DNA from: an uncultured Candidatus Saccharibacteria bacterium
Lineage (GTDB): Bacteria > Patescibacteriota > WWE3 > UBA101185 > UBA10185
Length of the DNA: 64,000 nt
NCBI GenBank assembly: GCA_964385105.1
Contig: CAYLMU010000003.1
Coordinates: 2,470-66,469 of the forward strand
Reading direction: 5' to 3'
This document shows, piece by piece, positions 1 through 64,000 of the stretch (the stretch's first letter is position 1; every line of letters starts with the position of its first letter). The notes beneath the pieces were generated by a model. The model had not been told where the DNA came from. It searched no databases and saw only the letters and a list, made by a program, of their open reading frames with translations. The translations under genes were made by a program, and so were the position numbers.

Positions 1-2
1 GC

Positions 3-149
3 AGCACGGGCGGACAAGCAGTTTTTGTAAGTTCAAGAATTGAAGGTGAATCATTTACAGTTGCTATTGATACACCACTATGGGCAAATGACATCACGTT
101 TGACTGGTGGATAGTAAATGTTGAACCTGCAACGACTCAAAATGATTAA
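3..149 (+). CDS. 3' end of a gene (partial, N-terminus outside window). C-terminus ...DTPLWANDITFDWWIVN resembles the C-terminus of the 33045-33731 product (…LNDAEFDWWITN).
   Basis: Open frame from the window edge to TAA at 147-149. The shared C-terminal FDWWI(V/T)N motif with a second protein in the window suggests a paralogous family. Confidence 0.4.
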   Translation, partial: STGGQAVFVSSRIEGESFTVAIDTPLWANDITFDWWIVNVEPATTQND

Positions 150-201
150 TTTAACAACAAATGTTAGTTCAAATTACATATTAAAACGAATATAATTCAT
201 A

Positions 202-3200
202 ATGCACATGCTCGGTAAATTAAAAACAAAACTTGCCCAATTATTAATAAAAATCCTTCCTTATGCGACTAAGTTTGTGAACTTGTTAAAGCTTTTTTTA
301 AACAAAATTCGTCACGTTAGAAAACAAACTGTTAAAAAATTAGCTCCGTTTGCATTTGGAGCTCTTGTGGTAATTGTTCCTGTTGCCTATTTATTATTAA
401 ATAATACCGTAGAGGCTGAAGCCGGATGGTGGGTTACTGATACACCATGGCAAAAAAGACACAGACTAAACTTAACAAATAACTCATCCGAAAATTTTGC
501 TGCAGGTAATACCGTTTCGATAACGGTAAACACTATGCAAATGTATAGTAACCGTGAACTCAATGCGGACTGCTCTGACTTACGAATTTTGTATCAACCT
601 AACAATAACACTCAACAGGAACTTAGCCGCCATGTAGTATTTGAAAACGACGGTGACTGTACAACCAGTGACGCAACAAGAGTTTATTTTCCTTTACAGG
701 CAAATTTAAATTCTGGCAGTTCAACAAGAGATTATTATGTTTATTATTCAAATACCCAAGCTACTTCCCCATCATCTCAAATTGATGCATATGATATAAG
801 CTCGGTAAATGCACTATTTGCATGCGAATTTAGAGGAAACGCCAACTGTGTTAACAGCAATGGTGCTGTTTCTCCAAACACAGAATCAGGTGCCGTAAGA
901 TTTATGGGTTCAAAAAGTGCTTTAAATTTTGACGGTACTGGAGATTACGCTTCCGCTGCTGATTCAACAAGTTTATCGATAACTGATAATTTAACTGTTG
1001 AAGCATGGGTAAAGTTAAAACAAGTTGATGTAGAACAAACAATTGTCGGGAAATGGGATGAAACCACGGGTACAGATAACAGATCATACAGATTATATAT
1101 AACATCAGGTAACAAATTTGCTTTCGAAATATCTACAGACGGCACAAGCGCTACTGTAACAACAATCACCGGTTCTACTACAACAGCAAGTAAAGGTTCA
1201 TGGTATCACGTAGCAGGGGTTTACAACGCTAATAACGAAACACTTGACCTTTATGTAAATGGAATTTCTGATAATACGCAAGTTGGCTCAGCCGGTGGTG
1301 AGATTGATGATAACTCATCACTTTTATATATTGGCGGTAAAGAAAACACAAGTGGCATCGTTAACACTTTGTTTATGGGCATTTTGGATGAAATTAGAAT
1401 ATCTAACACTATAAGATACTCAACAAATGGCGATGCACCAGAGTCATCTTTTATAACAGATTTTAATACTATGGCTCTGTACCACATGGATGAAGCAGGT
1501 TCAGACCCCCGTGCAAATGGTACAACATTAGACGCAACAACTAATAATAACGATGCTACTTTAAATGGTCCTACATATGTATCGGGAATGGTAGGAATAG
1601 ACGGACCTTCGGAATTTGGGTCACACACAGGTGCTAATAATTCAGCAACGTTGGTAGACACAAATGCGTCATGGGCACCAAATGAATGGGTCGGTTATAT
1701 TGTTAATAATTCAACCGATGCCTCACACGGTACTATCACTGCAAATACAGTAAATACAATTACAGCAACTTTAGCAGGAGGCGAAGAAAATGATTTTGAT
1801 ACCGGGGATTTATATGCTCTTTCACCTGACCTTGGTAAAGAAGTATCTCAATCATTTGCCTCAAGAAATGGCGTTTTTGTGGAAGAAGCCACAACAAACT
1901 TAATTGATAATCCAAGTTTTGAAAATACAACTTATGATACAAGCTGGAGTGAGGGGTCAGGGTCTGGCGTGATTATTGCGACAACGAGAGCAACTGCCAA
2001 CACCGGGGGAGGCACTCAAGATATAACAACAAGCAAGCTGGGAGGTAACACTCCAAAAGCTGTTTTAATAATTGCTACCGACACGACTACAGATGGTTTA
2101 GCAACTGCGGGCATGAGTTACTCATATGGTGCTGCAACAGGGACTTCAAATCAATGGGTTTCGTGGCAGAATACAAGCGATGCTACTACCAGTAACCATA
2201 GATCAGCTATAGAAACGGATAACGTCATTTGTAATACACCACCAAATGTCACTGTTGGTGCTGCAAGATGCGCTTACGGTCAAGCTGCATTCTCTCAATT
2301 CATTACAAATGGTGTTAGATTGCAGTGGGACACTTTAAAAGTTCCGGCAAGTGCCTTTTATATAACTGTAGTTTTCTTTGCAGGTTCAGATGTAAGTGCC
2401 CATGCGAATTCATTTAGTCTAGGCGATACAACTAATGGCAGTGTAACAACCACAGCCCCAGGATTTCAGTTTGATTTATTATACGGAGCAACAACCAAAA
2501 ACGGATATAATGTATTTAACGGGGGGTATGGGTTTGCTCATTTTGATGGAAGTACAATAACTCAAAGAGCATATATACATCATAACAGAATTAGTGCCCA
2601 AAGTGCATGGGCCTTTGTAAGAAATGATGCTATTGCAGGAGAAATTCGACCCGATACTACTGGTGATATAGACTATAGAGCCGAGGTTACAAATGTATCA
2701 TCAACCGGATTTACTATAAGAACTACAGGCGCCGGCGGTAATAATACTCCGTTTGTTTATTTAGCGTTAGATTTTGGGGACACAGTAGATTCATGGGTAG
2801 GAACTCACTCAACCCCCACATCAACAGGAAACTACTCAGACACAGGTCCAGGATTTACCCCTCAATATACATTAATGATTCCTAATTATGTTGAAGCACT
2901 AAATACAAAAGCTGATGACGCTAAGGCCGGATCGTTTGGTTTTTCTGTAATAGATGCACTAAATCAATATTCCAACAGCTATACATTTCAAGATGCTACT
3001 TCACCCTCAAATACATCAAGTCTGGCTAACAACAAAGCGGTACACATCCTCTCGGATAATCAAACAACTAGCAGTATACAAGGTGATTTTGTTTCTTTTG
3101 ACACAGCTGCCGGGTGGACAACAAACTATACAGCAGTTACTGGCAACTCAAAGCGTTGGCCCGCTGCATCTGTACAATCTATAACTTATCTCACACGAAC

Positions 3201-6200
3201 TATAGAAACTGTTTCACCATATGTTAAATTCGGTTCAAGAGCTGCAAAAATTGCGGCATCAGCTGACACCACATTAGTAAACTCAGTGTCAATTGGTGCA
3301 AGTCCAAGCACCCACACCATGTCGTTGTACGCATACTTAGGCACTTCAGGCAGCGAAGGGGGTACAATTGACAACACTATTGCGCGTATTTTATGGGAAG
3401 GGACTTCACAAGCTTCTACCTCATATGAAGATGTAGGAGGAGGTTGGTGGAGGCTTACCTACTCTGCAACACCTACCGCCAGCACAACAAGTGATTTTGG
3501 AGTGTGGCTTGCCGAGGGCGAAACAATTTATGTAGACGGCTTTATGCTTGAAGAAAAACCAACTGCATCAACTTACACAGACGGCTCACTGGGAGCAGGT
3601 TATTCTTGGAGCGGAACTATTAACGAATCTTCCAGTTCAAGAGCAGCTGCTGACATTGATTACACTGCATCCGGTAATATTGACGCATCTAAAGGAAGTA
3701 TAAGTTTTTGGCTTAAACCCAACTGGGATGGCGATGACGGGGTTGAACACACTTTTTTTGATGTCGATACAGCATCCACATTTAAAATTTATAAAACAAG
3801 CTCAAATGTACTAACATTTACAGACGGAACAAATACAGCTACCACATCAACAACATCCTGGAATAAGGGTGATTGGCATCATATAGTTGCTACCTGGACC
3901 TCAGGTGATATGGATATATATGTAGATGCTTCTGCCGGAACAGATGATTCATATTCGGCACCAACGCTAGGTACTAACTTTTATATTGGGCAAAATAAAT
4001 CAAACACTTCGCATGCCTCAGCTGTAATTTCTAATTTAAGAATTTATGACTCGGTACTTAGCTCAGCACAAATCACTGACTTATATCACTCGAATTTATA
4101 TACTTTTGAACAAGAGTATTTTGTAGAAGCATTTATCGGAGATAAAGGACAAGATCCTATTACGATTTTACATATGGACGAAGCTTACGGTACAACTGTA
4201 CATGATGCATCACAGTATAGAAATGATTTTGGACTATCGGGTGCTTCTTGGGTAGCTGAAAGTTCTGTGACCGGAGGTACACTTAGAACCCGATACATAA
4301 ATTTTGACGGCACCAACGATTACTTAATTAACGAAAACACCGAAGATTTTAGGTTTGGAACTGACTCTTTTTCAATTTCCGGGTGGTTTAGACATCCCAT
4401 AACTGTACCGGATGGAGGAACAACGGACACAATATTAGCTCATTACGATACAACCGGATATAAAATCTATATGAATTCAAGCGGTCAGCTATGTTTTGGT
4501 ATTGATAACGATTCAACATGGTCACCCACCGATACAATTTGTTCTACTATGAGCTATGCTGACTCTACCTGGCATCACTTTAGTGCAGTTAAAACCGGAA
4601 CTTCAAGTATTGCAATTTACATAGATTCAACCCAAGTAGGACAGAACACGTCACTAAGTGCTACTGCTTCTCTATCGCATAATAAACCAATGTATATAGG
4701 TATTGATAGTAATGGTTCTTCTAACCCCTGGGAAGGTGATCTTGATGAAATAAGAATATACTCATACGCCAGATCAGAAGAACAAATTAAAATTGATTTT
4801 GCAGGGTCTTTCGGGGTAGCTTTTGGTACAGGTATTGAAAGTCAGTTGCAAAACGGCCTTGTAGCTCATTGGAAAATGGATGAAAATACAGGTACAACCT
4901 TAAGTGATTCAAGTGGCAATGCCAATAACAGCCAGAACTTTTCAGGAAACACAACGTGGGCACCCGGAAGATATGGTTCAGGATTGTTATTTGACGGCAA
5001 TAATGACGCTGTACTATTCAATGAAACACCTTCAACAGATTTAGGCGCTTTAACAGACTCCTACACAGTGTCCACTTGGTTTAAAACTACTACCAATGCC
5101 TCATCTACAGTTGTATTAGTTAATAAAGGTGTGGGAGCTGCGTCACCGATGAGTTTGGAACTTTCAGATACCGAGGTTGCCCAGTTTAGGATATTTGGTG
5201 GAGGCAACTCTTCATTAGCTGTAGGATCTGCTGCTCTAAACGATGGCAAATGGCATTTAATTACCGGGGTTAGAGATGTTAATGAAGACAAAGTGTTTAT
5301 ATATGTTGATGGTGAATTAGCAGGATTAACTACCGACACATTGACTTCAAGTGCTGCAAATGACAGTCAGCTATCACTCGGTGCAGCAGAAGATCTTTCG
5401 GGTGATTTTACAGGTACAATGGATGACACACGAATATACAATAGAGCCCTTTCTGCGAGTGAGGTTCAAATGCTGTATCAATATTCAGCGGCACCTGTGG
5501 GATATTGGGACTTCAATGTAGGAACCGGTACTGTTGCTCAAGATGTCTCAAATAACAAAAATGATGGTACTTTAACCGGCATGGTGTCGTGGATTCCAGG
5601 CATATTCGGTTCCGGAATAGATACAAATACCGCATCATCCGGTGTGGAAATTACAGACCCTCCCGGCGGAGAACTCGACTTTGATGCTGATGACAGTTTC
5701 ACATGGATGGGATGGGTAAAAACTACAAATATTGGTACTTCAAGTATATTTTTACAAAAAGGAAGAATAGAAAACAGTGTAGCAGGATACCGTGCACGAG
5801 TAGACACTTTCGGTAGAGCAAGTTGCGGCGTTTCAAATGCAGTAGACACAGGTACTACACAAATATCCGGAACCAGTGTAGTTGCAGATGGTATGTGGCA
5901 CCATGTTACTTGTGTTGATATATATACAGGCAACGCATCCCCGAATGATAGAAGACTTTTACTTTATGTGGACGGTGTGTTAGAAAACTCATTAATACAC
6001 TCTGAAGAAATAAGTAATTCAACAGAAAATTTAAACATTGGACATATAAATGCTGCTACGTATTGGCAAGGGCAAATTGATGAAGTTAAAATTTACAACT
6101 ACGCCCGAACTCCCGAAGAAATTATCAAGGATATGAATGCGGGTCATCCGACACCCGGCTCACCCATTGGGTCAGCATTGGGACATTGGAAATTTGATGA

Positions 6201-8325
6201 AGGCTATAGCAATATTGCACACGATTCCGGAATTTTAGGTAAAAACGGGACTATAACTAATGCTACCTGGTCTAATGATGCAAAACTGGGTAAATCTTTA
6301 AATCTTGATGGTACAGGTGATTTTGTGCAAGTAGGTGATGACGACTCTTATTCGTTTGGAAACGGTACTTCAGACAATCCTTTTACAATAAGTGCCTGGA
6401 TTAATAAAAACTCTACAGGAGGAGGCGATATTGTATCAAAATTCACATTAAACGGAGTTCACCTAGAATATAGACTGATTAACCCAAGTGGAAAAGATTT
6501 GGAATTTATTTTGTATGATGATTCGAGCACATCCAATATCGGAAGACGCGCAACATCAAAACTGCCTGACATAAGTGAATGGGTTCACATTGTTGGTACT
6601 TATAATGGGAATGGATCCACAAGCGGTATCAGGTTATACATAAATGGTGTACGCTCAGATGATACAAATATAATCAACGGAACTTATACGGCCATGGAAA
6701 ACACCACAGCGCCACTAGCATTCGGTGCAATTTCAACAGACGGCACACCGTCATCAGATATCCCAGCAAAACTTGACGATATTCGTATTTACACCTCAGA
6801 ATTTTCTCAAAGCCAAATCGACACCTTATATAATCTGGGGTTTGCACAATTATTAGGTGCAACCGGCAGTGATTTATCTGGAAGACCAACAGAATACTGC
6901 CCTCCCGGAGAAGTTCCTGCATGTACTGCACCTATTGCAGAATGGAAACTTGATGAGAACTTAGGTATTAGTGCCTTTGATACAAGTGGAAACGGAATTA
7001 CGGGTACTTTGGGGGGTGACGGTAGCGGGTCGGATATTCCTGTATGGAGACCCGGAAAAGTTGGACAATCCCTACTATTTGATGGCGTTGATGATTTTAT
7101 TAGCATGGGCGACCCTTCGAGCGGGATTTTGGACTTTGGCATTAGTTCGGCGTTCACTATTTCTTTATGGGTTAAAACTGATATTGACGCTATTACAGAT
7201 ACGTATCCTCTAATTATAAGTAAAGAGGGAGGTTCCCCTAGAAATGGTTACAATATACTGGCAAACCTTGCACAATATTCCAATAACTGGACAGGTCAAG
7301 TATTTGCTGGCGGAACGCAATATAACTGTGATAGCCTTGTAGATATAACTGATGGAAAGTGGCATCATCTGGCTTTTAAACACGTTTTCAATCTTTATGC
7401 TACATATACAGACGGGAAAATGACAAATATATGCACACTTACAAATTCAAATATTTCTAATTCAATGAGTTTTCATGTCGGAACACATTCAGTCCCCTTC
7501 ACAGGAAGCTACTTTAACGGTCAGATAGATAACATTCGAGTTTATAATTATACTAGAACCCCCGCACAAACGGCATGGGAATATAATCATGGAGCGCCAG
7601 GTGCCCATTGGAAATTTGATGAGTGCAGTGGTACTACAGCAAATGACTCCTCAGTCCGTAATTACCGGGGCACTATAAACGCCGGCGGTAGCGGCAGCAA
7701 CACAAGTGCTGGAACTTGCGGAGGAAGCCCAGGAACTATGTGGTCAGACGGTGCTGCAGGTAAACACAATGCGAGCCTGGAATTTGACGGTACCAATGAT
7801 TACGTGTCTGTCGGGGATGTAGATTATTTTGATTTGTCTCATATATTCTCAACATATACCTTCACCGGATGGTTCAAGAGATCGTCATTCAACACGCATG
7901 ATGTAATTCTTTCTAAGGATTCTGATATTATGAACAGTGCGGTGCCCGGTTATTCACTATATATAACATCGGATGACGTAGTGAAATTTTCAATAAAAGA
8001 TAAAAACAATAACTTAACCTCTGTAACCGGCTCATCTTTAATAACAGATTCTGAATGGTACCACGTCGCATTAGTGTTTTTCGGTAATGGTACAAACATA
8101 CCAGGAATAAGTTTGTATATTAATGGAAAACTTGAAGGTGAAAATACCGCAGGTGTATGGCTTTACGACTCTTCGAATAACCTTAGCTTCACCATTGGTG
8201 CTGAATCTGACGGCAACCACCCGTTCCATGGACAAATTGACGACGTTCGACTATTTTACTACGGCTTAACACCGGATCAAATTAAAACAGTTATGAATAA
8301 TGGCGCTGTAAACTTTATGCAATAA
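202..8325 (+). CDS. Giant (2707 aa) membrane-anchored surface protein. It has a single N-terminal TM helix followed by at least eight LamG-like (concanavalin A-like lectin/glucanase, Laminin_G_3-type) repeats.
   Basis: Uninterrupted 8.1-kb ORF. N-terminal hydrophobic segment FAFGALVVIVPVAYLLL. Recurrent modules of type W(K/H)(F/M)DE...G...D.SG.GN.G..G...W..G..G.AL.FDG.DD(Y/F)V....D...I(D/N)E(I/V)(R/K)IY(N/S)(R/Y)A(L/R)(S/T)..(E/Q)I, e.g. LDEIRISNTIRYS, DLDEIRIYSYARSEEQI, MDDTRIYNRALSASEVQMLY, IDEVKIYNYARTPEEI, LDDIRIYTSEFSQSQIDTLY, IDNIRVYNYTRTPAQ, IDDVRLFYYGLTPDQI. Thr/Ser/Asn/Gly-rich composition. No internal stops. The exact start is uncertain (202 or nearby Met). Confidence 0.75.
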   Translation: MHMLGKLKTKLAQLLIKILPYATKFVNLLKLFLNKIRHVRKQTVKKLAPFAFGALVVIVPVAYLLLNNTVEAEAGWWVTDTPWQKRHRLNLTNNSSENFAAGNTVSITVNTMQMYSNRELNADCSDLRILYQPNNNTQQELSRHVVFENDGDCTTSDATRVYFPLQANLNSGSSTRDYYVYYSNTQATSPSSQIDAYDISSVNALFACEFRGNANCVNSNGAVSPNTESGAVRFMGSKSALNFDGTGDYASAADSTSLSITDNLTVEAWVKLKQVDVEQTIVGKWDETTGTDNRSYRLYITSGNKFAFEISTDGTSATVTTITGSTTTASKGSWYHVAGVYNANNETLDLYVNGISDNTQVGSAGGEIDDNSSLLYIGGKENTSGIVNTLFMGILDEIRISNTIRYSTNGDAPESSFITDFNTMALYHMDEAGSDPRANGTTLDATTNNNDATLNGPTYVSGMVGIDGPSEFGSHTGANNSATLVDTNASWAPNEWVGYIVNNSTDASHGTITANTVNTITATLAGGEENDFDTGDLYALSPDLGKEVSQSFASRNGVFVEEATTNLIDNPSFENTTYDTSWSEGSGSGVIIATTRATANTGGGTQDITTSKLGGNTPKAVLIIATDTTTDGLATAGMSYSYGAATGTSNQWVSWQNTSDATTSNHRSAIETDNVICNTPPNVTVGAARCAYGQAAFSQFITNGVRLQWDTLKVPASAFYITVVFFAGSDVSAHANSFSLGDTTNGSVTTTAPGFQFDLLYGATTKNGYNVFNGGYGFAHFDGSTITQRAYIHHNRISAQSAWAFVRNDAIAGEIRPDTTGDIDYRAEVTNVSSTGFTIRTTGAGGNNTPFVYLALDFGDTVDSWVGTHSTPTSTGNYSDTGPGFTPQYTLMIPNYVEALNTKADDAKAGSFGFSVIDALNQYSNSYTFQDATSPSNTSSLANNKAVHILSDNQTTSSIQGDFVSFDTAAGWTTNYTAVTGNSKRWPAASVQSITYLTRTIETVSPYVKFGSRAAKIAASADTTLVNSVSIGASPSTHTMSLYAYLGTSGSEGGTIDNTIARILWEGTSQASTSYEDVGGGWWRLTYSATPTASTTSDFGVWLAEGETIYVDGFMLEEKPTASTYTDGSLGAGYSWSGTINESSSSRAAADIDYTASGNIDASKGSISFWLKPNWDGDDGVEHTFFDVDTASTFKIYKTSSNVLTFTDGTNTATTSTTSWNKGDWHHIVATWTSGDMDIYVDASAGTDDSYSAPTLGTNFYIGQNKSNTSHASAVISNLRIYDSVLSSAQITDLYHSNLYTFEQEYFVEAFIGDKGQDPITILHMDEAYGTTVHDASQYRNDFGLSGASWVAESSVTGGTLRTRYINFDGTNDYLINENTEDFRFGTDSFSISGWFRHPITVPDGGTTDTILAHYDTTGYKIYMNSSGQLCFGIDNDSTWSPTDTICSTMSYADSTWHHFSAVKTGTSSIAIYIDSTQVGQNTSLSATASLSHNKPMYIGIDSNGSSNPWEGDLDEIRIYSYARSEEQIKIDFAGSFGVAFGTGIESQLQNGLVAHWKMDENTGTTLSDSSGNANNSQNFSGNTTWAPGRYGSGLLFDGNNDAVLFNETPSTDLGALTDSYTVSTWFKTTTNASSTVVLVNKGVGAASPMSLELSDTEVAQFRIFGGGNSSLAVGSAALNDGKWHLITGVRDVNEDKVFIYVDGELAGLTTDTLTSSAANDSQLSLGAAEDLSGDFTGTMDDTRIYNRALSASEVQMLYQYSAAPVGYWDFNVGTGTVAQDVSNNKNDGTLTGMVSWIPGIFGSGIDTNTASSGVEITDPPGGELDFDADDSFTWMGWVKTTNIGTSSIFLQKGRIENSVAGYRARVDTFGRASCGVSNAVDTGTTQISGTSVVADGMWHHVTCVDIYTGNASPNDRRLLLYVDGVLENSLIHSEEISNSTENLNIGHINAATYWQGQIDEVKIYNYARTPEEIIKDMNAGHPTPGSPIGSALGHWKFDEGYSNIAHDSGILGKNGTITNATWSNDAKLGKSLNLDGTGDFVQVGDDDSYSFGNGTSDNPFTISAWINKNSTGGGDIVSKFTLNGVHLEYRLINPSGKDLEFILYDDSSTSNIGRRATSKLPDISEWVHIVGTYNGNGSTSGIRLYINGVRSDDTNIINGTYTAMENTTAPLAFGAISTDGTPSSDIPAKLDDIRIYTSEFSQSQIDTLYNLGFAQLLGATGSDLSGRPTEYCPPGEVPACTAPIAEWKLDENLGISAFDTSGNGITGTLGGDGSGSDIPVWRPGKVGQSLLFDGVDDFISMGDPSSGILDFGISSAFTISLWVKTDIDAITDTYPLIISKEGGSPRNGYNILANLAQYSNNWTGQVFAGGTQYNCDSLVDITDGKWHHLAFKHVFNLYATYTDGKMTNICTLTNSNISNSMSFHVGTHSVPFTGSYFNGQIDNIRVYNYTRTPAQTAWEYNHGAPGAHWKFDECSGTTANDSSVRNYRGTINAGGSGSNTSAGTCGGSPGTMWSDGAAGKHNASLEFDGTNDYVSVGDVDYFDLSHIFSTYTFTGWFKRSSFNTHDVILSKDSDIMNSAVPGYSLYITSDDVVKFSIKDKNNNLTSVTGSSLITDSEWYHVALVFFGNGTNIPGISLYINGKLEGENTAGVWLYDSSNNLSFTIGAESDGNHPFHGQIDDVRLFYYGLTPDQIKTVMNNGAVNFMQ

Positions 8326-8436
8326 GTACAAGTATATAGTTTCTCATTAGAGAAATGTCATACTTTTACATTATTGACACTACACTACTTGCACATGTAA
8401 CCTGAATGCACTTAGTAATTATTTACGGGAGTGAAC

Positions 8437-10716
8437 ATGAAACAAAATGCCCTAGTGATTGAAAAAATAATCAATCTCTTCATAATTGGCACAACCCTCT
8501 TAATGCCCATTTTTTTCTTACCCATAACAACCGAGTTTTATGAGATTAATAAACTCGCCCTCTTAACAGTATCAACTTTGGTTTTAGCAGTGCTCTGGGG
8601 ATTGAAACTTATTTTCAGTCAAAAGGTGTATGTGATTAAAACCCCAATTAATCTCGCTATCATAATATATTTGGCGGTATTCATACTCGCCACTATATTC
8701 TCGAACAACTTTTATCTAAGCATGTTCGGACAATACGCAAGATGGTTTCCTAGTTTATTTTCTTTTGTGACTGTGGTGGTATTCTTTTATATTGCGGCCA
8801 TCAACATTACAGATGAAAAAACTATAAACAACATTTTGTTTGCACTTATAGCGGGAATTACAATAAACACAATTGTAGGTCTTTTAAGCTACTTTGGTGT
8901 TTATTTATCGGGTAATGCATACGCACAGACACCTAACTTTTCACTAGTAGGCAATCCGACTACCGCTGCGATACTAGCAGCTATAGCTGTTATCATTGGC
9001 ATAAATAAATTGCTAAACATTACTTTTATGCCCGGTAGAATACTCTTGGTTCAGCTCGTTATTGTAAATGCTGTGCTGCTGGTTCTTTACGGCATATTTG
9101 CAGCGTGGTTTGTTCTTGCAATCGGTTTAATCTCAACCTTTGTAATGACAAGAACAGAAAAAATAACGAGTAATGCGATTTTTCTAACAGTAATAGCAGG
9201 AGCAGTTGCAGCGTTATTACTTGTTGTTTCAATGCCAAGAACCAAAGAATTAGTAATAAATGATAACTTTGCAAAGGAAATTAAACTGGACTTTAACAGT
9301 TCATGGATAATTACCGGCGCCACAGTTACAAATGACGCTCTTTTAGGTTCAGGGCCGGCAACATTCCAGAACAATTTCACGTTGTACCGACCCTCGGAAT
9401 TAAATGCAACTGATTTCTGGAACATCAGATATGACAAACCCTACAATGAGATTTTTAACATAATGTCTTCATTGGGAATCTTTGGTGCTATTGCCGCAGC
9501 ATATCTTGGAATAAAAATATTTCAGGAAATCTTGGCAACAAAATCTAACAAAGATGATAGTGGTTTAAATGTGATGTTAAGTGCTTCAACTCTTGCTATG
9601 TTGAGTATGGTTGCAGTTACATATATAACAGTGCTAAGTGCATTTGTTTTATTTGTATTACTGGCATTAACCACAGCGTATAATGCAACGCATACAAAAA
9701 GCAAAACCGACAGGGTTTTACTAAGTTTAGCCTCGCTAAGTACTATGTCATTGCTTGAAAGCCTTGGTGGTAATGATACAAATGAAATACTTCAATATAT
9801 TGTTACCGTACCGTTGCTAATATTTGCAGGTCTATGGGGGTATTTCTTGTACCAAACATATACACCTGAATATTATATGAGAAAATCGGCTATAGCTATC
9901 CAGGCAAATGACGGACTTGGAGTATACAACAACCAAAGACGAGCTTTGGAAATCAACGGAAGAAGATCTGAATACCGTAACGCATTCGCTCAAACAAATC
10001 TGGCAATTGCTAATGCCTTAGCTCAAGGTGAAAATGTTAATGATGAAACCAGACTTAACATACAAAATCTTATAGCTCAAGCAATCAGAGAGGTTAAGAT
10101 TTCAACTGAAGTCTTGAATCCAGGCAGTGCAGCCAACTGGGAAGTTCGAGCAAGTGTCTATAGATCTCTAAGAGGTGTTGCTCAAAATTCAAGTCAGTGG
10201 GCATTGCAGGCATATGATGCTGCAATACAACTTGACCCTACAAACCCAAGATTAAGACTTGAAGCAGGAGCTGTATATTATGCAGAACAGGACTTTTTAT
10301 CAGCAGCCAATATGTTTAGACAAGCTGCAAATCTAAAGCCTGATTATGCAAATGCACACTTTAATATGGCACACTCATTAAAACAGATGCAAAACTATCC
10401 TTTAGCACAAAGAGAATTTCAGATAACACAAACTTTAGTTGAAAGAGATTCGGAAGATTATGCTCTGTTACAAAGAGAGCTTGAAGATATTGCTGAACTT
10501 GCAGCTAGTACAGCAGACAACACGCAAGAAAACATTCCTACCGTTGAAGAACTTGAACAACAGCAACAACTTCAAGAACAAAGCCAGCCGTCTGCACAAG
10601 GACCTCTTGTAGCACCTGAGCAAGTGGTTGCTCCTCAAAGTCAAAGCTTAGACTTAAGCCCTGAAGAAGCAGAAGAAATACAAGAACAGAATCAAAACCA
10701 AACCGAACAAGAGTAA
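8437..10716 (+). CDS. Polytopic membrane protein with a C-terminal TPR-repeat region and a Q/E-rich tail. It is possibly an O-antigen ligase/polymerase-like (Wzy_C-type) protein.
   Basis: At least 10 predicted TM helices in the first ~480 aa. The C-terminal soluble part has TPR-like repeats (AYDAAIQLDPTNPRLRLEAGAVYYAEQDF..AANMFRQAANLKPDYANAHFNMAHSL). ATG at 8437 lies 6 nt after the SD GGGAG (8426-8430); the ORF track's GTG at 8431 is an alternative. The family call is an inference from architecture only. Confidence 0.5.
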   Translation: MKQNALVIEKIINLFIIGTTLLMPIFFLPITTEFYEINKLALLTVSTLVLAVLWGLKLIFSQKVYVIKTPINLAIIIYLAVFILATIFSNNFYLSMFGQYARWFPSLFSFVTVVVFFYIAAINITDEKTINNILFALIAGITINTIVGLLSYFGVYLSGNAYAQTPNFSLVGNPTTAAILAAIAVIIGINKLLNITFMPGRILLVQLVIVNAVLLVLYGIFAAWFVLAIGLISTFVMTRTEKITSNAIFLTVIAGAVAALLLVVSMPRTKELVINDNFAKEIKLDFNSSWIITGATVTNDALLGSGPATFQNNFTLYRPSELNATDFWNIRYDKPYNEIFNIMSSLGIFGAIAAAYLGIKIFQEILATKSNKDDSGLNVMLSASTLAMLSMVAVTYITVLSAFVLFVLLALTTAYNATHTKSKTDRVLLSLASLSTMSLLESLGGNDTNEILQYIVTVPLLIFAGLWGYFLYQTYTPEYYMRKSAIAIQANDGLGVYNNQRRALEINGRRSEYRNAFAQTNLAIANALAQGENVNDETRLNIQNLIAQAIREVKISTEVLNPGSAANWEVRASVYRSLRGVAQNSSQWALQAYDAAIQLDPTNPRLRLEAGAVYYAEQDFLSAANMFRQAANLKPDYANAHFNMAHSLKQMQNYPLAQREFQITQTLVERDSEDYALLQRELEDIAELAASTADNTQENIPTVEELEQQQQLQEQSQPSAQGPLVAPEQVVAPQSQSLDLSPEEAEEIQEQNQNQTEQE

Positions 10717-10744
10717 CAAAGTGGTCAATTACGGATTGCTAAAA

Positions 10745-10771
10745 CCTCCGGCACAACCGGAGGTTTTTTTA
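10745..10771 (+). terminator. Rho-independent terminator downstream of the membrane/TPR gene.
   Basis: Perfect hairpin cctccggcacaaccggagg (10745-10763) followed by ttttttt. Confidence 0.7.
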
Positions 10772-10787
10772 TTCTGCACTATTTTAC

Positions 10788-10817
10788 TTGACACAACACA
10801 AAAATTAGTTAAACTAG
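10788..10817 (+). promoter_or_regulatory. Candidate sigma70-type promoter for the rplJ-rplL operon, followed by a ~130-nt leader.
   Basis: TTGACA at 10788-10793, ~16-17 nt spacer, TAAACT-like -10. The leader before rplJ is consistent with L10(L12)4 autoregulatory leaders. Not computationally verified. Confidence 0.3.
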
Positions 10818-10951
10818 TTAATGTTAAGCCAAAGACAGCAAGTGTCGTATGAAATAATAAAATTAAAGCGACTTAATTATCTTGCCGAGGTTAATCAAAA
10901 GTAATACTTCACTACTCTACCTTTTGACTAATCAAGGCAAAAAATATAAAA

Positions 10952-11491
10952 ATGCCAAATCAAAAAAATATAGATACAGTAGAAAAATTAAAAACTAATG
11001 TAAGTAAGGCAAAATCTATAGTCTTTGCCGACTATCATGGTTTAACCGCACAATCCATTACTGAGTTAAGAGCAAAATTAGGCGAAGTTGACTCAGAAGC
11101 AAGTGTTGGAAAAAACACACTCGTAAAAATCGCCCTAAAAGAAAACAATTACGATGATCCAAATATGGAAAATTTTATGAAGGGACCAACTTTAACTGTC
11201 TTTTCATATGAAGATCCGGTTGCAGGTGTAAAAGCCTTATTTGAATTTTCAAGTTCACATGAAGATTTACCAAATGTGAAAGCAGGTATTATTGACGGAA
11301 GATTCACCAACCTTTCAGATCTTAAAACATTAAGTAATCTTCCTTCAAGAGATGAACTCATTGCTAAAGTCGTAGGTGGCATGAAGTCGCCACTTTTTGG
11401 CATAGTAAATACTCTTGGCGGAGTTCAAAGAAATTTTGTATATGTTTTGTCAGCAGTAGCTGAAAAGAAAAAAGAAGAGGAGGTGCAATAA
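10952..11491 (+). CDS. rplJ: 50S ribosomal protein L10.
   Basis: N-terminal ...DTVEKLKTNVSKAKSIVFADYHGLTAQSITELRAKLGEV..GKNTLVKIALKE is a typical L10 sequence. Immediately followed by rplL. Confidence 0.9.
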   Translation: MPNQKNIDTVEKLKTNVSKAKSIVFADYHGLTAQSITELRAKLGEVDSEASVGKNTLVKIALKENNYDDPNMENFMKGPTLTVFSYEDPVAGVKALFEFSSSHEDLPNVKAGIIDGRFTNLSDLKTLSNLPSRDELIAKVVGGMKSPLFGIVNTLGGVQRNFVYVLSAVAEKKKEEEVQ

Positions 11492-11494
11492 ATT

Positions 11495-11908
11495 ATGGCA
11501 GAAGATACAAAAGTAGAATTAACAGGTAACGCTCAAAAAGTAATGGAAATGGTAGAAAAGATGACAGTTTTAGAGCTTAATGATTTAGTTAAAGCATTAG
11601 AAGATAAATTTGGTGTTTCAGCAGCTGCACCAATGATGGTAGGAGCTATGCCGGCTGCAGCGTCAGGAGATGCATCAGCAGTCGATGAAGATCAAACAGA
11701 ATTTGACGTAGTATTGGCAGATGCCGGGGCTAATAAAATTGCTGTTATTAAAGCAGTTCGAGAAATAGATCAATCAATAGGTTTAGTAGATGCTAAGAAA
11801 TTGGTTGAGTCTGCTCCTAAAACAATATTAGAAGGCGTTAATAAAGAGAATGCAGACGCTGCAAAAGCAAAGTTAGAAGAAGTTGGTGCAAAAGTAGAGT
11901 TAAAGTAA
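11495..11908 (+). CDS. rplL: 50S ribosomal protein L7/L12.
   Basis: [11 protein letters not shown]...[32 protein letters not shown] (Ala-rich hinge) ...[64 protein letters not shown]. Strong SD GAGGAGG upstream. Confidence 0.95.
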
Positions 11909-11937
11909 CATTATTTCATTATATTGTATGATATTTA

Positions 11938-11965
11938 CCCCGTTTTATGACGGGGTATTTTTTTA
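11938..11965 (+). terminator. Rho-independent terminator of the rplJL operon.
   Basis: ccccgttttatgacgggg hairpin followed by tattttttt. Confidence 0.7.
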
Positions 11966-11970
11966 CGAAT

Positions 11971-13176
11971 CTATTTAAAATAATTTAAGAGTGTTGTCAG
12001 TTTAGGTGTGTTTGTATCCTCAAGTATTAAATTAAGATTGTTGGTATTTGTCTCTATATTTCTTTTATGGTTTTGTAATTGTATGTTATCACGATTTATT
12101 ACATTATTTGCAACATAAGAAATATTGTCATAGCTCAGCACTTTCAACTTTGCGATTTGTATACCCATGTCTTTATTTCTGTTTGATGTTGTATTATGCT
12201 CTTTAAATAGTTTGATGATATCTTTTATATCATGGAATACATTTACACTATTTACTAAGTTATTTATATCAATGATGTTTGAATTTCTATATTCAGAGAT
12301 TATATTGTTTATTATTTCTGCTTTATCATTAATTAAATTTATAGATACGTCATTAACATCTACTGAGGTATGCATTACATTATATTTGTACCAATTTTCT
12401 ATTACATCATTTATTGTCAATTTATTACGCTTTTCTACACTCATAAAATCTGACATTAAACGTAATATATTATTTTTACTAATATCTTGCATAATATGAT
12501 CCTCTATTAATACATAATCTATATATTTATTGTTTTCTGCTATTATATAAAATAAAACTCCTGCGTTAGCATCATATTGTGTATTTTCCTCATCTTGTTC
12601 TGTGTTTAATATTGCATTATATGTTTTAATAATTTGTGGATTTACTATATTAATATTGTTAATTTTCTTTATGTTTGATTCATCCGTAAATGATTTAGAA
12701 AACATACTCATGTCATTAATTAACACCCAATTATAAGATAAAGAATCAATTACACGTATTTGCGCTTCACTCGAGATATACGGCACATAAATGCCATTTA
12801 AATCTTTTATGACTAAAGCGTCTTCACCTTCATAAACTTGTTTTTGACCAAAAAAGCATGATAATACATACTCATTAAGTACTACATCTTCTTCGAAAAG
12901 TTTTGAGTCTATATGTATTGTGTTATATGCTGAAGTATTTACTAGCTCAACTTTTTCTCTATCTACCAATTCCTTTAAATCAGTTAACCAATCCACATGA
13001 TCCGTTCTAACCATATTTTCTATAAAACTAACAGATACAATAATACTTACTTTAACTTCTGCTTTGGATTTAATTAAACGTAATAAGGGATAATATATAT
13101 CTTTACAACGGCTGCTAAATTCAGCCTCATCTTGAAAGTAAGGTTCATGTAAATAAAACACGTATGCTCGCTGCAC
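11971..13176 (-). CDS. Hypothetical protein, extremely AT-rich with an Asn/Ile/Lys-rich low-complexity C-terminal two-thirds. The N-terminal ~150 aa (YVFYLHEPYF...) may be a GH57-like or polysaccharide-processing fold; this is speculative.
   Basis: 401-aa ORF. The local A+T content is visibly higher than the flanking ribosomal-protein and glycosyltransferase genes. The HEPY motif is reminiscent of the GH57 region-I HQP motif, but identity is unconfirmed. Confidence 0.45.
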   Translation of the reverse strand: MQRAYVFYLHEPYFQDEAEFSSRCKDIYYPLLRLIKSKAEVKVSIIVSVSFIENMVRTDHVDWLTDLKELVDREKVELVNTSAYNTIHIDSKLFEEDVVLNEYVLSCFFGQKQVYEGEDALVIKDLNGIYVPYISSEAQIRVIDSLSYNWVLINDMSMFSKSFTDESNIKKINNINIVNPQIIKTYNAILNTEQDEENTQYDANAGVLFYIIAENNKYIDYVLIEDHIMQDISKNNILRLMSDFMSVEKRNKLTINDVIENWYKYNVMHTSVDVNDVSINLINDKAEIINNIISEYRNSNIIDINNLVNSVNVFHDIKDIIKLFKEHNTTSNRNKDMGIQIAKLKVLSYDNISYVANNVINRDNIQLQNHKRNIETNTNNLNLILEDTNTPKLTTLLNYFK

Positions 13177-13380
13177 ACAGTTATTTTACATACTAATCAC
13201 TCCACATGCAACAAATAAAAAAGCTTATACCTTCTAATCCGGGTAGAACTGGTTCCTATTCTCCTGCCCACAGAATAGGAAGTACGTGTTCCACCCAGAT
13301 TAGGTAGTACAAGCTTAATGTGAAAATAATAGCATATAATTATAGGCCTGTCAACACTTGTTAGTGTACGACTAAGTAGT

Positions 13381-14277
13381 CTACAAATCAGCCACTTCGT
13401 CAAATTCGCTTGCTAAATCAACCTCTCCATTCTCTAAGAGATCCTTTCTCAATTGCACGTCATTAACTACATATAAACCGTGTATCTCTTTTCTATTCTC
13501 TATGACATGTCCATTATCAATAAATATACCCAACTGAGCACTAGACGCATTTGATTCGGTTAGCTCCAAAGCTTTTTCAAAGAATTCTTTATCCTCGGGT
13601 TTAACATATATATGTAATATGGAGAATGGTCTTATCATTTTATGTAATGATAAACCGGCATTCATCGTGAAAGCGTATGGCACATTGGAATTTCTTGCAG
13701 ATTTATTAATGTATTGGGCTAACTCTTTTAATCCACCGACGTTGCTCTTATAATAATATTCATTTTGTGCAGGTTTTTCAGGTTCTTTCTCAACTTCTTC
13801 TTCTTCTTCGGAAGCAAGTGAACTTAGTGATTCACGAGAAGCCGGTTTAGACTCTTCTGCCATTTGCGCTTCGAGTCTATGTTTTTCTGCAGCTGCTCTA
13901 AATTTAGCTAACCAATCCACTTCTTCTTCCTGAGGCTCTTCTGCCGGCTCATCTAAATCTTCTTCAACTTCTTCTTCGTCTATTGCAGTTTGATTAATTA
14001 TGGGTGCAGCTTCAGGTTCAGTATAAGTGTCAGAGGGATTATCAACACCAGTTGATGCGTTACTTTCCACAGTTCTACTTACTGGCTGGGAAATATTATC
14101 TTTATTTGGATATAAAAAGTCTAATATATTTTTTTTTGTAAATCTATGTCTTCCTGTTGCAGTCTTTACCTCTGCTTGTAGCTTATCCTCTTCAAGATAT
14201 CTATAAACTGATCTTAAACTAACGCCTAAAATTTCTGCTACTTCAGTGGATGTATAAAATCTATCTTCTAAATTCAT
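13381..14277 (-). CDS. Hypothetical protein with an N-terminal MerR/excisionase-type helix-turn-helix, a long acidic linker and a C-terminal domain of unknown function.
   Basis: N-terminus YTSTEVAEILGVSLRSVYRYLEEDKLQAEVKTATGRHRFTKKNILDFL matches the excisionase/MerR-family DNA-binding HTH pattern. The middle is highly acidic (EEEVEEDLDEPAEEPQEEE...). Confidence 0.5.
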   Translation of the reverse strand: MNLEDRFYTSTEVAEILGVSLRSVYRYLEEDKLQAEVKTATGRHRFTKKNILDFLYPNKDNISQPVSRTVESNASTGVDNPSDTYTEPEAAPIINQTAIDEEEVEEDLDEPAEEPQEEEVDWLAKFRAAAEKHRLEAQMAEESKPASRESLSSLASEEEEEVEKEPEKPAQNEYYYKSNVGGLKELAQYINKSARNSNVPYAFTMNAGLSLHKMIRPFSILHIYVKPEDKEFFEKALELTESNASSAQLGIFIDNGHVIENRKEIHGLYVVNDVQLRKDLLENGEVDLASEFDEVADL

Positions 14278-14357
14278 GACTTAATGTTTGCATACATGAA
14301 TATACTTGTCAACAATTTATTTAAAATTTTATATTACGAAAATAATAAAGACTGTAA

Positions 14358-15230
14358 CTACCTATTTTTTCTTATTGTTTCTATATAAATCTGCACGGGA
14401 AAAATCACTAAAGCTTTAAAAATCCTTCTAACACGCCATGGTTGAATTAATAACCTATAAAACCACTCCATTTTCATACTTTTGAATACATTTGGCGGTG
14501 TCCTGACATCATCACTTATATATGCAAAACTTCCACCTACACCTATGCCTATTTTTGATGGTATTTTGTTAATATTTCTATATAACCATTTCTCTTGTTT
14601 TGGGTGACCATATGCTACAAACAACATGTCTATACTTTTTATATCATGTTCTTTCATTTTTTCTTGGATAAACGATAAGGTCGTTAAATCATCCTCATCA
14701 TAGGAATTAAATGCGGATGTTGAACCTATTATTTTCAATTTAGGATATTTTTTTAATAGCCTCTCTGCTGTTTTTGTTGCTAAGTCGTAATCTACTGATT
14801 TCATCCTTCCCAACCTATCCTGTGGCCTACCTCCCAATAAAAATATTGTATACTGTTTTTGTTCTGAAACTTCACATAATTTCATCATTAAATCTACACC
14901 TGTAATTGATTTATCTACTCTTTTAAATGGTACAAAAAAACCTCTAATAAAAGCGTTTAGCGGAAACAAAAAATTTCTGTGTAAGTTTTTTATTGTATCT
15001 ATGTAAGAGACTGCAAAAATCACGCCATTACCATCCGGAGTTGAAACCAAAGAATTATTTATTATATTTCTAAATTCCTCATCCTCTTGTGCTTCAAGTA
15101 TAAATTCGGGATTAGTAGTACAAACTATCTGCGACCCACCATTTCTTATGGCTTCCTCTATCACTGACACAACCTCATCCATTGTCACACCTATATTTAC
15201 TTTTACTCCCAAAATTTTTATTTCTTTCAT
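14358..15230 (-). CDS. WecB/TagA/CpsF-family glycosyltransferase (GT26; N-acetylmannosaminyl-type transferase).
   Basis: ILGVKVNIGVTMDEVVSVIEEAI..GGSQIVCTTNPEFILEAQEDEEFRNIINNSLVSTPDGNGVIFA is a typical GT26 N-terminal signature. Its start overlaps the upstream GT4 gene by 4 nt (operon). Confidence 0.75.
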   Translation of the reverse strand: MKEIKILGVKVNIGVTMDEVVSVIEEAIRNGGSQIVCTTNPEFILEAQEDEEFRNIINNSLVSTPDGNGVIFAVSYIDTIKNLHRNFLFPLNAFIRGFFVPFKRVDKSITGVDLMMKLCEVSEQKQYTIFLLGGRPQDRLGRMKSVDYDLATKTAERLLKKYPKLKIIGSTSAFNSYDEDDLTTLSFIQEKMKEHDIKSIDMLFVAYGHPKQEKWLYRNINKIPSKIGIGVGGSFAYISDDVRTPPNVFKSMKMEWFYRLLIQPWRVRRIFKALVIFPVQIYIETIRKNR

Positions 15231-16321
15231 ATATTTTTAAATGAATTTAAAAATTCCTCGGCACACTGACGCCAGCTATACTTTTGTATATTGACAAGTC
15301 CTAAATCTATGAGTTTTTTTCTCAGTTGGTAATCCTTCAATAGTAAGTCCATACCCTGAAATATTTCATTTATGTTATTGGGATTTACACACAAAGCCGC
15401 CCCGCCACTTACCTCAGGAAGTGCACCGGTAGTAGATGTTAAAACCGGTACCTCACATGCCATAGCTTCAAGAACAGGCAAACCAAAACCCTCACTCAAC
15501 GAAACATATGACAAAAACTGAGCTCCTGAAATTAACGCCGGTAAATCTAACTGATCCACCCTACCTGTAAACTTTACACAATCCTTAACATTGTATGTTT
15601 CGGGTAATTCATACAACCTTAAATTATCTTCGGGCACACTGCCAGCAATTACAAATCGTAAACTTTCATACACTCTCTCATTAATTACTCTGGAAAAGGC
15701 TTCAATCATATTATTCAAGTTTTTCCTTTTAACTGCTGTACCAACAAACAAAATATAATTTTTCGAATCTATCTTATATTTACTTAAAACGTTTTCAATT
15801 TCACGCTCGCTTCTTTTATAAAAAAACTTAGTATCAACACCTTCACCTATTACACCTACCTTTTCGGCATTTACTTTAAACCGGCTAGAAATTTCACTTT
15901 TAGTAAACTCTGACACTGCCACCACGTAGTCTGAAAATCTCACTGTGAATAACGTAGGTGCAAATCCATATTTCTTATATTCCAAACCATGAATTACTGA
16001 CACAATCTTCAAATTAGACTTATGAATTATAGGAATTGTCTGCCACGGAGAGATTAATAAATCAAAATTATTTTTCATCAGGTACTTTGCAAAATCAAAC
16101 TGAGTCCAAGACAAGGTTTTTTTAATATATACACTTTTAAAGTTCACATTTTCAGACACTAGCTCATTAAACCAGTCTTGTGACACCTGTTGACGAAAAC
16201 AGATAAAGTATGTATTGGATTTATCAATCACCGATAAATGATGAATAAGGTTATATAAATAATTCTGCGTACCTGTGGGACTTACTATATCTAAACGAGA
16301 AGCATCTACAGCAATTTGCAT
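15227..16321 (-). CDS. Glycosyltransferase family 4 (GT-B fold, retaining).
   Basis: C-terminal ...SEGFGLPVLEAMACEVPVLTSTTGALPEV... is the EX7E-type GT4 signature. Confidence 0.75.
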   Translation of the reverse strand: MQIAVDASRLDIVSPTGTQNYLYNLIHHLSVIDKSNTYFICFRQQVSQDWFNELVSENVNFKSVYIKKTLSWTQFDFAKYLMKNNFDLLISPWQTIPIIHKSNLKIVSVIHGLEYKKYGFAPTLFTVRFSDYVVAVSEFTKSEISSRFKVNAEKVGVIGEGVDTKFFYKRSEREIENVLSKYKIDSKNYILFVGTAVKRKNLNNMIEAFSRVINERVYESLRFVIAGSVPEDNLRLYELPETYNVKDCVKFTGRVDQLDLPALISGAQFLSYVSLSEGFGLPVLEAMACEVPVLTSTTGALPEVSGGAALCVNPNNINEIFQGMDLLLKDYQLRKKLIDLGLVNIQKYSWRQCAEEFLNSFKNI

Positions 16322-16382
16322 ATCTTGTATTTTACTATGAATAGCTAGTAATTATAAGTAAGGTAAGATAAAATGTAGAAGC

Positions 16383-17540
16383 ATGAAAAGATACTGGCTC
16401 CAAACTGTTGCAACAAGTACATTCTTAATCATAATAACAACAGTCATTTTCCTATACACTTCAGGATATAGAGTGTTAAGAGAAGAAAGTGTGAATGTTG
16501 ATTTTAAAAGAACCGGCATGATAAGTGCCAAGTCTATTCCTGAAGGTGCAAATGTATATTTAAATGGCGTACTAAAAACAGCATCAAACGATACAATTCA
16601 AGCCCTTGACCCCGGCACTTATCAATTAAGAATAGTGCGAAACGGTTTTGTAACATGGGAAAAAGATGTTGAAGTTTTTGCAGAGCTTGTAACTGATATA
16701 ACGGCCGTTTTAATTTCACAAAGCCCAAGACTGGAACCTCTTACAAACACAGGCGCCAGAATGCCTGTCATATCGCCAACATTAAGTAAACTCGCATATT
16801 TCTCAAAAGACGGAACTGAATCGGGAGTTTGGATAATTCCTCTTACAAACACCGGCCTTAGCCTTTTTAGAGCTGAACCATATATAGCTATAGAAGACAC
16901 TTTCAACACAATATTCTCTAACGGTAAATCAATTGAGTGGTCACCCGATGAAAAAGAGCTTCTAGTCCAAGGGCCAAACGACCTTTTTTATGTTATAGAC
17001 ATTGGTACAAAAGCAGTAGAATCAACCACATCACCCGATGCTGTACGAAACGAATGGGAGGAAATCAGACATGTGAAAAGAGCTGACTTTCTATCAAGAA
17101 TAGATATTCCCGAAAATATGCTGATAATAGCAAACGCACCTGAAACAATGTGGTCACCGGATGAAAAAAAGTTTTTGTACAAAGTCACCAATGAAGAAGC
17201 CGGTACAACTGAATACAGAGTTTATAACATGGAAAAGCCCATACCGGTTGGAGAAAAAGTCGACAATCTAGTATTCACATTAAATGCAGATGACCCTCAA
17301 CCTGTTGTCACATGGTATGCGGACAGCTTTCACTTAATATTGGTTGAAGGAAACACCGAAGAAGAAAAACGCGGCGTCATTAGCTTAATTAGAATAGACG
17401 GTACAAATAAAACCGAAATTTATAACAACACAATGTACTCACAAAACGTTTACAGCTCACCGGGAGGCGACAAGCTTATTTTCTTGACATCATTTAAGTC
17501 CGGTGGTCAAACTGATTTATATACCATTGGTATAAGATAA
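16383..17540 (+). CDS. Membrane-anchored PEGA-domain protein with a TolB/PD40-like beta-propeller region.
   Basis: N-terminal TM (FLIIITTVIFLYT). PEGANVYLNGVLKTASNDTIQALDPGTYQLRIVRNGFVTWEKDVEV is a PEGA domain. Repeated WSPDEK../SSPGGDKLIF motifs are typical of PD40 repeats. Confidence 0.6.
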   Translation: MKRYWLQTVATSTFLIIITTVIFLYTSGYRVLREESVNVDFKRTGMISAKSIPEGANVYLNGVLKTASNDTIQALDPGTYQLRIVRNGFVTWEKDVEVFAELVTDITAVLISQSPRLEPLTNTGARMPVISPTLSKLAYFSKDGTESGVWIIPLTNTGLSLFRAEPYIAIEDTFNTIFSNGKSIEWSPDEKELLVQGPNDLFYVIDIGTKAVESTTSPDAVRNEWEEIRHVKRADFLSRIDIPENMLIIANAPETMWSPDEKKFLYKVTNEEAGTTEYRVYNMEKPIPVGEKVDNLVFTLNADDPQPVVTWYADSFHLILVEGNTEEEKRGVISLIRIDGTNKTEIYNNTMYSQNVYSSPGGDKLIFLTSFKSGGQTDLYTIGIR

Positions 17541-17577
17541 TCCTAGGGCTATAGCACTGTACCCCATTTAATTGCTA

Positions 17578-18279
17578 TTATTTAACTTCAATCAAGTTTG
17601 CCGTTACAACAAGCCTATTTAAAGTAGTACCCGGAGGATCACATGTTTGTAAAGTCAAAGTGGGCTCAATCACCGGTCTTGTAATAGGATAAGTGTTCCA
17701 ACCTTCAAGCTTTTCTTTGTTTACAACATTGTAAACATAATCTTTGCCATCATAAAACACATGCACTTTATCCCCTACTTCAAGTTTTCGAAGCAAATTA
17801 AAAACTGTGGCGTATCTGCCCAATTCCCAAAAATCAGTAGAAGCATGAGCAAATAAGTAAACATTGCCCGGCTCATTAGAAGGATAGTTTGAAACAGCCG
17901 CATGTGCCACACCGTTTTTTAATGCATTTTTATACGAATCTTCGTTTGTTATCGCAACATCCGCAACCACAGGGGCATTTACACCTATTTTCTCAATTAC
18001 AAGCGAAAAATCTTTATTAACAGGCTCAAGCAGTACAGGGCTTGATGATAAATATCTTGCAAACACGCTATCATCCACTGAGTTTTCACTTGCAAACAAT
18101 GAATACTCCTGGGATTTTAGTTGTTTTAAAAAATACCACACTTCACTTCGAATAACAGGTCCAAAAGCCATTATAATAAACAAAAATCCTAATATAATGA
18201 GAGTATTTGAAATCGTTTTAAAAAAAACATATTCTGCTTTTGTTGGCTTATTTTTATAAGTATATTTTTTTGATTTCAC
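17578..18279 (-). CDS. Sortase-family transpeptidase.
   Basis: N-terminal TM anchor. Catalytic-region motifs LFAHAS (His) and LTLQTCDPPGT (TLxTC Cys motif). Confidence 0.7.
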   Translation of the reverse strand: MKSKKYTYKNKPTKAEYVFFKTISNTLIILGFLFIIMAFGPVIRSEVWYFLKQLKSQEYSLFASENSVDDSVFARYLSSSPVLLEPVNKDFSLVIEKIGVNAPVVADVAITNEDSYKNALKNGVAHAAVSNYPSNEPGNVYLFAHASTDFWELGRYATVFNLLRKLEVGDKVHVFYDGKDYVYNVVNKEKLEGWNTYPITRPVIEPTLTLQTCDPPGTTLNRLVVTANLIEVK

Positions 18280-18405
18280 AATAAAAGTTTAGCACAACAA
18301 AGTGCCGAAATAATCTTAATATTTGCCTGTAGAATTGTCATACAAGCGCTCGATTTACTTATAACAAAGGGTTTGGTAGTGTTCGAAAATAGTAAAAAAA
18401 TTTTA

Positions 18406-18480
18406 TGGTGCCCCCGGCAGGAATTGAACCTGCATTTTACCCTTAGGAGGGGTATGTTCTATCCGTTGAACTACAAGGGC
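18406..18480 (-). tRNA. tRNA-Arg(CCU) with encoded CCA.
   Basis: Reverse complement GCCCTTGTAGTTCAACGGATAGAACATACCCCTCCTAAGGGTAAAATGCAGGTTCAATTCCTGCCGGGGGCACCA folds as a cloverleaf: acceptor with two G-U pairs, D-arm GTTC/GAAC, anticodon stem TACCC/GGGTA, loop CUCCUAA giving anticodon CCU, T-arm GCAGG-TTCAATT-CCTGC. Confidence 0.7.
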
Positions 18481-18555
18481 AAGCACCTTAATATTTTATG
18501 ATAAAATGTACAATACCGCCAGTTTATCATAGAATTTTTATGTGGTTGTATATAA

Positions 18556-18643
18556 GGAGGGGTGCAGGAGTGGCTTATCTGGCCGGTCTTGAAAACCGTG
18601 CATGCGCAAGCATACGAGGGTTCGAATCCCTCCCCCTCCGCCA
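18556..18643 (+). tRNA. tRNA-Ser(UGA) (class II, long variable arm) with encoded CCA.
   Basis: GGAGGGG...CCCCTCC acceptor. G73 discriminator. Anticodon loop CUUGAAA gives UGA. Variable arm ATGC-GCAA-GCAT. T-arm GAGGG-TTCGAAT-CCCTC. Confidence 0.75.
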
Positions 18644-20341
18644 TGTGGAATTGATAGCTTCTTGAAGTTCTTTTTTGCTTGTTATACCAGCCAATACTTT
18701 GGGTTCTAACTGTTGTTTTATCTCTTGTATCTCATTCAATCCTTTTTCAATTAAGAAGAAGTGTTTTTGCTTATCAAACCATAGTTTTTTGTCTTTTAAT
18801 TTTAGGTTCAAACCAAGTGATTGAAGTATTTGTGTTTTGGTATTTGAATCTCCATTTTTAAGCCAGTAGTTAGCATATCTAGCAAAATTAAATGCTTTTT
18901 CTGTGTTTTCCGTTGCTGTTTCAACCCTGTTGTTATTATCGTTAATTAAATCCTCAACTTCTTTTATTCTTGATAGCAAATCTTTTCTTTGTAATACATA
19001 TTCCTGTTCTGAAATTCTACTACCATCTCTATTTTCAGGGGATACTTTAAGTTTAAGTAGTTCTTTTAGGGAATATTGTAAGTTCTCTAATTCTACATTC
19101 AGCCCGTTACAAGACTTTCTAATAACATTAAAATCAACGTCTGTAACTTCGTGAATATATTTGATAGCAAGATTCAAAAAGTCATCATCTATTTCAAATT
19201 TGCTTATTTCAGCCTCAATAGTTTGCTCTAAATTATCAACTCTCATAGCCTTTTCAGTGCAGTTAGGATTTGTCTTTTTAGCACAAGAAAGATATACATA
19301 ATGTAGGATTTTTGGATTATCCATTTGTTCAATTAGCATTCCACAATTAGTACAAGCATTTCTATCTTGGGTTTTAGCAAATTTAGTTTTACAGTTACTA
19401 CAAATTACTTGCCATTTCTCATGTGCTGTAATACTTCCTCCACAACCACCACAAACTAAAGCCTTTTTATATGGAAAATCCTTATCTTTTGAATAATGAC
19501 TTCTAGTTTTCTTACCAAGTCTAATTTGAAGCGTATTAAACTCATCAATTGTTAGCATTGCAGGGTGTTTACCCCAACATTCACCATCTTTACGTTGAAT
19601 ATAGCCATATATAAAGGGCTTAGATAGAAAGCGATACCAAGCAGTTCTACTCATTGGCTTTCCACCTTGTTTAAAAGATTTTCTAGTTTTAAATCCCCAT
19701 TTATCATTAAGAATATGCAGGGCTTCCATAAGGGAATAGCCCTCGTAGATTATTAAATAAATTGCTTTTTGTATTAAATCAAAAGAAACAGGGTCTTTAT
19801 CAATAGACTTTTCCTTTGTATAAGGGTTTGTAACATTAATATATCCTTGCAATGCTTGGGTTGGAATATATCCTTCTCGTAACTTTTTTCTATTTCCTCT
19901 TTTTACATTTTGGGATTTATCATCACTATCTTTTTTAGCCATGCCAAATTCAATAGTAAGCAGTAAAACATCGGAAGAATCACCAGTAAAAATCTTGTAG
20001 GGTGTTCTTAACTCTAAAATTTTGCCTGTACTCATTAAATACAAGAAGTCTCCTGCATCTTTTGGGTTTCTGCTTATTCTATTTGGTTGCCAACATAAAA
20101 CCCCATTTGCCTCACCTTTTTCTATTCTTTTTAGCATTTCATTAAATCGTGGTCTGCCTATTTTGTATGCACTCTGTGCCTCTGAAAATACCCCTACAAT
20201 CTTTAACCCTAGTTTTCTAGCATATTCTCTTAGTTCTTCCTCTTGTGCTTCTAGGGAAAGGATTTGTCTATCTTCTTCCTCGCTACTTTTACGAATATAT
20301 AAGAAGTATCTTTTTTCAATTTCTAGAATTTCATTAAACAT
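18575..20341 (-). CDS. Large serine recombinase (resolvase/invertase-type catalytic domain + recombinase domain + zinc ribbon + coiled-coil). The annotated C-terminal ~25 aa are translated from the antisense of tRNA-Ser.
   Basis: N-terminal YIRKSSEEEDRQILSLEAQ (catalytic Ser motif). Cys cluster CGGCGGS...CSNCK...CTNCG (zinc ribbon). Long coiled-coil region. The ORF 3' end (18575-18643) is antisense to the tRNA. Confidence 0.85.
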   Translation of the reverse strand: MFNEILEIEKRYFLYIRKSSEEEDRQILSLEAQEEELREYARKLGLKIVGVFSEAQSAYKIGRPRFNEMLKRIEKGEANGVLCWQPNRISRNPKDAGDFLYLMSTGKILELRTPYKIFTGDSSDVLLLTIEFGMAKKDSDDKSQNVKRGNRKKLREGYIPTQALQGYINVTNPYTKEKSIDKDPVSFDLIQKAIYLIIYEGYSLMEALHILNDKWGFKTRKSFKQGGKPMSRTAWYRFLSKPFIYGYIQRKDGECWGKHPAMLTIDEFNTLQIRLGKKTRSHYSKDKDFPYKKALVCGGCGGSITAHEKWQVICSNCKTKFAKTQDRNACTNCGMLIEQMDNPKILHYVYLSCAKKTNPNCTEKAMRVDNLEQTIEAEISKFEIDDDFLNLAIKYIHEVTDVDFNVIRKSCNGLNVELENLQYSLKELLKLKVSPENRDGSRISEQEYVLQRKDLLSRIKEVEDLINDNNNRVETATENTEKAFNFARYANYWLKNGDSNTKTQILQSLGLNLKLKDKKLWFDKQKHFFLIEKGLNEIQEIKQQLEPKVLAGITSKKELQEAINSTWRRGRDSNPRMLAHARFSRPAR

Positions 20342-20364
20342 AGTTTCCTTTTTTCTTCGTTGTG

Positions 20365-20373
20365 ATTATATCA
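20365..20373 (-). promoter_or_regulatory. Extended -10 promoter element (TGaTATAAT) for the recombinase gene.
   Basis: Reverse complement of 20365-20373 is tgatataat, ~27 nt upstream of the recombinase ATG, followed by an AAAGGAA SD-like sequence. Confidence 0.35.
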
Positions 20374-20397
20374 CTGTATTTCTTTCTAACTTTCCTA

Positions 20398-20542
20398 GTT
20401 TAACCGCTATTAGATAATCGGTTAAACACAAATTTAATACTTTTGCTTATAAGAGGGAAAATGGCGTGTGCATTTTCCCTCAAATCCCATTGTTTTGGTT
20501 GTTACAGTCGTCAAGGGCGCTACCGCGCCTATCCTTGACGAC
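20398..20542. promoter_or_regulatory. Cluster of three perfect inverted repeats between the recombinase and the 362-aa cargo gene. Candidate operator, origin (ori/oriT) or attP-derived site of the element.
   Basis: IR1 gtttaaccg-N12-cggttaaac (20398-20427). IR2 gggaaaatg-N7-cattttccc (20455-20479). IR3 gtcgtcaagg-N16(GC-rich)-ccttgacgac (20507-20542). Confidence 0.45.
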
Positions 20543-20549
20543 CCCAATA

Positions 20550-21638
20550 CTAAAGTGTGTTTCTTAAGTTTTGTAGTAGTTCCATAACGTCTGTATCGGG
20601 GGCGTTTACAGCAAGATTACTTGGTATTTTTAAATCAAATTTAAAATCTTTTAATGTGTTAATTATTCCTATATCAGCATTTTTCAACAAATCCAAGCGT
20701 TTTTTAACAGTGCTTAAAGTTAAATTATCTTCAAGGATAATTCTATTTTGCTTTTCCTGTGTTTTATCCGCACAATACCAAGTGTTTACAAACTGAAACA
20801 GATTTATAGCCTTCTTCTTATCGTAAACCGATTGTAGTTTGTTAAAAACTTCAATCATATCCATAGACTCATAATTGTTCGTTTTTACAAGTTCTGATAA
20901 TGACTGCTTAAGTAAATCCTCAATAATGTTGGTATCACGTATTCTGGTATAGTTGCTATCTTTCTCACCAAACACCTGTTGAATTTTCTTTTTGTGCATG
21001 GTTACTTCTGTTCTAAAGATACCTTCACTAAACTCATGTAATTTATATGCAAAGTTTGGGTCTATTTTTCTAATATCTTTAAAGTCGTGGGCTTTAAATT
21101 CCGGCTGTTTCTGATAAAACTTAAGTTTATATGTATTACCCCAATAAGTTAGCGATTCATCATCAATTAAAATCTTCTTTTTTCTTGGATATTCATAACT
21201 TGAAAGATTAGTGATAATACATTTACACTCTACATTTGATAGCAATTTCCAAGCGTAACAAATATCAAGTCTTTGAAGTATCCACAAAAATGGGTCTGGT
21301 AGTGTTATTTCATAAAACTGTTCAAGAATATGTTTTACTTTTTGCAATACATCAACAATTTTATCGGGATAAAGCATAAAGATATTTGTTCCATACATTA
21401 CTTTTGGTGCTGAAAATTCAATAAATATGTTATCCCAATTAAATGCAGATACATATATTTGATATCCATTTTCTTCTATAATTGGTTTTGAATAGTAGTA
21501 ACTTCCTTTTTTCTCATAAGTGTTTGTTTCTTCTTCCTGTATCTCTGGTTCAATTTCTCTTTTTTCATAGAATTTCTTTTTACAAACATCAAAAATATCT
21601 TTATTACTTGGGATTTTCCATCGGGTAGTGTCTAACAT
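20550..21638 (-). CDS. Hypothetical protein (362 aa), cargo of the integrated element. Possibly replication/maintenance-associated (speculative).
   Basis: Long ORF with normal protein-like composition. No recognisable catalytic motif. Located between the recombinase and a wHTH protein, with the IR cluster immediately 3'. Confidence 0.5.
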   Translation of the reverse strand: MLDTTRWKIPSNKDIFDVCKKKFYEKREIEPEIQEEETNTYEKKGSYYYSKPIIEENGYQIYVSAFNWDNIFIEFSAPKVMYGTNIFMLYPDKIVDVLQKVKHILEQFYEITLPDPFLWILQRLDICYAWKLLSNVECKCIITNLSSYEYPRKKKILIDDESLTYWGNTYKLKFYQKQPEFKAHDFKDIRKIDPNFAYKLHEFSEGIFRTEVTMHKKKIQQVFGEKDSNYTRIRDTNIIEDLLKQSLSELVKTNNYESMDMIEVFNKLQSVYDKKKAINLFQFVNTWYCADKTQEKQNRIILEDNLTLSTVKKRLDLLKNADIGIINTLKDFKFDLKIPSNLAVNAPDTDVMELLQNLRNTL

Positions 21639-21787
21639 TTTTCCCCCTTTGGAATTGGTCTGTAAATTAGTTTGAAGAAATTAAGAAATTGCAGGAATAG
21701 TTTTTCCGCTTCGTTATCAGTTAGTTCTATTTTGAATTTCTTGGAATACAGTTGTTTAAACTCCTGTATTGCTTGTTTGCTTAGCAT
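21632..21787 (-). CDS. Small ORF (51 aa; MLSKQAIQEFKQLYSKKFKIELTDNEAEKLFLQFLNFFKLIYRPIPKGEKC). Its stop overlaps the start of the 362-aa gene (ATGTTAG), suggesting translational coupling.
   Basis: Read directly from the sequence. Below the 60-aa ORF-track cutoff. Predicted helical small protein (regulator or Xis-like?). Confidence 0.3.
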   Translation of the reverse strand: MLSKQAIQEFKQLYSKKFKIELTDNEAEKLFLQFLNFFKLIYRPIPKGEKC

Positions 21788-21834
21788 AACTAAGCCCAAG
21801 CGTAGTGCTTAACAGGGGTTATGTTGCAACAGTT

Positions 21835-22404
21835 CTAGTCGTTATGTTCTTGTTCTAAAATTCTTCGCTTTACGGCTAATCTATAAGCTCCTTTGCCGTA
21901 TGATTCTATTCCTACAAAAGGGGATAATTTTGGGTAGTTTTTTAGTTTGTTTTGAAGATTGTTTAAAGTTGCTCTTGCTTTATCAGGGCCACAACCAAGT
22001 TGTTTAGCAATTAATTGAGTTTCTACAAATTCTCCCTTTGCGTCTGTTAATAGTTTAAATGCATTCTTTGCTTTGCTATTTTTCTTTTCAAAATCAATCT
22101 TTCCAAATCTTCCAAATTTATAGTATGTAAAGTTTCCACCCCACGAGAAATCAACAGGAAATTCTTTTCCCTTTAATGTATCAATAAATACTGGTTCTAT
22201 TTTCTCTTTTTTGGTAAGTAGTTTCTTTACTAATCCTGCAAACTCAAGTGGTGTTCTTACATCATGTTTTAAGGCTAAATACAGTCTTACTGCAATAACA
22301 CCCAATATCATTGCAAATACCCACCAAATTCTAATTACAGCCTCAAAAAAAGCTTTAGGAACACTATCCCACATTGTGTTTACTATTTCGTTATACATTT
22401 CCAT
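21835..22404 (-). CDS. Membrane-anchored protein with a C-terminal winged-helix DNA-binding-like domain.
   Basis: N-terminal TM (IWWVFAMILGVIAVRLYLAL). C-terminal ...FVETQLIAKQLGCGPDKARATLNNLQNKLKNYPKLSPFVGIESYGKGAYRLAV resembles wHTH regulators. Confidence 0.5.
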   Translation of the reverse strand: MEMYNEIVNTMWDSVPKAFFEAVIRIWWVFAMILGVIAVRLYLALKHDVRTPLEFAGLVKKLLTKKEKIEPVFIDTLKGKEFPVDFSWGGNFTYYKFGRFGKIDFEKKNSKAKNAFKLLTDAKGEFVETQLIAKQLGCGPDKARATLNNLQNKLKNYPKLSPFVGIESYGKGAYRLAVKRRILEQEHND

Positions 22405-22450
22405 ATATTTAATTTTGAGCAGGGGAATACATTGCTATTTTACTATATAA

Positions 22451-22497
22451 AACAAAAAAGCTCAGAACACCTGCATATGATTGCAAAATGTCTGAGC
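22451..22497 (-). terminator. Rho-independent (bidirectional-type) terminator 3' of the GC-rich gene.
   Basis: agctcaga...tctgagct 8-bp stem flanked by aaaaaa on one side and T-run on the other. Reverse complement gives stem then tttttgtttt. Confidence 0.5.
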
Positions 22498-22530
22498 TCT
22501 TTTGGTACTGCTTTCCTGACGTGTCGCCGA

Positions 22531-22923
22531 TTACCGTGCCGAAATGAACGCGTCGCGGTCGTACCAAACGCCCTTGTAGAACATCATGAAGCGCTCGTTA
22601 TGCCCCTCGTCGTACACGGTCGTCCAGAAGCCCGAAGTTTCCTTCGTCCAGCCGGCGGGTGCTTCGACTTCATAGAACAAATCGTCGTGGGTTTCCTTGA
22701 CCTTGAAGCCGAGACCTTCCAGATAGGGCTTGCTGTCGGGACCACTCGAAGCGCGGGCGTTCAGTTTGCGGGCGAGCATCCACTTGGCGCTTTCCGCAAT
22801 ACGGCGCTGTTCCGACTCCTCAATCCGCACGTTATCCCGCGCGGTGCGACCAGAAACGGTCATGGTGTCGGGGACTTCATCAGGGTTCGTACCAGGCTTA
22901 TACTTAGCCATTCTAACCTCCAT
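22531..22923 (-). CDS. Hypothetical 130-aa protein encoded by a conspicuously GC-rich (~55-60% GC) cassette with GC3-biased codons. Probably recently acquired from a high-GC donor.
   Basis: Strong SD (GGAGGTTAGAATG) and own terminator. The composition contrasts sharply with the ~35% GC surroundings. An overlapping plus-strand ORF (22432-22953) looks like a GC-driven shadow ORF. Confidence 0.55.
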   Translation of the reverse strand: MEVRMAKYKPGTNPDEVPDTMTVSGRTARDNVRIEESEQRRIAESAKWMLARKLNARASSGPDSKPYLEGLGFKVKETHDDLFYEVEAPAGWTKETSGFWTTVYDEGHNERFMMFYKGVWYDRDAFISAR

Positions 22924-23405
22924 TTGGGTAGTTTTGGATATGACTTATTATAACACACTATAGGGTTAGTAGCAACTTTTATAGTTGTTGATTGGTTGCC
23001 ATATATTAGCACATTCTGTGATAAAATGGGTTCTAACTTGGTATATAGTCGCCCGCCAGTTGTTTAAATCGCCTTTTTTTGATGCTAAATGTACCTATTA
23101 ATATGACTTGTTGTATTGATATGACGATATTTCTTTATCTTTAATGTTTAATTTCCAAAGTTGCTTGTGCTGATTCCTTGGGAAATTTGCTTAACTGCTC
23201 TTTTATGAGTAATTGCTAGGTATATCTCTACCACCCTTAGTATTTCCATATATTCATCACTACGTATATAATCTCTGAATATAAATCTATCAAAAAGGGA
23301 TAAAAGTGTATTTATTAATTTATCGTAGCCAAGTTGATTAATTGTGCGACCTATAGTATAGTTAGCGCTAGAAATTATTGTTAAGGATAAGATAGGGAGT
23401 TGAAA

Positions 23406-23570
23406 ATGAACAAGTCAGGCAAAGTTCGTTTTATTCGTCGTAGTGTGATTTCCTTGGCCATAGGGTGGTCAGTTTCCAGAATTTGGTTCGTTCCTCCTGT
23501 TACGGAAAGGGATCTCGTCGTCGTGCTGGTAATGTTGGTGATCATCTACATCCTGCATTACGCAGAATAA
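23406..23570 (+). CDS. Small hydrophobic ORF (54 aa; MNKSGKVRFIRRSVISLAIGWSVSRIWFVPPVTERDLVVVLVMLVIIYILHYAE), GC-elevated.
   Basis: SD-like GGGAG 8 nt upstream. Two predicted TM segments. Below the ORF-track cutoff. Speculative. Confidence 0.3.
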   Translation: MNKSGKVRFIRRSVISLAIGWSVSRIWFVPPVTERDLVVVLVMLVIIYILHYAE

Positions 23571-23796
23571 ATAGAAGATTTCACCACTAACCCAAACCCC
23601 AACTGGTTAACTACCAAGTTTTCCATGAGGGGTTTTCTTTTTATAAACCTTTTCCCAGTGATAAGATATTTATTGGATACATGGATAAATATTTTCCAAT
23701 ATCACTCCATGCTATCCGCCATAACACTGTAAATTTTAAATATGTAAAAATTCCATAAAAAAAGCTCGGGAGTCTCACTTTTATGCTAGCTAATTT

Positions 23797-24384
23797 TTAA
23801 TAATTATACAAATCCTCGTGCACCCTTTTATACGTCACCAACTCTTCAGGCTTAAACCACAAATTAATCTCTTCCTCAGCCTCCTCAATCGTACCAGATG
23901 CATGAATCATATTATAAATAGTTCTTTTTCGCAGTAGGCTGGTTATTGGCAATTCAAGCCCATAATCCCCTCTTATTGTGCCGGGTTGTGCTTCAAGTGA
24001 AAACGTAGGGCCAACCAATCTTCGTACCTTTTCAACAGCATGCGGACCTTCTAAAACAAATCCAAAAACCGGCCCCATTGTTATATAATCAACATTTGCT
24101 TTATTTACCATATCACCAATTGTTTCTGGATCATTTGTTCCGTAATATTCAGTAATATCTAAACCATGCATTTCGGCATCTTCAATGCGTAAATTTCCAA
24201 CCTTAATTTTCCATTCACTATCTTTTTTGTAATGATTAGCCACTTTTTCGGCATCGGCCATAAACAACTTCGCACCAACCATCTTAAGCCCGGCTCTTTC
24301 AAACCGGTTCAAAATTTCACCAATTATTCCGCGTTGTACCGCATCGGGTTTTATTAAAATTAAAGATCGTTCTACCACCACCAT
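23797..24384 (-). CDS. ndk: Nucleoside diphosphate kinase (longer than usual, ~195 aa, with an internal insertion).
   Basis: ERSLILIKPDAVQRGIIGEILNRFERAGLKMVGAKL... and C-terminal NMIHASGTIEEAEEEINLWF match NDK signatures. Confidence 0.85.
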   Translation of the reverse strand: MVVVERSLILIKPDAVQRGIIGEILNRFERAGLKMVGAKLFMADAEKVANHYKKDSEWKIKVGNLRIEDAEMHGLDITEYYGTNDPETIGDMVNKANVDYITMGPVFGFVLEGPHAVEKVRRLVGPTFSLEAQPGTIRGDYGLELPITSLLRKRTIYNMIHASGTIEEAEEEINLWFKPEELVTYKRVHEDLYNY

Positions 24385-24400
24385 AAGCTTTTCGAGTATA

Positions 24401-25417
24401 TCACTCTAAAATCACCTCTTCAACACCGTAATCTCCTGTTGCATATACATGTAATATTGAAAATCTTGGACGTTGTAAGTTTCTTTGTGTAGCTACAGAA
24501 CCAACGACGTGGTGTGTTAGGCTATTTCGCACCGGATCCTTGTTTTCACTTGATTTGTGGTGGTCAGCCGCAAAAATAGCCTCTACCTTAGAGTCCCTAA
24601 CCGCCTCTAACAATACTTCAGCCTGTGATTTTACTTTTTTGTCAATTTTTCCGTCAAAAACACCCATTACTCTCGGGTTAACCGGATGATAAATAGGTTG
24701 AGACATTATTACAAAATCCGACTTTTTAATGTTACTTAGCTGCCAGTTTAAGGATTCTTCACTTATTGGAGTAAAGTTTGCGCTGTTGTCTAATAACAAA
24801 AAGGTTTTGCCTTGTACTTCAAACATTGAATTTGTTTCACCAAAAACTTGTATAAAATTGTCAGCTCCTACTGAATCAGCTAAATCATGATCACCGGGAA
24901 TTATATACCACTCAACGCTTGCACTGTTTAAAACCGATTTTGCAGCTTCCAGGCTTTTTATATCTCCCCATGCCGTGGCATCCCCCATATGCACAATATA
25001 ATCAACACCGGCTTCTTCAGCTTTGTTTATTGCTTTTTCCAACATATCGTTTTCATCACCTGAATCAGCAATTAACGCAACAGAAAACAATCTTTCGGAC
25101 TTTCGGTCTGAAGAAGTCTTTTCAGTTTGAACAGCTGCAACCTGCGGCAGTTCTTTATTTTGTTGTGAATTAATTTTGGTGTGTGCAAGCCGTTCTACAA
25201 ACTCACCGGCAACTACTCCTGCCGCATCCCCACTAAATCCTAATTTATTAAGAACCGGGGATGTATATTTTGATACAGCTATGGAATTAAAACTTGACAT
25301 CTGTTTAACCAACAAAGCTATAGCTATAACAAATGCACTTAAAATAACAATAGAAAATAAAGACCTAAACAGCCTTCCAAAAAGTCCGCGTTTTTTTTCT
25401 CTGCCTCTTTTTTGCAT
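24401..25417 (-). CDS. Membrane-anchored calcineurin-like metallophosphoesterase.
   Basis: N-terminal TM. Metallophosphatase motifs DYIVHMGDATAWGD, GDHDL, ADHH. Confidence 0.7.
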   Translation of the reverse strand: MQKRGREKKRGLFGRLFRSLFSIVILSAFVIAIALLVKQMSSFNSIAVSKYTSPVLNKLGFSGDAAGVVAGEFVERLAHTKINSQQNKELPQVAAVQTEKTSSDRKSERLFSVALIADSGDENDMLEKAINKAEEAGVDYIVHMGDATAWGDIKSLEAAKSVLNSASVEWYIIPGDHDLADSVGADNFIQVFGETNSMFEVQGKTFLLLDNSANFTPISEESLNWQLSNIKKSDFVIMSQPIYHPVNPRVMGVFDGKIDKKVKSQAEVLLEAVRDSKVEAIFAADHHKSSENKDPVRNSLTHHVVGSVATQRNLQRPRFSILHVYATGDYGVEEVILE

Positions 25418-25419
25418 AG

Positions 25420-27375
25420 TTACATTTTATCTGGTGCATCAATACCAAGCAAATACAGTCCATTATTAATTACAATCTTAACAGCATGCGTCAAAGTTAA
25501 TCTAAATTTCTTTAACTCCTCAGTGTCCGCCATTAAAATCGGCAAATCATTATAAAATGAGTTATATTTTTGCGACAAATCAAATAAAAATGTACACAAC
25601 AAGTTTGGCGAAAACTCAAGTGCGGATTTTTCAATAATTTCGGTAAACTGATAAATCAATCTCAAAATGTCTATTTCTTTATCTGCAAGTTTCCCTTCCA
25701 TCTCTTCAACCAAAAGCATAAAGTTATGCTCATCAAACATATAACCTGACTTTGAAAGTACAGAGTTAGCTCTTGCATGAGTGTACTGAATGTATGGCCC
25801 TGTAAACCCAACAAGATTTAATGCCGAGTCCATGTCAAAAACCAAATCCTGAAATGTATTATACTTTAGCATTTCAAACTTTATGGCGCCATTTCTAACA
25901 ACTTCTCGTGTAGCAAAATCACCATGCTCATCCATAATCTTGTTGTCAACAATTTGAATAAAATCATCAATTTTAATTCCCCAGCCTTTTCTGCCACTCA
26001 TGCCATATTGGCTTTTACCGTAACTTATATCAATTCCAAGTTTTTCTGCTGTATTAGGCGACAAATAAACAAATCCATAATTAACATGGTGCATGTTTTC
26101 GGCCTGATTTACGTAGCCCAAGTACATTAATGAATTTTTTACCGATTCCATAGCGTATGTCTGTTTCACATCAATAACATTAATTACCTTGTCAACTCCC
26201 GAAAATGTCAAGTTATTATCGTTTTGGCTATCTGATTTTGCATTTGAAGTGGTTATCCAAAGAGGCTTATCTTGAGTTTTAACATCCAGCTTTTCATAAT
26301 AAAAATCCTTTTTTAACAACCCAAACTTCCACATATGATAAGCAATATCCTTACCCGTGTAGGTAGGAACGCCATTTGATCTGACTATAATCTTATCTTC
26401 TTCAACAGCTTTATTTTCTGTATTTTCGTTATCTCCATTTTTTGACATTTTAACCAGCCAGCAACCTTTTGACGAGCCTGATTCTGCAAAGTACACATTT
26501 TCATTCTTTTTTAAAATTTCAAAAGCTTCGTCCCAAATTCCCAATGAAACAATATCTCTTTCTCTTATCACAACATCATAATCAAATCCCAACTGTTTAA
26601 ACGTACGCAATTGCTCAACAAGTATCTTTTTTGACAATTCCTCCTGTTCCTTTGATACAGCATCATTCTCATCTTCCAGCCTCTTCATCAATTCTTCACG
26701 TTCTTTTTTCAAATCCTCGCTTTTTTCAATTAAACTTTCCATTTTCGAATAAACATCCCATGCGTAATGGTCAAATTTATCATAATCTTCAGGAGATATT
26801 TGGGTTATATGCTTTGTACCCATTAATGACGTGGTCACTTGTACCCCCAAATCATTATCAAAATATTGAACTTCTATATCACCGCCCAATTTTTCATAAA
26901 CCCGTTCAATAAACTGGCCAATACAAGCATTTCTTAAATGACCTATGTGTGCAGCTTTATTAGGATTCACGTTGGAATGCTCTAGTGCAACCCCTACATC
27001 TTTAAAAATTTCACCTGACCCATAGCTGTGTTCATTGGCGATGATTTCATAGAGTACATATTGTAACCACGAATCTGACATTGAAAAGTTAATGAAGCCC
27101 GGATTGGCATATGAGATTTTTTTAAAAATGTGGTATTTATGAATGTCATGACTTACTTCATACTCCAAGTCATTTAACTCATAGCTTAGTTTTTTGGCAA
27201 TGTCTATGGGAGATTGCTTAAGTTGGGCAGATAATTTTAGTGCAACATTTGTAGCATAGTCTCCCCACTCTAAATTATTCGGATGTTCAATATGAATCTG
27301 TTCAACCGGAATTTCTATTTCATACAAATTCCAAATAGCTTTTTTTATACTTTCTTTAATAACGTGATTTATCAT
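25420..27375 (-). CDS. argS: Arginine--tRNA ligase.
   Basis: Class I HIGH motif (AAHIGHLRNACIG). ArgRS-specific YIQYTHARANSVL. C-terminal DALR-type anticodon-binding region. Contains a charged coiled-coil insertion (EDLKKEREELMKRLEDEND...). Confidence 0.85.
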   Translation of the reverse strand: MINHVIKESIKKAIWNLYEIEIPVEQIHIEHPNNLEWGDYATNVALKLSAQLKQSPIDIAKKLSYELNDLEYEVSHDIHKYHIFKKISYANPGFINFSMSDSWLQYVLYEIIANEHSYGSGEIFKDVGVALEHSNVNPNKAAHIGHLRNACIGQFIERVYEKLGGDIEVQYFDNDLGVQVTTSLMGTKHITQISPEDYDKFDHYAWDVYSKMESLIEKSEDLKKEREELMKRLEDENDAVSKEQEELSKKILVEQLRTFKQLGFDYDVVIRERDIVSLGIWDEAFEILKKNENVYFAESGSSKGCWLVKMSKNGDNENTENKAVEEDKIIVRSNGVPTYTGKDIAYHMWKFGLLKKDFYYEKLDVKTQDKPLWITTSNAKSDSQNDNNLTFSGVDKVINVIDVKQTYAMESVKNSLMYLGYVNQAENMHHVNYGFVYLSPNTAEKLGIDISYGKSQYGMSGRKGWGIKIDDFIQIVDNKIMDEHGDFATREVVRNGAIKFEMLKYNTFQDLVFDMDSALNLVGFTGPYIQYTHARANSVLSKSGYMFDEHNFMLLVEEMEGKLADKEIDILRLIYQFTEIIEKSALEFSPNLLCTFLFDLSQKYNSFYNDLPILMADTEELKKFRLTLTHAVKIVINNGLYLLGIDAPDKM

Positions 27376-27396
27376 TTTTATGATTATAACGCACTT

Positions 27397-28365
27397 TTAC
27401 TCAAAGCTAAATCTAATTGTTCCTTGTTGGTCGGTTCTTAAAACCTCAATTTTTCTACTTTTAAAATACATAAGTACTTCTTCACTCGGGTGTCCATAAC
27501 TGTTATTTCCAACACTTATCACAGCTCTTTTTATATCAAGCGCATCAATAAAAGCTTTGTTCAATCCATCTTTAGCCCCTTGATGAGATACTTTATAAAT
27601 ATCTAAGCCATTTTCTACTTTGCTAGTGATTGACTTGGTATCAATTTTTTGTAATATGTCTGATTCGGCATCACCAGTTAAAAGTACTTCGGTATCATCA
27701 TAATCAACCAACAAAACTACAGATAAATTATTTGGATTTTTGATGCTGTTTTTTTGCCTCTCATCATTTAGAAATTCACCTGAGGGCCATAAAATAATAA
27801 ATTCTACGCCGTCCAGAAGTAAACTTCCTTGTTCTATTGTTGCTTGACGCACATTCTTATTTTCAAGCAAATTTTTGAAATCATTATAAGCCCTACTCTT
27901 AAACGTCACATCATTGTGCAAAACCATACCAACCCTGCAGCGTTCCAATACTCTCAAAAGCCCAAACACATGATCTTTGTGCGGATGTGTTAATACAACA
28001 ACATCGAGATTACATTTTTGCAATGGCTTTAACTTATACAAAAAATAATCTATGTCATAACTTGAACCTCCATCTATTAGAACAGTTTTATTATTTGGCG
28101 TCTTCACATATATAGCGTCACCCTGACCTACATTAAAAAAAATAACATCCAAACTCCCTGAATCACTAATACCACCGTAAACCTGTTTAATAATCAAAAA
28201 AAGATAAAAAATAAAAATTAGATTAATGAACTTTCGTAAACTCATTTTTCTTAAGCAAGCGGGGAACTGCCATAGCCATAAAATAATAAAACCAAATGAA
28301 TTGTATGCTCGGTTTAAAAATAATATTTGAATAGGGAAATGTTGAAAAGAAATAGCAGACCTCAA
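27397..28365 (-). CDS. comEC: ComEC/Rec2 C-terminal part (metallo-beta-lactamase domain). Appears as a separate ORF overlapping the upstream ComEC membrane part by ~140 nt in another frame.
   Basis: MBL motifs VVVLTHPHKDHVFGL, GDAIYVKTP..TVLIDGG, VSHQG. The real start is probably the internal Met of MSLRKFINLIFIF (TM) if the gene is truly separate. Confidence 0.7.
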   Translation of the reverse strand: MRSAISFQHFPIQILFLNRAYNSFGFIILWLWQFPACLRKMSLRKFINLIFIFYLFLIIKQVYGGISDSGSLDVIFFNVGQGDAIYVKTPNNKTVLIDGGSSYDIDYFLYKLKPLQKCNLDVVVLTHPHKDHVFGLLRVLERCRVGMVLHNDVTFKSRAYNDFKNLLENKNVRQATIEQGSLLLDGVEFIILWPSGEFLNDERQKNSIKNPNNLSVVLLVDYDDTEVLLTGDAESDILQKIDTKSITSKVENGLDIYKVSHQGAKDGLNKAFIDALDIKRAVISVGNNSYGHPSEEVLMYFKSRKIEVLRTDQQGTIRFSFE

Positions 28366-29263
28366 TAAAAATATCCAATGGAACCATAATTATGTACGAA
28401 AATACTTGCCCCAAATAAACATTTAAAAACGACGCCACCAGGTATAGGCCTCCAACCACTGTAGATAACGGAATTAACCATAATACCAATGAATTAACCA
28501 GGGGACTTATTATACTAACCCTTTCAAAATGATATGCAATCAGTGGCCAAACCAATACCTGTGCTGCCAATGTAGAAATTAGGTCGGAAAAAAGAGCGTT
28601 TTTGCTTTTGAATAAACCACTAAATAGATCAGCAAACATAATTAAACCCAATGCGGCTAAAAAACTTAGTTGAAAGCTTAAACTATATAAATAAGTAGGA
28701 TTTATTGACACCATGACAAAACCTGAAAACAATAATATTTGCGTTACATCAATCTTTCGCCCATAAAATGTGCCTAAGCATACAATAGACCCCATAATCC
28801 AGGCTCTAACGACCGGAGGGTCAAATCCTGAAATTACCGCATAAACAAGTGTTGCGGTTAATGCAATCAATAAATTTCTATAGCTGTATTTTTTACCGAT
28901 AATTCGGTATACAAAAGCAAAAACAAGATTAATATTGTAACCGGAAACAACGATTACATGAACCGTCCCAACATCTCGAACGACGTCGTTAAACGTAGGA
29001 GTGTTATTTATGTCATTTATACCTAGTAAAACTCCCCCCAATAATTCGCTATGCGGACTAGGCAAATTTTGCTTTATTTTTTTATTTGAAAGCTCTCGAA
29101 ATTTTAAAACCTTATCTTCAATACCCAAAAATGACCTACCCCTCTCCTCAGACTGCTCAACTACTTCGGTACACTTCCATATGAAATAACTTTGACAATA
29201 GTTTGTTACTCTTAAATACGTTATTGTTGCAAACAAAAGGTACAATATATGACCCCTATGCAT
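28223..29263 (-). CDS. comEC: ComEC/Rec2 membrane 'Competence' domain part.
   Basis: LLGGVLLGINDIN...VRDVGTVHVIVVSGYNINLV matches the ComEC competence-domain signature. Multiple TM helices. Overlaps the next ORF (MBL part); possible frameshift. Confidence 0.65.
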   Translation of the reverse strand: MHRGHILYLLFATITYLRVTNYCQSYFIWKCTEVVEQSEERGRSFLGIEDKVLKFRELSNKKIKQNLPSPHSELLGGVLLGINDINNTPTFNDVVRDVGTVHVIVVSGYNINLVFAFVYRIIGKKYSYRNLLIALTATLVYAVISGFDPPVVRAWIMGSIVCLGTFYGRKIDVTQILLFSGFVMVSINPTYLYSLSFQLSFLAALGLIMFADLFSGLFKSKNALFSDLISTLAAQVLVWPLIAYHFERVSIISPLVNSLVLWLIPLSTVVGGLYLVASFLNVYLGQVFSYIIMVPLDIFIEVCYFFSTFPYSNIIFKPSIQFIWFYYFMAMAVPRLLKKNEFTKVH

Positions 29264-30030
29264 TAAAATCCTAAAGAACTTTCGATTTTTTTAAGCGTAC
29301 TCTCCGGAATCTTAGTTTTGCTAATTAATTCGGCCAAATTTGTATAGGGTCGATTCTCGATTATTTTTTGAGCATAAACCTTACCTATACCTTTTAAACT
29401 TTCAAGTTCCGTTTGCGACGCCGTATTAACATTTATTTTTGATAAATCCGATACTTCCGACTCATCAGATGCTGCTGATGAAGGCACTCCATTTAAATCT
29501 ATTGAATCCGGCTCAAAATTATTATTTACCGCTGTACTCTCTTGAACAGGTATACTTGCAACCAAAGAACGCTTGTTTTCTAAGTCATGTTCAAACGGAA
29601 TATAAACCTTTTGACTGTCTGTCAAAACCTGTGCCAAGTTTAATTGTCTACTCACCCACTCTTCTGAAGATTCATTTAACACATCACCACCCAATACTAA
29701 AAGATCAGCAACTCTTGCACCCTCATGTAATTTATAAATACCCGGACGTTCGATTGCTCCTGCTAAATCAACATATATAAAACTATCCTCTGTTTCATCA
29801 TTATTTGAAACAGTGATGTTGGTGTCTGAACTATTTTGGAGGTTATAGAAAATTAAATATAAAGTAACTGAAGCAACAATCAATATAAATAAAATTATGC
29901 TGAATTTCTCTTTGATTATGGACAATATTTGGATTATTAACTGACTGTGTTCTGAACTCATACCCGAAGTGTAATGCCACTCTAAAAAAAATTGAAGAGT
30001 GCTTTGTCTATTTTTAATAGATATTTGCAA
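29263..30030 (-). CDS. comEA: ComEA-like DNA receptor (N-terminal TM, SLBB-like region, C-terminal tandem helix-hairpin-helix).
   Basis: C-terminus INVNTASQTELESLKGIGKVYAQKIIENRPYTNLAELISKTKIPESTLKKI is a typical ComEA HhH motif. Confidence 0.75.
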   Translation of the reverse strand: MQISIKNRQSTLQFFLEWHYTSGMSSEHSQLIIQILSIIKEKFSIILFILIVASVTLYLIFYNLQNSSDTNITVSNNDETEDSFIYVDLAGAIERPGIYKLHEGARVADLLVLGGDVLNESSEEWVSRQLNLAQVLTDSQKVYIPFEHDLENKRSLVASIPVQESTAVNNNFEPDSIDLNGVPSSAASDESEVSDLSKINVNTASQTELESLKGIGKVYAQKIIENRPYTNLAELISKTKIPESTLKKIESSLGF

Positions 30031-30222
30031 AGTATTTCCCGCATTATTTCCGCAAGTAAATTTGCGATGTAGTTTTTACATTGTGGATAAATTTGGGACA
30101 AGTTAATATGTTATTATTTAACGCATTTTTCCCGCATACTTTTGACAAAGTAATTATTACACAATAGTCTACGCTCTATTAAAGATTATTTATTTGTACA
30201 ATGAGATATAATGAAAATGGGA

Positions 30223-30546
30223 TTATTTAGTCTTCTCTTCTTCAACTGCTTCTAACAGTGCTTCTCTAAAAAATTCATTCTTTTGTAAATCTTTAAGCAC
30301 CTTAACAATTTTGGCTTTATTCAAGTCATAGTAAACCTGTCTTCCTTTTTTATTATTCTTTAAAAGTCCTAGTGAAAATAGAACTCTTAAGTGATGAGAA
30401 GCTAAATTCTCCTCTACATTTAAGTGGTCAGCCACAGTACTTACGTTTTTTGGACCATCGCTAAGCATTTTTAAAATTTTGACTCTATTTTGATCGGAAA
30501 AAGCTTTTGAAAGCTTTAACATGTTTGCCATGCCTACAATATACAA
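30223..30546 (-). CDS. ArsR/SmtB-family winged-helix transcriptional regulator.
   Basis: VKILKMLSDGPKNVSTVADHLNVEENLASHHLRVLFSLGLLKNNKKGRQVYYDL. Confidence 0.75.
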   Translation of the reverse strand: MYIVGMANMLKLSKAFSDQNRVKILKMLSDGPKNVSTVADHLNVEENLASHHLRVLFSLGLLKNNKKGRQVYYDLNKAKIVKVLKDLQKNEFFREALLEAVEEEKTK

Positions 30547-30573
30547 TAATAATTAGAACGATGCAATACAGAT

Positions 30574-32109
30574 TTAACGACTATATTGAAGTGCTTCTGC
30601 TATATGTTCACTACTTATATGAGGTGAAGATTCCAAATCAGCAATGGTGCGAGCAACTTTAATTACTTTAAAATAAGCTCGTGCAGACAATACTAAGCTT
30701 TTTGTAGCTTGTGTCATTAATTGTCTACTTTCCAAATCTAATTTGCAATATTTGTCAATATGAATCTTTTTCATTTTAGAGTTGCATTTTATTACATCAT
30801 TCTTAAATCGTTGATTTTGTATCTCACGAGCTTTTATAATACTCGCTTTTATTTTAGTATGACTAAACTTTGAGTTTAATATTTGTGAGGTTAATCTCTG
30901 TGAAGAGTTAAGATCCTCAATGTCTACCGGTTTGACGTTGATTTTTATGTCAATTCTGTCCAATATGGGACCAGAAATTTTAGACTTGTATTTTTGTATC
31001 TGTTGCGGTGTGCATGTACACTTTTTCATATGATGTGTATGGTACCCGCACGGACACGGGTTAGATGCTGCCAGCAAAGTAAAATCTGCCGGAAATATAA
31101 ATGTGCCCTTCTTTCGTGTAATTACACATATATCTTCTTCAAGCGGCTGTCTCAAAGATTCAATTACTTGCCTATTAAACTCAGGAAATTCATCAAGAAA
31201 TAACACACCTTTGTGAGCCAAACTAATCTCACCCGGTATAGGATTATTACCTCCACCAATCATTCCTGCATATGAAGTTGTATGATGCGGAGATCTATAC
31301 GGTGGCACTTTTATCATGTTATCACCCTGTTTAATCGTTCCTGTTATTGCATGTATTTTAGTGACATTGAAAGAATCCTCTAAATCCAAATTTGGTAATA
31401 ATCCGGAATATGTATGCGATAGCAATGTCTTACCAGCTCCGGGAGGTCCTTCAAAATGCATATTATGCCTACCTGCAGCTGATATTAAAATAGCACGTTT
31501 AGCGTCATCTTGTCCTATAATATCATCTAACGTACCCCTATAATTGTTCTCCATACTGTTCTTAATACTGTCGCTATTTGTTAGCTTTTTGACTGACATT
31601 ATACCTGTTTGTAAAAATTCTAGCACTTCATTTAAATGGCTAAACCCCAAAACAGATACTTGTTCTCTACTTTCTATATTAATAGCATTGACGTCAGATA
31701 TTATTACATTTTTGTAACCATGTAAATATGCGTACATGCATGCTAAAAATGCTTTATTTGAATATTTAATTGTTCCATCCAGTGAAAGCTCTCCAAGCAT
31801 TAATGTATCACTTGGAATTTGTAAATTTGACATAAGTGAAATAATACCTATGGCAATCGGTAAATCATAAAAAGATCCATCTTTTGGTAAATCAGCGGGT
31901 GCTAAGTTCACAAGTATCTTTTTGCCTGATATTGTAATCCCTATGTTTCTTAACGCTGTTGAAATTCGTTCCTTACTTTCTGATATTTCCTTACCCGGAA
32001 GTCCAATAATATCAAATCCCGGAAAACCTCTGCCAGAAATATTTACTTCAACCGTTACCAAAACTAAATCTAAGCCATAAGAAGTAACAGAATAAGTTTT
32101 AGTTAACAT
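30574..32109 (-). CDS. comM: YifB/ComM-family Mg-chelatase-like AAA+ ATPase.
   Basis: N-terminal Lon-like ChlI domain. Walker A GPPGAGKTLL. C-terminal Mg_chelatase_C-like region. Confidence 0.85.
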   Translation of the reverse strand: MLTKTYSVTSYGLDLVLVTVEVNISGRGFPGFDIIGLPGKEISESKERISTALRNIGITISGKKILVNLAPADLPKDGSFYDLPIAIGIISLMSNLQIPSDTLMLGELSLDGTIKYSNKAFLACMYAYLHGYKNVIISDVNAINIESREQVSVLGFSHLNEVLEFLQTGIMSVKKLTNSDSIKNSMENNYRGTLDDIIGQDDAKRAILISAAGRHNMHFEGPPGAGKTLLSHTYSGLLPNLDLEDSFNVTKIHAITGTIKQGDNMIKVPPYRSPHHTTSYAGMIGGGNNPIPGEISLAHKGVLFLDEFPEFNRQVIESLRQPLEEDICVITRKKGTFIFPADFTLLAASNPCPCGYHTHHMKKCTCTPQQIQKYKSKISGPILDRIDIKINVKPVDIEDLNSSQRLTSQILNSKFSHTKIKASIIKAREIQNQRFKNDVIKCNSKMKKIHIDKYCKLDLESRQLMTQATKSLVLSARAYFKVIKVARTIADLESSPHISSEHIAEALQYSR

Positions 32110-32959
32110 AGTACGAACCTTCTGAATCAGATACTATCCCCTTAACTAATAGGTGTGTGATTGCAGCATTTAGCCTGCCAATTTCCATATCACATATATT
32201 TATTATTTCATTCTTTGTCATTACTTTATTTTTGATTTTTGAATAAACTATTTGCTCATCTGTAGACAAAAGTGTCATATTAATACTTTCGTTTTTCTTT
32301 TTGTTCTTTATGCCATAAAACGTCAATATATCACTTGCATCGGTTACAACTGTTGCCCCCTCTTTTAATAAGGTATTGCTTCCCAGTGACATCCTTGAAT
32401 CAATGTTGCCTGGAATCGCAAAAAGTTTTCTACCAAATTTCTTAGCGTATTCTGCAGTAATCATTGAACCGCTATTATTCTCGGCTTCCACAATTAACAC
32501 ACCTTTACATAATCCCGCAACAATCTCATTTCTCTTGCTAAACATCCATTTTTGCGGTTTTGCCTTATCTTCATACTCTGACATAATGATGCCGCCGGAA
32601 TCCAATATAGAGTAATAAAGATTTTCTTGATATGCTGGTGTTATAAAATTAATTCCACAAGGCATAACAGCAATCGTTTTTCCTCCAGCTTCTATGCAAG
32701 AACTATGTGCTGTAGCATCTACCCCAAACATAAAGCCCGAAACAACCGAGATACCATTATCAGCAAGTTGGGGAACTAATTTCCTCACTAATCTTTCACC
32801 GTAATTTGTCATCCTTCTACTTCCTACAACTGCCAAACAGTTATCAAAAATTTTGCCATCAAAGCTTTTATATTTCACGAATAGTTTTTTTGAGGATGAA
32901 TAAATTGAACCTAGTAAAGGTGATACTTCTTTAACATCCATTTGACTAATGTGATACAT
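32099..32959 (-). CDS. dprA: DNA-processing protein DprA (Smf).
   Basis: VVSGFMFGVDATAHSSCIEAGGKTIAVMPCGINFITPAYQENLYYSILDSGGIIMSEY is the DprA Rossmann-fold signature. Overlaps comM by 11 nt. Confidence 0.85.
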   Translation of the reverse strand: MYHISQMDVKEVSPLLGSIYSSSKKLFVKYKSFDGKIFDNCLAVVGSRRMTNYGERLVRKLVPQLADNGISVVSGFMFGVDATAHSSCIEAGGKTIAVMPCGINFITPAYQENLYYSILDSGGIIMSEYEDKAKPQKWMFSKRNEIVAGLCKGVLIVEAENNSGSMITAEYAKKFGRKLFAIPGNIDSRMSLGSNTLLKEGATVVTDASDILTFYGIKNKKKNESINMTLLSTDEQIVYSKIKNKVMTKNEIINICDMEIGRLNAAITHLLVKGIVSDSEGSYYVN

Positions 32960-33044
32960 ATTGCCAACATATCAAAATTTTATGCAATAAAATACATGGT
33001 AAATTCCACTATAAATAGAGTGAAAACTCGGGAAAAATATTGAA

Positions 33045-33731
33045 TTGCTATGCTATAATCGTGACATGAACGATTACTTACCCATTGATGAATTCATAAA
33101 GCTTGCAGAACAAAAAGGTGTGGATTTTGGTAACGGAGACCCATATAACAGATTAAGATATTATACAAAAATCGGATGGATTCCACATATGACACGAATG
33201 AAAGGTGATGAAGCCTCTACCAAAGGTCATTTATCCAAGTCTATTGTAGATAGACTTTTATACATTCAAGAATTAAAAGATTCCGGCATGACAAATGATG
33301 AAATAACGGAAGAATTAAGCAAACAAAGTAAATTTCAAACACTGATATCAATAATCAAATCAGAAAAATTTCAGAATAAATTTACAGCAGTTGCCCTGCT
33401 AGTAATGCTGTTTATTGTTTTAGTATCAGAGCTGGGTGTAATTAAAATAGGTAAATCGCAGACACCGGCCTCGTTTATAGTACAAAATAATAATCCTAAT
33501 ATATCAATTATCGATGCCGGAAGTGCTTTTATGCCTCGAGGTGAAAAGACAGTATTTGTCACAAATGTGGAGGTTACAGAGACTTCAAAAATTTATGTAT
33601 CGTTTAAAAATGACTTTTCGCCTGCAGCAAAATTCTGGATTTCAGAACAAATACCCGGTACAGGCTTTAGAGTTGAACTGGATGCTCCAACTTTAAACGA
33701 TGCTGAATTTGATTGGTGGATTACTAATTAA
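33045..33731 (+). CDS. Hypothetical protein: N-terminal MerR-like HTH, central TM helix, and a C-terminal domain ending FDWWITN (paralogous to the gene ending at 149).
   Basis: N-terminal ...YNRLRYYTKIGWIPHMTRMKGDEASTKGHLSKSIVDRLLYIQELKDSGMTNDEI. TM AVALLVMLFIVLVSELGVI. C-terminal similarity to the window-start gene. Confidence 0.5.
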   Translation: MLCYNRDMNDYLPIDEFIKLAEQKGVDFGNGDPYNRLRYYTKIGWIPHMTRMKGDEASTKGHLSKSIVDRLLYIQELKDSGMTNDEITEELSKQSKFQTLISIIKSEKFQNKFTAVALLVMLFIVLVSELGVIKIGKSQTPASFIVQNNNPNISIIDAGSAFMPRGEKTVFVTNVEVTETSKIYVSFKNDFSPAAKFWISEQIPGTGFRVELDAPTLNDAEFDWWITN

Positions 33732-33740
33732 AATTAATTT

Positions 33741-33816
33741 TGGTGGACCGTAGCGGGATCGAACCGCTGACCTCTACTATGCCATAGTAGCACTCTACCA
33801 ACTGAGCTAACGGCCC
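33741..33816 (-). tRNA. tRNA-Ala(GGC) with encoded CCA.
   Basis: Reverse complement GGGCCGTTAGCTCAGTTGGTAGAGTGCTACTATGGCATAGTAGAGGTCAGCGGTTCGATCCCGCTACGGTCCACCA. G3:U70 Ala identity pair present. Anticodon loop AUGGCAU gives GGC. Confidence 0.8.
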
Positions 33817-33833
33817 AAGACTTAAACATTATA

Positions 33834-34979
33834 CTATGATTTTACTACTCTTCTGTTAGGTAAATTATCAATTGTGTAAGTTTTAGTAGGTTGTTCATCC
33901 GCAAAAAATACTATTCTCTCAGGTGCCTCTTTTAACTTTTCTACAATTTTTTCCTGAAGCACTTTTGTTCCCTCGCCCGTTACCGCAGAAATTCCAATTA
34001 CATCCACACCCATTAACTTAAACTCTTTAATTATTTCAGGTAGTGATTCTTTTACTTCAGTTATATCTATTTTATTTATCACTACTATCTCAGGTTTGTC
34101 AGCAAGCCTCACTCTGCCTTTCACATAGCTGCTTAATTCTTCTCTAATTGCTTTATATGATTGTAAAGCAGTATCAACCATAGTCATGTCAACATTTATC
34201 CCCTCTATTGTATATGACAACGGATTTATCAAATGAACCAATATTCGTGTTCTTTCAATGTGGCGCAAAAAGTCATCACCAAGCCCTTTACCCTGTGAAG
34301 CACCTTCAATCAAACCCGGAAGATCGGCCACTATAACATTTTGCCCGGTATAAAGAGTAAGTTTGCCTAAATTTGGAGTAATTGTAGTAAAAGGATAACT
34401 GGCAGTTTTGGCTTTTGTGTTTGTCCAATAATTAATGAGTGTACTCTTACCTGCATTAGGCATACCAATCAACCCCACGTCGGCCACCATTTTAATTTCA
34501 AGAATTAATGTTTTTTCTTCACCGCTTGTTCCATGAGTAAATTGAACCGGAGCTTGATTTGTTGAACTTTTAAACCTCACATTCCCCTTACCTCCAATAC
34601 CACCTTTAGCAATTAAAAGCTTTTCTTCTTTTGATACAGCTACCATGTCACCTACAAGAATTTCCTCATCACCTTTTACTTCATAAATTAATGTGCCGAC
34701 GGGAATTTTAATATAAAGGTCTTCTCCGCTTTCACCGCTCATTTTTCGTTTCCCACCTTCTTTACCATTTTGCGCTTTATACTGTGTTTTTGTTCTAAAA
34801 TCCAGTAATGTCACCATATTTTCTTCGGGTACCAAATACACATCTCCGCCATTTCCTCCGTCACCACCGTCAGGACCACCTTTGGGAATATATTTTTCAC
34901 GTCTAAATGAAACATGACCGTCTCCGCCATTTCCGGCTTTGACATATATTTTTACTTTGTCTACAAGGGCTTTTGCCAT
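33834..34979 (-). CDS. obg: GTPase Obg/CgtA.
   Basis: Obg-fold Gly-rich N-terminus (GGNGGDGHVSFRREKYIPKGGPDGGDGGNGGDVY). G-domain motifs GMPNAGKST, DLPGLIEGAS, NKID. Confidence 0.9.
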   Translation of the reverse strand: MAKALVDKVKIYVKAGNGGDGHVSFRREKYIPKGGPDGGDGGNGGDVYLVPEENMVTLLDFRTKTQYKAQNGKEGGKRKMSGESGEDLYIKIPVGTLIYEVKGDEEILVGDMVAVSKEEKLLIAKGGIGGKGNVRFKSSTNQAPVQFTHGTSGEEKTLILEIKMVADVGLIGMPNAGKSTLINYWTNTKAKTASYPFTTITPNLGKLTLYTGQNVIVADLPGLIEGASQGKGLGDDFLRHIERTRILVHLINPLSYTIEGINVDMTMVDTALQSYKAIREELSSYVKGRVRLADKPEIVVINKIDITEVKESLPEIIKEFKLMGVDVIGISAVTGEGTKVLQEKIVEKLKEAPERIVFFADEQPTKTYTIDNLPNRRVVKS

Positions 34980-34993
34980 GGATGTATTATAGA

Positions 34994-36280
34994 CTAATTT
35001 ATGTAATTTAGCGGATTTTGTGATACACCGTTAAAGTTTATTGTAAAGTGCACGTGCGGCCCTGTTGATCTTCCGGTATTACCCATGAGTCCGAGTGCCT
35101 GCCCTTTTGCCACCGTATCGCCATAGCCAATATCAACCCTGCTCATATGGCCATATACAGTTTCGTATCCGTTACCATGGTCTATTCTTACATGAAGGCC
35201 TAATCCCCATGGATCCCAACCGGACCTTGTTACAACACCACCAGCACATGCATATAAAGGAGGCATTGCGTTTCCACTTGGATTAGCAATATCAAGCCCA
35301 TTGTGATACCACGAGAAGTATTGCGTGATAATTCGGGTTGTTGTAGGCCACATGCACCACCCAGAAGATGCGTTCGGATCAACTGCTGAAGGTAATGGAG
35401 CCAAGTATGACGGCGAAGGCACAACCACATTTTGAGGAATTTTTGCATCGGGAATAACAAGCTCAGAACCCACAACAAGACTTGACGTATTTAAAATGTA
35501 GTTAAAGTCAGCAATAGCCTGTGGAGCAACAGAATATTTATTGGCAATAGAACTTAAAGTATCTCCTTTTGCAACTGTGTGAATTAATCCTGTTACCGGA
35601 GGGATTACAATCTGATCTCCAACATTTAATACAGAATAATCCGACAAATTGTTTACATACTTTAAAGCATCAACTGAGATTTTAAATTTATTACCAATCG
35701 AAGATAGTGTATCCCCGTCTTCAATAACATAAGCAAACGGCTCAGATTGTTTTCTACTGTCGGGCACTGTTGTAATAGCTGTGGTTCTTTGAGGAATAAT
35801 ATCTGTGACACTTGCCAAATAGTCAGGGTCAATTTCTTGGCTGTTCACAAGTTTAGAACTATTAAAGACTTCTCCAATCATAAAAACCATAAAAGCTACA
35901 ACCATAACAAAAGAAGTTACAATAGGCCTGCCCAGTCTTCCTCTTGACCATATCATTTTTCTTACAACAAATGCCTTTGTCACCGGCACAGAGTTAACTG
36001 CTAACACCCCTGTTCTTCGTGTTCCCCTTAATATATTCCTAATTTTTAATCTTAAATATTTTAGTGTGGAATTGAAAAAATCAATATAAATATTAAACCA
36101 CTGTTCTACTTTATTTCGACCTTTAGGGTCAAAACCTTCAAAACGAACCTGAAAAAATCTTTGAGATTTTGGACGCTTTGAAGTTATAGTCCATAAACGG
36201 CTATGCTGGACACGGTCTTTTATGCTTTTATCTTTTTTAAGTGATAACTTACCACCTAGTTTAAAAGACATCTTGTACAT
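34994..36280 (-). CDS. LysM-domain M23-family peptidoglycan endopeptidase (membrane anchored).
   Basis: Two LysM motifs (YVIEDGDTLSSIGNKFKISVDALKYVNNL; HTVAKGDTLSSIANKYSVAPQAIADFN). M23 motifs HNGLDIA and GHMSRV..GNTGRSTGPHVHF. Confidence 0.8.
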   Translation of the reverse strand: MYKMSFKLGGKLSLKKDKSIKDRVQHSRLWTITSKRPKSQRFFQVRFEGFDPKGRNKVEQWFNIYIDFFNSTLKYLRLKIRNILRGTRRTGVLAVNSVPVTKAFVVRKMIWSRGRLGRPIVTSFVMVVAFMVFMIGEVFNSSKLVNSQEIDPDYLASVTDIIPQRTTAITTVPDSRKQSEPFAYVIEDGDTLSSIGNKFKISVDALKYVNNLSDYSVLNVGDQIVIPPVTGLIHTVAKGDTLSSIANKYSVAPQAIADFNYILNTSSLVVGSELVIPDAKIPQNVVVPSPSYLAPLPSAVDPNASSGWCMWPTTTRIITQYFSWYHNGLDIANPSGNAMPPLYACAGGVVTRSGWDPWGLGLHVRIDHGNGYETVYGHMSRVDIGYGDTVAKGQALGLMGNTGRSTGPHVHFTINFNGVSQNPLNYIN

Positions 36281-36296
36281 TTTATCAAATGTAAAG

Positions 36297-37475
36297 CTAC
36301 TTTGCTTGGTGCAGGGTTTCTAGAAAGTCTTTATTGTTTTTTGACTTTTTAAGCTGTTGAATAACAAGTTCTGTGGCCTCATTATTATTTAATAAATCAA
36401 CCATTCGTCTTAGTCGATGTACGGAATCTAAAGTCTTTTCGTCATACAACTGTTCTTCGTGTCTTGTACCGCTGGCTTTAATATCAATTGCAGGATATAT
36501 TCTTCTTTCGGCAAGGTTTCTATCAAGTCTCAATTCCATGTTACCGGTACCTTTAAATTCTTCAAAAATAACTTCATCCATTCTTGAACCTGTATCAACT
36601 AACGATGTCGCAATAATAGTTAAGCTACCTGCTTCTTCAAAATTACGTGCAGCTCCAAAGAAATGTTTAGCCGGATATAATGCAGACGGGTCAAATCCAC
36701 CGGATAATGTTCTTCCTGATGGCGGAACCACCATATTGTATGCCCTGGCTAATCTGGTCAATGAGTCCATTAATATAACCACATCCTTACCCTTCTCAGC
36801 CATTCTTTTTGCTTTTTCTAAACAAATTTCAGCAATTCTGGTCTGATCTTCTGCTTTTTCATCAAAATTACTTGCAAACACTTCACCTTTAACTTTTCGT
36901 TGCATATCTGTCACCTCTTCAGGTCTTTCGCCAATTAGTGCAACCAACAATTCCACTTCAGGGTAATTGTCTGCTAATCCATGCGCTATATCTTGTAATA
37001 ACCAGGTTTTACCTGCTTTAGGAGGTGCAACAATCATAGCTCTTTGACCTTTACCTATTGGTGCAATTAAGTCGATTAATCTTGTTGAAATAATGTCGGG
37101 TTTTGTTTCCAGCTTTAACCACTCATTCGGAAACACCGGAGTCATTTTGCTAAACGAAGGTCTTTTCTTTGCTTCATCAGGGTTTAAATCATCAACCTTT
37201 TCGACTTGTAACAAAGACAGCCATCTCTCACCCTCTTTTGGAGCGCGTGCATAACCTTCTATTGTGTCACCCATTCTAAGATTAAATCTTCTAATTTGTG
37301 ACTGGCTTATATAAACATCTTTAGGTAAGTCAGAATTCTCAGGAGCTTCAGGTTGTCTTATAACTCCATAATCAGGAAATATTTCAAGTGTACCTTTTAC
37401 GGCTATTGTTGAACCTGAGTAGTAAGTACTTTCTGAATCACCGTTACCATTATTTATTTTTTTTGTTCTTGGCAT
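36297..37475 (-). CDS. rho: Transcription termination factor Rho.
   Basis: RNA-binding N-terminal domain. Walker A APPKAGKT. Q-loop and R-loop regions typical of Rho. 392 aa. Confidence 0.9.
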   Translation of the reverse strand: MPRTKKINNGNGDSESTYYSGSTIAVKGTLEIFPDYGVIRQPEAPENSDLPKDVYISQSQIRRFNLRMGDTIEGYARAPKEGERWLSLLQVEKVDDLNPDEAKKRPSFSKMTPVFPNEWLKLETKPDIISTRLIDLIAPIGKGQRAMIVAPPKAGKTWLLQDIAHGLADNYPEVELLVALIGERPEEVTDMQRKVKGEVFASNFDEKAEDQTRIAEICLEKAKRMAEKGKDVVILMDSLTRLARAYNMVVPPSGRTLSGGFDPSALYPAKHFFGAARNFEEAGSLTIIATSLVDTGSRMDEVIFEEFKGTGNMELRLDRNLAERRIYPAIDIKASGTRHEEQLYDEKTLDSVHRLRRMVDLLNNNEATELVIQQLKKSKNNKDFLETLHQAK

Positions 37476-37554
37476 AGAATAATTCTTTAAGGGAACTAAT
37501 TAACTAAGATCGGGAGATAGCCACTGCCCCGAGCTACCTCCCTATCTCAATAAA

Positions 37555-38211
37555 CTAATAATGAACAAGTTCGGATTTTACCACTAACCTTTTGTTGTAA
37601 CCTTCCCCGGGTATCCAAACACCACCGCATGTAATTAACGTAAGCTCCGACTTATCATAAACTTTATCAAATATTTTTAATCTTTCAGGATCAAGAATAT
37701 CGATATAAAACAGATTAGTGATTTTGTAGGTATATACTTTACCTAAACTATCAACTAAAAAAACTCTATCATTTATTTGTGCATTTTTCAACTCATACAA
37801 TGCTGCAGGAGCACCAAAATTATTATCATAATGCGCGTTTACAATTATGTTTCCGACCTCACCGGGTTTAGCACTTTTGTAGTACCAACCCCCTACATTC
37901 CAATCGTCAGGAGCTTCTAATGCCCCATCTTCCTCAACACCAACTTCTATAATGTCAAAATCTACATTTACGCTGTTCATAAACAAACGTGTAGGGTTTG
38001 CATACAAAGGCTTCAAACTATCTTTAAAAACGGATGGCTTTGGAGTCTGTATCTCTTCTTGTGGCTTAAATCTGTTCGTAATAGAAATTATGTTTTTCAA
38101 GCTTATTTTATTTAATAAATCAGGATTAAACGAAAAAGCCAAAACAACAATTGTAGCACCAACCAGTGAGCTGTATATTAAAAGCTTTTTATTTAGATCC
38201 GTTGTGAACAT
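37555..38211 (-). CDS. Sortase-family transpeptidase (second copy).
   Basis: N-terminal TM. LTLITCGG (TLxTC) motif. Adjacent to the LPKTG-protein gene. Confidence 0.7.
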   Translation of the reverse strand: MFTTDLNKKLLIYSSLVGATIVVLAFSFNPDLLNKISLKNIISITNRFKPQEEIQTPKPSVFKDSLKPLYANPTRLFMNSVNVDFDIIEVGVEEDGALEAPDDWNVGGWYYKSAKPGEVGNIIVNAHYDNNFGAPAALYELKNAQINDRVFLVDSLGKVYTYKITNLFYIDILDPERLKIFDKVYDKSELTLITCGGVWIPGEGYNKRLVVKSELVHY

Positions 38212-38361
38212 TTTTTATTATTAACATTTAGTTTTTTCCAGCAGGGGTTTGTTACTGCAAAGTTAGATTTCAAATAGAATGGTCGCGTAAGCGTGCGGCA
38301 AACCCAACCATTCTACTCAAAACCCAACCTTCTTGACTTGTAAATGAATTTTGGGGGTGTA

Positions 38362-38382
38362 GGGGCCGGAATATCCGGCCCC
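38362..38382. other. GC-rich perfect hairpin ggggccgga-ata-tccggcccc immediately 3' of the LPKTG-protein gene. Possible terminator/RNA-stability element without a U-tract.
   Basis: 9-bp G/C stem read directly. No adjacent T-run on either strand. Confidence 0.3.
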
Positions 38383-38406
38383 TAACCTAGCGTCTATATA
38401 TTAGTA

Positions 38407-39033
38407 TTAAGCTAATATGTTCTTTTTGACTAATGTTCCTGTCGAAATCAACGCTAGACCTGCAACTAATAATGCTAAACTTGACCCGGCACCAGTTTTT
38501 GGTAACTCGGATATTTCAGCATCACCATAACAAACAGTTGCGGTATCACTTCCCTCAAAGTTGCCGTCGTATTCAAGTTCTACCTTGTTTACCACGCACT
38601 TTTCAAATTCTTTTTCATTGTCAAACTCATCTTTGTCAACTTTAGCTCTTATAAAGAACTCAACAGTTTCACCGGGTTCAAAGTTATCCCATTCCTCGGT
38701 TAAACCATCGCTACCTGAGTCAACGTATTCAAGTTCATCAGGTAAAAAGTCTTCGTATTTCATGTTGTCAACTTCTACTTCACCTACGTTTTCTACTTTG
38801 ATTCTAAAGTAGAATGTGTCATTCCATTCGTCAGTATCAAGAACTATTTTGTCCTTATAGTTACCGTCTTTGTCTTTACTTACCTCTTTAGTGATTCGGA
38901 AAGATTTATTACAGATCTCTCCACCACCATAAGTTTGTTTACATTTATTATCTGCAAATACCTGTTTGCTGCTTGTAATCGATACCAAAATTAATGACAC
39001 TAATATTAGACTTTTACTTATATATTTATACAT
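38407..39033 (-). CDS. Secreted cell-wall-anchored protein with a C-terminal LPXTG sorting signal (LPKTG + hydrophobic stretch + basic tail).
   Basis: N-terminal signal peptide. Acidic beta-rich body. C-terminus ISELPKTGAGSSLALLVAGLALISTGTLVKKNILA. Confidence 0.7.
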   Translation of the reverse strand: MYKYISKSLILVSLILVSITSSKQVFADNKCKQTYGGGEICNKSFRITKEVSKDKDGNYKDKIVLDTDEWNDTFYFRIKVENVGEVEVDNMKYEDFLPDELEYVDSGSDGLTEEWDNFEPGETVEFFIRAKVDKDEFDNEKEFEKCVVNKVELEYDGNFEGSDTATVCYGDAEISELPKTGAGSSLALLVAGLALISTGTLVKKNILA

Positions 39034-39197
39034 ATTATTTTCTTTTAGGCAGGGTGTTTAGGCAGAAATAACAACTAAAAACAGTGGCTCATTAAAGCCA
39101 ATAGTAGTATTTTACATAAAAATAGCACAATTGTCAAGGCTATAGGATATGTTATTTCTAGGTTTATCATCTAGCTATTGTTTGGCATAATTAGTAC

Positions 39198-40391
39198 ATG
39201 CAACCTGAATTACCTTTAAAAGTGCTTTTAGTATTACCTTTCTTCTATCCACACCGAGGAGGAAGTCAAAAGTACGCTGAAGAAATTTATGTTCATCTAA
39301 TAAATAATCACCCAGATTGCCACATAGATGTACTCGCATACAATACAGACCACGTAGAACACTTCGAGGAATATAGAGGGTTAAAAATCTATAGGATTCC
39401 CTGTTGGAACATAATTCCTGCGCGATTTGTATTACCTAATCCCCTAGCATTGTATCGTATACTCAAACAGCTCTCTTATAACAAATACGATTTTGTCAAC
39501 ACCCATATTAGATTTTTTGACCCTACGTGGTGGGTATGGTTTTACGCAAAAAAAATAGGCGCAAAAAGCTTTTACACTGGACATGTCGCATCCTATCCCA
39601 TACACCAAAATAAGCTAGTAGAAGTAATAGCTAAGTTAGTAGACATTACTATAGGTAAATATTCAGTTAATAAATATGAGCTTATAACTTTTACAAACAA
39701 AACTGCTCAAAACTTTTTTGTTAATGTGCTCGGTTTGAAAAAAAACTCCTATATTGTATATGGCGGGGTAGATACGAAGTTTTTTGCTCCCACAAATAAA
39801 CAAAATAGAGTACTTCCCAAAATAAACCTAAAGATAGATAATGAAGCTATACTAATAACATATCTTGGACGTTTGATTTGGACAAAAGGTGTTACATATT
39901 TATACGAGGCAATTACCTTAATGCTTAAAGAAACCGATCAAAAGATGATTTTTGTACTCGCAGGTCCCGGTGAATTAGAAATGAAACTAAGGAACCAAGT
40001 AAAACAAGATGGATTAGAGGAACAAGTACTCATTTTAGGAGATATGTCATATACCCAAGTGCGCGATCTACTAGCCATTTCTGATATATTTGTAAATCCA
40101 TCTCACCATAACGAAGGATTTCCAAACACGATACTAGAAGCAGGCTCTTCAGGATGTTATGTCATCGCTACAGACAACGCAGGAACTTGGGAAGTAATCC
40201 GAGATAAAGAAACGGGTCAACTTGTACCTCAAAAGAATGTCCAGTCCTTGTATGACGCTATATCGTGGGCACTAAATAATAAAGAAAAAAGAAATAAAAT
40301 AGCTAATAATTTCAGAAATGAACTTGTTCAATCTTTTGATTGGAACGTGATTGCAGAACAACTCTACAAATTACTCATCAAAATACGATAG
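39198..40391 (+). CDS. Glycosyltransferase family 4.
   Basis: ...NPSHHNEGFPNTILEAGSSGCYVIATDNAG... GT4 signature. Confidence 0.75.
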   Translation: MQPELPLKVLLVLPFFYPHRGGSQKYAEEIYVHLINNHPDCHIDVLAYNTDHVEHFEEYRGLKIYRIPCWNIIPARFVLPNPLALYRILKQLSYNKYDFVNTHIRFFDPTWWVWFYAKKIGAKSFYTGHVASYPIHQNKLVEVIAKLVDITIGKYSVNKYELITFTNKTAQNFFVNVLGLKKNSYIVYGGVDTKFFAPTNKQNRVLPKINLKIDNEAILITYLGRLIWTKGVTYLYEAITLMLKETDQKMIFVLAGPGELEMKLRNQVKQDGLEEQVLILGDMSYTQVRDLLAISDIFVNPSHHNEGFPNTILEAGSSGCYVIATDNAGTWEVIRDKETGQLVPQKNVQSLYDAISWALNNKEKRNKIANNFRNELVQSFDWNVIAEQLYKLLIKIR

Positions 40392-40395
40392 TAAA

Positions 40396-41175
40396 TTAAA
40401 TTGCAAATTTAACTTTGTGACCTTCAAATACAGGCTTTTCCCAGTCACTTCTTATGAAAGCATATACATACCCACCAAGAACACTATCCTCAGTAAATCT
40501 TCTTTTTAGTATATATATAAAGTGGTTAAATCCAGTTTTCCAAATTTGTTGCTTACTTGGCTCATGTTCCCTTTCAAAGTGATTAATGTGATACTCACTA
40601 AAACACACTTCTTTATTAGTTATAGCTGACACTTTTATTTCAGGGGATAAATTCCAATCACCCATTCTTAAATTTATTTTAGGTAACGCTTCACGTTTAA
40701 TACCCCACATGCCTGTTAAAGCATCTTTAATAGGATACCCATATAAAATAGCAATCTCCATATTAAGTATATAAATACCCAATCTTCTTGTTTTGGATAT
40801 GGCTTTTGGGTTCAATAATGGCAAACGATTACACGAAACAACATCAAAATCGTTGTCTTCCATATATTTAACTATATATTTTATTTCATTAGATGGGTAT
40901 GTATCATCAGCATCCATAGCAAATATATAGTCACCTGTTGAGGTAGCTATACCTGACAAATGTGCATATCCATACCCAATACCATTAAGTTTTCTATTCT
41001 CCTTTACAACAATAGCACCAGCTTCTCTGGCAACTTTTGCAGAATTATCGGTAGAGCCGTTATCAACAACGATTATTTCATCTACATAAGTAGGCACATT
41101 TTTAATTGTATTTGAAATGATTTTTTCCTCGTTTTTACAAGGAATAATAAGTGATATCTTTTTATCGTGTATCAT
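40396..41175 (-). CDS. Glycosyltransferase family 2 (Dpm1/polyprenyl-phosphate hexosyltransferase-like).
   Basis: ISLIIPCKNEEKII...DEIIVVDNGSTDNS...DADDT GT2 motifs (DxD). Confidence 0.75.
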   Translation of the reverse strand: MIHDKKISLIIPCKNEEKIISNTIKNVPTYVDEIIVVDNGSTDNSAKVAREAGAIVVKENRKLNGIGYGYAHLSGIATSTGDYIFAMDADDTYPSNEIKYIVKYMEDNDFDVVSCNRLPLLNPKAISKTRRLGIYILNMEIAILYGYPIKDALTGMWGIKREALPKINLRMGDWNLSPEIKVSAITNKEVCFSEYHINHFEREHEPSKQQIWKTGFNHFIYILKRRFTEDSVLGGYVYAFIRSDWEKPVFEGHKVKFAI

Positions 41176-41305
41176 AGGATAAAATATATCATGCTATAGG
41201 TTAATTGTCAATATGAGGTTATGGTGTTATATAAGGATATAAAAGGAAAGCAAGAGAGTTACGGGGTTTAACCCTCTTGCTTAAGTGCTTTAGAAAAGAA
41301 CTAGT

Positions 41306-42919
41306 TTATTTCACCCCGATTACGGTAAGTTCGGCATAACTGCCATTCCACTCACCAGTGTCGAAATTCCAAATGTCCAGAGTATAACTCCATTCTTTTG
41401 GAATCAGCGAATAATCATAGCCACGAATACTATAAACAGCATCATAGCCGTACTTGGCGCCCATCTCAACAATATTTACATCTACGCTATTGGCACCAAC
41501 TGTCAGGAATTCGCCTACAAAAGCCTCACCGGGTTCGAGATATGCAACTTCAACTTCAAATGCTTCTGCGCCTGCGGCAACAGTGTGAACTCCTTCTTGC
41601 GGCTCGGCATAGTAATTGAAGTCGATATTTGCCACAAAATCAGTTCCGTGCCCATTCAACATCACCTCTTGGGGGGAACAAATTCCAATCCCGCCGTCTA
41701 CTGTACTGCCAGGAATACTATACCCATACAAGGGTACAATAAAAGGCAGACTCGGATAGTTGAAGTTATCCCAACACTCATCACGTGGAGTAACAAATAT
41801 GGGAAGGTTCACCGAGAAGCTTTCTTCGACGGGTGGTGGCTCTGGGGTTTCTGTTGGACCCGGTGTAGGTGTTGGCTCTGGTTCAACTGTCTGAGTCGCA
41901 AGGTAGTTTTGTCCTAAACCACTTGTGTCCCAAGCTACACCTTCAACAAGGTTACCAGTAGTGAAATCGTGCATGTGGGTATAACCACTACTTAGATAAC
42001 CAAAACCGGTAGCTTGAATGTAGTTCCATCCATCATAGGCAAATGTGAGTACATTCACCGGAAATTCCTCCGCCGTTAAACTCATACCAGCATAAGCAGT
42101 CATTTGCTCTCCGGCAGAAAGTTGGCTACGATGTGCAGTGTACTCAACAGTACCCGCTACTACGTTTACGGTTCCTTCCGGGACTTCAGCAATGTAGTTG
42201 TAACGTTCCTGCTCAGAATATTGAGTCTCAATGCCATTGACAAAGGGTGCCACAGACGAGCATATGCCCATCATATTTCCTTCATCTTCTAGCATAAGTA
42301 CACTGCCATCGAAACGAGCTGTTTCAAGACAAGTATCATCCGCGGGATTTATGTCTATGACATAAGAGAAAAGCAAGGGCCTTTCCCATTCAGCCCAAGG
42401 ATAATTTTCCATGGAAACCCATGCGCGCTCACTCCACTTCCAACCATGCGTGTAACCTTCACTATCAAACCCATATCCAGCAACAGCTACGTTCACACGC
42501 AACATCGTTGCAGTTTCCTGAGTTACATAGTGAGCAAGGTTAATAGGATCTGTACCTGGTGCGAACCGTAATGGGCCATCGACAAATTCTTCCCCGGTGA
42601 CCAAACGATATGTGTCAACTGAATAGCTAACATTTCCTGCTTGAATCACATGGGGATTTTGCCAATTTGCTACCTCTTGTTGGAAATTGTACAAATCCAG
42701 ATCGCCCGCATAACCTGCGGGCTCGCCGTCGACTTCCACCGGTTCCGAAGAACAAATATTAGCCACGACGGGATAAAACTCATCTTTCAAGGTTAGCGCG
42801 CCATCAAAGGGCACATTTGCATTGCAAATAGCCTCCGGGACATCGGGTGATGCCACAACAGCACTACCCACTACCAAAAGTAGCAATACCAGTATAAAAC
42901 CAGCAATTCGCGATTTCAT
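41306..42919 (-). CDS. Secreted hypothetical protein (537 aa) with signal peptide and Pro/Thr/Glu-rich linker. GC content clearly above genome background.
   Basis: N-terminal AGFILVLLLLVVGSAVVASP. Linker EPEPTPTPGPTETPEPPPVEE. GC-rich codon usage relative to neighbours. Confidence 0.6.
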   Translation of the reverse strand: MKSRIAGFILVLLLLVVGSAVVASPDVPEAICNANVPFDGALTLKDEFYPVVANICSSEPVEVDGEPAGYAGDLDLYNFQQEVANWQNPHVIQAGNVSYSVDTYRLVTGEEFVDGPLRFAPGTDPINLAHYVTQETATMLRVNVAVAGYGFDSEGYTHGWKWSERAWVSMENYPWAEWERPLLFSYVIDINPADDTCLETARFDGSVLMLEDEGNMMGICSSVAPFVNGIETQYSEQERYNYIAEVPEGTVNVVAGTVEYTAHRSQLSAGEQMTAYAGMSLTAEEFPVNVLTFAYDGWNYIQATGFGYLSSGYTHMHDFTTGNLVEGVAWDTSGLGQNYLATQTVEPEPTPTPGPTETPEPPPVEESFSVNLPIFVTPRDECWDNFNYPSLPFIVPLYGYSIPGSTVDGGIGICSPQEVMLNGHGTDFVANIDFNYYAEPQEGVHTVAAGAEAFEVEVAYLEPGEAFVGEFLTVGANSVDVNIVEMGAKYGYDAVYSIRGYDYSLIPKEWSYTLDIWNFDTGEWNGSYAELTVIGVK

Positions 42920-43008
42920 CGAATCTCCTCTACTAGTTCTTTTTGTTTTTAAAGTTCTTTATCTAAAGCTTTGATATTATATCATACCTATAGGTTATTT
43001 TCACCTTA

Positions 43009-43869
43009 GTGATTACTTTATTTGTTAAAAATCAGGCTATAATAATAAGCATGGCACAGTATAAAGTAAATGGCGTTTTACTATTTGTTTTACTTATAGG
43101 TCTTTTGGGTATTTCTTTACATGGAAGACCCATCCCTAGAGATAAGGAAATGTACAAAAAAATCGGTAGATTTGAGGTCAGACCCTATAAATACGGGTTA
43201 TACCTAACCCAGCCAGCATCAAATGTTTTTTATAATATTTCCCCTTACGATTTTTATTATCTGGAACCTCAAGGGCAAGAGCATAGACTACTTGAAAGAG
43301 GTTCTACTGAAGTATTTAGCAATGAATACTGGCTCACACAAAGTTCAAGTTCTTTCCCAGCAAAGCTTAGTAGTGTCTTGAGTTACTTTAACTATCAAAA
43401 TCCTAAAAGTACGTTCTTGATTCCAAACGAAAAAACAGTGTTACTTTCTGAAAAAATAAATAATAGCTTGTTTGTCACACTTTCTCAATATTCAATTGAT
43501 ATACCCACGAATAATGTAACAATGACCTTGAGCTTTAACTCAAATGACTTCATTTTTGATGATTCGGGAAACTTATATAATAACCCCCTACCTGAAGATG
43601 TCAGTGATTTTGTTAAAGTTACTCAATTCCCACTAAAATACTATCAATTTGAAAGTCCTAAACGTTATATTGTAGGTCAACAATACTTATTTATAGCTAA
43701 CAGAAGCGTACCAGGAGTAATAAGAATAAACTTACATGACCCTCAATACGATGTTGTTTATGTAAATTTGGAAAAACAACTAATAGAATTCGACATAAAA
43801 AACCTGGAAAATGCTAAAGTAAAAGTTGAACTATATGATTCTCTAGAAAGGGCAAGGAATGACCGATGA
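43009..43869 (+). CDS. Hypothetical exported/membrane-anchored protein (286 aa), AT-rich. GTG start at 43009, or ATG at 43051.
   Basis: Hydrophobic N-terminal segment VLLFVLLIGLLGISL. Stop overlaps the downstream gene start (ATGA), indicating an operon. Confidence 0.5.
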   Translation: MITLFVKNQAIIISMAQYKVNGVLLFVLLIGLLGISLHGRPIPRDKEMYKKIGRFEVRPYKYGLYLTQPASNVFYNISPYDFYYLEPQGQEHRLLERGSTEVFSNEYWLTQSSSSFPAKLSSVLSYFNYQNPKSTFLIPNEKTVLLSEKINNSLFVTLSQYSIDIPTNNVTMTLSFNSNDFIFDDSGNLYNNPLPEDVSDFVKVTQFPLKYYQFESPKRYIVGQQYLFIANRSVPGVIRINLHDPQYDVVYVNLEKQLIEFDIKNLENAKVKVELYDSLERARNDR

Positions 43870-45809
43870 TTATTAATTCCTTCATCTCAGCATTATCATT
43901 TTATATAATTCCAGTTTTTATTGGTTATGCGATTGTTAGATTAAAAAATGTGCCTTTTAAAGATGAACTATCATCCGAGAAAACGTTAACCGTAAAAATC
44001 CTTGATCAATTTAGGTATTTTACATATGGCTCATTAGGAATTTATGTAATTTTTTGTGCTGCATTGTTGGGCAAAAATAATGGTTTGGGTATAGAGTTTA
44101 CTCATGCAACAATATTCATCACACTCTTATTTTTGATATATATACCTTTGTTAATAGTAGGTCTTATACCCTATTTCAAAAACATTAAGAATTTGAACAT
44201 CTTTGACATCCTCGACATTTTATTTTTAATCATGATTGCATTATTAACATATGCAATATGGAGATGGGATAGCGGCATTAATACCACCCTAAATTGGGAC
44301 ATATATCACCATCAAACACTTGCAACGCTAATCCAAGGTAACAATTTTGACATTGTTACTTCTAATTTATCCGATTCATTTCAATTCGATGGCTACTCTA
44401 CCCTGTTTCACACACAAGTCGCTATAACCCAAAAAATATTCAATCCTGATTTATTGGCATACTGGTGGTTTATTGAACTCTTTCATCTATTTACTACAGT
44501 AGCCGTCTCCTTTGCCCTGGCATTTGCTGTTACAAAAAAAAGATGGGTTTCATATATAGGAGCTATTATAGGTGCATTAATCTTTGAATCAGCTGTATCA
44601 TACACTTCGCTATTTCTCATACCTCAAAATCTCGCTGCGACCGTTACAGTGGGCTACATAGCATCAATAATCAATAGATATGCCCAATCACGGGATACTT
44701 CAAAGATTCTAACAATTGACTTTGTAGTTTATATTTTTTATATAATGCTCAGCCATATAGTAATTGGAACATTAGGTGTATTTTTAGTGGCATTTTCAAA
44801 AGTATATTTGTTGCTTAAAAGTATAAACAAAGGGAAATCCATTCAAGGAGTATTATTTGTCTTGTCATTTATATTGTTGATAATAGTACCTTTGATTGCT
44901 CAACAGTTTGACTTGAACAATATAAACCGTGGGGAAGCTGAATTCTTTAATTACACACTTGAAGAAAAGTACAATTTAATGAAACAATTTTATGGTTTCA
45001 GTCTTGTATTTCTACCACTTGGTTATATATATGCGATTAGGCAAAAAAATCATTCTTATAATCTGCTTTTAATCATTACAAACGGTTTACTAGCATTAAT
45101 TATTGCGCACATCCCTTACTCTCTTAAATTCTTTACACTAGGGAGATTCACAGTTCATACTGTTATGGCATTAGGGGTATGGCTAATAATCCAACACTTT
45201 AATAAATATATAAAATTTTTAAGTTTAAAACTAATTTATTTAACATTCAGTGCGATTTTTGTAATTAATATTTCGGATTACAAGCAAGTACCTGCCTACA
45301 AAGAAATTTCTACACACGTAACACAAAATGAGATAGACGCAGCTAATTTTTTGAAATCTAATTACACCGGACACAATATACTTTTAGTATCAGATCCAGC
45401 TACTATGCATATTCTAGAGGGGTTAAGCGGTATAAACTCTCCCGGTGGTTCATATACAAGCCTTCACACCCGAGAAGTGCTTTCAGATGTCTACTTTATA
45501 CGCGACGAACAAATCACCCAAAAGTTGTTTCAAATAAGAGATGGTGTCGTAGATACTGAACCTGACAAGATTTTATTTGTTATAAGCGGTAGATTCAGCA
45601 AATGGCAACTAGGCGGTAACGTTGACAAGTTTGGTATACATTGGAACATATGGTCCCCTTTTGACTTGTCATCAAAGGATTTAGAAGACCACGATTTTAT
45701 TTATTATTTGAGAGAAAACTTAAGATATAATGAAGTGTTTAGAAATGAGGGCTTGATTATATTTGAAATAGAAAAACCTCCTATTACTACAGTTGTACAG
45801 AGTCAATAA
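43866..45809 (+). CDS. Polytopic membrane protein (~13 TM) with a C-terminal extracytoplasmic domain. Putative GT-C-type (polyprenyl-phosphate-sugar-dependent) glycosyltransferase.
   Basis: Topology plus an acidic DE pair in the first predicted extracytoplasmic loop (KNVPFKDELSS), as in GT-C enzymes. Genomic neighbourhood with GT2 and GT4 genes. The family call is an inference. Confidence 0.4.
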   Translation: MIINSFISALSFYIIPVFIGYAIVRLKNVPFKDELSSEKTLTVKILDQFRYFTYGSLGIYVIFCAALLGKNNGLGIEFTHATIFITLLFLIYIPLLIVGLIPYFKNIKNLNIFDILDILFLIMIALLTYAIWRWDSGINTTLNWDIYHHQTLATLIQGNNFDIVTSNLSDSFQFDGYSTLFHTQVAITQKIFNPDLLAYWWFIELFHLFTTVAVSFALAFAVTKKRWVSYIGAIIGALIFESAVSYTSLFLIPQNLAATVTVGYIASIINRYAQSRDTSKILTIDFVVYIFYIMLSHIVIGTLGVFLVAFSKVYLLLKSINKGKSIQGVLFVLSFILLIIVPLIAQQFDLNNINRGEAEFFNYTLEEKYNLMKQFYGFSLVFLPLGYIYAIRQKNHSYNLLLIITNGLLALIIAHIPYSLKFFTLGRFTVHTVMALGVWLIIQHFNKYIKFLSLKLIYLTFSAIFVINISDYKQVPAYKEISTHVTQNEIDAANFLKSNYTGHNILLVSDPATMHILEGLSGINSPGGSYTSLHTREVLSDVYFIRDEQITQKLFQIRDGVVDTEPDKILFVISGRFSKWQLGGNVDKFGIHWNIWSPFDLSSKDLEDHDFIYYLRENLRYNEVFRNEGLIIFEIEKPPITTVVQSQ

Positions 45810-45920
45810 ATTAACTTAACAGTTTTTTTGCAAAAAAATAGCCGACTATATGATGAAAACTTCCCCAAAGGGTCGCAATCTTTCAAATAGTCGGCTAAAA
45901 GGCCTATACGGCAATCGGGC

Positions 45921-46811
45921 TTACTGAGAAGGCAAAGGCCAGTTGTCGACCGAAGTCCACTTCTCGCCTTGCCAAAACTGCACTTGGCCATTGTCAACCA
46001 CAATGCGAACATCGTAGTGACCATCCCAGTCGGCAGGGAATGCGAGTTGATACACGCCACCGCCTTCGAGGATTTGACATTCGCCATTTACACAAACAGT
46101 GCCGTTAAAGCCCTGCGCAAACCAACCGAGTCCCAAAGGACTATTGCCGGCGTTTGCCACAGTGTATGGATCGGGGTTAACCTCATTGCTGGCAGCAAGA
46201 TCGCGCCAAAGGTCAAACTCCAAAATCCCTGATCCACTCACGGTCATCTGTGTCGGGTGCGGCCACTGAATCTTCAAATCATCACCATCACTGGTCTGCC
46301 AATTGCAGAAAACAGCAGTCCAGGGCAAGTTCTTCAGATTCGTCGCCTGCCATACCCGTCCGCAATCATCGACTTCATAGTCATCGGAAGGTAGGGTGAC
46401 ATCTGTCGCCCACTCTCCGAATCCCTCACCACCAGGCGTGTAGGTGAATACCTCAGTCGCCATGATGCTGTTGAAATCGGTCAAGAGGATCGGGCCAGTA
46501 CCTCCGCTGGTGGCAGTGGTTGTTACTGGTTCTGTAACTGCTGGTTCTGGTGTTTCAGCAGGCCGAGTCAGAAAAATTGTTTCGCCTTCCTCAGTAACGA
46601 TTTCAGTAACGACACGTGTCACTTCAACCACTGGCTGCTCACCTCCCCCAGTCAAGTTGTTGAACAGTTGTGCCAAATTTTGGCCACCAGCCTCAAGACC
46701 GGAAGTGCTTGCTCCAGAAACAAAACCAACGGTAAGTGGCCAACAAACAAAAGCGATAAACAACATAAGAATTACAAAACCGATCAACTTTCCTACGGTT
46801 ACTCGTGTCAT
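45921..46811 (-). CDS. N-terminally membrane-anchored hypothetical protein (296 aa) with TPEP-type linker. GC-rich.
   Basis: TM VTVGKLIGFVILMLFIAFVCWPL. Linker TRPAETPEPAVTEPVTTTATSGG. Trp/Gly/Asp-rich C-terminal domain. Elevated GC. Confidence 0.55.
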   Translation of the reverse strand: MTRVTVGKLIGFVILMLFIAFVCWPLTVGFVSGASTSGLEAGGQNLAQLFNNLTGGGEQPVVEVTRVVTEIVTEEGETIFLTRPAETPEPAVTEPVTTTATSGGTGPILLTDFNSIMATEVFTYTPGGEGFGEWATDVTLPSDDYEVDDCGRVWQATNLKNLPWTAVFCNWQTSDGDDLKIQWPHPTQMTVSGSGILEFDLWRDLAASNEVNPDPYTVANAGNSPLGLGWFAQGFNGTVCVNGECQILEGGGVYQLAFPADWDGHYDVRIVVDNGQVQFWQGEKWTSVDNWPLPSQ

Positions 46812-46858
46812 GTCATATCCTCCAATATTGAGCTACTGTTTAAATGGTTTCTGTTTAA

Positions 46859-47299
46859 CTAACGAAGAAACTGAAAGGTCAAAACGTACTTGATTCCTTC
46901 CCACACTCCGTCTTTGCTACCGTTGCTGGAATTAGTTGGAGGATTTTTACCTGCTAAATCTGCATTTTTGACACGCGGATTAGCTTTGAACTCCTTACCG
47001 AACTCATTCTCAACATCTGTAGTAACATCAACGTTTTTTTGACCTAGGAAATTTTCAAGCTCGTCCGAAATTACATCCGAAACGCCATCAAATCTCTCCA
47101 AGTCACCCACCTTGGATTCGCCCCAAGAAGGGAGCGTAAGGGAACTGATCAATGCCTTGCATAAGTCCTCAATCGTTACCCAACCCTTATTCAGACATAC
47201 ATCTTTCGCTGCACGCGAAAGTTCCAAGTCTGGAATGGATTGGATTGATGTTGTAAGTCCATAACGCACACCAACTACTAATTTGCCTGTTACTGCCAT
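46859..47299 (-). CDS. Hypothetical protein (~147 aa). Likely start MAVTGKL at 47299 (SD GGAGG 8 nt upstream); the ORF track extends to 47359.
   Basis: GC-rich. RBS read from the reverse complement of 47297-47316. Confidence 0.5.
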   Translation of the reverse strand: MAVTGKLVVGVRYGLTTSIQSIPDLELSRAAKDVCLNKGWVTIEDLCKALISSLTLPSWGESKVGDLERFDGVSDVISDELENFLGQKNVDVTTDVENEFGKEFKANPRVKNADLAGKNPPTNSSNGSKDGVWEGIKYVLTFQFLR

Positions 47300-47533
47300 G
47301 GTTTTTACCTCCATTTTTTTTGCCGTATATTTTTTTGTCAAATTCATCAATATGCCCAAAAATCAGGCAAATTGCTGATACATAAACTCGCTAAAAGTTC
47401 ATTTATCAACAATCTGACTATAAATCTCTATTTGGGCAATAATAGAAACACACGGTTAATGTGAGAATTCTATACTACAATAACTGATTTGTCAACACTA
47501 TAGGGTTTAATATATTAGCCACACCTTCCAAAA

Positions 47534-47572
47534 TAAAAAAAGAAGCTGACGGAAATAAATCATCAGCTTCTT
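47534..47572 (-). terminator. Rho-independent terminator (minus-strand orientation; stem + T8).
   Basis: agaagctg...cagcttct 8-bp stem. Reverse complement is followed by tttttttt. It would terminate a minus-strand transcript originating between 47580 and 48100, where there is no ORF. Confidence 0.45.
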
Positions 47573-48097
47573 AGGATGCTACCCCAACTCCTTACCGTTA
47601 ATATCCGTGGGTTTACATCTCCTCTCATGTATTTAAATACCTTCTCAATGACTTCCGTGTCTATCCAAATAGACTCTATTATGCTCTTTCACATCATGTC
47701 CAACTGTTAACACAAAGATGAAGCAACTTTTCTACCTCTTCATCAAAAAAAAGGACTGACATATTGATAATCCTCAGAAGAATTATGGGTACGTTTAACT
47801 AAAACCGGCATCTCACACACTCCTTATACACTCACCAGTAAATTTTTAAGCAGCATAAAACCACATAAACCTTTTCATTGCACACATTAACTATTCTTCT
47901 TACACACCTCTAACACAACTCAAAAACTTCTTTAAAACACCATCATTTGTCATAGCCGTCTGCTAAAGTGGCTCAAATTTCAATGTACATCGCTTGTTTA
48001 GCAAAAATATTTTGATAAAGTGATAATATTCCTGCTTCTCCTGTCCAGAAGCATGATCTTATAACTTAGTCATGTTTTTTATTTGACTAATGTTCCG

Positions 48098-48151
48098 TAA
48101 AAAACGCTCTGTGGTTGTCGCACTGAGTCGCTCCTTATGGAGCGTTTTTTA
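48098..48151. terminator. Bidirectional Rho-independent terminator after the yacL-like gene.
   Basis: aaaaaacgctc...(loop)...gagcgtttttt: A-run, 7-bp stem, T-run. Confidence 0.55.
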
Positions 48152-48260
48152 TAAATCGCAATTAACGTTAATTTATAGAAAGCCTTCACAAATTAGCCCA
48201 AAATAGTTTTATCCCAAGCATCGCTCAAAAAGTATCTTGTCTCTTGCTCCTAAAACCTGC

Positions 48261-49208
48261 TTACCCATTTAACTCACCAAACACCATTTTTCCCGCCGGA
48301 GTTTGTATTAACTTAGAGACTGTAACTAAAACCTCTTCTTCAACCTTGTTTGAAGCAGCACTAACAACAACCATTGTTCCATCTTCCAAATACCCAACTC
48401 CTTGGCCCGGTTCTTTACCTTCATGCACGATTTTTATGTGCAATTGCTCCCCCGGTACAAATACCGGTTTTATTGCTTCAGCCAGTAGATTTAAGTTTAA
48501 AACTTTTATTCCCGATACTTTTGCTACTTTGTTTAAATTGAAATCCAAAGTCATTATGCTTAAGTTGTATTTTTTTGCGAGATTAACAAGCTCTTTGTCT
48601 ACTCCTTGTTCGTTGTCTTTGTTACGCATTATATGTACTTTGGTAGCTTTTTTAAGTTCACCAATTAAATCAAGCCCCCTGCGACCTTTGCTTCGTTTTA
48701 GGTCATTTTTGTTGTCGGCCAGCAAATGAAGTTCGTCTATCACAGAATCCGGTATAACCAAAATACTTTGAATAAATCCTGCCTGAGCAATTCCAAGAAT
48801 TCGACCATCAATTAATACCGATGTATCAATTAAAACCCCATCTTTTAGCTTAGATTTTAGTTTATCTTCTTTTTCTTTCTTTTTGGATTTGGAATCTTTT
48901 TTGCGCTGATCTCTCGCATCTTCCATTTTTTTCATGTATTGATTCCAAAAGTCTCCCACCAGTTTTTGTATGGTGGCTGAAACTAAAGCTTCAAGCCAAT
49001 CTTTTATTATAAAAAAATATTTTGGAACGAGGTAAAATCCAATTAAGCCTGTAGCCACGGATATTATGGTCTCAGCAACAAACGGTACACCAAAAAGCGG
49101 ATACTCATTGAAAAATATGGAATTTGAAAAAATCAGCCCCGCCGTAAACATTATTGCGGCTATTGATAATCTAACTATTAAATTAAATGTTCGTTCATTT
49201 TTGTTCAT
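48261..49208 (-). CDS. yacL: PIN/TRAM-domain membrane protein (YacL-like).
   Basis: N-terminal TM helices. PIN region GVLIDTSVLIDGRILGIAQAGF...VIPDSVIDEL. C-terminal TRAM-like beta domain. Immediately upstream of radA, as is commonly the case. Confidence 0.75.
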   Translation of the reverse strand: MNKNERTFNLIVRLSIAAIMFTAGLIFSNSIFFNEYPLFGVPFVAETIISVATGLIGFYLVPKYFFIIKDWLEALVSATIQKLVGDFWNQYMKKMEDARDQRKKDSKSKKKEKEDKLKSKLKDGVLIDTSVLIDGRILGIAQAGFIQSILVIPDSVIDELHLLADNKNDLKRSKGRRGLDLIGELKKATKVHIMRNKDNEQGVDKELVNLAKKYNLSIMTLDFNLNKVAKVSGIKVLNLNLLAEAIKPVFVPGEQLHIKIVHEGKEPGQGVGYLEDGTMVVVSAASNKVEEEVLVTVSKLIQTPAGKMVFGELNG

Positions 49209-49209
49209 T

Positions 49210-50565
49210 TCATCTCTGTTTATTTATAAATGACTTGTTAATGGCGTCTCGAATGGTTTTTGTATTTGAAGGATTTATTACATTATTGTACCCCAGTTTG
49301 TTGGCTTCTTTAACTCTTTTTTCTTCCGACGGAACTCTTCTAATTTCACCCAAAAGCCCTGTTTCGCCAAATGCGACTGTGCCTTTAGGTAAAGGCTTAT
49401 CTTTAAGTGACGAGGCTATAGCTAAGCAAACCGCCATATCAGCAGCATATTCGTCTATTTTAAAGCCTCCTGCTACATTAACGTAAACATCATGGTTTGA
49501 TAAGTTTAATCCCGCTCTTTTTTCTAAAACAGCAATAAGCACTTTAAGCCTGTTTACGTTAAAACCGCTTGTTGTTCTTACAGGATAGCCAAATGCGGTT
49601 TTGGTAGTTAAAGCCTGAATTTCAAAAAGCAAGGGTCTATAACCTTCCATAACAACTGTTGTACACGACCCCGGAACATTACTGTTGCTATCTTTTAAAA
49701 ACAATTCAGAGGGGTTTGTTACCTCATTTAACCCCTCTTCTGTCATTTCAAATATACCAACCTCCGAAACAGGCCCAAATCGGTTTTTTGTGGTTTTTAA
49801 GATTCTAAACATATGCTGGGCATCACCTTCAAGATACAACACTGTATCTACCAAATGTTCTAAAACTTTTGGACCGGCAATTGAGCCCTCTTTTGTCACA
49901 TGTCCAATTAAAATCATTGGTATTCCAAGCTTTTTTGCAGTTTGTGCCAAAATTTGCGCTCCTAATTTTACTTGACCTACAGACCCTGCTATACCGGTTA
50001 ATTCGTCACTCACAAGAGTTTGTATTGAGTCAACAATAATTAACCCTACTTCTTCTTCACCGGCAGTATGTTCAACAGTTCTTGCAATTAGGTCTGCGTT
50101 TGTTTCAGAAATAGTTAACAAATTTTGCGGTTCATAATTCATTCTGTCTGCTCGTAATTTAATTTGCTCAGGACTTTCTTCACCGGCTACATATATAACT
50201 GTAGATTTTTCATTATTTTCGTTTGTCATACTTTTTGATATTTGGGTAAGTATAGTACTCTTTCCAATTCCCGGCTCCCCTGATAAAAGAATAACCTGTC
50301 CATTTACAAAACCACCTCCTAATACTCTATTAAATTCATTAATTCCTGATGACACCCTTTGTACTTTTTTAGGCTTAACATCAGATAATCTTTGGGTTCT
50401 GGCTACAGACCCCCCAGACGCGGATTTTGCTGATTTACCGGCAGTATTTTGTACCAACGTCTCTTCAAATGTATTCCATTCACCGCAATCAGGGCATTGA
50501 CCCATCCATTTTGGGCTTTCAAATGCACAGTTTTGGCAAACATATAAAGATTTTAGCTTTGCCAT
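49210..50565 (-). CDS. radA: DNA repair protein RadA/Sms.
   Basis: N-terminal zinc finger CQNCAFESPKWMGQCPDCGEW. RecA-like Walker A GEPGIGKST. KNRFG motif. C-terminal Lon-protease-like domain. Confidence 0.9.
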   Translation of the reverse strand: MAKLKSLYVCQNCAFESPKWMGQCPDCGEWNTFEETLVQNTAGKSAKSASGGSVARTQRLSDVKPKKVQRVSSGINEFNRVLGGGFVNGQVILLSGEPGIGKSTILTQISKSMTNENNEKSTVIYVAGEESPEQIKLRADRMNYEPQNLLTISETNADLIARTVEHTAGEEEVGLIIVDSIQTLVSDELTGIAGSVGQVKLGAQILAQTAKKLGIPMILIGHVTKEGSIAGPKVLEHLVDTVLYLEGDAQHMFRILKTTKNRFGPVSEVGIFEMTEEGLNEVTNPSELFLKDSNSNVPGSCTTVVMEGYRPLLFEIQALTTKTAFGYPVRTTSGFNVNRLKVLIAVLEKRAGLNLSNHDVYVNVAGGFKIDEYAADMAVCLAIASSLKDKPLPKGTVAFGETGLLGEIRRVPSEEKRVKEANKLGYNNVINPSNTKTIRDAINKSFINKQR

Positions 50566-50626
50566 ATGTTCATAATATCACTTGTGAGTTAAAGGTGAGT
50601 TAGAGAATTCTCGTAAAACAAGAACA

Positions 50627-52927
50627 TTAAACCAAAATGTTTATTTCAAGTTGGTCATTTTTTGCTACTGCACTTAGTTTTAGGGGTCTTACAGAATTTT
50701 GCAATAACACTTTTGCTACCTCATCAAGTAAATTCCTTTCCACCACGCGCCTTAATGACCTGGCACCATATTCTTTTGAATAACCTAACTTAAGCAAATG
50801 GTCTTTTGCCGATTTATTTAAACGTAAGCTTATTTGCTGTTCTTTAAGGTTTTTGTCCACTTCTTTTAGCAATAAATCCAAAACTCTCATTTGATCTTGT
50901 TTTGTTAAACGCTTAAATACAATTACCTCGTCAAATCGGTTTATAAGCTCAGGCTTAAGAATTTTCTTTAAATTTTGTTTAAGGTTTTTTGCTATTGTCT
51001 CTTCTTCTGCCGTTGCAATAGATTCTGTGAATCCGATTTCCTGATTGTGTAGTATTTCTGTACCCAAGTTACTGGTTAATATAATAACAGCACGTGAAAA
51101 ATCAAAAACATGTCCTTTTGCATCAGAAAGTTCTCCTTCTTCCATTATTTGCAATAAAATGTTTAATACATCAGGGTGTGCTTTTTCGATTTCATCAAAC
51201 AAAACCACACTGTTTGGCTGTAATTCTATTTTTTGAGTAAGTTCTCCCCCCTCGTTGTATCCGACATATCCCGGAGGCGCCCCAACCAGACGTGCAACAG
51301 TATGCTTTTCACTAAAATCACTCATATCAAGCCTAATTAAGTGATTAAACCCTACTCCGCCAAATGCATGTTGGGACAACACTTTTGCAAGTTCTGTTTT
51401 ACCCACACCTGTTGGACCTAAAAACAAAAAACTCCCAATCGGTCTTTTTTTAGGCCTTAGACCTAGCTTTGATCTTATTAAAGCGCGTGCAACAGAATCT
51501 ACGGCCTCATCCTGTCCTATGATTTCTTTTTTTATTCTCTGGGATAAATCACTTAACAACTGTGTGTCTACCTCTTCATCTTGAGATTTGGTCATATTCA
51601 TTTCTCGCAAAGTGTCGTCTATATCCTGTTTTGTTAATACAACCGGACTACTTGTTACCATTTTGTCCTCATAACTCGTAAGTTTTTTTTCGTATTCTCT
51701 AATTTTGTCCTGATGAACCGCTGCTTCTTCATAATTTCCTTTGTCTAAGCTTTTGTCCATAGCCTCAAAAAGCATCATTGTTTTATCTACCAAGTTTTTG
51801 TAACCTTCTGGAACTTTACTTTTTTTCACCAAAACACGAGCACAGGCTGCATCGAGTAAATTTATACCCTTTTGTGGAAATTTAATGTGATGTATATGTT
51901 CTAAAGATGAGTCATAAACGTAATCAATAACGCCGGGCTCCATTTTAATATTATGAAATTCCTCAAGTGCACTGGCTTTGGTGTGTAATATTTCAAGTGT
52001 CTTTTGTTCCCCCGGCTCCGGTACTTCAATTATGGTAAAGTTTTGAAAAATATGGTCATTATCTGCAGTAATGCGGTCATAAACAGACGATGAAATCGTG
52101 GCAATAAAGTTAACACCTGATGACTCAAGCGTATCGCGCAATGCCGGAAATATAGCCGGTATTCCAACTCCTGAACCCGTTGGAATAAATAAGCTTTCAA
52201 AATTTTTAATACTCAGTATTACCCTATTTAAACTCTGCAACTCTTCATGAAGCTGCATCAGAGTAAAATCAATATTACCTTTGGATGCAAGACTTGAAAT
52301 ATAATTCATTAAATCAAACTCAATTACTCTATAGCCTGCTAAATGAGGCGGTACATCAAGAGATGCAATATCCCGTACCAGCAAATTAATCAACGAATTC
52401 TTGCCTACACCCATATCACCAACAATTAATGCATTGGAATTTTCTTTTTTTAAAAACACAGAAACCAGTTGCTCAAGCTCTTTTCTTTCTACCAAAGGTT
52501 CTTTATATAATTTGTATAAATTTCTACTTAAATCAACGCCATAAGCATCTATGAGTAAATTGTCTTTTTTTGCAGGATTGAGTACTTTTAATGCTTTTGG
52601 AAACAAGTTAGTACTCAAAAGATTTTCTTTTACTTTTTCATAATCCGGGGATTTTGTTATTTTAAGCAACGACAACAATAAATGCTCCGTACCAACATAT
52701 GGATGTTCTAATTTTGATGACTGGTAATATGCTTCGGTTACCAACTGATTTACATCAATCGCTACTCTCTTATTTATCTTTGCTTTAGGAAAATTTTTTA
52801 ATAACAAACCGGCCAAGCCTGCAGATTTAGTTAATAAAGTAACTATTTCTGCAGATTTAACCACCTTTTCGTCAGATAGCTGAGTTATTACGTACTTAGC
52901 TCTTTTAGTTAATCTATGTAACGGCAT
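50627..52927 (-). CDS. clpC: ClpC/ClpA-type AAA+ chaperone (Clp protease ATP-binding subunit).
   Basis: Clp_N repeats at the N-terminus. NBD2 Walker A GPTGVGKTELAK, sensor and ClpB_D2-small region. NBD1 P-loop is degenerate (GDMGVGKNSL). Confidence 0.85.
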   Translation of the reverse strand: MPLHRLTKRAKYVITQLSDEKVVKSAEIVTLLTKSAGLAGLLLKNFPKAKINKRVAIDVNQLVTEAYYQSSKLEHPYVGTEHLLLSLLKITKSPDYEKVKENLLSTNLFPKALKVLNPAKKDNLLIDAYGVDLSRNLYKLYKEPLVERKELEQLVSVFLKKENSNALIVGDMGVGKNSLINLLVRDIASLDVPPHLAGYRVIEFDLMNYISSLASKGNIDFTLMQLHEELQSLNRVILSIKNFESLFIPTGSGVGIPAIFPALRDTLESSGVNFIATISSSVYDRITADNDHIFQNFTIIEVPEPGEQKTLEILHTKASALEEFHNIKMEPGVIDYVYDSSLEHIHHIKFPQKGINLLDAACARVLVKKSKVPEGYKNLVDKTMMLFEAMDKSLDKGNYEEAAVHQDKIREYEKKLTSYEDKMVTSSPVVLTKQDIDDTLREMNMTKSQDEEVDTQLLSDLSQRIKKEIIGQDEAVDSVARALIRSKLGLRPKKRPIGSFLFLGPTGVGKTELAKVLSQHAFGGVGFNHLIRLDMSDFSEKHTVARLVGAPPGYVGYNEGGELTQKIELQPNSVVLFDEIEKAHPDVLNILLQIMEEGELSDAKGHVFDFSRAVIILTSNLGTEILHNQEIGFTESIATAEEETIAKNLKQNLKKILKPELINRFDEVIVFKRLTKQDQMRVLDLLLKEVDKNLKEQQISLRLNKSAKDHLLKLGYSKEYGARSLRRVVERNLLDEVAKVLLQNSVRPLKLSAVAKNDQLEINILV

Positions 52928-54042
52928 TATTTTTCTTCTTCAAGTCTTCTGGTGCTTAATGCAAGCTTTTGTTTAGATCCATCTACATTCGTAACAATAG
53001 CCTCAACCTTATCCCCTATTTTGAGCGGAGTAGCAGCCTCCGACACATGAATCAAACCGTCTAACCCTTTTTCAAGATTAACAAACGCTCCAAATGGAAC
53101 GATTTTGCTTACAACACCTTCGACTTTTGTTCCTTCCGAATATCTTTCTTCTACACCTTCCCAAGGATTTTTTATAAGTTGTTTGACGCTTAAAGCCAAT
53201 TTCTTTGATTTATCATCAATACCCAAAACTTTTACCTCAATTGGAGATCCAACAGAATAATAATCAGCCGGGTTACTTACTTTTTCCCATGCAATCTCAC
53301 TAATATGAACAAGCCCTTCAACTCCGTTTAAATCAACAAACAATCCAAAAGGCATAACACCGGTTACAATACCTTCCAAAATGTCACCTTCGTTTATCTG
53401 ACTTAATTTTTCTTCACGTGCTTCTTCACTATATGTAGCTGCAGCTTCTTTTTCAGATAAAACGAGCCTATTTTTTGCTCTATCATGCTCAATTACTTTT
53501 ACTTTCAACTGTTTTCCTGCTAAAACCTGCAAACTCTCTTTTAACTCTGCTTCATTACCTGATGCAGTATTAGTTAAATCTTCAGCAAAATGCACGCGGT
53601 CTAAGTGCGACAAAGGAACAAAGCCCCTCATACCTAAACAGTCCACCAACAATCCTCCTTTTGTATATTCAAGAACTGTTACTTCAAGCACTGCGCCGGT
53701 TTCATATGCATCCTCAATATTGCTCCATTTTCTATCTTTTTCAGCCCTTTTAAGTGAAAGAACCAAATACCCCTGATCATTCTCAGACTGAATAACCATT
53801 GCCAAAACAGTATCCCCGGGCTTTAGATTTTTATAAGATTTATCTGAATCAACAAGTTCTTCACCTGTAATTATTCCTTCACTTTTTGCACCCACATCAA
53901 CCAAAACCTCATTTGACCCTGCCGATACAACAACACCTTCAACCAAATCGCCAAATTGAAACTGCTTAATATCAATGTCACTGTCTTTGAGCAGTTTAGT
54001 CATCACGGAATCTTCTTTGTGTATAGTTTTTGCTTTTGCCAT
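52927..54042 (-). CDS. rpsA: 30S ribosomal protein S1 (four S1 domains).
   Basis: Repeated S1 OB-fold motifs (G.V.G.V..I..FGAFV.L..G.DGL.H.S). Confidence 0.8.
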   Translation of the reverse strand: MAKAKTIHKEDSVMTKLLKDSDIDIKQFQFGDLVEGVVVSAGSNEVLVDVGAKSEGIITGEELVDSDKSYKNLKPGDTVLAMVIQSENDQGYLVLSLKRAEKDRKWSNIEDAYETGAVLEVTVLEYTKGGLLVDCLGMRGFVPLSHLDRVHFAEDLTNTASGNEAELKESLQVLAGKQLKVKVIEHDRAKNRLVLSEKEAAATYSEEAREEKLSQINEGDILEGIVTGVMPFGLFVDLNGVEGLVHISEIAWEKVSNPADYYSVGSPIEVKVLGIDDKSKKLALSVKQLIKNPWEGVEERYSEGTKVEGVVSKIVPFGAFVNLEKGLDGLIHVSEAATPLKIGDKVEAIVTNVDGSKQKLALSTRRLEEEK

Positions 54043-54267
54043 AAAAAATAAAGTAATCGTTTTGAAACTATGTACTGCTGCATTCGGAACAAAACGACAA
54101 AGCCCGATTTACCAGCGTATGAAGTATATAGTAATGTATTTTATTTTACAAGGAATATGTTTTTTGGTTATAGCAGAGGTGTGGATGACGTGGTTTTGAT
54201 TTCTAATTAAAAAAAGAAGTGAACTTTTAACTATTGCTAGCAAAAGAACACTTCTTATTTACATCGA

Positions 54268-54612
54268 CTATGCAAAAAGCTGTGGCCAATTTATTTTAGG
54301 TATAAACTTTATACCTAGCCTCCTATACTCATTTTCCACGTCATGATTGTCGGATGTTCCAATGATAATACCAGGTGAAACGCCTTGAGCTATAAGCCTT
54401 TTAGCGCAAACTATACCGGCTTCCGGGTTATTATCAAAACGGGTATCAAGTATAATCAGGTTAAATGGCCCGTTTGTAGATAATTGTTCAAGCGCTTCTT
54501 GACAGGTGGTAACCTGCACCAGCTCACCAATTCCTGAAATCTCCGCAAAAGCACGGGCTAATGCCCTATGATCCGGAGAATCCTCAACCTGCAACACTCT
54601 AACTTTTTCCAT
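54268..54612 (-). CDS. Stand-alone response-regulator receiver (REC) domain protein.
   Basis: CheY-like fold: acidic pocket (LQVEDS), phospho-acceptor region IILDTRF, T/K positions. No output domain. Confidence 0.65.
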   Translation of the reverse strand: MEKVRVLQVEDSPDHRALARAFAEISGIGELVQVTTCQEALEQLSTNGPFNLIILDTRFDNNPEAGIVCAKRLIAQGVSPGIIIGTSDNHDVENEYRRLGIKFIPKINWPQLFA

Positions 54613-54622
54613 TTCTCATCCT

Positions 54623-54985
54623 TTATTCTTTTAACAATCTCTTAAGTGTTTGTATAAGTATCTCAACACCAGAGAAATCTAATTTATCAACCACACGTTT
54701 AGCCCCCGCAGATGTAAATACTCCTCTTGGCAAAGTGCTGGCTGTAAACATTACAATCTTAGCTTCAGGATGTTTTTTGAGTATCCTTGGAATTGCTTCT
54801 AATCCAGATAATCTACCTTCACCAAAGCTATCATCCAGTACAATTACAGCAACCCCTTCTAAAGTGCTAGCCAACAAATCTTCAACGGTTGAAAATACTT
54901 TAACTTCATACCCTGCACTCCTTAACTTACCACTCACATACATTCTAGCTGTGGTGTTATCATCAGCATAGGCAACGATTTCCAT
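54623..54985 (-). CDS. Stand-alone response-regulator receiver (REC) domain protein.
   Basis: ADDNTTARMYV...VIVLDDSFGEG...KIVMFTAS... CheY-like. No output domain and no kinase nearby. Confidence 0.65.
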   Translation of the reverse strand: MEIVAYADDNTTARMYVSGKLRSAGYEVKVFSTVEDLLASTLEGVAVIVLDDSFGEGRLSGLEAIPRILKKHPEAKIVMFTASTLPRGVFTSAGAKRVVDKLDFSGVEILIQTLKRLLKE

Positions 54986-55120
54986 CTTACTCTCCTTTTT
55001 TACGAGTGTAAATTATAGGCATTGTGTTATGCCACGTCTTTTACACTATCGGTATAAGCCAATAAAATTTGAGTGAATATTATCAATAATTTTAGGAATT
55101 TACAAAAACTGATAAGCAAT

Positions 55121-55237
<117 letters not shown>

Positions 55238-55380
55238 ATTACCTACCAGTATTTAAATTTCAAAAAGTACTCAATTTGTGAGCAAAAGCGATGGACCCAG
55301 TAAACCCGAAATGGGCAACCGGACCCTCGATTTTGCTCACAAAAGAACTACGCTCTGACAAGACGTAGTATGCTGATAAA

Positions 55381-55425
55381 GAAAAACAATCTGCAGGCCT
55401 GAAAGGCCGAAGCCGTTTTTCGTAT
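55381..55425. repeat. 45-nt structured repeat, copy A, in the 23S-5S spacer (gaaaaacaatctgcaggcctgaaaggccgaagccgtttttcgtat).
   Basis: 44/45 identical to 58943-58987. Outer 7-bp stem GAAAAAC/GTTTTTC enclosing GGCCTTCGGCC-type inner hairpins. Confidence 0.7.
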
Positions 55426-55932
55426 CAGCATACGAAGCTGTACTCTAAAAACTGAACAAAACTTTGATTAAGCCCAATTACTAAAAGTCTTAATTTAAAG
55501 ATGCGCACACATTAGTACTGCTTAGCTAAACACATTACTGTGCGTACACTTGCAGCCTATCAACCTGGTAATCTCCCAGGAGGTACGTCCGATAAATCGG
55601 AAGAATTCTAATCTTGGGATGGGCTTCGTGCTTAGATGCTTTCAGCACTTATCCCGACCGAACGTAGCTACCCAGCGATGCCACTGGCGTGACAACTGGA
55701 ACACTAGAGGTTCGTCCGCTCCGGTCCTCTCGTACTAGGAACAGCCTCCCTCAGAATTCATACGCTCGTTGTGGAAAGAGACCGAACTGTCTTACGACGT
55801 TCTGAACCCATCTAACGCGCCTCTTTAATGGGCGAACAGCCCAACCCTTGGAACCTGCTTCAGCTCCAGGATGAGACGAGACGACATCGAGGTGCCAAAC
55901 ACCGCCGCCGCTATGAACGCTCGAGCGGTATT

Positions 55933-55965
<33 letters not shown>

Positions 55966-56456
55966 AAGTTCCGAGCTTACCATAAAGCATTCGGAAGATC
56001 ATTAAGACCTACTTTCGTAACTGCGCGACTTGTGTGTCTTGCAGTAAAGCTCCCATATACCTTTACGCTTACAGCGCCATTTCCATCGGCGCTAAGGGAA
56101 CCTTTGTGCTCCTGCGTTACTTTTTAGCAGGAAACCGCCCCAGTTAAACTGCCCATCAAGCATTGTCCTCGTACCCGATAAGGGCACACAGTAAGACTCA
56201 TAATATTAGAAGAGAGGTGTTACATTGGCGACTAGCTCACCTAAGCGAGCTAATCTCCCTCCTACGCTATACAACTAATATCACTTGTCAATGCCAGACT
56301 ACAGTAAAGCTCCACGGGGTCTATTTGTCCAACAACGAGTAACCGGCATCTTCACCGGTAGTTCAATTTCACCGAGTCCGTGATTAAGAGAGTGCTCAAG
56401 TCGTTACGCCTTTCGTGCGGGCCGGAACTTACCCGGCAAGGGATTACGCTTGTTAA

Positions 56457-57184
56457 TTCTTCATCTATATTAAATAGACTTTGAGTAACCTTCCCAGTGT
56501 TACTCCTGCATGTCGCCATGCAGACGCCACTATATCTTCATGCACTAGCATGTTTGGCGTATAGTGTGTGAGGATTCAAGAAACTTTGGAGTAACCTTAC
56601 GATTCATAAGACTACATAATAATGCAATCTCATGTATACCGTTAAAATTAAGGTGTTTCCTTTGTTCAATCAATTCCATAATTTCGCAGAATAATTGAAA
56701 ATCATTTTGCTTACTTGTTCTTAATTTGTGTGCCCTAAAAAAAGGTACTATTTTTGAATTAAGATCTGTAATGGATCTCACACAATAGCGATAAAGGTCT
56801 TCGTTGTGATTATCAAACCTTCTGTTTAAATATACTTTTCCACATCCAAAAAAGTTTTGGAAAATGTAAAGAACATTTTTACTCTTTGCTGATTGTGTGA
56901 CTATGAACTCTGGAAATACCTGCCAACCGGTTTTGCTCGTGGAGTTTTTTAGTATGCTTACTGTAAAAGCACCCTCCCCATCTACAAACCCAATTATCCA
57001 ACCAATGGTTTCTTGTCTTTCCTGCTGATTGTCCGCACTTGCTGCATTTTCACTCAACACATCCGAATATTATCCGAACATGTTAAGTAGCACAAGATTC
57101 TTTATTCTACTTTTAATAGACACTACCTTTTTTAGGTAGACGGAGTTTCCAGCATATAGCCAAATTTTACTATGGCGGCGCGAT
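56457..57184 (-). mobile_element. Group I-type intron in 23S rRNA (insertion near the E. coli 1917-1923 region, helix 69-71 area) carrying a homing-endonuclease ORF. Boundaries approximate.
   Basis: 23S exon homology (…ACGGCAGCAGTAACTATAACTGTTCTA) stops at ~57190 and resumes at ~56456 (CGTAATCCCTTGCCGGGTAAGTTCC…). An intervening ~730 nt contains a LAGLIDADG ORF. Confidence 0.6.
56545..57060 (-). CDS. LAGLIDADG-family homing endonuclease (single-motif type) encoded within the 23S intron.
   Basis: IGWIIGFVDGEGAF matches the LAGLIDADG motif. 171 aa, typical for homodimeric I-CreI-like enzymes. Confidence 0.8.
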   Translation of the reverse strand: MLSENAASADNQQERQETIGWIIGFVDGEGAFTVSILKNSTSKTGWQVFPEFIVTQSAKSKNVLYIFQNFFGCGKVYLNRRFDNHNEDLYRYCVRSITDLNSKIVPFFRAHKLRTSKQNDFQLFCEIMELIEQRKHLNFNGIHEIALLCSLMNRKVTPKFLESSHTIRQTC

Positions 57185-58033
57185 TCACCATAGAACAGTT
57201 ATAGTTACTGCTGCCGTTCACCCGAGCTTCGACCAAAAGCTCATTCACAATTGCACAAGTGCAAAAGTAAGATCACCTCCAGCTTTAACTTACGGGCACT
57301 GGGCAGGCGTCGGCCCCTATACATCCCCTTACGGGTTTAGCAGAGACCTGTGTTTTTGATAAACAGTCGCTTGAACCATTTTTGTGCCCCCTACGTATCT
57401 CTACGCAGGGCATCCTTTTCCCTAAGTTACGGATGTAATTTGCCTAGTTCCTCGATCACGGTTCTCTCGTTCGCCTTGGTATTCTCTACCTGTCTACCTG
57501 TGTCGGATTGCGGTACGGATATCATAGGATCTCCCTAGAAGATTTTCTTGGAAGCTTAACGCAGCTAAATCAGCGGTATTACCCGCTTTTCCACCGGCTC
57601 GTATAAACGCCTGTGCGGATTTGCCTACACAGACTGACTTGCCTTCTGGACTGGAATCCTTAACCAGCCTAGCCTATCAAACTCCGTCCCTCCATTGGTA
57701 ATAATGATCAAATGATAGTGCAGGAATATTAACCTGCTGTCCATCGGTTACGCCCTTCGGCCTCACCTTAGGACCGACTTACCCTCCGTTGACTGACATA
57801 GCGGAGGAAACCTTAGACTTCCGGCGGGGTGGGTTTTCACCACCCTCTCGTTACTCATGCCCACATTCTCACTTGATGCCGCTCCAGCATACCTCACGAT
57901 ACACCTTCAGTGCAGACATCAATGCTCCCCTACCATCCATTAAAATCTAAAAGAAATTAATGAATCCACAGCTTCGGTTCTTTGCTTTAGCCCCGTTAAA
58001 TCATCGGCGCGAAACCGTTGAACTAGTGAGCTG

Positions 58034-58076
<43 letters not shown>

Positions 58077-58645
58077 AGCTGTCTAAACAGTTTCACTTCC
58101 TTACCCACTAAGCAAAGATTAGGGACCTTATCTGATGGTCCGGGTTGTTTCCCTCTCGTACCAGGAACTTGCTCCCTAGTACTGACTCCTAAGTTGAAGA
58201 TTTGCGCATTCGGAGTTTGGTAAGAATGGGTACGCTTGCGCGCCCCAATTCTTTTCAGTATCTCTACCTCACAAATCCATAATAACTTAGGGCTATACCT
58301 AAATATATTTCGGGGAGAGCCAGCTATCGCCGAGTTCGATAAGCGTTTCACCTCTTACCACAAGTCATCCCAGCATTTTTCCGCATACACGGGTTCGGTC
58401 CTCCGCCTGTCTTTCGACAGGTTTCAACCTGCTCATGGTAAGCTCACTCGGCTTCGGGTCTAATAACATATACTAAAGCGCCCTTTTAAGACTCGCTTTC
58501 GCTGCGTCTACACAACTGAGTTGCTTAAACTTGCATATGTTATTAACTCGCGGGCTCATTCTTCAATAGGCACAACATCACACCACAAGGGTGCTCTGTC
58601 AGCTTGTTTGCATACGGTTTCAGGTTCTATTTCACTCCCCTAACA

Positions 58646-58677
<32 letters not shown>

Positions 58678-58942
58678 TGTTCACTATCGGTGTCCTCATG
58701 TATTTAGCCTTAGCTGATGGTCCAGCTGTATTCACACAGGGTTTCACGTGCCCCATGCTACTCTGGATAAACCCAAGAAGGCATTTTTGTTTCGAATACA
58801 GGGCTATTACCTGCTATGGCGCAGCTTTCCAGCTGGCTTCTTCTACAAAAATACTTTTTTACTTCTTTGTCATTCAAGATGACGTAGGGCTTTCCTAACC
58901 CCCTAATCTTAAAACTTTGTTTCAAAATATTTGTGCAATTAA

Positions 58943-58987
58943 GAAAAACAATCTGCAGGCCTAAAAGGCCGAAGCCGTTTTTCGTAT
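58943..58987. repeat. 45-nt structured repeat, copy B, inside the 23S rRNA domain I (candidate intervening sequence/expansion).
   Basis: gaaaaacaatctgcaggcctaaaaggccgaagccgtttttcgtat. Lies after the GAGTAGCGGCGAGCGAAAAGG...AGCCCAAACC block, where E. coli has no corresponding sequence. Confidence 0.7.
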
Positions 58988-59512
58988 TGCAAAATTTTTA
59001 AGACTTGGGTTTGGGCTCATTCCTTTTCGCTCGCCGCTACTCAGGAAATACCTAATGGTATCTTTTCCTCCAGTTACTAAGTTGTTTCAGTTCACTGGGT
59101 ACCCATCTATGCACCTATGTTCGCCCGAAGGCAAATTTCAGCACATGATCACCTCATATTACTATGGATGGAGTTTCCTCATTCGGAGATTCCCGGTTAA
59201 TAGCGCTTCTTGTCAGCTCACCGAGACTTAACGCAGACTTGCACGTCCTTCATCGGCACAAGGACCCAAGGCATCCACCGTATGCATTAGTATCTTTAAT
59301 ATCAAGACGAATTGAACTTAAATCTAGTTTTGTTCAGTTTTCAAAGTACATGCTACGTTTTACATTTTCAAAAACTGTCCTCGGGCATAGCCCTGCGGAT
59401 TGTTTTTTCAAATTGTAAAACTTCGCCACAATTAAGTGACTTGTTGGCAATTCGTCGCTTTCGCTCCTATTGCACATCAATTCACTAAACTCACTTCATT
59501 CGTTAAGTGACT

Positions 59513-59589
59513 TGGTGGACCCGGCGGGATTCGAACCCGCGACCCCTGCAGTGCAAATGCAGTGCTCTAGCCAACTGAGCTACAGGCCC
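59513..59589 (-). tRNA. tRNA-Ala(UGC) with encoded CCA, immediately upstream of the 23S rRNA.
   Basis: Reverse complement GGGCCTGTAGCTCAGTTGGCTAGAGCACTGCATTTGCACTGCAGGGGTCGCGGGTTCGAATCCCGCCGGGTCCACCA. G3:U70 present. Anticodon loop UUUGCAC gives UGC. Confidence 0.8.
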
Positions 59590-59872
59590 AGAATAATAAG
59601 TAAAATCGTATTCCAATATTACTTAGTTAGGGCCTCCCAGTCAACCGGCCAAAAGGTCCATAATATATTATTTTTCAGTTTGTTCAGAGCTTCTGTCGCA
59701 ATGACATTAAATCCTTTCGGATGGAAGTTGTATAGTAAGTGTGTGTAGATTAGCATTGTGAATATTTTGTGTCAAGGGTTATAGCTAAATTGTATATGAC
59801 CGGGTTTAAGTTATAATCTCAATAAAAAAAGCGGCATCAAGAAAAGTAAATTCTTATACCGCTTTTGTTTGC

Positions 59873-60382
59873 TTAACTTAGGTAGCTTAGTAATAAAACT
59901 ATCAATACAAGTGTCAAAGATAGCTTAATTACAATTGGTTTAATCTCCATGTTTTCTAACTTTCCCCTCAGTGTTATTGTCACTTCACCGGTTAAAGGTA
60001 ATACTTCAATAACTGCTTCCTTGACACCTGTGAGTATTCCTTTAACACCATTGCTATCAATCCTCACAGGAATTTGTATCACATCTTGCCTATTTTGCTC
60101 CAAACCATAAATGTACTTTGGATACTCTCCCGAATCATCCCTGTACACTCCGTTATTTTGAGCTATGGCATAAGCTCTTTTCCATAACTCAGTCTTTGAA
60201 ATCTTCCGGAACTTAGGTAATGGAAACTTTACTGCAAACGGTGCCTCGGTGAACGCAATGTGAGTATCGTATGCTGAAGTCACTCTATTTTTTTCAAAAT
60301 GCTTGAGTAGCCATTGTGCAGCCACTTCTACCTCGTCAGCAGTCGGTTCATCCCACAAAGAGATTTTCTTTTTAGATGACAT
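59873..60382 (-). CDS. Hypothetical C-terminally tail-anchored membrane protein (169 aa), paralog of the adjacent 273-aa gene.
   Basis: WDEPTADEVEVAAQWLLKHF...LWKRAY...YIYGLE...IPVRIDSNGVKGILTG...KLE aligns with the downstream paralog. C-terminal TM IVIKLSLTLVLIVLLLSYL. Confidence 0.55.
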   Translation of the reverse strand: MSSKKKISLWDEPTADEVEVAAQWLLKHFEKNRVTSAYDTHIAFTEAPFAVKFPLPKFRKISKTELWKRAYAIAQNNGVYRDDSGEYPKYIYGLEQNRQDVIQIPVRIDSNGVKGILTGVKEAVIEVLPLTGEVTITLRGKLENMEIKPIVIKLSLTLVLIVLLLSYLS

Positions 60383-60515
60383 CTGTTGTCTTACTCCTTT
60401 TATTGTTTATTAGAATAAAACACATTTTAAATAGTATTTCAACCTATAGAAAAAATGAATAAAAAAGCGACTGTAACCATGCAATAATTTGCATTGGTCA
60501 AGCCGCTTTTGTACT

Positions 60516-61337
60516 TTATGCGAGCAAATATAGTAAAACCACTATAATCCCAAGAATTCCAAGAGGAATTGAAATTTTTACGGTTTTACTAACTGCATCT
60601 TCAAGCTTCGCCCTAATCCTGATGAAGACCGTTGCCTCTCCAGTTAAGCGGTCAATTTCCACATCCATTTTGGGCTCACCTGTAAGCCTCAATGTTCCCT
60701 TAATTCCTTGTTCGTCCACGTTGAGAGGAATATTTAACACGTGAAAAGCACCAGCAGTTGATGCGATTGAATCATCATTAACTTTCGATCCCTCTAACAC
60801 ATAAGAATCATATTTACCGATCTTTCTGATAACAACGCCTTGCTTTTCAGCTCCTTGAATTACCTTTTTCCACAAAGGTCTGTATACAATCTTCGCAGAT
60901 CGAGGGAGTGGCCTTGCAATTTCTGATTTTAAAAGCATTCTATGAGTAGTTTGAACCCGTACATTACCCTTATTACTCACCACATGTGCAACAAGCCAAT
61001 CAACAACCTTTCTAACCTGCTCAGGCGTGGGATTATCCCAGTCTGCTATCATAGCATGTCTTCTTTGTACCTCTGCATGTGCCTTAGAAGTCCAAAGACC
61101 CTTTAGTTTAGGATCATAAATAAAACCAAACTCCGGAGCATGTTTTTTGAGAGCATCTCGAAACTTATCAAGCGAGGGGGGCACTGAGGTGGATCTATCG
61201 TGCTTTACGGCCCATGAACGTGCATTTTCTAAAGGGAAAGGCTTTTCGTTTTGAAGATTATATCTTTCCACATTTAATACTGCTTGTCTATAAAAGTTTC
61301 TCACAAAATCGTCCAGTGCAGCATTACTCATTCCCAT
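60516..61337 (-). CDS. Hypothetical C-terminally tail-anchored membrane protein (273 aa), paralog of 59873-60382 with an extra N-terminal ~100 aa.
   Basis: WDNPTPEQVRKVVDWLVAHV...LWKKVI...YVLE...IPLNVDEQGIKGTLRLTG...KLE. C-terminal TM ISIPLGILGIIVVLLYLLA. Confidence 0.55.
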   Translation of the reverse strand: MGMSNAALDDFVRNFYRQAVLNVERYNLQNEKPFPLENARSWAVKHDRSTSVPPSLDKFRDALKKHAPEFGFIYDPKLKGLWTSKAHAEVQRRHAMIADWDNPTPEQVRKVVDWLVAHVVSNKGNVRVQTTHRMLLKSEIARPLPRSAKIVYRPLWKKVIQGAEKQGVVIRKIGKYDSYVLEGSKVNDDSIASTAGAFHVLNIPLNVDEQGIKGTLRLTGEPKMDVEIDRLTGEATVFIRIRAKLEDAVSKTVKISIPLGILGIIVVLLYLLA

Positions 61338-61519
61338 CTCTTACCTTCCTTTTTTATTCGATTATCAATTTAAAAACATTTTACAAAAAAATAAAATAAA
61401 AACAAGCTATAGGGCATAAAAGTATATAAATTTCATTTGTACATCAATCCATACAGCCACATACAAAAAAAGAGCTGATAACCATGCACATCAAATGCAA
61501 AAGTCATCAGCTCAATTTG

Positions 61520-61789
61520 CTAATCTCCCGCCAAGGGAAGTTCTGCCGGCTCATCACAGGGTTCATCACAAGGCACCTTTTCGGATGAAATTACTACAAT
61601 TCTGTACTCAATACCATTAAGCTCAATTTGCTTTTCTTCAACTAACTGTCGTAAAGCTTCGTCGAGCTCCTTGTCGCTCATGTCGTTTGCAAGGGTCAAT
61701 GGCAATAAATCGACTCGCGTAGTTGGACTCCTGCCTAGGCGGGCAACTAAAATATGTTTAAACTCTTCGAAATCGGGAAACATGCTCAA
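61520..61789 (-). CDS. Small acidic hypothetical protein (89 aa) with a C-terminal CDEPCDEP motif.
   Basis: ORF with its own hairpin terminator (61455-61500). No recognisable motif. Confidence 0.4.
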   Translation of the reverse strand: MSMFPDFEEFKHILVARLGRSPTTRVDLLPLTLANDMSDKELDEALRQLVEEKQIELNGIEYRIVVISSEKVPCDEPCDEPAELPLAGD

Positions 61790-61934
61790 CTCCTTTACTA
61801 GATTAGGGGCTTATAAAGTTGTAATTATTTTATCGGCATGTACTCAAATTATCAAATTGATTCTAAACATTGCATGTTGATAATACAGTCTCCAAAGGTA
61901 CAAATTTTCTTAAAGAGTTGTAACTACAATAAAT

Positions 61935-62861
61935 CTAAAAAAGTGACATCTGGTTATCATTAACCTCAACACTCTTCCCCTCATCCGGCCCGTTATAATC
62001 AGTAAAACCAAGCCTCTTAATCAAACTTTTAAACCTGTATTTTTCAAGCACTTTTTTTACTTCACCCGCGTTATAGTCGCTGTAATAACATTCATTTAAA
62101 TTCACATCCATTGGAACATCCCTTATTATAGTTGCAAGCTTTTTGCTCATTATTGCTTCTTCATAATTATTCAAAAGTTTTTCTTTTAGCTTTACCGGAT
62201 GGATTTGGTCGATGTTATTATAAATTCCTTCAACGCTTCCATACACCTCAATTAAATTTTTTGCTGTTTTATCTCCAATTCCGTAAACTCCGGGTATGTT
62301 ATCACTTGGATCACCTCTCAATGCTTTGTATTCAACCAACAATTCCGGATTAAACCCAAGTCTTGCTTCAGCTTCCCTCATACCCACCAAATCAGCAGAG
62401 CCTTTAGTTGAAGGTATCATTATCAAAACTTTATCATTTATCAACTGCCACAAGTCTTTGTCATTTGACGCAATTATTACTTCAATATCTTCATCTTTGG
62501 TTTTTTCAACCATTGTTCCAATAATGTCATCTGCCTCATACCCGTCAACAGTTAAAGATTTAACACCAAAAGCATCTATAACTTCAAAAATTTTTGGAAT
62601 TTGTTGCGAAAGGTCATCTTCCATTGGCCTGCGATGTGCTTTGTAACCGGTAAAGTCCTCAACTCTAAAAGTAGGTTTTTTACTATCTAAAGCAGCCACG
62701 GCATAATCAGGCTTTAAAGTTTGAAAAATGCTAATTAGCATTGATGTTGTGCCGTATATTGCATTTGTAGGGTTACCGTCGCTATCAGTTAAAGTTTTGG
62801 GTAAAGCAAAGTAAGCTCGGTGTAAAAAGTTAAATGTGTCTATAAGCAGAAGTTTTTTCAT
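61935..62861 (-). CDS. 5'-3' exonuclease (FEN-like; Pol I N-terminal-domain homolog).
   Basis: LLLIDTFNFLHRAYFA...AALDSKKPTFR...GYKAHR...GYEADDIIGT...GIGDKTA (H3TH) are typical 53EXO motifs. Confidence 0.8.
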   Translation of the reverse strand: MKKLLLIDTFNFLHRAYFALPKTLTDSDGNPTNAIYGTTSMLISIFQTLKPDYAVAALDSKKPTFRVEDFTGYKAHRRPMEDDLSQQIPKIFEVIDAFGVKSLTVDGYEADDIIGTMVEKTKDEDIEVIIASNDKDLWQLINDKVLIMIPSTKGSADLVGMREAEARLGFNPELLVEYKALRGDPSDNIPGVYGIGDKTAKNLIEVYGSVEGIYNNIDQIHPVKLKEKLLNNYEEAIMSKKLATIIRDVPMDVNLNECYYSDYNAGEVKKVLEKYRFKSLIKRLGFTDYNGPDEGKSVEVNDNQMSLF

Positions 62862-62887
62862 TAGTAATGTAGCATAATTAATGTAGC

Positions 62888-64000
62888 TTACGACTCCATG
62901 AGTTCGGCAAATTCACCTCCGTCGATTGTTTCTTTATCAAGTAAAACCATTGCAACCTGGTCAAGCTTATCTTTATTATCCTGCAAAAGCTTTCTTGCCA
63001 AATCATACTGTTTTTCAATAATATCTTCTACTTCGGCATCAATTTTTGCTGCTACTTCCTGGCTCACAACGTGTGCCTCGCCCATTTGTTTGGCAAGCCA
63101 ATGTCTTTCTTCATCACCACCCAAGTTAATCGGCCCAAGTGAACTCATTCCCCACTCAGTAACCATTTTTCTTGCAATGTTGGTTGCTTTTTCAAAATCA
63201 TTTGCAGCACCGGTAGTTATTTCATTAAATACAACTTCTTCAGCAACTCTTCCGCCCATTATCATTGCAATCATAGCTAATAATCTTGTTTTACTTTCAT
63301 TGTACCTGTCTCTTTCAGGAGGCAAACTTGTATGACCTAAAGAGCCGCCTCTTGGAACAATAGTCACTCTACCCACAGGGTCTAAACTTCCAACTAAAGC
63401 TCCAACAATTGCGTGTCCAGCTTCGTGGTATGCAGCAAGTTTTCTGTCATTTTCATCTTGAAGGCGCTTTCTTTCAGGCCCCATGGTTACTTTAAGAGCT
63501 GCATTATCAATGTCTCTCATGGTAATTGTTTTTCTGTCCTCTCTTGCAGCATAAATGGCAGACTCGTTTAAAACGTTTTCAATGTCGGCTCCGCTAAACC
63601 CAACTGTCTTTTTTGCAACTTTTTCTAAATCAAAGTCTTCAGCAAACGGTTTTCCCTTCATGTGAATTTGAATTATCTCTTTTCTGCCCTCAAGATCAGG
63701 CATCGGAATAGTTACTTTTCTATCAAACCTTCCCGCCCTAACCAAAGCCGGATCAAGCATATCAGGCCTGTTTGTGGCAGCAATCACAATTACATTAGTT
63801 CTTTCGTCAAAACCATCCATTTCAATTAAAATCTGGTTTAAGGTTTGTTCTCTTTCATCATGACCTCCACCGATTCCCATACCTCTTTGTCTACCAATAG
63901 CATCAATTTCGTCTATAAAAATAAGTGCGGGTTGTGCTGTTTTTGCCATTTTAAATAAATCCCTCACTCTGCTTGAACCCACACCAACAAGCATCTCCAT
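62888..64000 (-). CDS. ftsH: ATP-dependent zinc metalloprotease FtsH (C-terminal ~370 aa; N-terminus beyond window end).
   Basis: AAA+ second region of homology (…ATNRPDMLDPALVRAGRFDR…), protease HEAGHA zinc motif, and C-terminal helical domain. The ORF is open to the window edge. Confidence 0.9.
   Translation of the reverse strand: MEMLVGVGSSRVRDLFKMAKTAQPALIFIDEIDAIGRQRGMGIGGGHDEREQTLNQILIEMDGFDERTNVIVIAATNRPDMLDPALVRAGRFDRKVTIPMPDLEGRKEIIQIHMKGKPFAEDFDLEKVAKKTVGFSGADIENVLNESAIYAAREDRKTITMRDIDNAALKVTMGPERKRLQDENDRKLAAYHEAGHAIVGALVGSLDPVGRVTIVPRGGSLGHTSLPPERDRYNESKTRLLAMIAMIMGGRVAEEVVFNEITTGAANDFEKATNIARKMVTEWGMSSLGPINLGGDEERHWLAKQMGEAHVVSQEVAAKIDAEVEDIIEKQYDLARKLLQDNKDKLDQVAMVLLDKETIDGGEFAELMES

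What the first reader, a model, noticed from the sequence alone, without database searches (positions are those of the whole stretch)
41306..47359. Two GC-rich exported-protein genes flank an AT-rich two-gene membrane module
Genes 41306-42919 (537 aa; signal peptide; EPEPTPTPGPTETPEPPP linker) and 45921-46811 plus 46859-47299 (TM anchor; TPEP linker) are clearly more GC-rich (~48-55%) than the genome. The enclosed 43009-45809 operon (286-aa exported protein + 647-aa 13-TM protein) is more AT-rich than average. This GC-rich / AT-rich / GC-rich mosaic suggests separate horizontal acquisitions or an island. The two GC-rich proteins share linker style and may be functionally related surface proteins.
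Basis: seen in the sequence. Interest (0 to 1): 0.55.

Follow-up and report, generated by a model that had tools for sequence, protein, structure and literature searches.

The report
Conserved surface-glycosylation locus with GC-rich client genes
The GC-rich/AT-rich/GC-rich mosaic is real, but it is not a recently acquired island: it is a gene cluster conserved across a clade of tiny uncultured (CPR/Patescibacteria) bacteria, in which native-composition glycosylation enzymes sit between fast-evolving surface-protein genes that are GC-rich, with a non-native codon usage, in every relative examined.

Summary
The three genes 41306-42919 (p537), 45921-46811 (p296) and 46859-47299 (p146) are compositional outliers (GC 0.46/0.51/0.43, coding background 0.36). 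About half the excess comes from amino-acid composition. The other half is a codon dialect: AGA/AGG make up 2 of 22 Arg codons, against about 70% elsewhere. The enclosed "AT-rich" operon is not anomalous.

Of 13 further loci fetched from other assemblies, 11 hold enough flank to judge. All 11 keep a p296 homolog beside the same partners. These are a GT4, a polyprenyl-phosphate-type GT2, a 230-290-aa anchored protein and a 520-710-aa membrane protein, even where gene order is rearranged. The GC excess recurs in all 10 loci measured by gene class (dGC +0.08 to +0.27).

Core genes share one phylogeny (Mantel r 0.81-0.96). p296 does not (r 0.15), which indicates allele replacement within a fixed slot.

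I read the locus as an envelope glycosylation machine plus its variable surface-protein cassettes. Why the cassettes stay GC-rich is unresolved.

The parts
39198..40391 (+). GT4 glycosyltransferase. Conserved core member of the cluster, with native composition (GC 0.351, GC3 0.291).
   Evidence: Pfam Glycos_transf_1 at 9e-38. It sits next to GT2 in every locus that holds both. Its pairwise distances follow the core phylogeny.
40396..41175 (-). GT2 glycosyltransferase of the polyprenyl-phosphate-sugar-synthase type (AglJ/Dpm1/ArnC-like). Native composition (GC 0.319).
   Evidence: Pfam Glycos_transf_2 at 3.5e-26. Its best NCBIfam matches are all below their cutoffs: AglJ 1.2e-26, dolichyl-phosphate hexose transferase 1.6e-19, PpgS and ArnC. 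PDB matches include ArnC and the DPMS structure 5mlz. It is 71-83% identical across most lineages.
41248..41282 (-). Intrinsic terminator of the p537 transcription unit (14-bp stem plus T-run).
   Evidence: the sequence is shown.
41306..42919 (-). p537: a secreted multi-domain protein with a signal peptide, three related Cys/Trp/Gly-rich domains and a Pro/Thr/Glu linker. It is a GC-rich, fast-evolving occupant of a variable slot.
   Evidence: GC 0.462, GC3 0.388, AGR 1 of 11 Arg codons. Only one relative was found among 5.8 billion proteins (P0002, 44% identity). Syntenic slot proteins of 421-555 aa in L001, L003, L007 and L010 share its C-terminal domain. It has no Pfam, NCBIfam, PHROG or PDB match.
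42976..43004 (-). Extended -10 promoter-like site for p537, in the 90-bp divergent region shared with e286.
   Evidence: GTGAAA-17-TG-TATAAT, 10 of 12; the sequence is shown.
43009..43869 (+). e286: an N-terminally anchored extracytoplasmic protein whose coding region overlaps m647 by 4 nt (translationally coupled). The start may be the ATG at 43051. Native composition.
   Evidence: ORF list. It is always immediately upstream of the GT-C gene. Its distances correlate with m647 at r = 0.96. The FYN(F/I)SPYD motif is conserved. It has no family match.
43866..45809 (+). m647: a polytopic GT-C-fold glycosyltransferase with an oligosaccharyltransferase-like C-terminal globular domain. Native composition.
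45839..45897 (-). Terminator hairpin of the p146-p296 unit (long stem followed by a U-run).
   Evidence: -32.3 kcal/mol, z -5.6 against shuffles. The sequence is shown.
45921..46811 (-). p296: a type-II anchored surface protein with an N-terminal TM helix, a Thr/Pro/Glu linker and a roughly 180-aa conserved beta-sandwich C-domain. It is the most GC-rich gene of the region.
46859..47299 (-). p146: a small soluble protein encoded directly upstream of p296 in the same unit. It is GC-rich and extremely divergent between relatives.
   Evidence: GC 0.433, GC3 0.401, AGR 1 of 5 Arg codons. It is 29% identical to the L001 counterpart, although the flanking genes are about 82% identical. The L008 counterpart has GC 0.66 and GC3 0.80. 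The listed ORF runs from TTG 47359; the ATG at 47299 follows a GGAGG box.
47467..47495 (-). Near-consensus sigma-70 promoter for the p146-p296 unit.
   Evidence: TTGACA-17-TAGAAT, 11 of 12.
37555..39033 (-). Conserved neighbours: a class-F-like sortase (37555-38211) and a DUF11/LPXTG cell-wall-anchored protein (38407-39033). Native composition.
   Evidence: Pfam and NCBIfam matches. Both are syntenic in L001, L003, L007, L010 and L020.

Best explanation
The region is a vertically conserved cell-envelope locus of a Patescibacteria (CPR) clade, not an island.

Invariant core. The core has native AT-rich composition and consists of four genes:
- a GT4 glycosyltransferase;
- a GT2 of the polyprenyl-phosphate-sugar-synthase type;
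- a translationally coupled pair, an anchored extracytoplasmic protein (e286) and a polytopic GT-C glycosyltransferase (m647) built like an oligosaccharyltransferase.

Inferred mechanism. The GT2 (with GT4) would load sugar onto a polyprenyl-phosphate carrier at the cytoplasmic face. The GT-C enzyme would then transfer it outside the membrane onto an envelope acceptor.

Variable slots. Two slots flanking this core hold independently transcribed, fast-evolving genes for exported or anchored proteins. One holds p537. The other holds the p146-p296 unit.

Inferred roles. These proteins would be the clients or partners of the machine: surface proteins glycosylated on their Thr/Pro-rich linkers, and/or glycan- or host-binding modules.

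Composition. The GC-richness has two parts. The first is an amino-acid bias (rich in Gly, Val, Pro, Thr and Trp; poor in Lys and Ile). The second is a non-native synonymous-codon dialect.

Inferred cause of the dialect. The slots are repeatedly refilled by lateral allele replacement between relatives, across the conserved flanks, from GC-richer sources. Amelioration afterwards is partial.

Shown versus inferred.
- Shown: the conservation of the cluster, the GT-C fold, the compositional decomposition, the phylogenetic incongruence of p296, and the fast divergence of the cassettes.
- Inferred: the donor and acceptor chemistry, the client relationship, and the cause of the persistent GC excess.
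For: Conservation.
- Eleven further loci with informative flanks keep p296 next to the e286-like and GT-C genes plus GT2 and GT4, in at least three different gene orders.

Machinery.
- The m647 model is confident (pTM 0.87).
- Acidic and aromatic loop motifs are invariant.
- The best family matches of the GT2 are polyprenyl-phosphate glycosyltransferases: AglJ, Dol-P hexose transferase, PpgS and ArnC.

Cassettes.
- p296 has a TM helix, a linker and a beta-sandwich domain.
- p537 has a signal peptide and a Pro-rich linker.
- Both units have their own strong promoter and terminator.

Composition.
- Both an amino-acid effect and a codon effect are present, together with a distinct dialect.
- The excess is present in all 10 loci measured by gene class: dGC +0.075 to +0.266 and dGC3 +0.026 to +0.426. 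It is also visible in L015 and L014 and in L020 and L021.

Turnover.
- Core genes co-vary (Mantel r 0.81-0.96, p 2e-4), but p296 does not (r 0.15, p 0.24).
- W against L001: RadA 82%, Rho 91% and GT-C 68% identical, but p296 29-30%, p146 29% and p537 44%.
- The sister pair L007/L010 has p296 similarity (80% in the C-domain) in line with its core genes. It also has the smallest dGC3 (+0.03 to +0.06). Lineages with discordant p296 similarity have a large dGC3. This is the pattern expected from replacement followed by amelioration.

Controls.
- A 2707-aa LamG-repeat surface protein and the LPXTG protein use the native dialect.
- So does ribosomal protein S1.
Against: - No GC-rich donor is visible. 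The p296 family has only 49 clusters at 50% identity. Every context with informative flanks is the same locus type, with a lower-GC background. The family has no phage or viral relatives.
- Synonymous (four-fold) sites are at chance-level identity between all sampled lineages for p296 and p537. No recent transfer between sampled genomes is therefore documented.
- The GC3 offset has outlasted synonymous saturation in the W/L001 p537 pair. That points to a persisting gene-specific force rather than a relic of transfer.
- The composition-normalised tetranucleotide signature of the GC-rich genes is not foreign.
- N-x-S/T sequons are not enriched in p296 or p537. m647 lacks the WWDYG motif of N-oligosaccharyltransferases. 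The acceptor is therefore unknown and could be a cell-wall polymer rather than these proteins.
- No flippase gene was identified in the cluster.
Confidence: 0.55

Rival explanations
1. A resident, gene-specific force keeps these genes GC-rich, and lateral replacement plays no essential part. These would be surface-protein genes that recombine often between strains. They would then be subject to GC-biased gene conversion, or to more effective selection for G/C-ending codons. Vertical but very rapid protein evolution would explain the low identities.
For: - The offset is present in every lineage examined, although four-fold sites are saturated between all of them.
- In the W/L001 pair the p537 orthologs are syntenic and colinear. 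Their GC3 (0.39 and 0.61) tracks the diverged backgrounds (0.27 and 0.45) and keeps the offset.
- The normalised tetranucleotide signature is native.
- GC-richness stops at the CDS boundaries, and the promoters and terminators are native.
- No donor pool is visible.
- Recombining bacterial genes are on average richer in GC3 (PMC4450053). The GC/selection link is strongest in low-GC species (PMC11879095).
Against: - As I recall them, the published recombination-associated GC3 differences are small, while here dGC3 reaches +0.43. I did not retrieve the published values.
- dGC3 is very uneven between lineages (+0.03 to +0.43). A constant force would give a more uniform offset.
- p296 distances are incongruent with the core phylogeny, and W against L001 shows a type switch (30% identity, against 68% for the neighbouring GT-C).
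- The cytoplasmic p146 shares the offset, so a selection argument based on secreted-protein composition does not cover it.
Confidence: 0.28
2. One reading: two (or three) recent, independent horizontal acquisitions, or a genomic island inserted around a native or separately acquired AT-rich operon.
For: - The GC and GC3 excess and the foreign-looking codon dialect.
- An unrelated GC-rich ORF elsewhere in the window (22531-22923) does look like a recent import. It has relatives in phages of GC-rich hosts and on plasmids.
Against: - Synteny and the mosaic itself are conserved in relatives whose core proteins are only 30-80% identical.
- There are no mobility genes, flanking repeats or tRNA junctions.
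- Regulatory signals are native.
- There are no homologs outside this locus type.
- The 'AT-rich' operon has exactly native codon usage.
Confidence: 0.07
3. Translational selection: the genes encode very abundant surface proteins and use the organism's optimal codons, which happen to be G/C- or T-ending (CGT, ATC, TTC).
For: - Both units have near-consensus promoters.
- The dialect avoids AGA, ATA and TTA and prefers CGT. In many bacteria that is the pattern of highly expressed genes (my own knowledge).
Against: - The only classical highly expressed gene in the window, ribosomal protein S1, uses the ordinary dialect (AGR 8 of 10, GC3 0.26).
- GC3 of 0.73-0.80 in L008, against a background of 0.31, is far beyond usual expression-linked bias.
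- L007 and L010 show almost no synonymous offset for the same genes.
- No ribosomal-protein or EF-Tu genes lie in the window, so the test rests on one gene.
Confidence: 0.07
4. An artefact: a chimeric metagenome assembly, non-coding GC-rich DNA misread as genes, or targeted hypermutation by a diversity-generating retroelement.
For: The source is evidently a metagenome-assembled contig (one 83,979-bp contig; sources NCBI and Logan).
Against: - The same mosaic occurs in independent assemblies from different samples and pipelines: Logan, JGI, ENA and NCBI.
- The proteins are conserved and fold confidently.
- No template/variable repeat pair lies in or near the genes, or elsewhere in the window. 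No reverse transcriptase appeared among the proteins scanned, although not every ORF in the window was scanned.
Confidence: 0.03

Closest known systems
Oligosaccharyltransferases of the STT3/PglB/AglB family (GT66) and their lipid-linked pathways, for example archaeal Agl with AglJ + AglB or Campylobacter Pgl
   Same: - The adjacent GT2 is most similar to AglJ and Dol-P hexose transferases.
- A GT4 is adjacent, as in the Pgl and Agl clusters.
   Different: - No Pfam STT3 match and no PDB sequence match.
- Where I infer from the sequence order that OSTs carry WWDYG, this family has an invariant (S/A)(D/E)PATMHILEGLSG motif. No structural superposition was examined.
- N-x-S/T sequons are not enriched in the neighbouring exported proteins.
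- A dedicated co-translated partner protein (e286) is present.
Three-component extracytoplasmic glycosylation systems: GtrA/GtrB/GtrX, CsbB/GtcA/YfhO, and actinobacterial Ppm1 + Pmt protein O-mannosylation (my own knowledge)
   Same: - A polyprenyl-phosphate GT2 is paired with a GT-C transferase.
- Pmt clients are secreted proteins with Thr/Pro-rich linkers like those of p296 and p537.
   Different: - No GtrA/GtcA-type flippase gene was recognised in the cluster.
- The GT2 has no obvious C-terminal TM helices.
- No PMT, PMT_2 or YfhO Pfam match.
- An extra GT4 and e286 are present.
Cassette-type surface-protein loci replaced by recombination across conserved flanks, for example the Clostridioides difficile S-layer cassette or capsule and O-antigen loci (my own knowledge)
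   Same: - Conserved flanks hold highly divergent alleles, or types, of surface-protein genes.
- The allele phylogeny is incongruent with the flanks.
- The locus is associated with glycosylation genes.
   Different: - The variable genes here are consistently richer in GC than the genome, whereas classical variable surface loci are usually AT-richer.
- The divergence is deep (synonymous sites saturated), so no recent switch is documented.
Recombination-associated GC enrichment in bacteria (Lassalle et al. 2015, PMC4450053; NAR 2024 study, PMC11879095)
   Same: GC3 is elevated in genes expected to recombine often, and the effect is strongest at synonymous sites.
   Different: The effect reaches +0.43 in GC3 and comes with a qualitative switch in Arg, Leu and Ile codon choice. 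It is confined to two or three genes.

Membership tests
Horizontally acquired genomic island | Presence/absence polymorphism: absent from the syntenic site in relatives | tested here: not met
   The genes, or slot equivalents, are present at the same position in all loci with informative flanks.
Horizontally acquired genomic island | Atypical composition and codon usage relative to the host genome | tested here: met
   However, the composition-normalised tetranucleotide signature is native.
Horizontally acquired genomic island | Mobility hallmarks: integrase or transposase, flanking direct repeats, tRNA junction | tested here: not met
   No such Pfam domains in the genes from 37.5 to 49.2 kb. 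No flanking repeats. The nearest tRNAs are at 33.7 kb and 59.5 kb.
GT-C superfamily glycosyltransferase (m647) | Polytopic GT-C fold with a conserved N-terminal TM module and extracytoplasmic loops | tested here: met
   [not shown]
GT-C superfamily glycosyltransferase (m647) | Conserved acidic residue(s) in the first large extracytoplasmic loop | tested here: inconclusive
   D145 (TLNWD) and D170 (LSD.FQF) are invariant in the loop spanning residues 133-180. Their position relative to a catalytic site was not checked by superposition.
STT3/PglB/AglB oligosaccharyltransferase (GT66) | Sequence membership (Pfam STT3 PF02516, or a significant PDB sequence match) | tested here: not met
   No Pfam hit for any of the 19 family members. 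No PDB profile hit.
STT3/PglB/AglB oligosaccharyltransferase (GT66) | WWDYG motif at the start of the C-terminal domain | tested here: not met
   DPATMHILEGLSG is invariant there instead.
STT3/PglB/AglB oligosaccharyltransferase (GT66) | OST-type C-terminal globular domain | tested here: met
   [not shown]
STT3/PglB/AglB oligosaccharyltransferase (GT66) | Transfer of glycan to Asn in N-x-S/T sequons of client proteins | not testable with these tools
   Indirect evidence only. Sequons are not enriched in p296 or p537. A conserved N-(F/I)-S in e286 occurs in 7 of 10 lineages.
Polyprenyl-phosphate glycosyltransferase (Dpm1/GtrB/ArnC/AglJ type GT2) | Score above the curated family cutoffs | tested here: not met
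   Best hit AglJ scores 93.8 bits against a cutoff of 325; all other hits are also below cutoff. Only the generic GT2 Pfam domain passes.
Polyprenyl-phosphate glycosyltransferase (Dpm1/GtrB/ArnC/AglJ type GT2) | Genomic pairing with a GT-C transferase | tested here: met
   Adjacent or near-adjacent in all loci that hold both genes.
Carbohydrate-binding module / lectin (p296 C-domain) | Significant sequence or fold match to a CBM family | tested here: inconclusive
   [not shown]
Diversity-generating retroelement target | Template repeat/variable repeat pair and a nearby reverse transcriptase | tested here: not met
   No repeat of the GC-rich genes anywhere in the window. The rest of the 84-kb contig was not available.

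The most novel reading that the evidence does not exclude
A CPR-specific protein (or envelope) glycosylation system built around a previously unclassified OST-like GT-C family, in which a DPATMH motif stands where I infer WWDYG would be, with a dedicated partner protein. Its client surface-protein genes would be held at a GC content 10-27 points above the genome, with a different codon dialect, by a persisting gene-specific process rather than by recent transfer. That process would be recombination-driven GC bias or selection on the mRNA. This would make the locus a natural experiment on what sets local GC content in reduced, AT-biased genomes.
Probability: 0.2. Interest if true: 0.72.

Novelty: new variant of a known kind. 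Interest (0 to 1): 0.5.

Why it matters
- Method. An atypical-composition block, the standard cue for an 'island', can be a clade-wide conserved feature. Composition alone would mis-annotate this locus in every genome of the clade.
- CPR biology. The locus links four protein families with no annotation (p537, e286, p296, p146), plus an unclassified GT-C enzyme, to a GT2/GT4 pair and a sortase/LPXTG pair. This gives a concrete, testable hypothesis for how these episymbiont-like bacteria build and vary their glycosylated surface. The fast-evolving p296 and p537 proteins are candidates for host-contact or phage-evasion determinants.
- Genome evolution. The GC3 offset persists although synonymous sites are saturated. 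It can be used to separate recurrent import, biased gene conversion and selection on GC in low-GC bacteria, which remains a debated question (PMC4450053 against PMC11879095).

Tried and rejected
- Profile libraries. Pfam, NCBIfam and PHROGs gave nothing for p537, e286, m647, p296 or p146. PDB sequence and profile searches gave nothing for m647, e286, p296 or the p537 alignment.
- A relationship between p537 and p296 was rejected. BLASTP finds only the linker.
- DGR or repeats. No direct or inverted repeats link the GC-rich genes to each other or to any other part of the window.
- Phage or mobile origin. p296 and p537 have no tblastn hit in 50,697 phage records. Neither the p296 family nor the m647 family has a relative in IMG/VR.
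- Translational selection. The S1 gene uses the native dialect. The two small genes at 54.3-55.0 kb that I hoped were ribosomal proteins are response-regulator receivers.
- Donor search. An exhaustive HMM search of 1.84 billion representatives found only 49 clusters, all with the same architecture. Scans of GTDB species representatives and of JGI metagenomes added few loci.
- Recent transfer. Four-fold-site identity is at chance level for every pair, so no recent exchange between sampled genomes can be shown.
- N-glycosylation sequon enrichment was not found.
- A literature search for a described system (Patescibacteria + oligosaccharyltransferase, WWE3/Katanobacteria, the LPLV motif) found nothing relevant.
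- The afdb50 fold library was unavailable.
- The source organism could not be named. Related MAGs are labelled 'Candidatus Saccharibacteria', 'candidate division WWE3' or 'Patescibacteria group'.

Full report
**1. The observation**

The window has 37.0% GC, and 500-bp windows have an sd of 4.9 points.
- p296 (45921-46811, minus strand) peaks at 53% (z +3.3).
- p537 (41306-42919, minus strand) runs at 45-48% (z about +2).
- p146 (46859-47299, minus strand) is at about 42-43%.

Per gene, GC/GC3 are 0.462/0.388, 0.508/0.488 and 0.433/0.401. Other genes have GC3 of 0.19-0.35. The only other GC-rich places are the 23S and 5S rRNA genes and an isolated 130-aa ORF at 22531-22923.

I split the excess into two parts.
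- An amino-acid part, using the window's own synonymous usage: +0.062, +0.079 and +0.025.
- A synonymous part: +0.041, +0.071 and +0.050. This is 2.9-4.9 sd of the other genes.

The synonymous part is a distinct dialect.
- AGA/AGG are 2 of 22 Arg codons, against about 70% elsewhere.
- TTA is 6 of 72 Leu codons, against about 40%.
- ATA is 5 of 40 Ile codons, against 41%.
- CGT supplies 55% of Arg, against 10%.

The proteins are rich in Gly, Val, Pro, Thr and Trp and poor in Lys and Ile.

The enclosed operon 43009-45809 (32.4% GC) is not an outlier. Its codon effect is about zero, and its AT-richness comes from membrane-protein amino-acid composition.

Raw tetranucleotide distance flags the two GC-rich blocks (z 2.4-2.8). 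The composition-normalised tetranucleotide signature is ordinary.

**2. The island idea fails on synteny**

p537 has one relative among 5.8 billion clustered proteins, and p296 has 18. I fetched the contigs that encode these relatives.

The order in the window is ClpC, RadA, PIN/TRAM, gap, p146-p296, GT-C + anchored protein on the opposite strand, the p537 slot, GT2, GT4, DUF11/LPXTG protein, sortase, Rho.
- This order recurs in L001, L003, L007 and L010. It recurs from p296 onward in L012.
- L008, L009, L015, L019 and L020 have a different gene order but keep p296, the anchored protein, the GT-C protein, GT2 and GT4 together.
- Sources.

The compositional mosaic is conserved as well. In the ten loci measured by gene class, the variable genes exceed the core genes by +0.075 to +0.266 in GC and by +0.026 to +0.426 in GC3.
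- The extreme is L008. Its p146-like gene has GC 0.66 and GC3 0.80, and its p296-like gene 0.62 and 0.73, against a core GC3 of 0.31.
- The offset is still present, though smaller, in L020, where the core genes are near 50% GC.

These assemblies come from different samples and pipelines, so a chimeric assembly is excluded. I found no integrase, no flanking repeats and no adjacent tRNA. No phage or viral relatives were found either.

Both GC-rich units have native AT-rich signals.
- p146-p296 has a TTGACA-17-TAGAAT promoter (47495-47467) and a strong terminator hairpin (45897-45839; -32 kcal/mol, z -5.6).
- p537 has an extended -10 promoter (43004-42976) and a 14-bp terminator (41282-41248).
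- Sources.

**3. What the genes are**

*m647 (43866-45809).*
- It has 22 relatives, none with a Pfam domain. One is named 'RgtA/B/C/D-like' and comes from candidate division WWE3.
- With a 19-sequence alignment AlphaFold2 gives pLDDT 82.7 and pTM 0.87.
- Invariant motifs are TLNWD(I/L)YHHQ and LSD(S/T)FQF.GY in a large outer loop, FE(S/A)..AYTSLFLIPQN, NRGEA, and (S/A)(D/E)PATMHILEGLSG(V/I)N(T/S)PGG.
- By sequence order the last motif sits where oligosaccharyltransferases have WWDYG. This is my inference, and I did not examine a superposition.
- m647 is therefore built like an OST but is not a sequence member of that family.

*GT2 (40396-41175).* Its best matches, all below their cutoffs, are AglJ, dolichyl-phosphate hexose transferase, PpgS, ArnC and DPMS. 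These are all polyprenyl-phosphate glycosyltransferases.

*GT4 (39198-40391).* It is generic.

*e286 (43009-43869).* It is anchored by an N-terminal helix. Its stop overlaps the m647 start, and its divergence tracks m647 almost perfectly (r 0.96).

*p296.*
- It has a TM helix (residues 7-22), a disordered Thr/Pro/Glu linker and a confident beta-sandwich C-domain with pLDDT 80-97.
- An exhaustive HMM search found only 49 clusters at 50% identity, all with the same architecture.

*p537.* It has a signal peptide, repeated Cys/Trp/Gly-rich domains and a Pro-rich linker followed by an (I/F)(F/I)(L/I)P.V.K motif. It shares its C-terminal domain with the slot proteins of L001, L003, L007 and L010.

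*p146.* It is a small soluble protein. In L003-type loci it is missing, and p296 instead carries an N-terminal SAP-like cytoplasmic extension.

**4. How the cassettes evolve**

Between the window and its closest relative L001, flanking and core proteins are 66-91% identical (RadA 82, PIN/TRAM 82, Rho 91, GT2 83, GT4 66, m647 68). In contrast p537 is 44%, p296 29-30% and p146 29% identical.

Across ten loci, pairwise distances of GT2, GT4, e286 and m647 are tightly correlated (Mantel r 0.81-0.96, p 2e-4). The p296 C-domain is uncorrelated with them (r 0.15, p 0.24).
- W is 63-68% identical in p296 to lineages whose m647 is only 30-46% identical.
- W is only 30% identical in p296 to L001.

At least one allele (type) replacement inside fixed flanks is therefore required.

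The sister pair L007/L010 has p296 similarity (80%) in line with its core genes. It also has the smallest synonymous offset (dGC3 +0.03 to +0.06) and intermediate AGR use. Lineages with discordant similarity have large offsets. This is the pattern expected from replacement followed by amelioration.

Two facts argue against a simple import story.
- No GC-rich donor is visible.
- Four-fold sites are at chance-level identity for p296 and p537 in every pair. The offset has therefore outlived synonymous saturation. The W and L001 p537 genes keep their offset while tracking backgrounds that differ by 0.17 in GC3.

A resident force is therefore a serious rival. It could be recombination-associated GC bias (PMC4450053) or selection for G/C, which is reported to be strongest in low-GC species (PMC11879095). 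Both processes may act together.

Translational selection is poorly supported.
- Ribosomal protein S1, a 2707-aa LamG-repeat surface protein and the LPXTG protein all use the native dialect.
- S1 is, however, the only classical highly expressed gene available in the window.

**5. Most likely mechanism (inferred)**

GT2, together with GT4, builds a polyprenyl-phosphate-linked sugar or glycan. m647, with e286 as its partner, transfers it outside the membrane.

The adjacent, independently transcribed p537 and p146-p296 units would encode the glycosylated and/or glycan-binding surface proteins that use or accompany this machine. They are the rapidly varying, exchangeable part of the locus.

The client relationship rests only on conserved neighbourhood and on the Thr/Pro-rich linkers.
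- N-x-S/T sequons are not enriched.
- The acceptor could equally be a wall polymer.

**6. Comparison and novelty**

The machinery works like an OST or Pmt-type lipid-linked glycosylation system, but it fails the sequence and motif tests for GT66. The variable-slot behaviour resembles cassette-type surface loci, for example the C. difficile S-layer cassette (my own knowledge). It has the unusual sign of being GC-richer than the genome.

I found no description of this cluster or of these families in the searchable literature.

I rate it a new variant of known kinds: an unclassified GT-C system plus a cassette locus. It carries one unexplained feature, the clade-wide GC and codon-dialect offset of the cassette genes.

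**7. Verdict**

- The island interpretation is rejected in its stated form, but it is partly right that lateral processes act on these genes.
- Interest is moderate (0.5). The finding corrects a tempting mis-annotation, proposes a function for five unannotated families, and offers a tractable case for the debate on local GC content.
- The mechanism and the cause of the GC offset remain inferred.

Noticed in passing
window 22531-22923 (-): An isolated 130-aa ORF has GC 0.57 and GC3 0.71, with the same non-native codon dialect (AGR 1 of 11 Arg codons, no TTA or ATA). It sits in an otherwise AT-rich, gene-poor stretch. It has tblastn relatives in Gordonia phage VanLee (39% identity, 1e-11), in Brevundimonas jumbo phages and on C. 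botulinum and Rhizobium plasmids. Unlike the finding, it looks like a true recent import. It has no Pfam match.
   Followed up: partly
window 55492-59300 (-), ORF 56545-57060 (-): The 23S rRNA gene spans 3809 nt against a 2925-nt model. It contains an ORF with a LAGLIDADG_1 homing-endonuclease domain (6.5e-24), so it appears to be an intron-bearing rRNA. A LAGLIDADG gene also lies upstream of S1 in the related locus L007.
   Followed up: partly
window 47913-48163 (-), within the 0.9-kb gap between PIN/TRAM and p146: A non-coding block here is conserved across relatives. It consists of a terminator-like element (AAAAAACGCTCC..GGAGCG..GAGCGTTTTTT) followed by a 36-nt block containing the hairpin GCTTCTGGACAGGAGAAGC. 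The block is 97% identical between the window, L001 and L010, although neighbouring proteins are only 40-80% identical. It has no Rfam match (best E 0.44). It could be a small RNA, a leader or a protein-binding site.
   Followed up: partly
window 43009-43869 (+), e286 residues about 72-80: The motif FYN(F/I)SPYD, which contains an N-x-S sequon, is conserved in e286 homologs of 7 of 10 lineages. It could be a self-glycosylation site of the partner of the OST-like enzyme, or simply a structural motif.
   Followed up: no
window 41306-42919 (-), p537 residues about 369-378; L001, L003, L007 and L010 slot proteins; L018 3957-5648: A short hydrophobic motif, (I/F)(F/I)(L/I)P(L/A)V(L)K or 'YLPLVARG', directly follows the Pro-rich linker or the signal peptide in all p537-slot proteins. 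It may be a sorting or processing signal. A literature search found nothing.
   Followed up: partly
window 202-8325 (+): This 2707-aa protein has eight LamG/ConA-like lectin domains (Laminin_G_3, 3.9e-158) and is a typical CPR giant surface protein. It has native codon usage (GC3 0.287, AGR 47 of 68 Arg codons). I used it as a control showing that surface exposure alone does not produce the GC-rich dialect.
   Followed up: partly
L003 10001-11047, L012 about 7090-8124; proteins P0004, P0006, P0021, P0053: In some lineages p296 carries an N-terminal cytoplasmic extension with two SAP-like helix-hairpin repeats (weak Pfam PF02037), and the separate p146 gene is absent. This suggests that p146 and the extension play an equivalent cytoplasmic role.
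   Followed up: no
L008 5601-6014 and 11203-11535; L009 3264-6848; L018 3957-5648; L020 2131-2727: Other small exported or anchored proteins near the module in related loci are also GC-rich relative to their background, several with Pro/Thr-rich linkers. The GC-rich dialect may mark a wider class of surface-protein genes in this clade.
   Followed up: no

Follow-up and report, generated by a model that had tools for sequence, protein, structure and literature searches.

A predicted small RNA gene convergent with yacL in a gene-free, strand-skewed gap of a WWE3-type locus

The window analysed here, a 64-kb stretch of DNA, contains a gap between the gene for a 146-aa protein and yacL, which encodes a PIN/TRAM protein. 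The features of the gap and its borders are collected in Table 1. A sequence-only reading had assigned 166 aa to the left-hand gene; its true start is the ATG preceded by GGAGGT, and the gap is therefore 47300-48260. The implied 5' UTR of the 146-aa gene is ~160 nt (47300-47460). L001, the closest relative (YacL 82% identical), shares the block 47465-47510, and 47457-47513 is conserved in the distant locus L008. A ~27-nt block just past the yacL stop codon (~48230-48256) is also conserved with L001.

Table 1. Positions of annotated and predicted features in and around the gap (window coordinates).
Feature	Position	Strand	Remarks
Left neighbour, 146-aa protein, no Pfam family	46859-47299	-	ATG 47299; RBS GGAGGT 47307-47312
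Small ORF, 30 aa	47372-47464	+	ORF listing
Promoter-like site of 146-aa gene	47467-47495	-	TTGACA-17 nt-TAGAAT, 11/12 positions
Promoter-like site, plus strand	47489-47516	+	10/12 positions
Minus-strand intrinsic terminator	47530-47572	-	AAGAAGCUGA / UCAGCUUCUU then U5AU4
G-poor, C/A-rich spacer (plus strand)	47573-47970		not conserved, not structured; tiny ORFs only
Small ORF, 44 aa	47576-47710	+	ORF listing
Putative short ORFs with Shine-Dalgarno-like motif	starts 47811 (22 aa), 47762 (22 aa), 47628 (21 aa)	-	
Small RNA promoter (predicted)	47981-48021	+	conserved motif with right spacing
Upstream CAATG	47981-47985	+	conserved
-35 element TTGTTT	47994-47999	+	within conserved block TCGCTTGTT
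-10 element TAAAGT	48016-48021	+	16-nt spacer after -35
Small RNA transcript (predicted, ~124 nt)	48028-48151	+	promoter, covariance model, fold
Hairpin P1	48030-48056	+	UCCUGCUUCU / AGAAGCAUGA; 7-nt loop CCUGUCC 48040-48046
Linker UCUUAUAAC	48057-48065	+	contains near-invariant YUUAU; T100, A102, and T103 invariant in alignment A4
Hairpin P2	48066-48090	+	UUAGUCA / UGACUAA; sequence and length lineage-variable
Small ORF, 36 aa	48079-48189	-	ORF listing
Small ORF, 38 aa	48090-48206	+	ORF listing
Hairpin P3, intrinsic terminator	48099-48150	+	A6CGCUCUGUGG (48099-48114) x UUAUGGAGCGU6 (48135-48150)
P3 conserved apical part	48115-48134	+	UUGUCGC...GUCGCUCC
yacL 3' untranslated tail	48152-48260	-	stop codon 48261-48263; enters shared terminator

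Across 47465-48171 (707 bp), none of the six frames has a stop-to-stop open frame of at least 60 codons. No other part of the window lacks such frames over so long a distance; the runners-up measure 409 bp (within the 23S rRNA) and 382 bp (23415-23796). The earlier description of the gap as ORF-free holds at this length, but its limit of ~25 codons was too strong, as ORFs of 44, 38, 36, and 30 aa are present. The G content of 47600-47960 is low as had been stated, although the value is 9.4% rather than 8%; this falls in the 1st percentile among 361-nt windows of the 64-kb window, and a single lower-G window is found, inside a gene at 26384 (7.5%). The reported strand skew was borne out: the GC skew of 47573-47970 in the minus-strand reading is +0.43, against a background of ~0.2. 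The third-codon-position skews across the window are +0.18 and -0.205 for minus-strand and plus-strand genes, respectively, and whole coding sequences here have a G-C skew of ~0.16-0.2 (coding strand C 14-16%, G 20-22%). The values for eight other intergenic stretches, six elsewhere and the two flanks of the gap, range from -0.19 to +0.37. The spacer skew is thus about twice the background strand bias, real yet not unique. Comparison of the gap with itself for internal repeats provided nothing beyond short chance pairs.

The gap was compared with 18 related WWE3-type loci whose YacL proteins are 82-44% identical to that of the window. Most of these relatives were obtained from exact-protein look-ups, and the matches listed by protein scans of genome and metagenome contigs were mostly from other phyla. 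The comparison reveals one conserved element, which is detected by nhmmer in every sampled WWE3-type locus with E values of 1e-25 to 1e-42. It is always located at the end of the clpC-radA-yacL block on the opposite strand (19/19 loci), and its other flank differs from lineage to lineage. Around the element, alignment with L001 is confined to 48155-47919 and is 79.5% identical overall, with a nearly identical core at 48030-48155 even though YacL is just 82% identical. The covariance model R1 scores 113.4 bits at 48028-48151, where the element is present as a single copy in the window, and 66-113 bits in the 19 distinct loci. A search of 174 loci (~1.4 Mb) with R1, including yacL loci of Saccharibacteria, Gottesmanbacteria, Curtissbacteria, Parcubacteria, and non-CPR phyla, provided no further copies or distant members outside the 19; yacL loci from other phyla and other CPR groups made up ~1.3 Mb.

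A promoter for a plus-strand RNA is predicted from the pattern GCTTGTTA-16/17 nt-TAnnnT, which is found in 18/19 loci with the -35 form GCTTG(T/C)(T/A)N. The invariant columns of this region in alignment A4 are GCTTG and the T, A, and final T of TAnnnT. The distance from TAnnnT to P1 is 6-11 nt, or 17 nt in L008 and L083. The sole exception to the pattern is L173, where a recognisable -10 element is absent. The -35/-10 motif has 7 matches elsewhere in the window against 5.9 expected, and it is therefore no general signature.

The ends of the predicted transcript were placed according to the -10 element (5') and the U-run (3'). The window copy folds with an MFE of -35.1 kcal/mol and a z score of -5.26, and 0/200 shuffled sequences fold as well. 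P1 and P3 are conserved in 19/19 sampled WWE3-type loci, and the C-U-G and last C of the P1 loop are invariant. A hairpin at the position of P2 is predicted in 16/19 homologues with differing sequences, such as UUAGCC/GGCUAA in L001 and UUCCAUC/GAUGGAA versus UUCCGUC/GACGGAA in L008 and L083, and is absent in L006, L007, and L168. The P1 loop carries 1-nt indels in L003 and L007 and P2 can be lost entirely; no reading frame is conserved, and the conservation of the small RNA tracks helices rather than codons.

Stem-loops followed by U-runs are found at 47572-47530 and 48099-48150, the two sites at which terminators had been proposed. The minus-strand terminator is formed by the arms 47540-47549 and 47563-47572 (10 bp, 13-nt loop, -18.9 kcal/mol). 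A terminator with another stem, GAGCUGGUA / UAUCAGCUC + U8 (-24.5 kcal/mol), occupies the equal relative position in L001. At the second site, all 12 bases of the arm 48098-48109 are complementary to the arm 48140-48151. On the plus strand, G·U pairs extend the stem to 15 bp, followed by U6 (-20.6 kcal/mol); the minus-strand fold is -15.9 kcal/mol, also followed by U6. The second structure had been taken as a bidirectional boundary of a minus-strand unit. It is a terminator, but it is better described as P3, the 3' domain of the predicted small RNA.

The pairing of P1 and P3 was evaluated across the 19 loci. The proposed partners pair in 93.6% of 532 cells, against 44-56% in slid controls, and both sides change in 12 pairs. 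The observed values are reached in 0/500 shuffles, a control performed on 19 mutually related sequences with phylogeny uncorrected. For P1, 87% of cells pair and both sides change in 5 of the 10 pairs, for example from U-A to A-U in L162 and L163. For P3, 96.5% of cells pair with compensatory change in 7 of the 15 pairs, among them G-C (10) versus A-U (7) and U-A (9) versus C-G (7). Two of its wobble pairs are conserved, a U·G in 19/19 loci and a G·U in 16/19. Because the three apical pairs of P3 and most of the P1 stem are constant, they carry no information on structure. The paired columns contain 81 G·U or U·G combinations versus 6 A·C or C·A, which identifies the plus strand as the RNA strand. 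The same pairs are 79.5% canonical when read on the opposite strand, and the RNAalifold energies are -19.8 and -14.9 kcal/mol for the plus and minus strands, respectively. The structure was also read on the yacL strand, where it is worse and the 10 outer pairs alone survive. The suggested covariation check across homologous loci uncovered a supported structure, with compensatory changes on one defined strand. A noncoding RNA had been proposed for this gap, and one is indeed predicted here, but on the plus strand instead of the minus strand, with a length of ~125 rather than ~500 nt, and at 48028-48151.

A simpler account of the conserved block is quite unlikely on these data, namely that it comprises only a bidirectional terminator and the yacL 3' UTR, acting as termination or mRNA-stability signals of the clpC-radA-yacL operon with no separate RNA. 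The element always follows the last gene of the yacL-strand operon, even in L003 and L169, where extra genes are inserted after yacL, and its fixed location may mean no more than that a good terminator has been retained behind an operon. The A-tract, GC-rich stem, and U-tract between yacL and the small RNA are typical of bidirectional terminators between convergent genes. P3 differs from these in being asymmetric, with 5 extra pairs (4 of them G·U) on the plus strand only, and in a 20-nt apical part whose sequence is conserved down to 44% YacL identity. Viewed from yacL, P1 and the promoter motif are on the far side of the terminator, but they are conserved to the same degree as P3. The excess of G·U over A·C favours the strand opposite yacL, and the loss of all but the outer pairs on the yacL strand is against this account. 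The identity of ~97% beside an 82%-identical protein is also not normal for terminators.

P3 offers two possible partners for its 3' strand GGAGCG, namely the 5' strand, which gives the long P3, and the middle strand CGCUCC. The local alternative helix is pairable in 92.9% of cells versus 29-57% in slid controls, and shows no covariation beyond shuffles (266/500). Alternative 3' hairpins could serve as the expression platform of a cis-acting leader, such as a riboswitch or attenuator. This assignment is highly improbable and is largely refuted by gene order, as the small RNA has no same-strand gene downstream in 18/19 loci; only L166 has one, and elsewhere the RNA is convergent with yacL or with an inserted gene. 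The absence of covariation in the alternative helix also argues against it.

The remainder of the gap, 47573-47970, was evaluated separately. Its flanks are ~80-97% identical to L001, and the interior provides no blastn match to L001 and a near-random global alignment. The plus strand contains 26% C and 10% G. The plus-strand MFE is -40.4 kcal/mol over 398 nt (z = +1.55), and the minus-strand folding z score is +1.24, with 92/100 shuffles folding at least as well. The sequence-only reading had proposed a long noncoding RNA here, which neither the conservation nor the folding relative to shuffled sequence supports. A functional minus-strand transcript of ~400-500 nt, G/U-rich and C-poor, running from near the yacL terminator to 47534-47572, is rather unlikely. 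It would be consistent with the canonical terminator whose position is conserved in L001, with a C depletion (10.3% C on the minus strand) of about twice the background skew, and with short conserved patches at 47919-47975. Against it stand the unalignable interior, the folding result, and an internal minus-strand promoter-like site that is the only one in the spacer and is weak (47702-47673, 9/12 positions). In addition, the upper 180 bp are taken by the predicted plus-strand small RNA gene and its promoter. Nothing in the sequence comparisons points to a conserved function of any minus-strand transcript ending at 47534-47572.

A second reading of the same interval, as a decayed protein gene or small accessory cassette once located between the RNA gene and the terminator, is also rather doubtful. 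Relatives do carry coding content in this slot: L001 has a 113-aa ORF, L002, L004, L008, L082, and L083 have a ~45-aa ribbon-helix-helix gene, and L162 and L169 have toxin-antitoxin pairs. The terminator that such a gene would have used is still present, and the three putative 21-22-aa ORFs with Shine-Dalgarno-like motifs persist. However, tblastn with all open frames of at least 40 aa from 14 related loci provided no significant match in 47570-47970, and no residual similarity to the genes of relatives is detected there. The sole significant matches of that search were artefacts, produced by translating the DNA of the conserved RNA. The earlier suggestion that relatives might hold an intact version of a gene degraded here was not borne out: the L001 ORF is an orphan, its sole database match (E <= 0.01) being a 99%-identical 112-aa copy, and nothing in the window matches the small ribbon-helix-helix protein. 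A recently inactivated gene would also not be expected to show a skew of 0.43, as coding sequences here reach only ~0.16-0.2.

The C-rich, unstructured plus strand could instead be a Rho-loading zone that stops plus-strand read-through or antisense transcription, originating in the divergent promoter region near 47489-47516, before the small RNA promoter. The base composition, the folding below that of shuffled sequence, the plus-strand promoter-like site in the divergent promoter region (Table 1), and the negative skew upstream of the RNA gene in most relatives are consistent with such a zone. That negative skew is mostly explained by the yacL-strand genes located there, and the proposal is distinctly unlikely. 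Probably, the skewed spacer is variable DNA under weak constraint.

The window was scanned against Rfam 15 (4227 models, including SRP, 6S, tmRNA, RNase P, riboswitches, and comparative-genomics motifs), and no match to the small RNA was obtained. At the gathering thresholds the whole window provided rRNA and tRNA only. At E <= 10, terminator-like chance matches of 10-19 bits, against thresholds of 38-382, were the only ones in 47200-48400, and at E <= 5 nothing overlapped the small RNA in seven homologous loci. The Rfam check proposed for the gap thus provided zero matches to any described family, and the predicted transcript would represent a new small RNA family with no Rfam counterpart. 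The P1 loop was also searched for targets among the translation-start regions of the window, where the duplex energies are no better than background (best -13.0; background 1st percentile -15.0), and the exact P1 pattern has 0 matches in IMG/VR viral contigs. In the literature searched on WWE3/CPR small RNAs and YacL, nothing pertinent and no described regulatory small RNAs of Patescibacteria/CPR were found.

Some trans-encoded bacterial small RNAs combine a seed hairpin at the 5' end with a second, middle hairpin and a Rho-independent terminator; an example is RsaE/RoxS of the Firmicutes, which has pyrimidine-rich loops. Compared with what is generally known of this class, the WWE3 RNA is alike in its predicted own promoter, a length of ~90-140 nt with no ORF, and 2-3 hairpins of which the last is an intrinsic terminator. 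Its conserved apical loop CCUGUCC is likewise pyrimidine-rich, and its lineage-wide conservation is accompanied by synteny kept on one side. It differs in resembling no Rfam family by sequence or covariance model, in the null search for P1-loop targets within the window, and in a strongly conserved terminator hairpin, in which a tandem-wobble segment is invariant and the apex carries CGC...GUCGC. The conserved wobble segment and apical motif in the terminator hairpin favour protein binding over simple seed pairing.

The single copy, clade-wide distribution, predicted own promoter and terminator, and length of ~100 nt are also reminiscent of 4.5S/SRP RNA, 6S RNA, and the tRNA-like ends of tmRNA. 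The element could accordingly be a WWE3 clade-wide housekeeping RNA, either a dedicated partner, substrate, or inhibitor of the YacL PIN-TRAM ribonuclease encoded next to it or a radically divergent stand-in for a universal RNA such as 6S or SRP RNA, and this assignment is considered unlikely. It would account for the linkage to yacL in 19 sampled lineages despite the reshuffled other flank, for the unusually constrained promoter region, and for the invariant wobbles and repeated GUCGC motif of P3, which resemble a protein-binding site. None of the Rfam models of these housekeeping RNAs matches the WWE3 RNA, whether at E <= 10 in the window or at E <= 5 in the seven homologous loci. It has neither the GNRA-capped helix 8 of SRP RNA with its symmetric and asymmetric loops nor the long closed helix and central bubble of 6S RNA.

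The right-hand fifth of the gap is very probably an independent plus-strand small RNA gene convergent with yacL, the rest being lineage-specific, weakly constrained sequence. A sigma-70-type promoter would fire the plus-strand RNA, which would be released at P3, and P3 read from the opposite direction would also halt yacL transcription. Beside the U-run, a short local hairpin, CGCUCC-UUAU-GGAGCG, may form first and trigger termination, after which the RNA may refold into the 15-bp P3. The small RNA would act in trans, and its constant unpaired or irregular surfaces are the likely mRNA or protein contacts: the P1 loop CCUGUCC, the YUUAU linker, the tandem-wobble segment CUGUGG/UUAUGG, and the apical CGC...GUCGC. 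P2 is a variable spacer hairpin. The stretch 47573-47970 lies between the RNA gene and the minus-strand terminator, beyond which the promoter of the 146-aa gene is found.

For annotation, this locus indicates that a conspicuous gene-free, skewed gap can conceal a small gene on an unexpected strand, the rest being merely variable DNA. A conserved promoter motif is also supplied for the WWE3 group. The predicted small RNA is conserved strictly across a class-level lineage, with a covariation-supported structure, and it may have a functional link to YacL, an uncharacterised PIN-TRAM nuclease. As the Patescibacteria/CPR are uncultured and have tiny genomes, a predicted RNA gene of this kind would provide a testable handle on their RNA-based regulation.

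The stretch comes from a candidate division WWE3 bacterium (Patescibacteria/CPR); among named homologues of its PIN/TRAM protein, YacL, the best carry WWE3 annotation. Downstream of yacL, there is a long gap followed by the genes for two proteins of 146 and 296 aa (see the table). Since the 146-aa gene starts at an ATG behind a ribosome-binding site, the gap spans 47300-48260 (960 bp). Over 707 bp (47465-48171), all six frames lack an open frame of at least 60 codons; no other such run in the window is as long, including those inside the rRNA. The long ORF-free region described in the sequence-only reading was thereby confirmed, and the ceiling of about 25 codons given there was an understatement, as ORFs of 30-44 codons are present in the gap. 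The reported strand asymmetry is real. The G content of 47600-47960 is 9.4%, the 1st percentile among windows of equal size, with one coding window lower still. The skew of the G-poor middle of the gap (the spacer, 47573-47970) is 0.43, about twice the replication-type bias of about 0.2 at third codon positions (+0.18 and -0.205 for minus- and plus-strand genes, respectively). Six other intergenic regions of the window have skews from -0.19 to +0.16, and the two flanks of the gap have +0.19 and +0.37. Both hairpins noted earlier in the gap are genuine terminator-like structures.

The gap was compared using blastn with the yacL locus of the closest relative available (L001, from a Logan assembly; YacL 82% identical), in which the gene order S1-clpC-radA-yacL-gap-small protein-larger protein is the same. 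Three pieces align and nothing else: 48155-47919 (79.5% identity, with an almost identical core at 48030-48155), a short block right after the yacL stop codon, and 47510-47465 in the promoter region of the 146-aa gene. Every WWE3-type yacL locus that could be retrieved (from GTDB genomes, JGI metagenomes, or by exact-protein look-up) contains a match to an HMM of the conserved block. The match is found immediately downstream of the yacL-strand operon each time, and its relative orientation does not change. The 19 distinct sequences obtained cover YacL identities from 82% to 44%.

The conserved block is predicted to encode a plus-strand small RNA with the hairpins P1, P2, and P3, the last being the "bidirectional terminator" of the sequence-only reading. 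The promoter pattern is present in 18 of the 19 loci and fits a -35/-10 promoter. P1 begins 6-11 nt past it (17 nt in loci L008 and L083), and C-U-G and the final C of the P1 loop are invariant. P2 is missing in three lineages. Standard pairs fill 93.6% of the 532 cells of P1 and P3, and 12 of their 28 pairs change on both sides (e.g., G-C in 10 and A-U in 7 sequences, or U-A in 9 and C-G in 7). These values were matched by none of 500 column shuffles, and pairing falls to 44-56% when the partners are slid by 1-3 columns. The strand was assigned from the wobble pairs: G·U/U·G occupies 81 cells of the paired columns and A·C/C·A 6, and one U·G is present in all 19 sequences and one G·U in 16. 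On the yacL strand, canonical pairing at these positions drops to 79.5% and the stem of P3 shortens from 15 to 10 pairs. The folding energy of the window copy is -35.1 kcal/mol (z = -5.26). A conserved reading frame is excluded by one-base indels in the P1 loop and by the complete loss of P2. A real plus-strand RNA gene is considered probable; the earlier proposal of a ~500-nt noncoding transcript on the minus strand was correct in placing an RNA gene in the gap and wrong in its strand, extent, and location.

Features of the yacL locus and of the predicted small RNA (window coordinates unless a relative's locus is named)
Feature	Position	Strand	Description
Ribosomal protein S1, ClpC, RadA, and YacL genes	YacL 48261-49208	minus	YacL is a PIN-TRAM protein
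146-aa protein	46859-47299		no Pfam family; raised G+C
296-aa protein	45921-46811		no Pfam family; raised G+C
ATG of 146-aa gene	47299		ribosome-binding site GGAGGT ahead of start
Promoter-like site of 146-aa gene	47495-47467		strong, 11/12 positions match; left of minus-strand terminator
Leader of 146-aa gene			~160 nt; left of minus-strand terminator
Minus-strand terminator	47530-47572	minus	position kept in L001, stem differs
Small RNA promoter	47981-48021	plus	conserved CAAT, TCGCTTGTTA, 16-17 nt, invariant TAnnnT
P1	48030-48056	plus	stem GCUUCU/AGAAGC, extended at base; 7-nt loop
Linker	between P1 and P2	plus	YUUAU
P2	48066-48090	plus	sequence and length vary by lineage
P3	48099-48150	plus	long hairpin, U-run at end
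45-50-aa protein, relatives' loci	L002 4190-4321; L004 6251-6403; L082 5399-5518; L083 4629-4742; L008 2920-3033

A second helix is possible in 92.9% of cells, in which GGAGCG of the 3' strand of P3 pairs with the conserved middle strand CGCUCC as a compact hairpin immediately 5' of the U-run; its covariation is not beyond that of the shuffles. The CGCUCC/GGAGCG helix may act as the kinetically favoured termination hairpin, and the released RNA would then settle into the long P3.

The covariance model built from the 19 sequences scores 66-113 bits on WWE3-type loci, detects a single copy in the window, and gives no other match in yacL neighbourhoods of other CPR groups and phyla that total about 1.4 Mb. 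Three loci (L006, L007, and L008) are labelled Saccharimonadales/Saccharibacteria in their records, yet contain a full-length WWE3-type YacL (45-47% identical) and the WWE3 small RNA, a combination that the other sampled Saccharibacteria loci do not have. These labels may be wrong.

No Rfam 15 family matches the RNA of the window or of seven homologous loci in a permissive search. The helix-8 features of SRP RNA and a 6S-like architecture are both absent, and a cis-acting leader was rejected because no gene follows on the same strand in 18 of the 19 loci. The P1 pattern does not occur in IMG/VR viral contigs. A literature search found no description of small RNAs from WWE3 or other CPR bacteria, and nothing useful was found on YacL.

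The spacer is not conserved, does not align with L001, and on both strands has a fold no more stable than that of shuffled sequence (z = +1.24 and +1.55); it is regarded as a variable slot with weakly constrained sequence. Three ORFs of 21-22 codons with Shine-Dalgarno-like motifs are present in it, without conservation support. The decayed gene offered as an alternative in the sequence-only reading was not supported: the spacer contains no traces of the relatives' ORFs, and a fully eroded accessory gene is given a low probability. The equivalent place in L001 is occupied by an orphan 113-aa ORF, whose sole database match is a 99%-identical copy of itself, and the positional counterpart of the minus-strand terminator follows this ORF. 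Because the position of this terminator is conserved, some minus-strand transcription through the spacer is plausible; that the spacer yields a strain-specific noncoding transcript is improbable. The plus strand of the spacer is C-rich and unstructured, as would suit a Rho-loading zone, a role also considered unlikely.

The promoter block of the 146-aa gene (AACCCTATAGTGTTGACAAATCAG...TAGAAT, 47457-47513, minus strand) is kept in L001 and is 77% identical over 57 nt in the distant L008 (about 3736-3792), which points to a conserved regulatory module. Within the leader, the ribosome-binding site and start codon are flanked by a perfect 10-nt inverted repeat (AATTTGCCTG / CAGGCAAATT, at 47280-47289 and 47364-47373) that could occlude translation initiation. 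The G+C of the 146-aa and 296-aa genes (45803-47299) is 40-53% versus about 35% in their neighbours. A hydrophobic segment at the N-terminus and a Thr/Pro/Glu-rich linker are present in the 296-aa protein, and the L001 counterparts of the two proteins are 162 and 374 aa. Together they may form a surface-protein pair that is foreign or specialised. Directly after the yacL stop codon, a 27-nt noncoding block (48230-48256, minus strand; GGTTTTAGGAGCAA..GAGACAAGATACT) is conserved with L001.

In several lineages, a small conserved protein of about 45-50 aa (…KVKTTIALDKTIKKLAQIYALQNDMTLQELVE…), judged ribbon-helix-helix-like from its sequence pattern, is encoded just beyond the small RNA promoter. 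Other lineages (L169, L171, and L162) have toxin-antitoxin pairs, MazE-PIN or PemK, around yacL. The surroundings of yacL are a hotspot of small accessory modules. In L083, the Rfam tmRNA model matches in part over 72 nt (4911-4982, minus strand; 31.5 bits, E = 4.6e-9, below the threshold of 47 bits). This match shares the strand of the small RNA gene and lies about 530 nt upstream of it; ARAGORN detects no tRNA or tmRNA there.

Elsewhere in the window, the 23S rRNA match (55492-59300, minus strand) is 3809 nt long versus 2925 nt for the model, which corresponds to about 880 nt of insertions. One insertion contains an ORF (56545-57060) for a 171-aa LAGLIDADG homing endonuclease (Pfam E = 6.5e-24) and is an intron-type rRNA insertion, a class known from CPR bacteria; no model of a group I intron reaches the Rfam gathering threshold. 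The minus-strand order in 55122-59589 is tRNA (59516-59589), 23S, and 5S. The rRNA operon appears unlinked from the 16S gene, since no 16S rRNA is found upstream of the 23S gene and protein-coding ORFs occur from 59873. The second-longest stretch outside the rRNA without an open frame of at least 60 codons (23415-23796, 382 bp) is without an Rfam match at E <= 1; a further uncatalogued RNA or a regulatory region could lie there. A single plus-strand ORF (202-8325) encodes 2707 aa; such giant proteins are frequent in CPR genomes.

The predicted architecture of the RNA is that of a trans-acting small RNA. The surfaces that stay constant, namely the pyrimidine-rich P1 loop, the linker, the tandem-wobble segment, and the apical CGC...GUCGC motif, suggest target pairing or protein binding. 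A simple target scan within the window gave nothing above background, and any specific function is held with much lower confidence than the existence of the gene. The other flank of the RNA varies, with an orphan ORF, a small ribbon-helix-helix gene, toxin-antitoxin pairs, a metallophosphatase, or a large unknown protein. The RNA gene consistently stays beside yacL, which hints at a link and could equally result from the shared terminator. As judged from comparative sequence analysis, the element represents a previously uncatalogued small RNA family with a putative promoter, a covariation-supported structure, and a terminator, which among the sampled loci is restricted to WWE3-type genomes.

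What the first reader, a model, noticed from the sequence alone, without database searches (positions are those of the whole stretch)
56457..57184. Group I intron with LAGLIDADG homing endonuclease in 23S rRNA at the helix 69-71 region
23S exon homology breaks at ~57190 and resumes at ~56456, around E. coli positions 1917-1923. The intervening ~730 nt encodes a 171-aa single-motif LAGLIDADG protein (IGWIIGFVDGEGAF). The exon sequence at the junction (TCTATGGTG / CGTAATCCCTTG) deviates from the normally invariant CCUAAGGUAG/CGAAAUUCC, so exact splice sites need confirmation. rRNA introns with homing endonucleases are characteristic of CPR-like lineages. The endonuclease could have a novel target specificity.
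Basis: partly seen in the sequence, partly recalled or inferred. Interest (0 to 1): 0.5.

Follow-up and report, generated by a model that had tools for sequence, protein, structure and literature searches.

The report
23S group I intron lacking guanosine pocket
The 23S rRNA gene carries a mobile group I intron with its own LAGLIDADG homing endonuclease, an ordinary find in these tiny bacteria, but the intron's guanosine-binding base pair is flipped and it ends in A instead of the near-universal G, so it may use a different nucleoside to splice.

Summary
A 736-nt insertion (window 57186..56451, minus strand) splits the 23S rRNA gene between E. coli U1931 and A1932, not at 1917-1923. It has a group I core. 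P1, P3, P7 and P9 are supported by covariation in 67 related introns. P4 is invariant, and the Q element and most of the S element match the classical consensus. A 171-aa single-motif LAGLIDADG endonuclease ORF (57060..56545) fills loop L6 and overlaps the core on both sides.

Relatives sit at the same site in more than 580 species genomes. The nearest are in candidate division WWE3.

The unexpected part is the catalytic pocket. The P7 pair homologous to Tetrahymena G264-C311, the guanosine-binding site, is flipped to C-G. The intron's last base is A, not G. At least six further distinct relatives share both features. Across about 140 related introns, the last base tracks this pair: G-C with G (sometimes A), C-G with A, A-U and U-A with U.

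I infer a re-specified nucleoside pocket. This has not been tested experimentally. A non-self-splicing intron remains possible.

The parts
56451..57186 (-). Whole intron, 736 nt, inserted between E. coli U1931 and A1932 of 23S rRNA
   Evidence: LSU model gap. Borders GGU|...|AGCG are shared by about 60 homologous loci. Length and ends confirmed.
57187..57193 (-). P1, exon strand CUAUGGU; the 5' splice site follows U57187
   Evidence: Pairs with the guide sequence GCCAUAG, with a U.G wobble at the splice site. 53 of 53 related introns keep all 7 pairs. The exon change A1928U is compensated in the guide sequence.
57170..57176 (-). Internal guide sequence GCCAUAG (P1, intron strand)
57178..57181 (-). 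Candidate P10 strand GCGC, pairing with exon 2 GCGU (56449..56446)
   Evidence: By eye. L004 has 5 pairs (AGCGU/GCGCU). Family-wide support is weak: 64% canonical against 60% after shuffling.
57159..57164 (-). P3 5' strand UUUGGC; its partner GCCAAA is at 56553..56558
   Evidence: 99% canonical pairing with many double changes in 67 introns; 85% after shuffling
57150..57154 (-). P4 5' strand UGCUG; its partner CAGCA is at 57023..57027 within the Q element AAUCAGCAGG
   Evidence: Invariant in 66 of 67 introns, with one compensated change. Position, corrected by hand.
57032..57144 (-). P5 (UCCGU at 57140-57144 with GCGGA at 57032-57036) enclosing a P5abc-like extension: two small hairpins, the P5b hairpin 57054..57086 and the A-rich bulge GUGAAAAUG 57045..57053
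   Evidence: One covarying P5 pair, U-A 60 against C-G 7. MFE fold of the extension.
56545..57060 (-). Homing endonuclease ORF, 171 aa, single LAGLIDADG motif. The GUG start lies in the P5b 3' strand. The body lies in loop L6. The stop codon UAG lies in the P8 loop.
   Evidence: The conserved termini ADNQQER and FLESSxTIRQ are encoded by P5'-P4'-P6 and P6'-J6/7-P7-P3'.
56579..57022 (-). Candidate P6 (GGAAA 57018..57022 with UUUCU 56579..56583) closing the loop that holds the ORF
   Evidence: 80% canonical, no better than shuffling. This is the weakest helix.
56561..56568 (-). P7 5' strand CACACUAU: C56568 (flanking pair), A56567 (bulge), C56566 (position of Tetrahymena G264)
   Evidence: The family consensus is GAGACUAU. 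This strand and J6/7 contain no G at all.
56527..56533 (-). P7 3' strand AUAGUGG; G56528 pairs with C56566 (position of Tetrahymena C311)
   Evidence: The family consensus is AUAGUCC. The P7 register is fixed by compensatory variants ACUGU/ACAGU, GCCAU/AUGGU and ACUUU/AAAGU.
56539..56552 (-). P8 hairpin CAUGC-UAGU-GCAUG
   Evidence: Direct reading
56463..56523 (-). P9 (7 bp with GCGA loop, 56506..56523), P9.1 (56483..56505) and P9.2 (56463..56479)
   Evidence: P9 is 99.6% canonical with many double changes. P9.1 and P9.2 come from the MFE fold.
56451..56451 (-). Last intron base (omega), A instead of G; the tail is GAAGAAUUAACA
   Evidence: The independent Logan contig L001 is identical.
56441..56450 (-). 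Start of exon 2, AGCGUAAUCC (E. coli 1932-1941)

Best explanation
This is a mobile group I intron at site L1931 of the 23S rRNA gene of a WWE3-like CPR bacterium. It has no P2 and carries a P5abc-type extension. It encodes a single-motif LAGLIDADG homing endonuclease. By analogy with characterised single-motif enzymes, that protein would act as a homodimer, cut intron-less 23S genes around ..CTGTTCTATGGT|AGCGTAATCCC.., and so copy the intron into them.

The RNA is expected to leave the precursor by group I chemistry. P1 presents U57187 paired with G as the 5' splice site, and the exons are joined in front of AGCG.

Shown here:
- the insertion and its borders;
- the conserved core helices;
- the endonuclease family;
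- the wide distribution of relatives at the same site.

Also shown: the nucleoside pocket is not canonical. The P7 pair that binds guanosine in studied introns is C-G instead of G-C, and the last intron base is A instead of G.

Inferred: the pocket has been re-specified, most simply for adenosine, rather than destroyed. Across relatives the last base follows the identity of this pair, and the pair stays Watson-Crick in every variant.
For: - Borders and site: LSU model gap and identical GGU|..|AGCG borders in about 60 loci.
- Group I core: Rfam Intron_gpI partial hit at E 2e-8. The Q element AAUCAGCAGG matches the classical consensus exactly; the S element AAGAUAUAGUGG matches it (AAGAUAUAGUCC) except for the two flipped bases. 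Canonical pairing in 67 introns is P1 100%, P3 99%, P7 95.5% and P9 99.6%, each above every shuffle and with many double changes.
- Endonuclease: Pfam LAGLIDADG_1 at E 6.5e-24. PDB relatives are the I-SmaMI and I-OnuI family and a 170-aa single-chain enzyme, 5gkk. All family-invariant residues are present.
- Pocket: among 130 loci, all 18 with a non-G-C pocket pair have a non-G last base, against 22 of 112 with G-C. C-G goes with A in WIN, L162, L167, L169, L002, L003 and L173; L175 matches on the 3' strand only. U-A goes with U in L170 and L171. A-U goes with U in 13 loci.
- Close relatives differ only by G to U at the last base together with G-C to A-U in P7, for example L097 and L032.
- On an endonuclease tree there are 6 pocket changes and 11 changes of the last base.
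- Selection for splicing in this clade: the exon change A1928U is matched by a guide-sequence change from U to A.
- Literature: the guanosine ligand forms a base triple with this G-C pair (PMC2588497). The title of Raghavan 2007, seen in a reference list, reports a self-splicing Coxiella 23S intron that lacks the canonical terminal G.
Against: - There is no RNA evidence of splicing.
- Swapping 264:311 in the Tetrahymena ribozyme destroyed activity (PMC2860135), so the flipped pair could mean loss of self-splicing.
- About 20% of relatives with a normal G-C pair also end in A, so the last base is not strictly read by the pair.
- The variant states fall in few clades, which means few independent events.
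- P6 and P10 are not supported above shuffling, and I could not identify P9.0 in the window.
- The Rfam hit is below the gathering score, and the model gave no hit on four relatives in longer scans.
Confidence: 0.8

Rival explanations
1. The intron has lost self-splicing. In this reading the flipped pocket and missing terminal G are damage. The insertion either stays in the rRNA or is cut out by host RNases, leaving a fragmented 23S rRNA. The endonuclease keeps the element spreading regardless.
For: Flipping 264:311 kills the Tetrahymena ribozyme. [quoted passage not shown] A 2025 paper expects CPR rRNA insertions to be removed by self-splicing or by endoribonucleases.
Against: The pocket pair is Watson-Crick in every variant (C-G, U-A, A-U), and the last base changes with it. 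P1, P3, P7 and P9 remain under pairing constraint in the same clade. The guide sequence has followed an exon substitution. Decay would not be expected to produce these patterns.
Confidence: 0.17
2. The intron is an ordinary guanosine-dependent one whose 3' splice site lies elsewhere. The G of AG|CG (56449) or a G just after P9 would then be the true last base.
For: A G lies two bases downstream of the assigned site. The Rfam model's last position aligns to the G that ends P9.
Against: The first option would delete A1932-G1933 from the mature rRNA, and the second would add about 55 nt at a conserved junction. All relatives with a terminal G place it directly before AGCG. In short actinobacterial members, the three bases before the last G pair with the three bases after P7 and covary, which fixes the register. 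The candidate P10 also fits AGCG. The P7 5' strand has no G that could bind guanosine.
Confidence: 0.03

Closest known systems
LAGLIDADG-bearing insertions, about 45% of them classed as group I introns, in CPR 23S rRNA genes (Tsurumaki et al. 2024, PMC11270868; site listed there as 1931, 23IS7)
   Same: Same host group, same gene region, and a LAGLIDADG_1 single-domain ORF. The intron-like flanks are recognised only weakly by the Rfam model.
   Different: The enzyme characterised in that paper, I-ShaI, is 42% identical to I-CeuI. The window protein matches I-CeuI only at E 3e-8, so it belongs to a different endonuclease lineage. That paper does not examine splice sites or the guanosine pocket.
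IB4 group I introns at LSU site 1931 in archaea (Nawrocki et al. 2018, PMC6125680), and the L1931 introns of Simkania, Thermotoga and chloroplasts (site recalled from memory; papers appear in the reference list)
   Same: Same insertion site after U1931.
   Different: I could not test subgroup membership here. The canonical terminal G and G-C pocket pair expected of those introns are absent from the window intron.
A Coxiella burnetii 23S intron that lacks the canonical terminal G (Raghavan et al. 2007; only the title was seen; that it is Cbu.L1917 and ends in A is from memory)
   Same: A bacterial 23S rRNA group I intron without a terminal G, described in the title as self-splicing.
   Different: Different site, 1917 by the intron's name. 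I do not know its pocket pair. Here the guanosine-binding pair itself is flipped.
Engineered Tetrahymena ribozyme G264A:C311U (Michel 1989; Been and Perrotta 1991; cited in PMC9971707)
   Same: A change of the P7 pocket pair goes with a change of the nucleoside used. From my memory of Been and Perrotta, it also goes with the terminal base needed for exon ligation.
   Different: That is a laboratory mutant with an A-U pair. The window has a natural C-G pair. The natural A-U relatives end in U, not A.
LAGLIDADG endonucleases I-SmaMI and I-OnuI (double-motif monomers) and PDB 5gkk (170-aa 'putative homing endonuclease')
   Same: Clear sequence homology: E 1e-26 to 3e-43 for whole chains, with each half of the double-motif enzymes aligning to the window protein.
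   Different: The window protein has a single motif, so it would need to dimerise. Its DNA target and activity are untested.

Membership tests
Group I intron | P1 helix in which the last exon base is U paired with G of an internal guide sequence | tested here: met
   CUAUGGU pairs with GCCAUAG. U.G is present in 53 of 53 relatives, and an exon change is compensated.
Group I intron | Conserved core P3-P4-P6 / P7-P3'-P8 with the P3/P7 pseudoknot and the Q, R and S sequence elements | tested here: met
   P3, P7 and P9 covary. P4 is invariant. Q is an exact match and S matches 10 of 12 bases. P6 is weak.
Group I intron | Score at or above the Rfam Intron_gpI gathering threshold | tested here: not met
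   39.9 bits against 50, E 2e-8, in a 1.2-kb scan. The model forces the 516-nt ORF and the P4-P6 domain into gaps. No hit appeared on four relatives in longer scans.
Group I intron | G-C pair in P7 that binds guanosine (Tetrahymena G264-C311), next to a bulged base | tested here: not met
   The bulged A and the flanking pair are present, but the pocket pair is C56566-G56528. The 5' strand has no G.
Group I intron | Terminal guanosine at the 3' splice site | tested here: not met
   The last base is A56451. A precedent for a missing terminal G exists in Coxiella (title only).
Group I intron | Nucleoside-initiated two-step transesterification | not testable with these tools
   This needs in vitro splicing or RNA data.
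Subgroup IB4 (typical of LSU site 1931) | Match to a subgroup-specific structure model | not tested
   No subgroup models are available here. Only the site agrees with the IB4 introns listed in PMC6125680.
LAGLIDADG homing endonuclease, single-motif class | LAGLIDADG_1 domain above the Pfam cut-off, one motif, about 170 aa | tested here: met
   85.2 bits against 23.1; residues 22-128; 171 aa.
LAGLIDADG homing endonuclease, single-motif class | Acidic catalytic residue at the end of the motif | tested here: met
   In GFVDGEG, residues D27 and E29 are invariant in 30 homologues. Their role is assigned by analogy with I-CreI, from memory.
LAGLIDADG homing endonuclease, single-motif class | Homodimer that cleaves the intron-less site | not testable with these tools
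   This was shown for I-ShaI from another CPR bacterium, not for this protein.

The most novel reading that the evidence does not exclude
The window intron and its WWE3 relatives are natural group I ribozymes whose nucleoside pocket has switched from guanosine to adenosine (C-G pair, terminal A). Sister lineages would have switched to uridine (A-U or U-A pair, terminal U). They would start splicing with a nucleoside other than guanosine. A 2022 review states that such a specificity change is not observed in nature (PMC9971707).
Probability: 0.4. Interest if true: 0.85.

Novelty: new variant of a known kind. Interest (0 to 1): 0.6.

Why it matters
As an rRNA intron with a homing endonuclease in a CPR genome, this adds one more member to a well-described class.

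The pocket is what matters. The guanosine-binding G-C pair and the terminal G are treated as the fixed points of group I catalysis. Laboratory mutants showed that the pocket can be retargeted, but natural examples are said not to exist. Here a family of introns in essential rRNA genes shows four pocket pairs, each with its own preferred terminal base.

If these introns splice, they show that the ribozyme's substrate specificity has evolved in nature. They would also supply ready-made adenosine- or uridine-dependent ribozymes for mechanistic work and for engineering. If they do not splice, they raise the question of how a ribosome copes with a 736-nt insertion between helices 69 and 71.

Tried and rejected
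- Rfam at gathering threshold on eight relatives failed internally.
- An E-value scan of four relatives found only rRNA, with no Intron_gpI hit. The Rfam model cannot serve as a membership test for ORF-bearing L1931 introns.
- The Coxiella paper by Raghavan et al. 2007 is not in the library. Searches for Cbu.L1917 found nothing. The terminal-A detail therefore rests on the title and my memory.
- Searches for natural variants of the guanosine site found none described.
- A search for I-CpaI, which I recall as the chloroplast enzyme at site 1931, gave only passing mentions. I make no comparison with it.
- P6 and P10 did not exceed shuffled controls.
- I looked for P9.0 in the window and found none. 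It is clear only in short actinobacterial relatives.
- I considered shifted splice sites: one base left or right, the G of AG|CG, and a G after P9. I rejected them because they change conserved rRNA bases or break the candidate P10 register.
- I could not work out P1 for the relatives that begin with a hairpin. Their 5' splice site is taken from the exon alignment only.

Full report
**1. The observation**

The bacterial LSU rRNA model matches 55492..59300 on the minus strand (2429 bits). A 5S gene lies downstream and tRNA-Ala(UGC) lies upstream. The gene is 3809 nt against a 2925-position model. In a local scan the alignment is continuous except for one 738-nt block after ..GUAACUAUAACUGUUCU.

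The sequence reads ..CUGUUCUAUGGU / GAAUCGCGCCGCCAUAG.. at the upstream border and ..GAAGAAUUAACA / AGCGUAAUCCCUUGCCGGGUAAGUUCCGG.. at the downstream border. The ORF 56545..57060 (171 aa) matches Pfam LAGLIDADG_1 at E 6.5e-24.

I counted E. coli numbers from the helix 69 pseudouridines (U1911, U1915, U1917 in GUAACUAUAACGGUCCUAAGGUAGCG). By that count the break lies between U1931 and A1932, not at 1917-1923. The true junction, UCUAUGGU|AGCGUAAUCCC, differs from the consensus at A1928U, A1936U and U1940C. There are also two compensated pairs in the helix 69 stem.

**2. Relatives fix the borders**

The protein has 2647 homologues at E <= 1e-3, and the identical protein is in NCBI and Logan. Scans found relatives in 581 species genomes and 578 metagenome stretches.

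The nearest relatives, at 65-70% identity, are in candidate division WWE3 and unclassified Patescibacteria. More distant ones are in Saccharibacteria, Parcubacteria, Acidobacteria, Actinomycetota, Planctomycetota and MAGs labelled Gammaproteobacteria.

In every locus where both exons could be recognised, the gene sits in a 610-980-nt insertion exactly between ..GGU and AGCG... The element is therefore a widespread site-specific insertion at L1931. This site is known for IB4 introns in archaea (PMC6125680). It is also listed as a LAGLIDADG_1 hot spot in CPR 23S genes (PMC11270868).

**3. It is a group I intron**

Rfam Intron_gpI gives a partial hit over 56506..56631 (39.9 bits, E 2e-8, below the gathering score of 50). 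The hit contains AUGAAGAUAUAGU and the P9 hairpin.

By reading and comparison I placed the following helices:
- P1: exon CUAUGGU with guide GCCAUAG, and U.G at the splice site.
- P3: UUUGGC/GCCAAA.
- P4: UGCUG/CAGCA, inside an exact Q element AAUCAGCAGG.
- P5, with a P5abc-like extension and an A-rich bulge.
- A weak P6, GGAAA/UUUCU.
- P7: CACACUAU/AUAGUGG.
- P8, P9 with a GCGA loop, P9.1 and P9.2.

I built a fixed-register alignment of 67 distinct relatives and scored canonical pairing:

| Helix | Canonical pairing | Shuffled mean |
|---|---|---|
| P1 | 100% | 93% |
| P3 | 99% | 85% |
| P7 | 95.5% | 87.5% |
| P9 | 99.6% | 82% |

Each of these values exceeds every shuffle, and each helix shows many double changes. 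P4 is invariant. P6 and P10 are no better than shuffles.

In the WWE3-like hosts the exon change A1928U is matched by a guide-sequence change from U to A. This shows that P1 pairing, and hence splicing, has been under selection in this very clade.

The ORF is tightly interleaved with the ribozyme. Its GUG start lies in the P5b 3' strand. Its conserved N-terminus ADNQQER is encoded by P5'-P4'-P6. Its conserved C-terminus FLESSxTIRQ is encoded by P6'-J6/7-P7-P3'. Its stop codon is in the P8 loop.

**4. The endonuclease**

The closest solved structures are the double-motif I-SmaMI and I-OnuI family, where each half aligns with the query, and a 170-aa single-chain 'putative homing endonuclease', 5gkk (E 1.4e-26). 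I-CeuI matches only at E 3e-8. The motif GFVDGEG and all residues invariant in 30 homologues are intact.

A single-motif CPR enzyme from a nearby 23S site, I-ShaI, has been shown to dimerise and cut its target. That enzyme is I-CeuI-like, which is a different lineage. Homing by the window protein is therefore inferred, not shown.

**5. The unexpected part**

The family consensus for P7 is 5' G-A-GACUAU / 3' AUAGUC-C. This is the Tetrahymena arrangement: C262-G312, bulged A263 and G264-C311, the last being the pair that binds guanosine through a base triple (PMC2588497). Nearly all relatives end ..G|AGCG.

The window has 5' C-A-CACUAU / 3' AUAGUG-G. Both G-C pairs are flipped, and no G is left in that strand or in J6/7. 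The intron ends ..UUAACA|AGCG.

Among 130 loci the pocket pair and terminal base combine as follows:

| Pocket pair | Terminal base | Loci |
|---|---|---|
| G-C | G | 90 |
| G-C | A | 21 |
| G-C | C | 1 |
| A-U | U | 13 |
| C-G | A | 4 |
| U-A | C | 1 (an aberrant 977-nt intron) |

All 13 loci with A-U end in U, and no other locus has A-U.

Further members of the window's clade gave these states:
- C-G with A: L162, L167, L169, L173 and, judged from the 3' strand only, L175.
- U-A with U: L170 and L171.
- G-C with A: L004, L082, L164.
- G-C with G: L166, L168, L172.

On a neighbour-joining tree of the endonucleases, parsimony gives 6 changes of the pair and 11 of the terminal base. No tip combines a non-G-C pair with a terminal G. 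Close relatives differ by just G to U at the last base together with G-C to A-U in P7, for example L097 and L032.

**6. Interpretation**

The pair remains Watson-Crick in all four states, and the terminal base follows it. This is what a direct contact between the two predicts. It is not what decay predicts.

A simple hydrogen-bond argument fits the pattern. This is my inference. Written as acceptors (A) and donors (D), the major groove reads as follows:
- G-C reads A, A, D and suits the D, D, A edge of guanine.
- C-G reads D, A, A and suits adenine N1 and N6-H.
- A-U and U-A both read A, D, A and suit uracil N3-H and O4.

Laboratory work supports the principle. Pocket mutants of the Tetrahymena ribozyme accept adenosine. 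A 2022 review says this change 'is not observed in nature' (PMC9971707). Swapping 264:311 destroyed activity in a guanosine-dependent assay (PMC2860135).

I therefore think the window intron most likely still splices, with a pocket no longer specific for guanosine. I give about 0.4 to a real adenosine specificity.

The main rival, at about 0.17, is an intron that no longer self-splices and is either tolerated or removed by nucleases. An unspliced group I intron in the 23S rRNA of Simkania (Chlamydiales) is a precedent; only its title was seen. A canonical intron with a misplaced 3' splice site is unlikely, at about 0.03.

**7. Caveats**

- The evidence is comparative only.
- The variant states sit in a few clades.
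- One in five canonical-pocket relatives also ends in A.
- P6, P10 and P9.0 are weak or unresolved in the window.
- The Rfam score is below threshold.
- Only a fraction of the detectable loci could be fetched.

**8. Verdict**

The flipped guanosine-binding pair and the terminal A make it a new variant of that kind. It is worth an in vitro splicing test.

Noticed in passing
L006, L018, L025, L029, L032, L085, L089, L090, L101, L105, L106, L113, L115 (3' parts of their introns): Thirteen L1931 introns from Saccharibacteria, Parcubacteria-type and unclassified contigs have an A-U pair at the guanosine-binding position (GAAACC../..GAGUUC). All thirteen end in U before AGCG. Their nearest relatives with G-C end in G.
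   Followed up: partly
L170 and L171 (introns); L028: Two close relatives of the window intron have a U-A pocket pair (CUUACUAU/AUAGUAG) and end in U. L028 has U-A with a terminal C, but it is an aberrant 977-nt intron.
   Followed up: partly
L162 1520-1934; L171 1532-1934; L175 1-452: Some relatives carry a second LAGLIDADG gene a few hundred bases from the first, in the same 23S region. This suggests tandem introns at neighbouring sites. The window has only one.
   Followed up: no
window about 58908-58999, about 58858-58879 and about 57239-57270 (minus strand): The 23S gene has other, shorter insertions relative to the bacterial model: about 92 nt and 22 nt in domain I and about 30 nt just upstream of helix 69. 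None contains an ORF.
   Followed up: no
window 59513-64000: Only tRNA-Ala(UGC) precedes the 23S gene. There is no tRNA-Ile or 16S gene within the 4.4 kb upstream, where protein-like ORFs lie instead. The 16S gene appears to be unlinked or distant.
   Followed up: no
window 59873-60382 and 60516-61337 (minus strand): Two adjacent ORFs of 169 and 273 aa are paralogues (32% identity, E 3e-21). Each ends in a hydrophobic tail, and neither matches any Pfam family.
   Followed up: partly
window 54268-54612 and 54623-54985 (minus strand): Two adjacent stand-alone response-regulator receiver proteins with no output domain lie directly downstream of the 5S gene. A four-domain S1 protein follows at 52927-54042.
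   Followed up: partly
L164, L165, L168 (exon 2): In these relatives the 23S sequence after the intron reads ..CCCUUGUCGCAUAAUUAUCGACCCGCACG instead of ..CCUUGCCGGGUAAGUUCCGGCCCGCACG. This is an altered helix 71 loop.
   Followed up: no
window 56451-56462 compared with 56527-56540: In the window's clade the intron tail (GAAGAAUUAACA; GAAGAUUACA in relatives) resembles the J8/7-P7 segment GAAGAUAUAGU. The motif UUAACA also occurs in the P5b 5' strand (57081-57086). I do not know whether this means anything.
   Followed up: no
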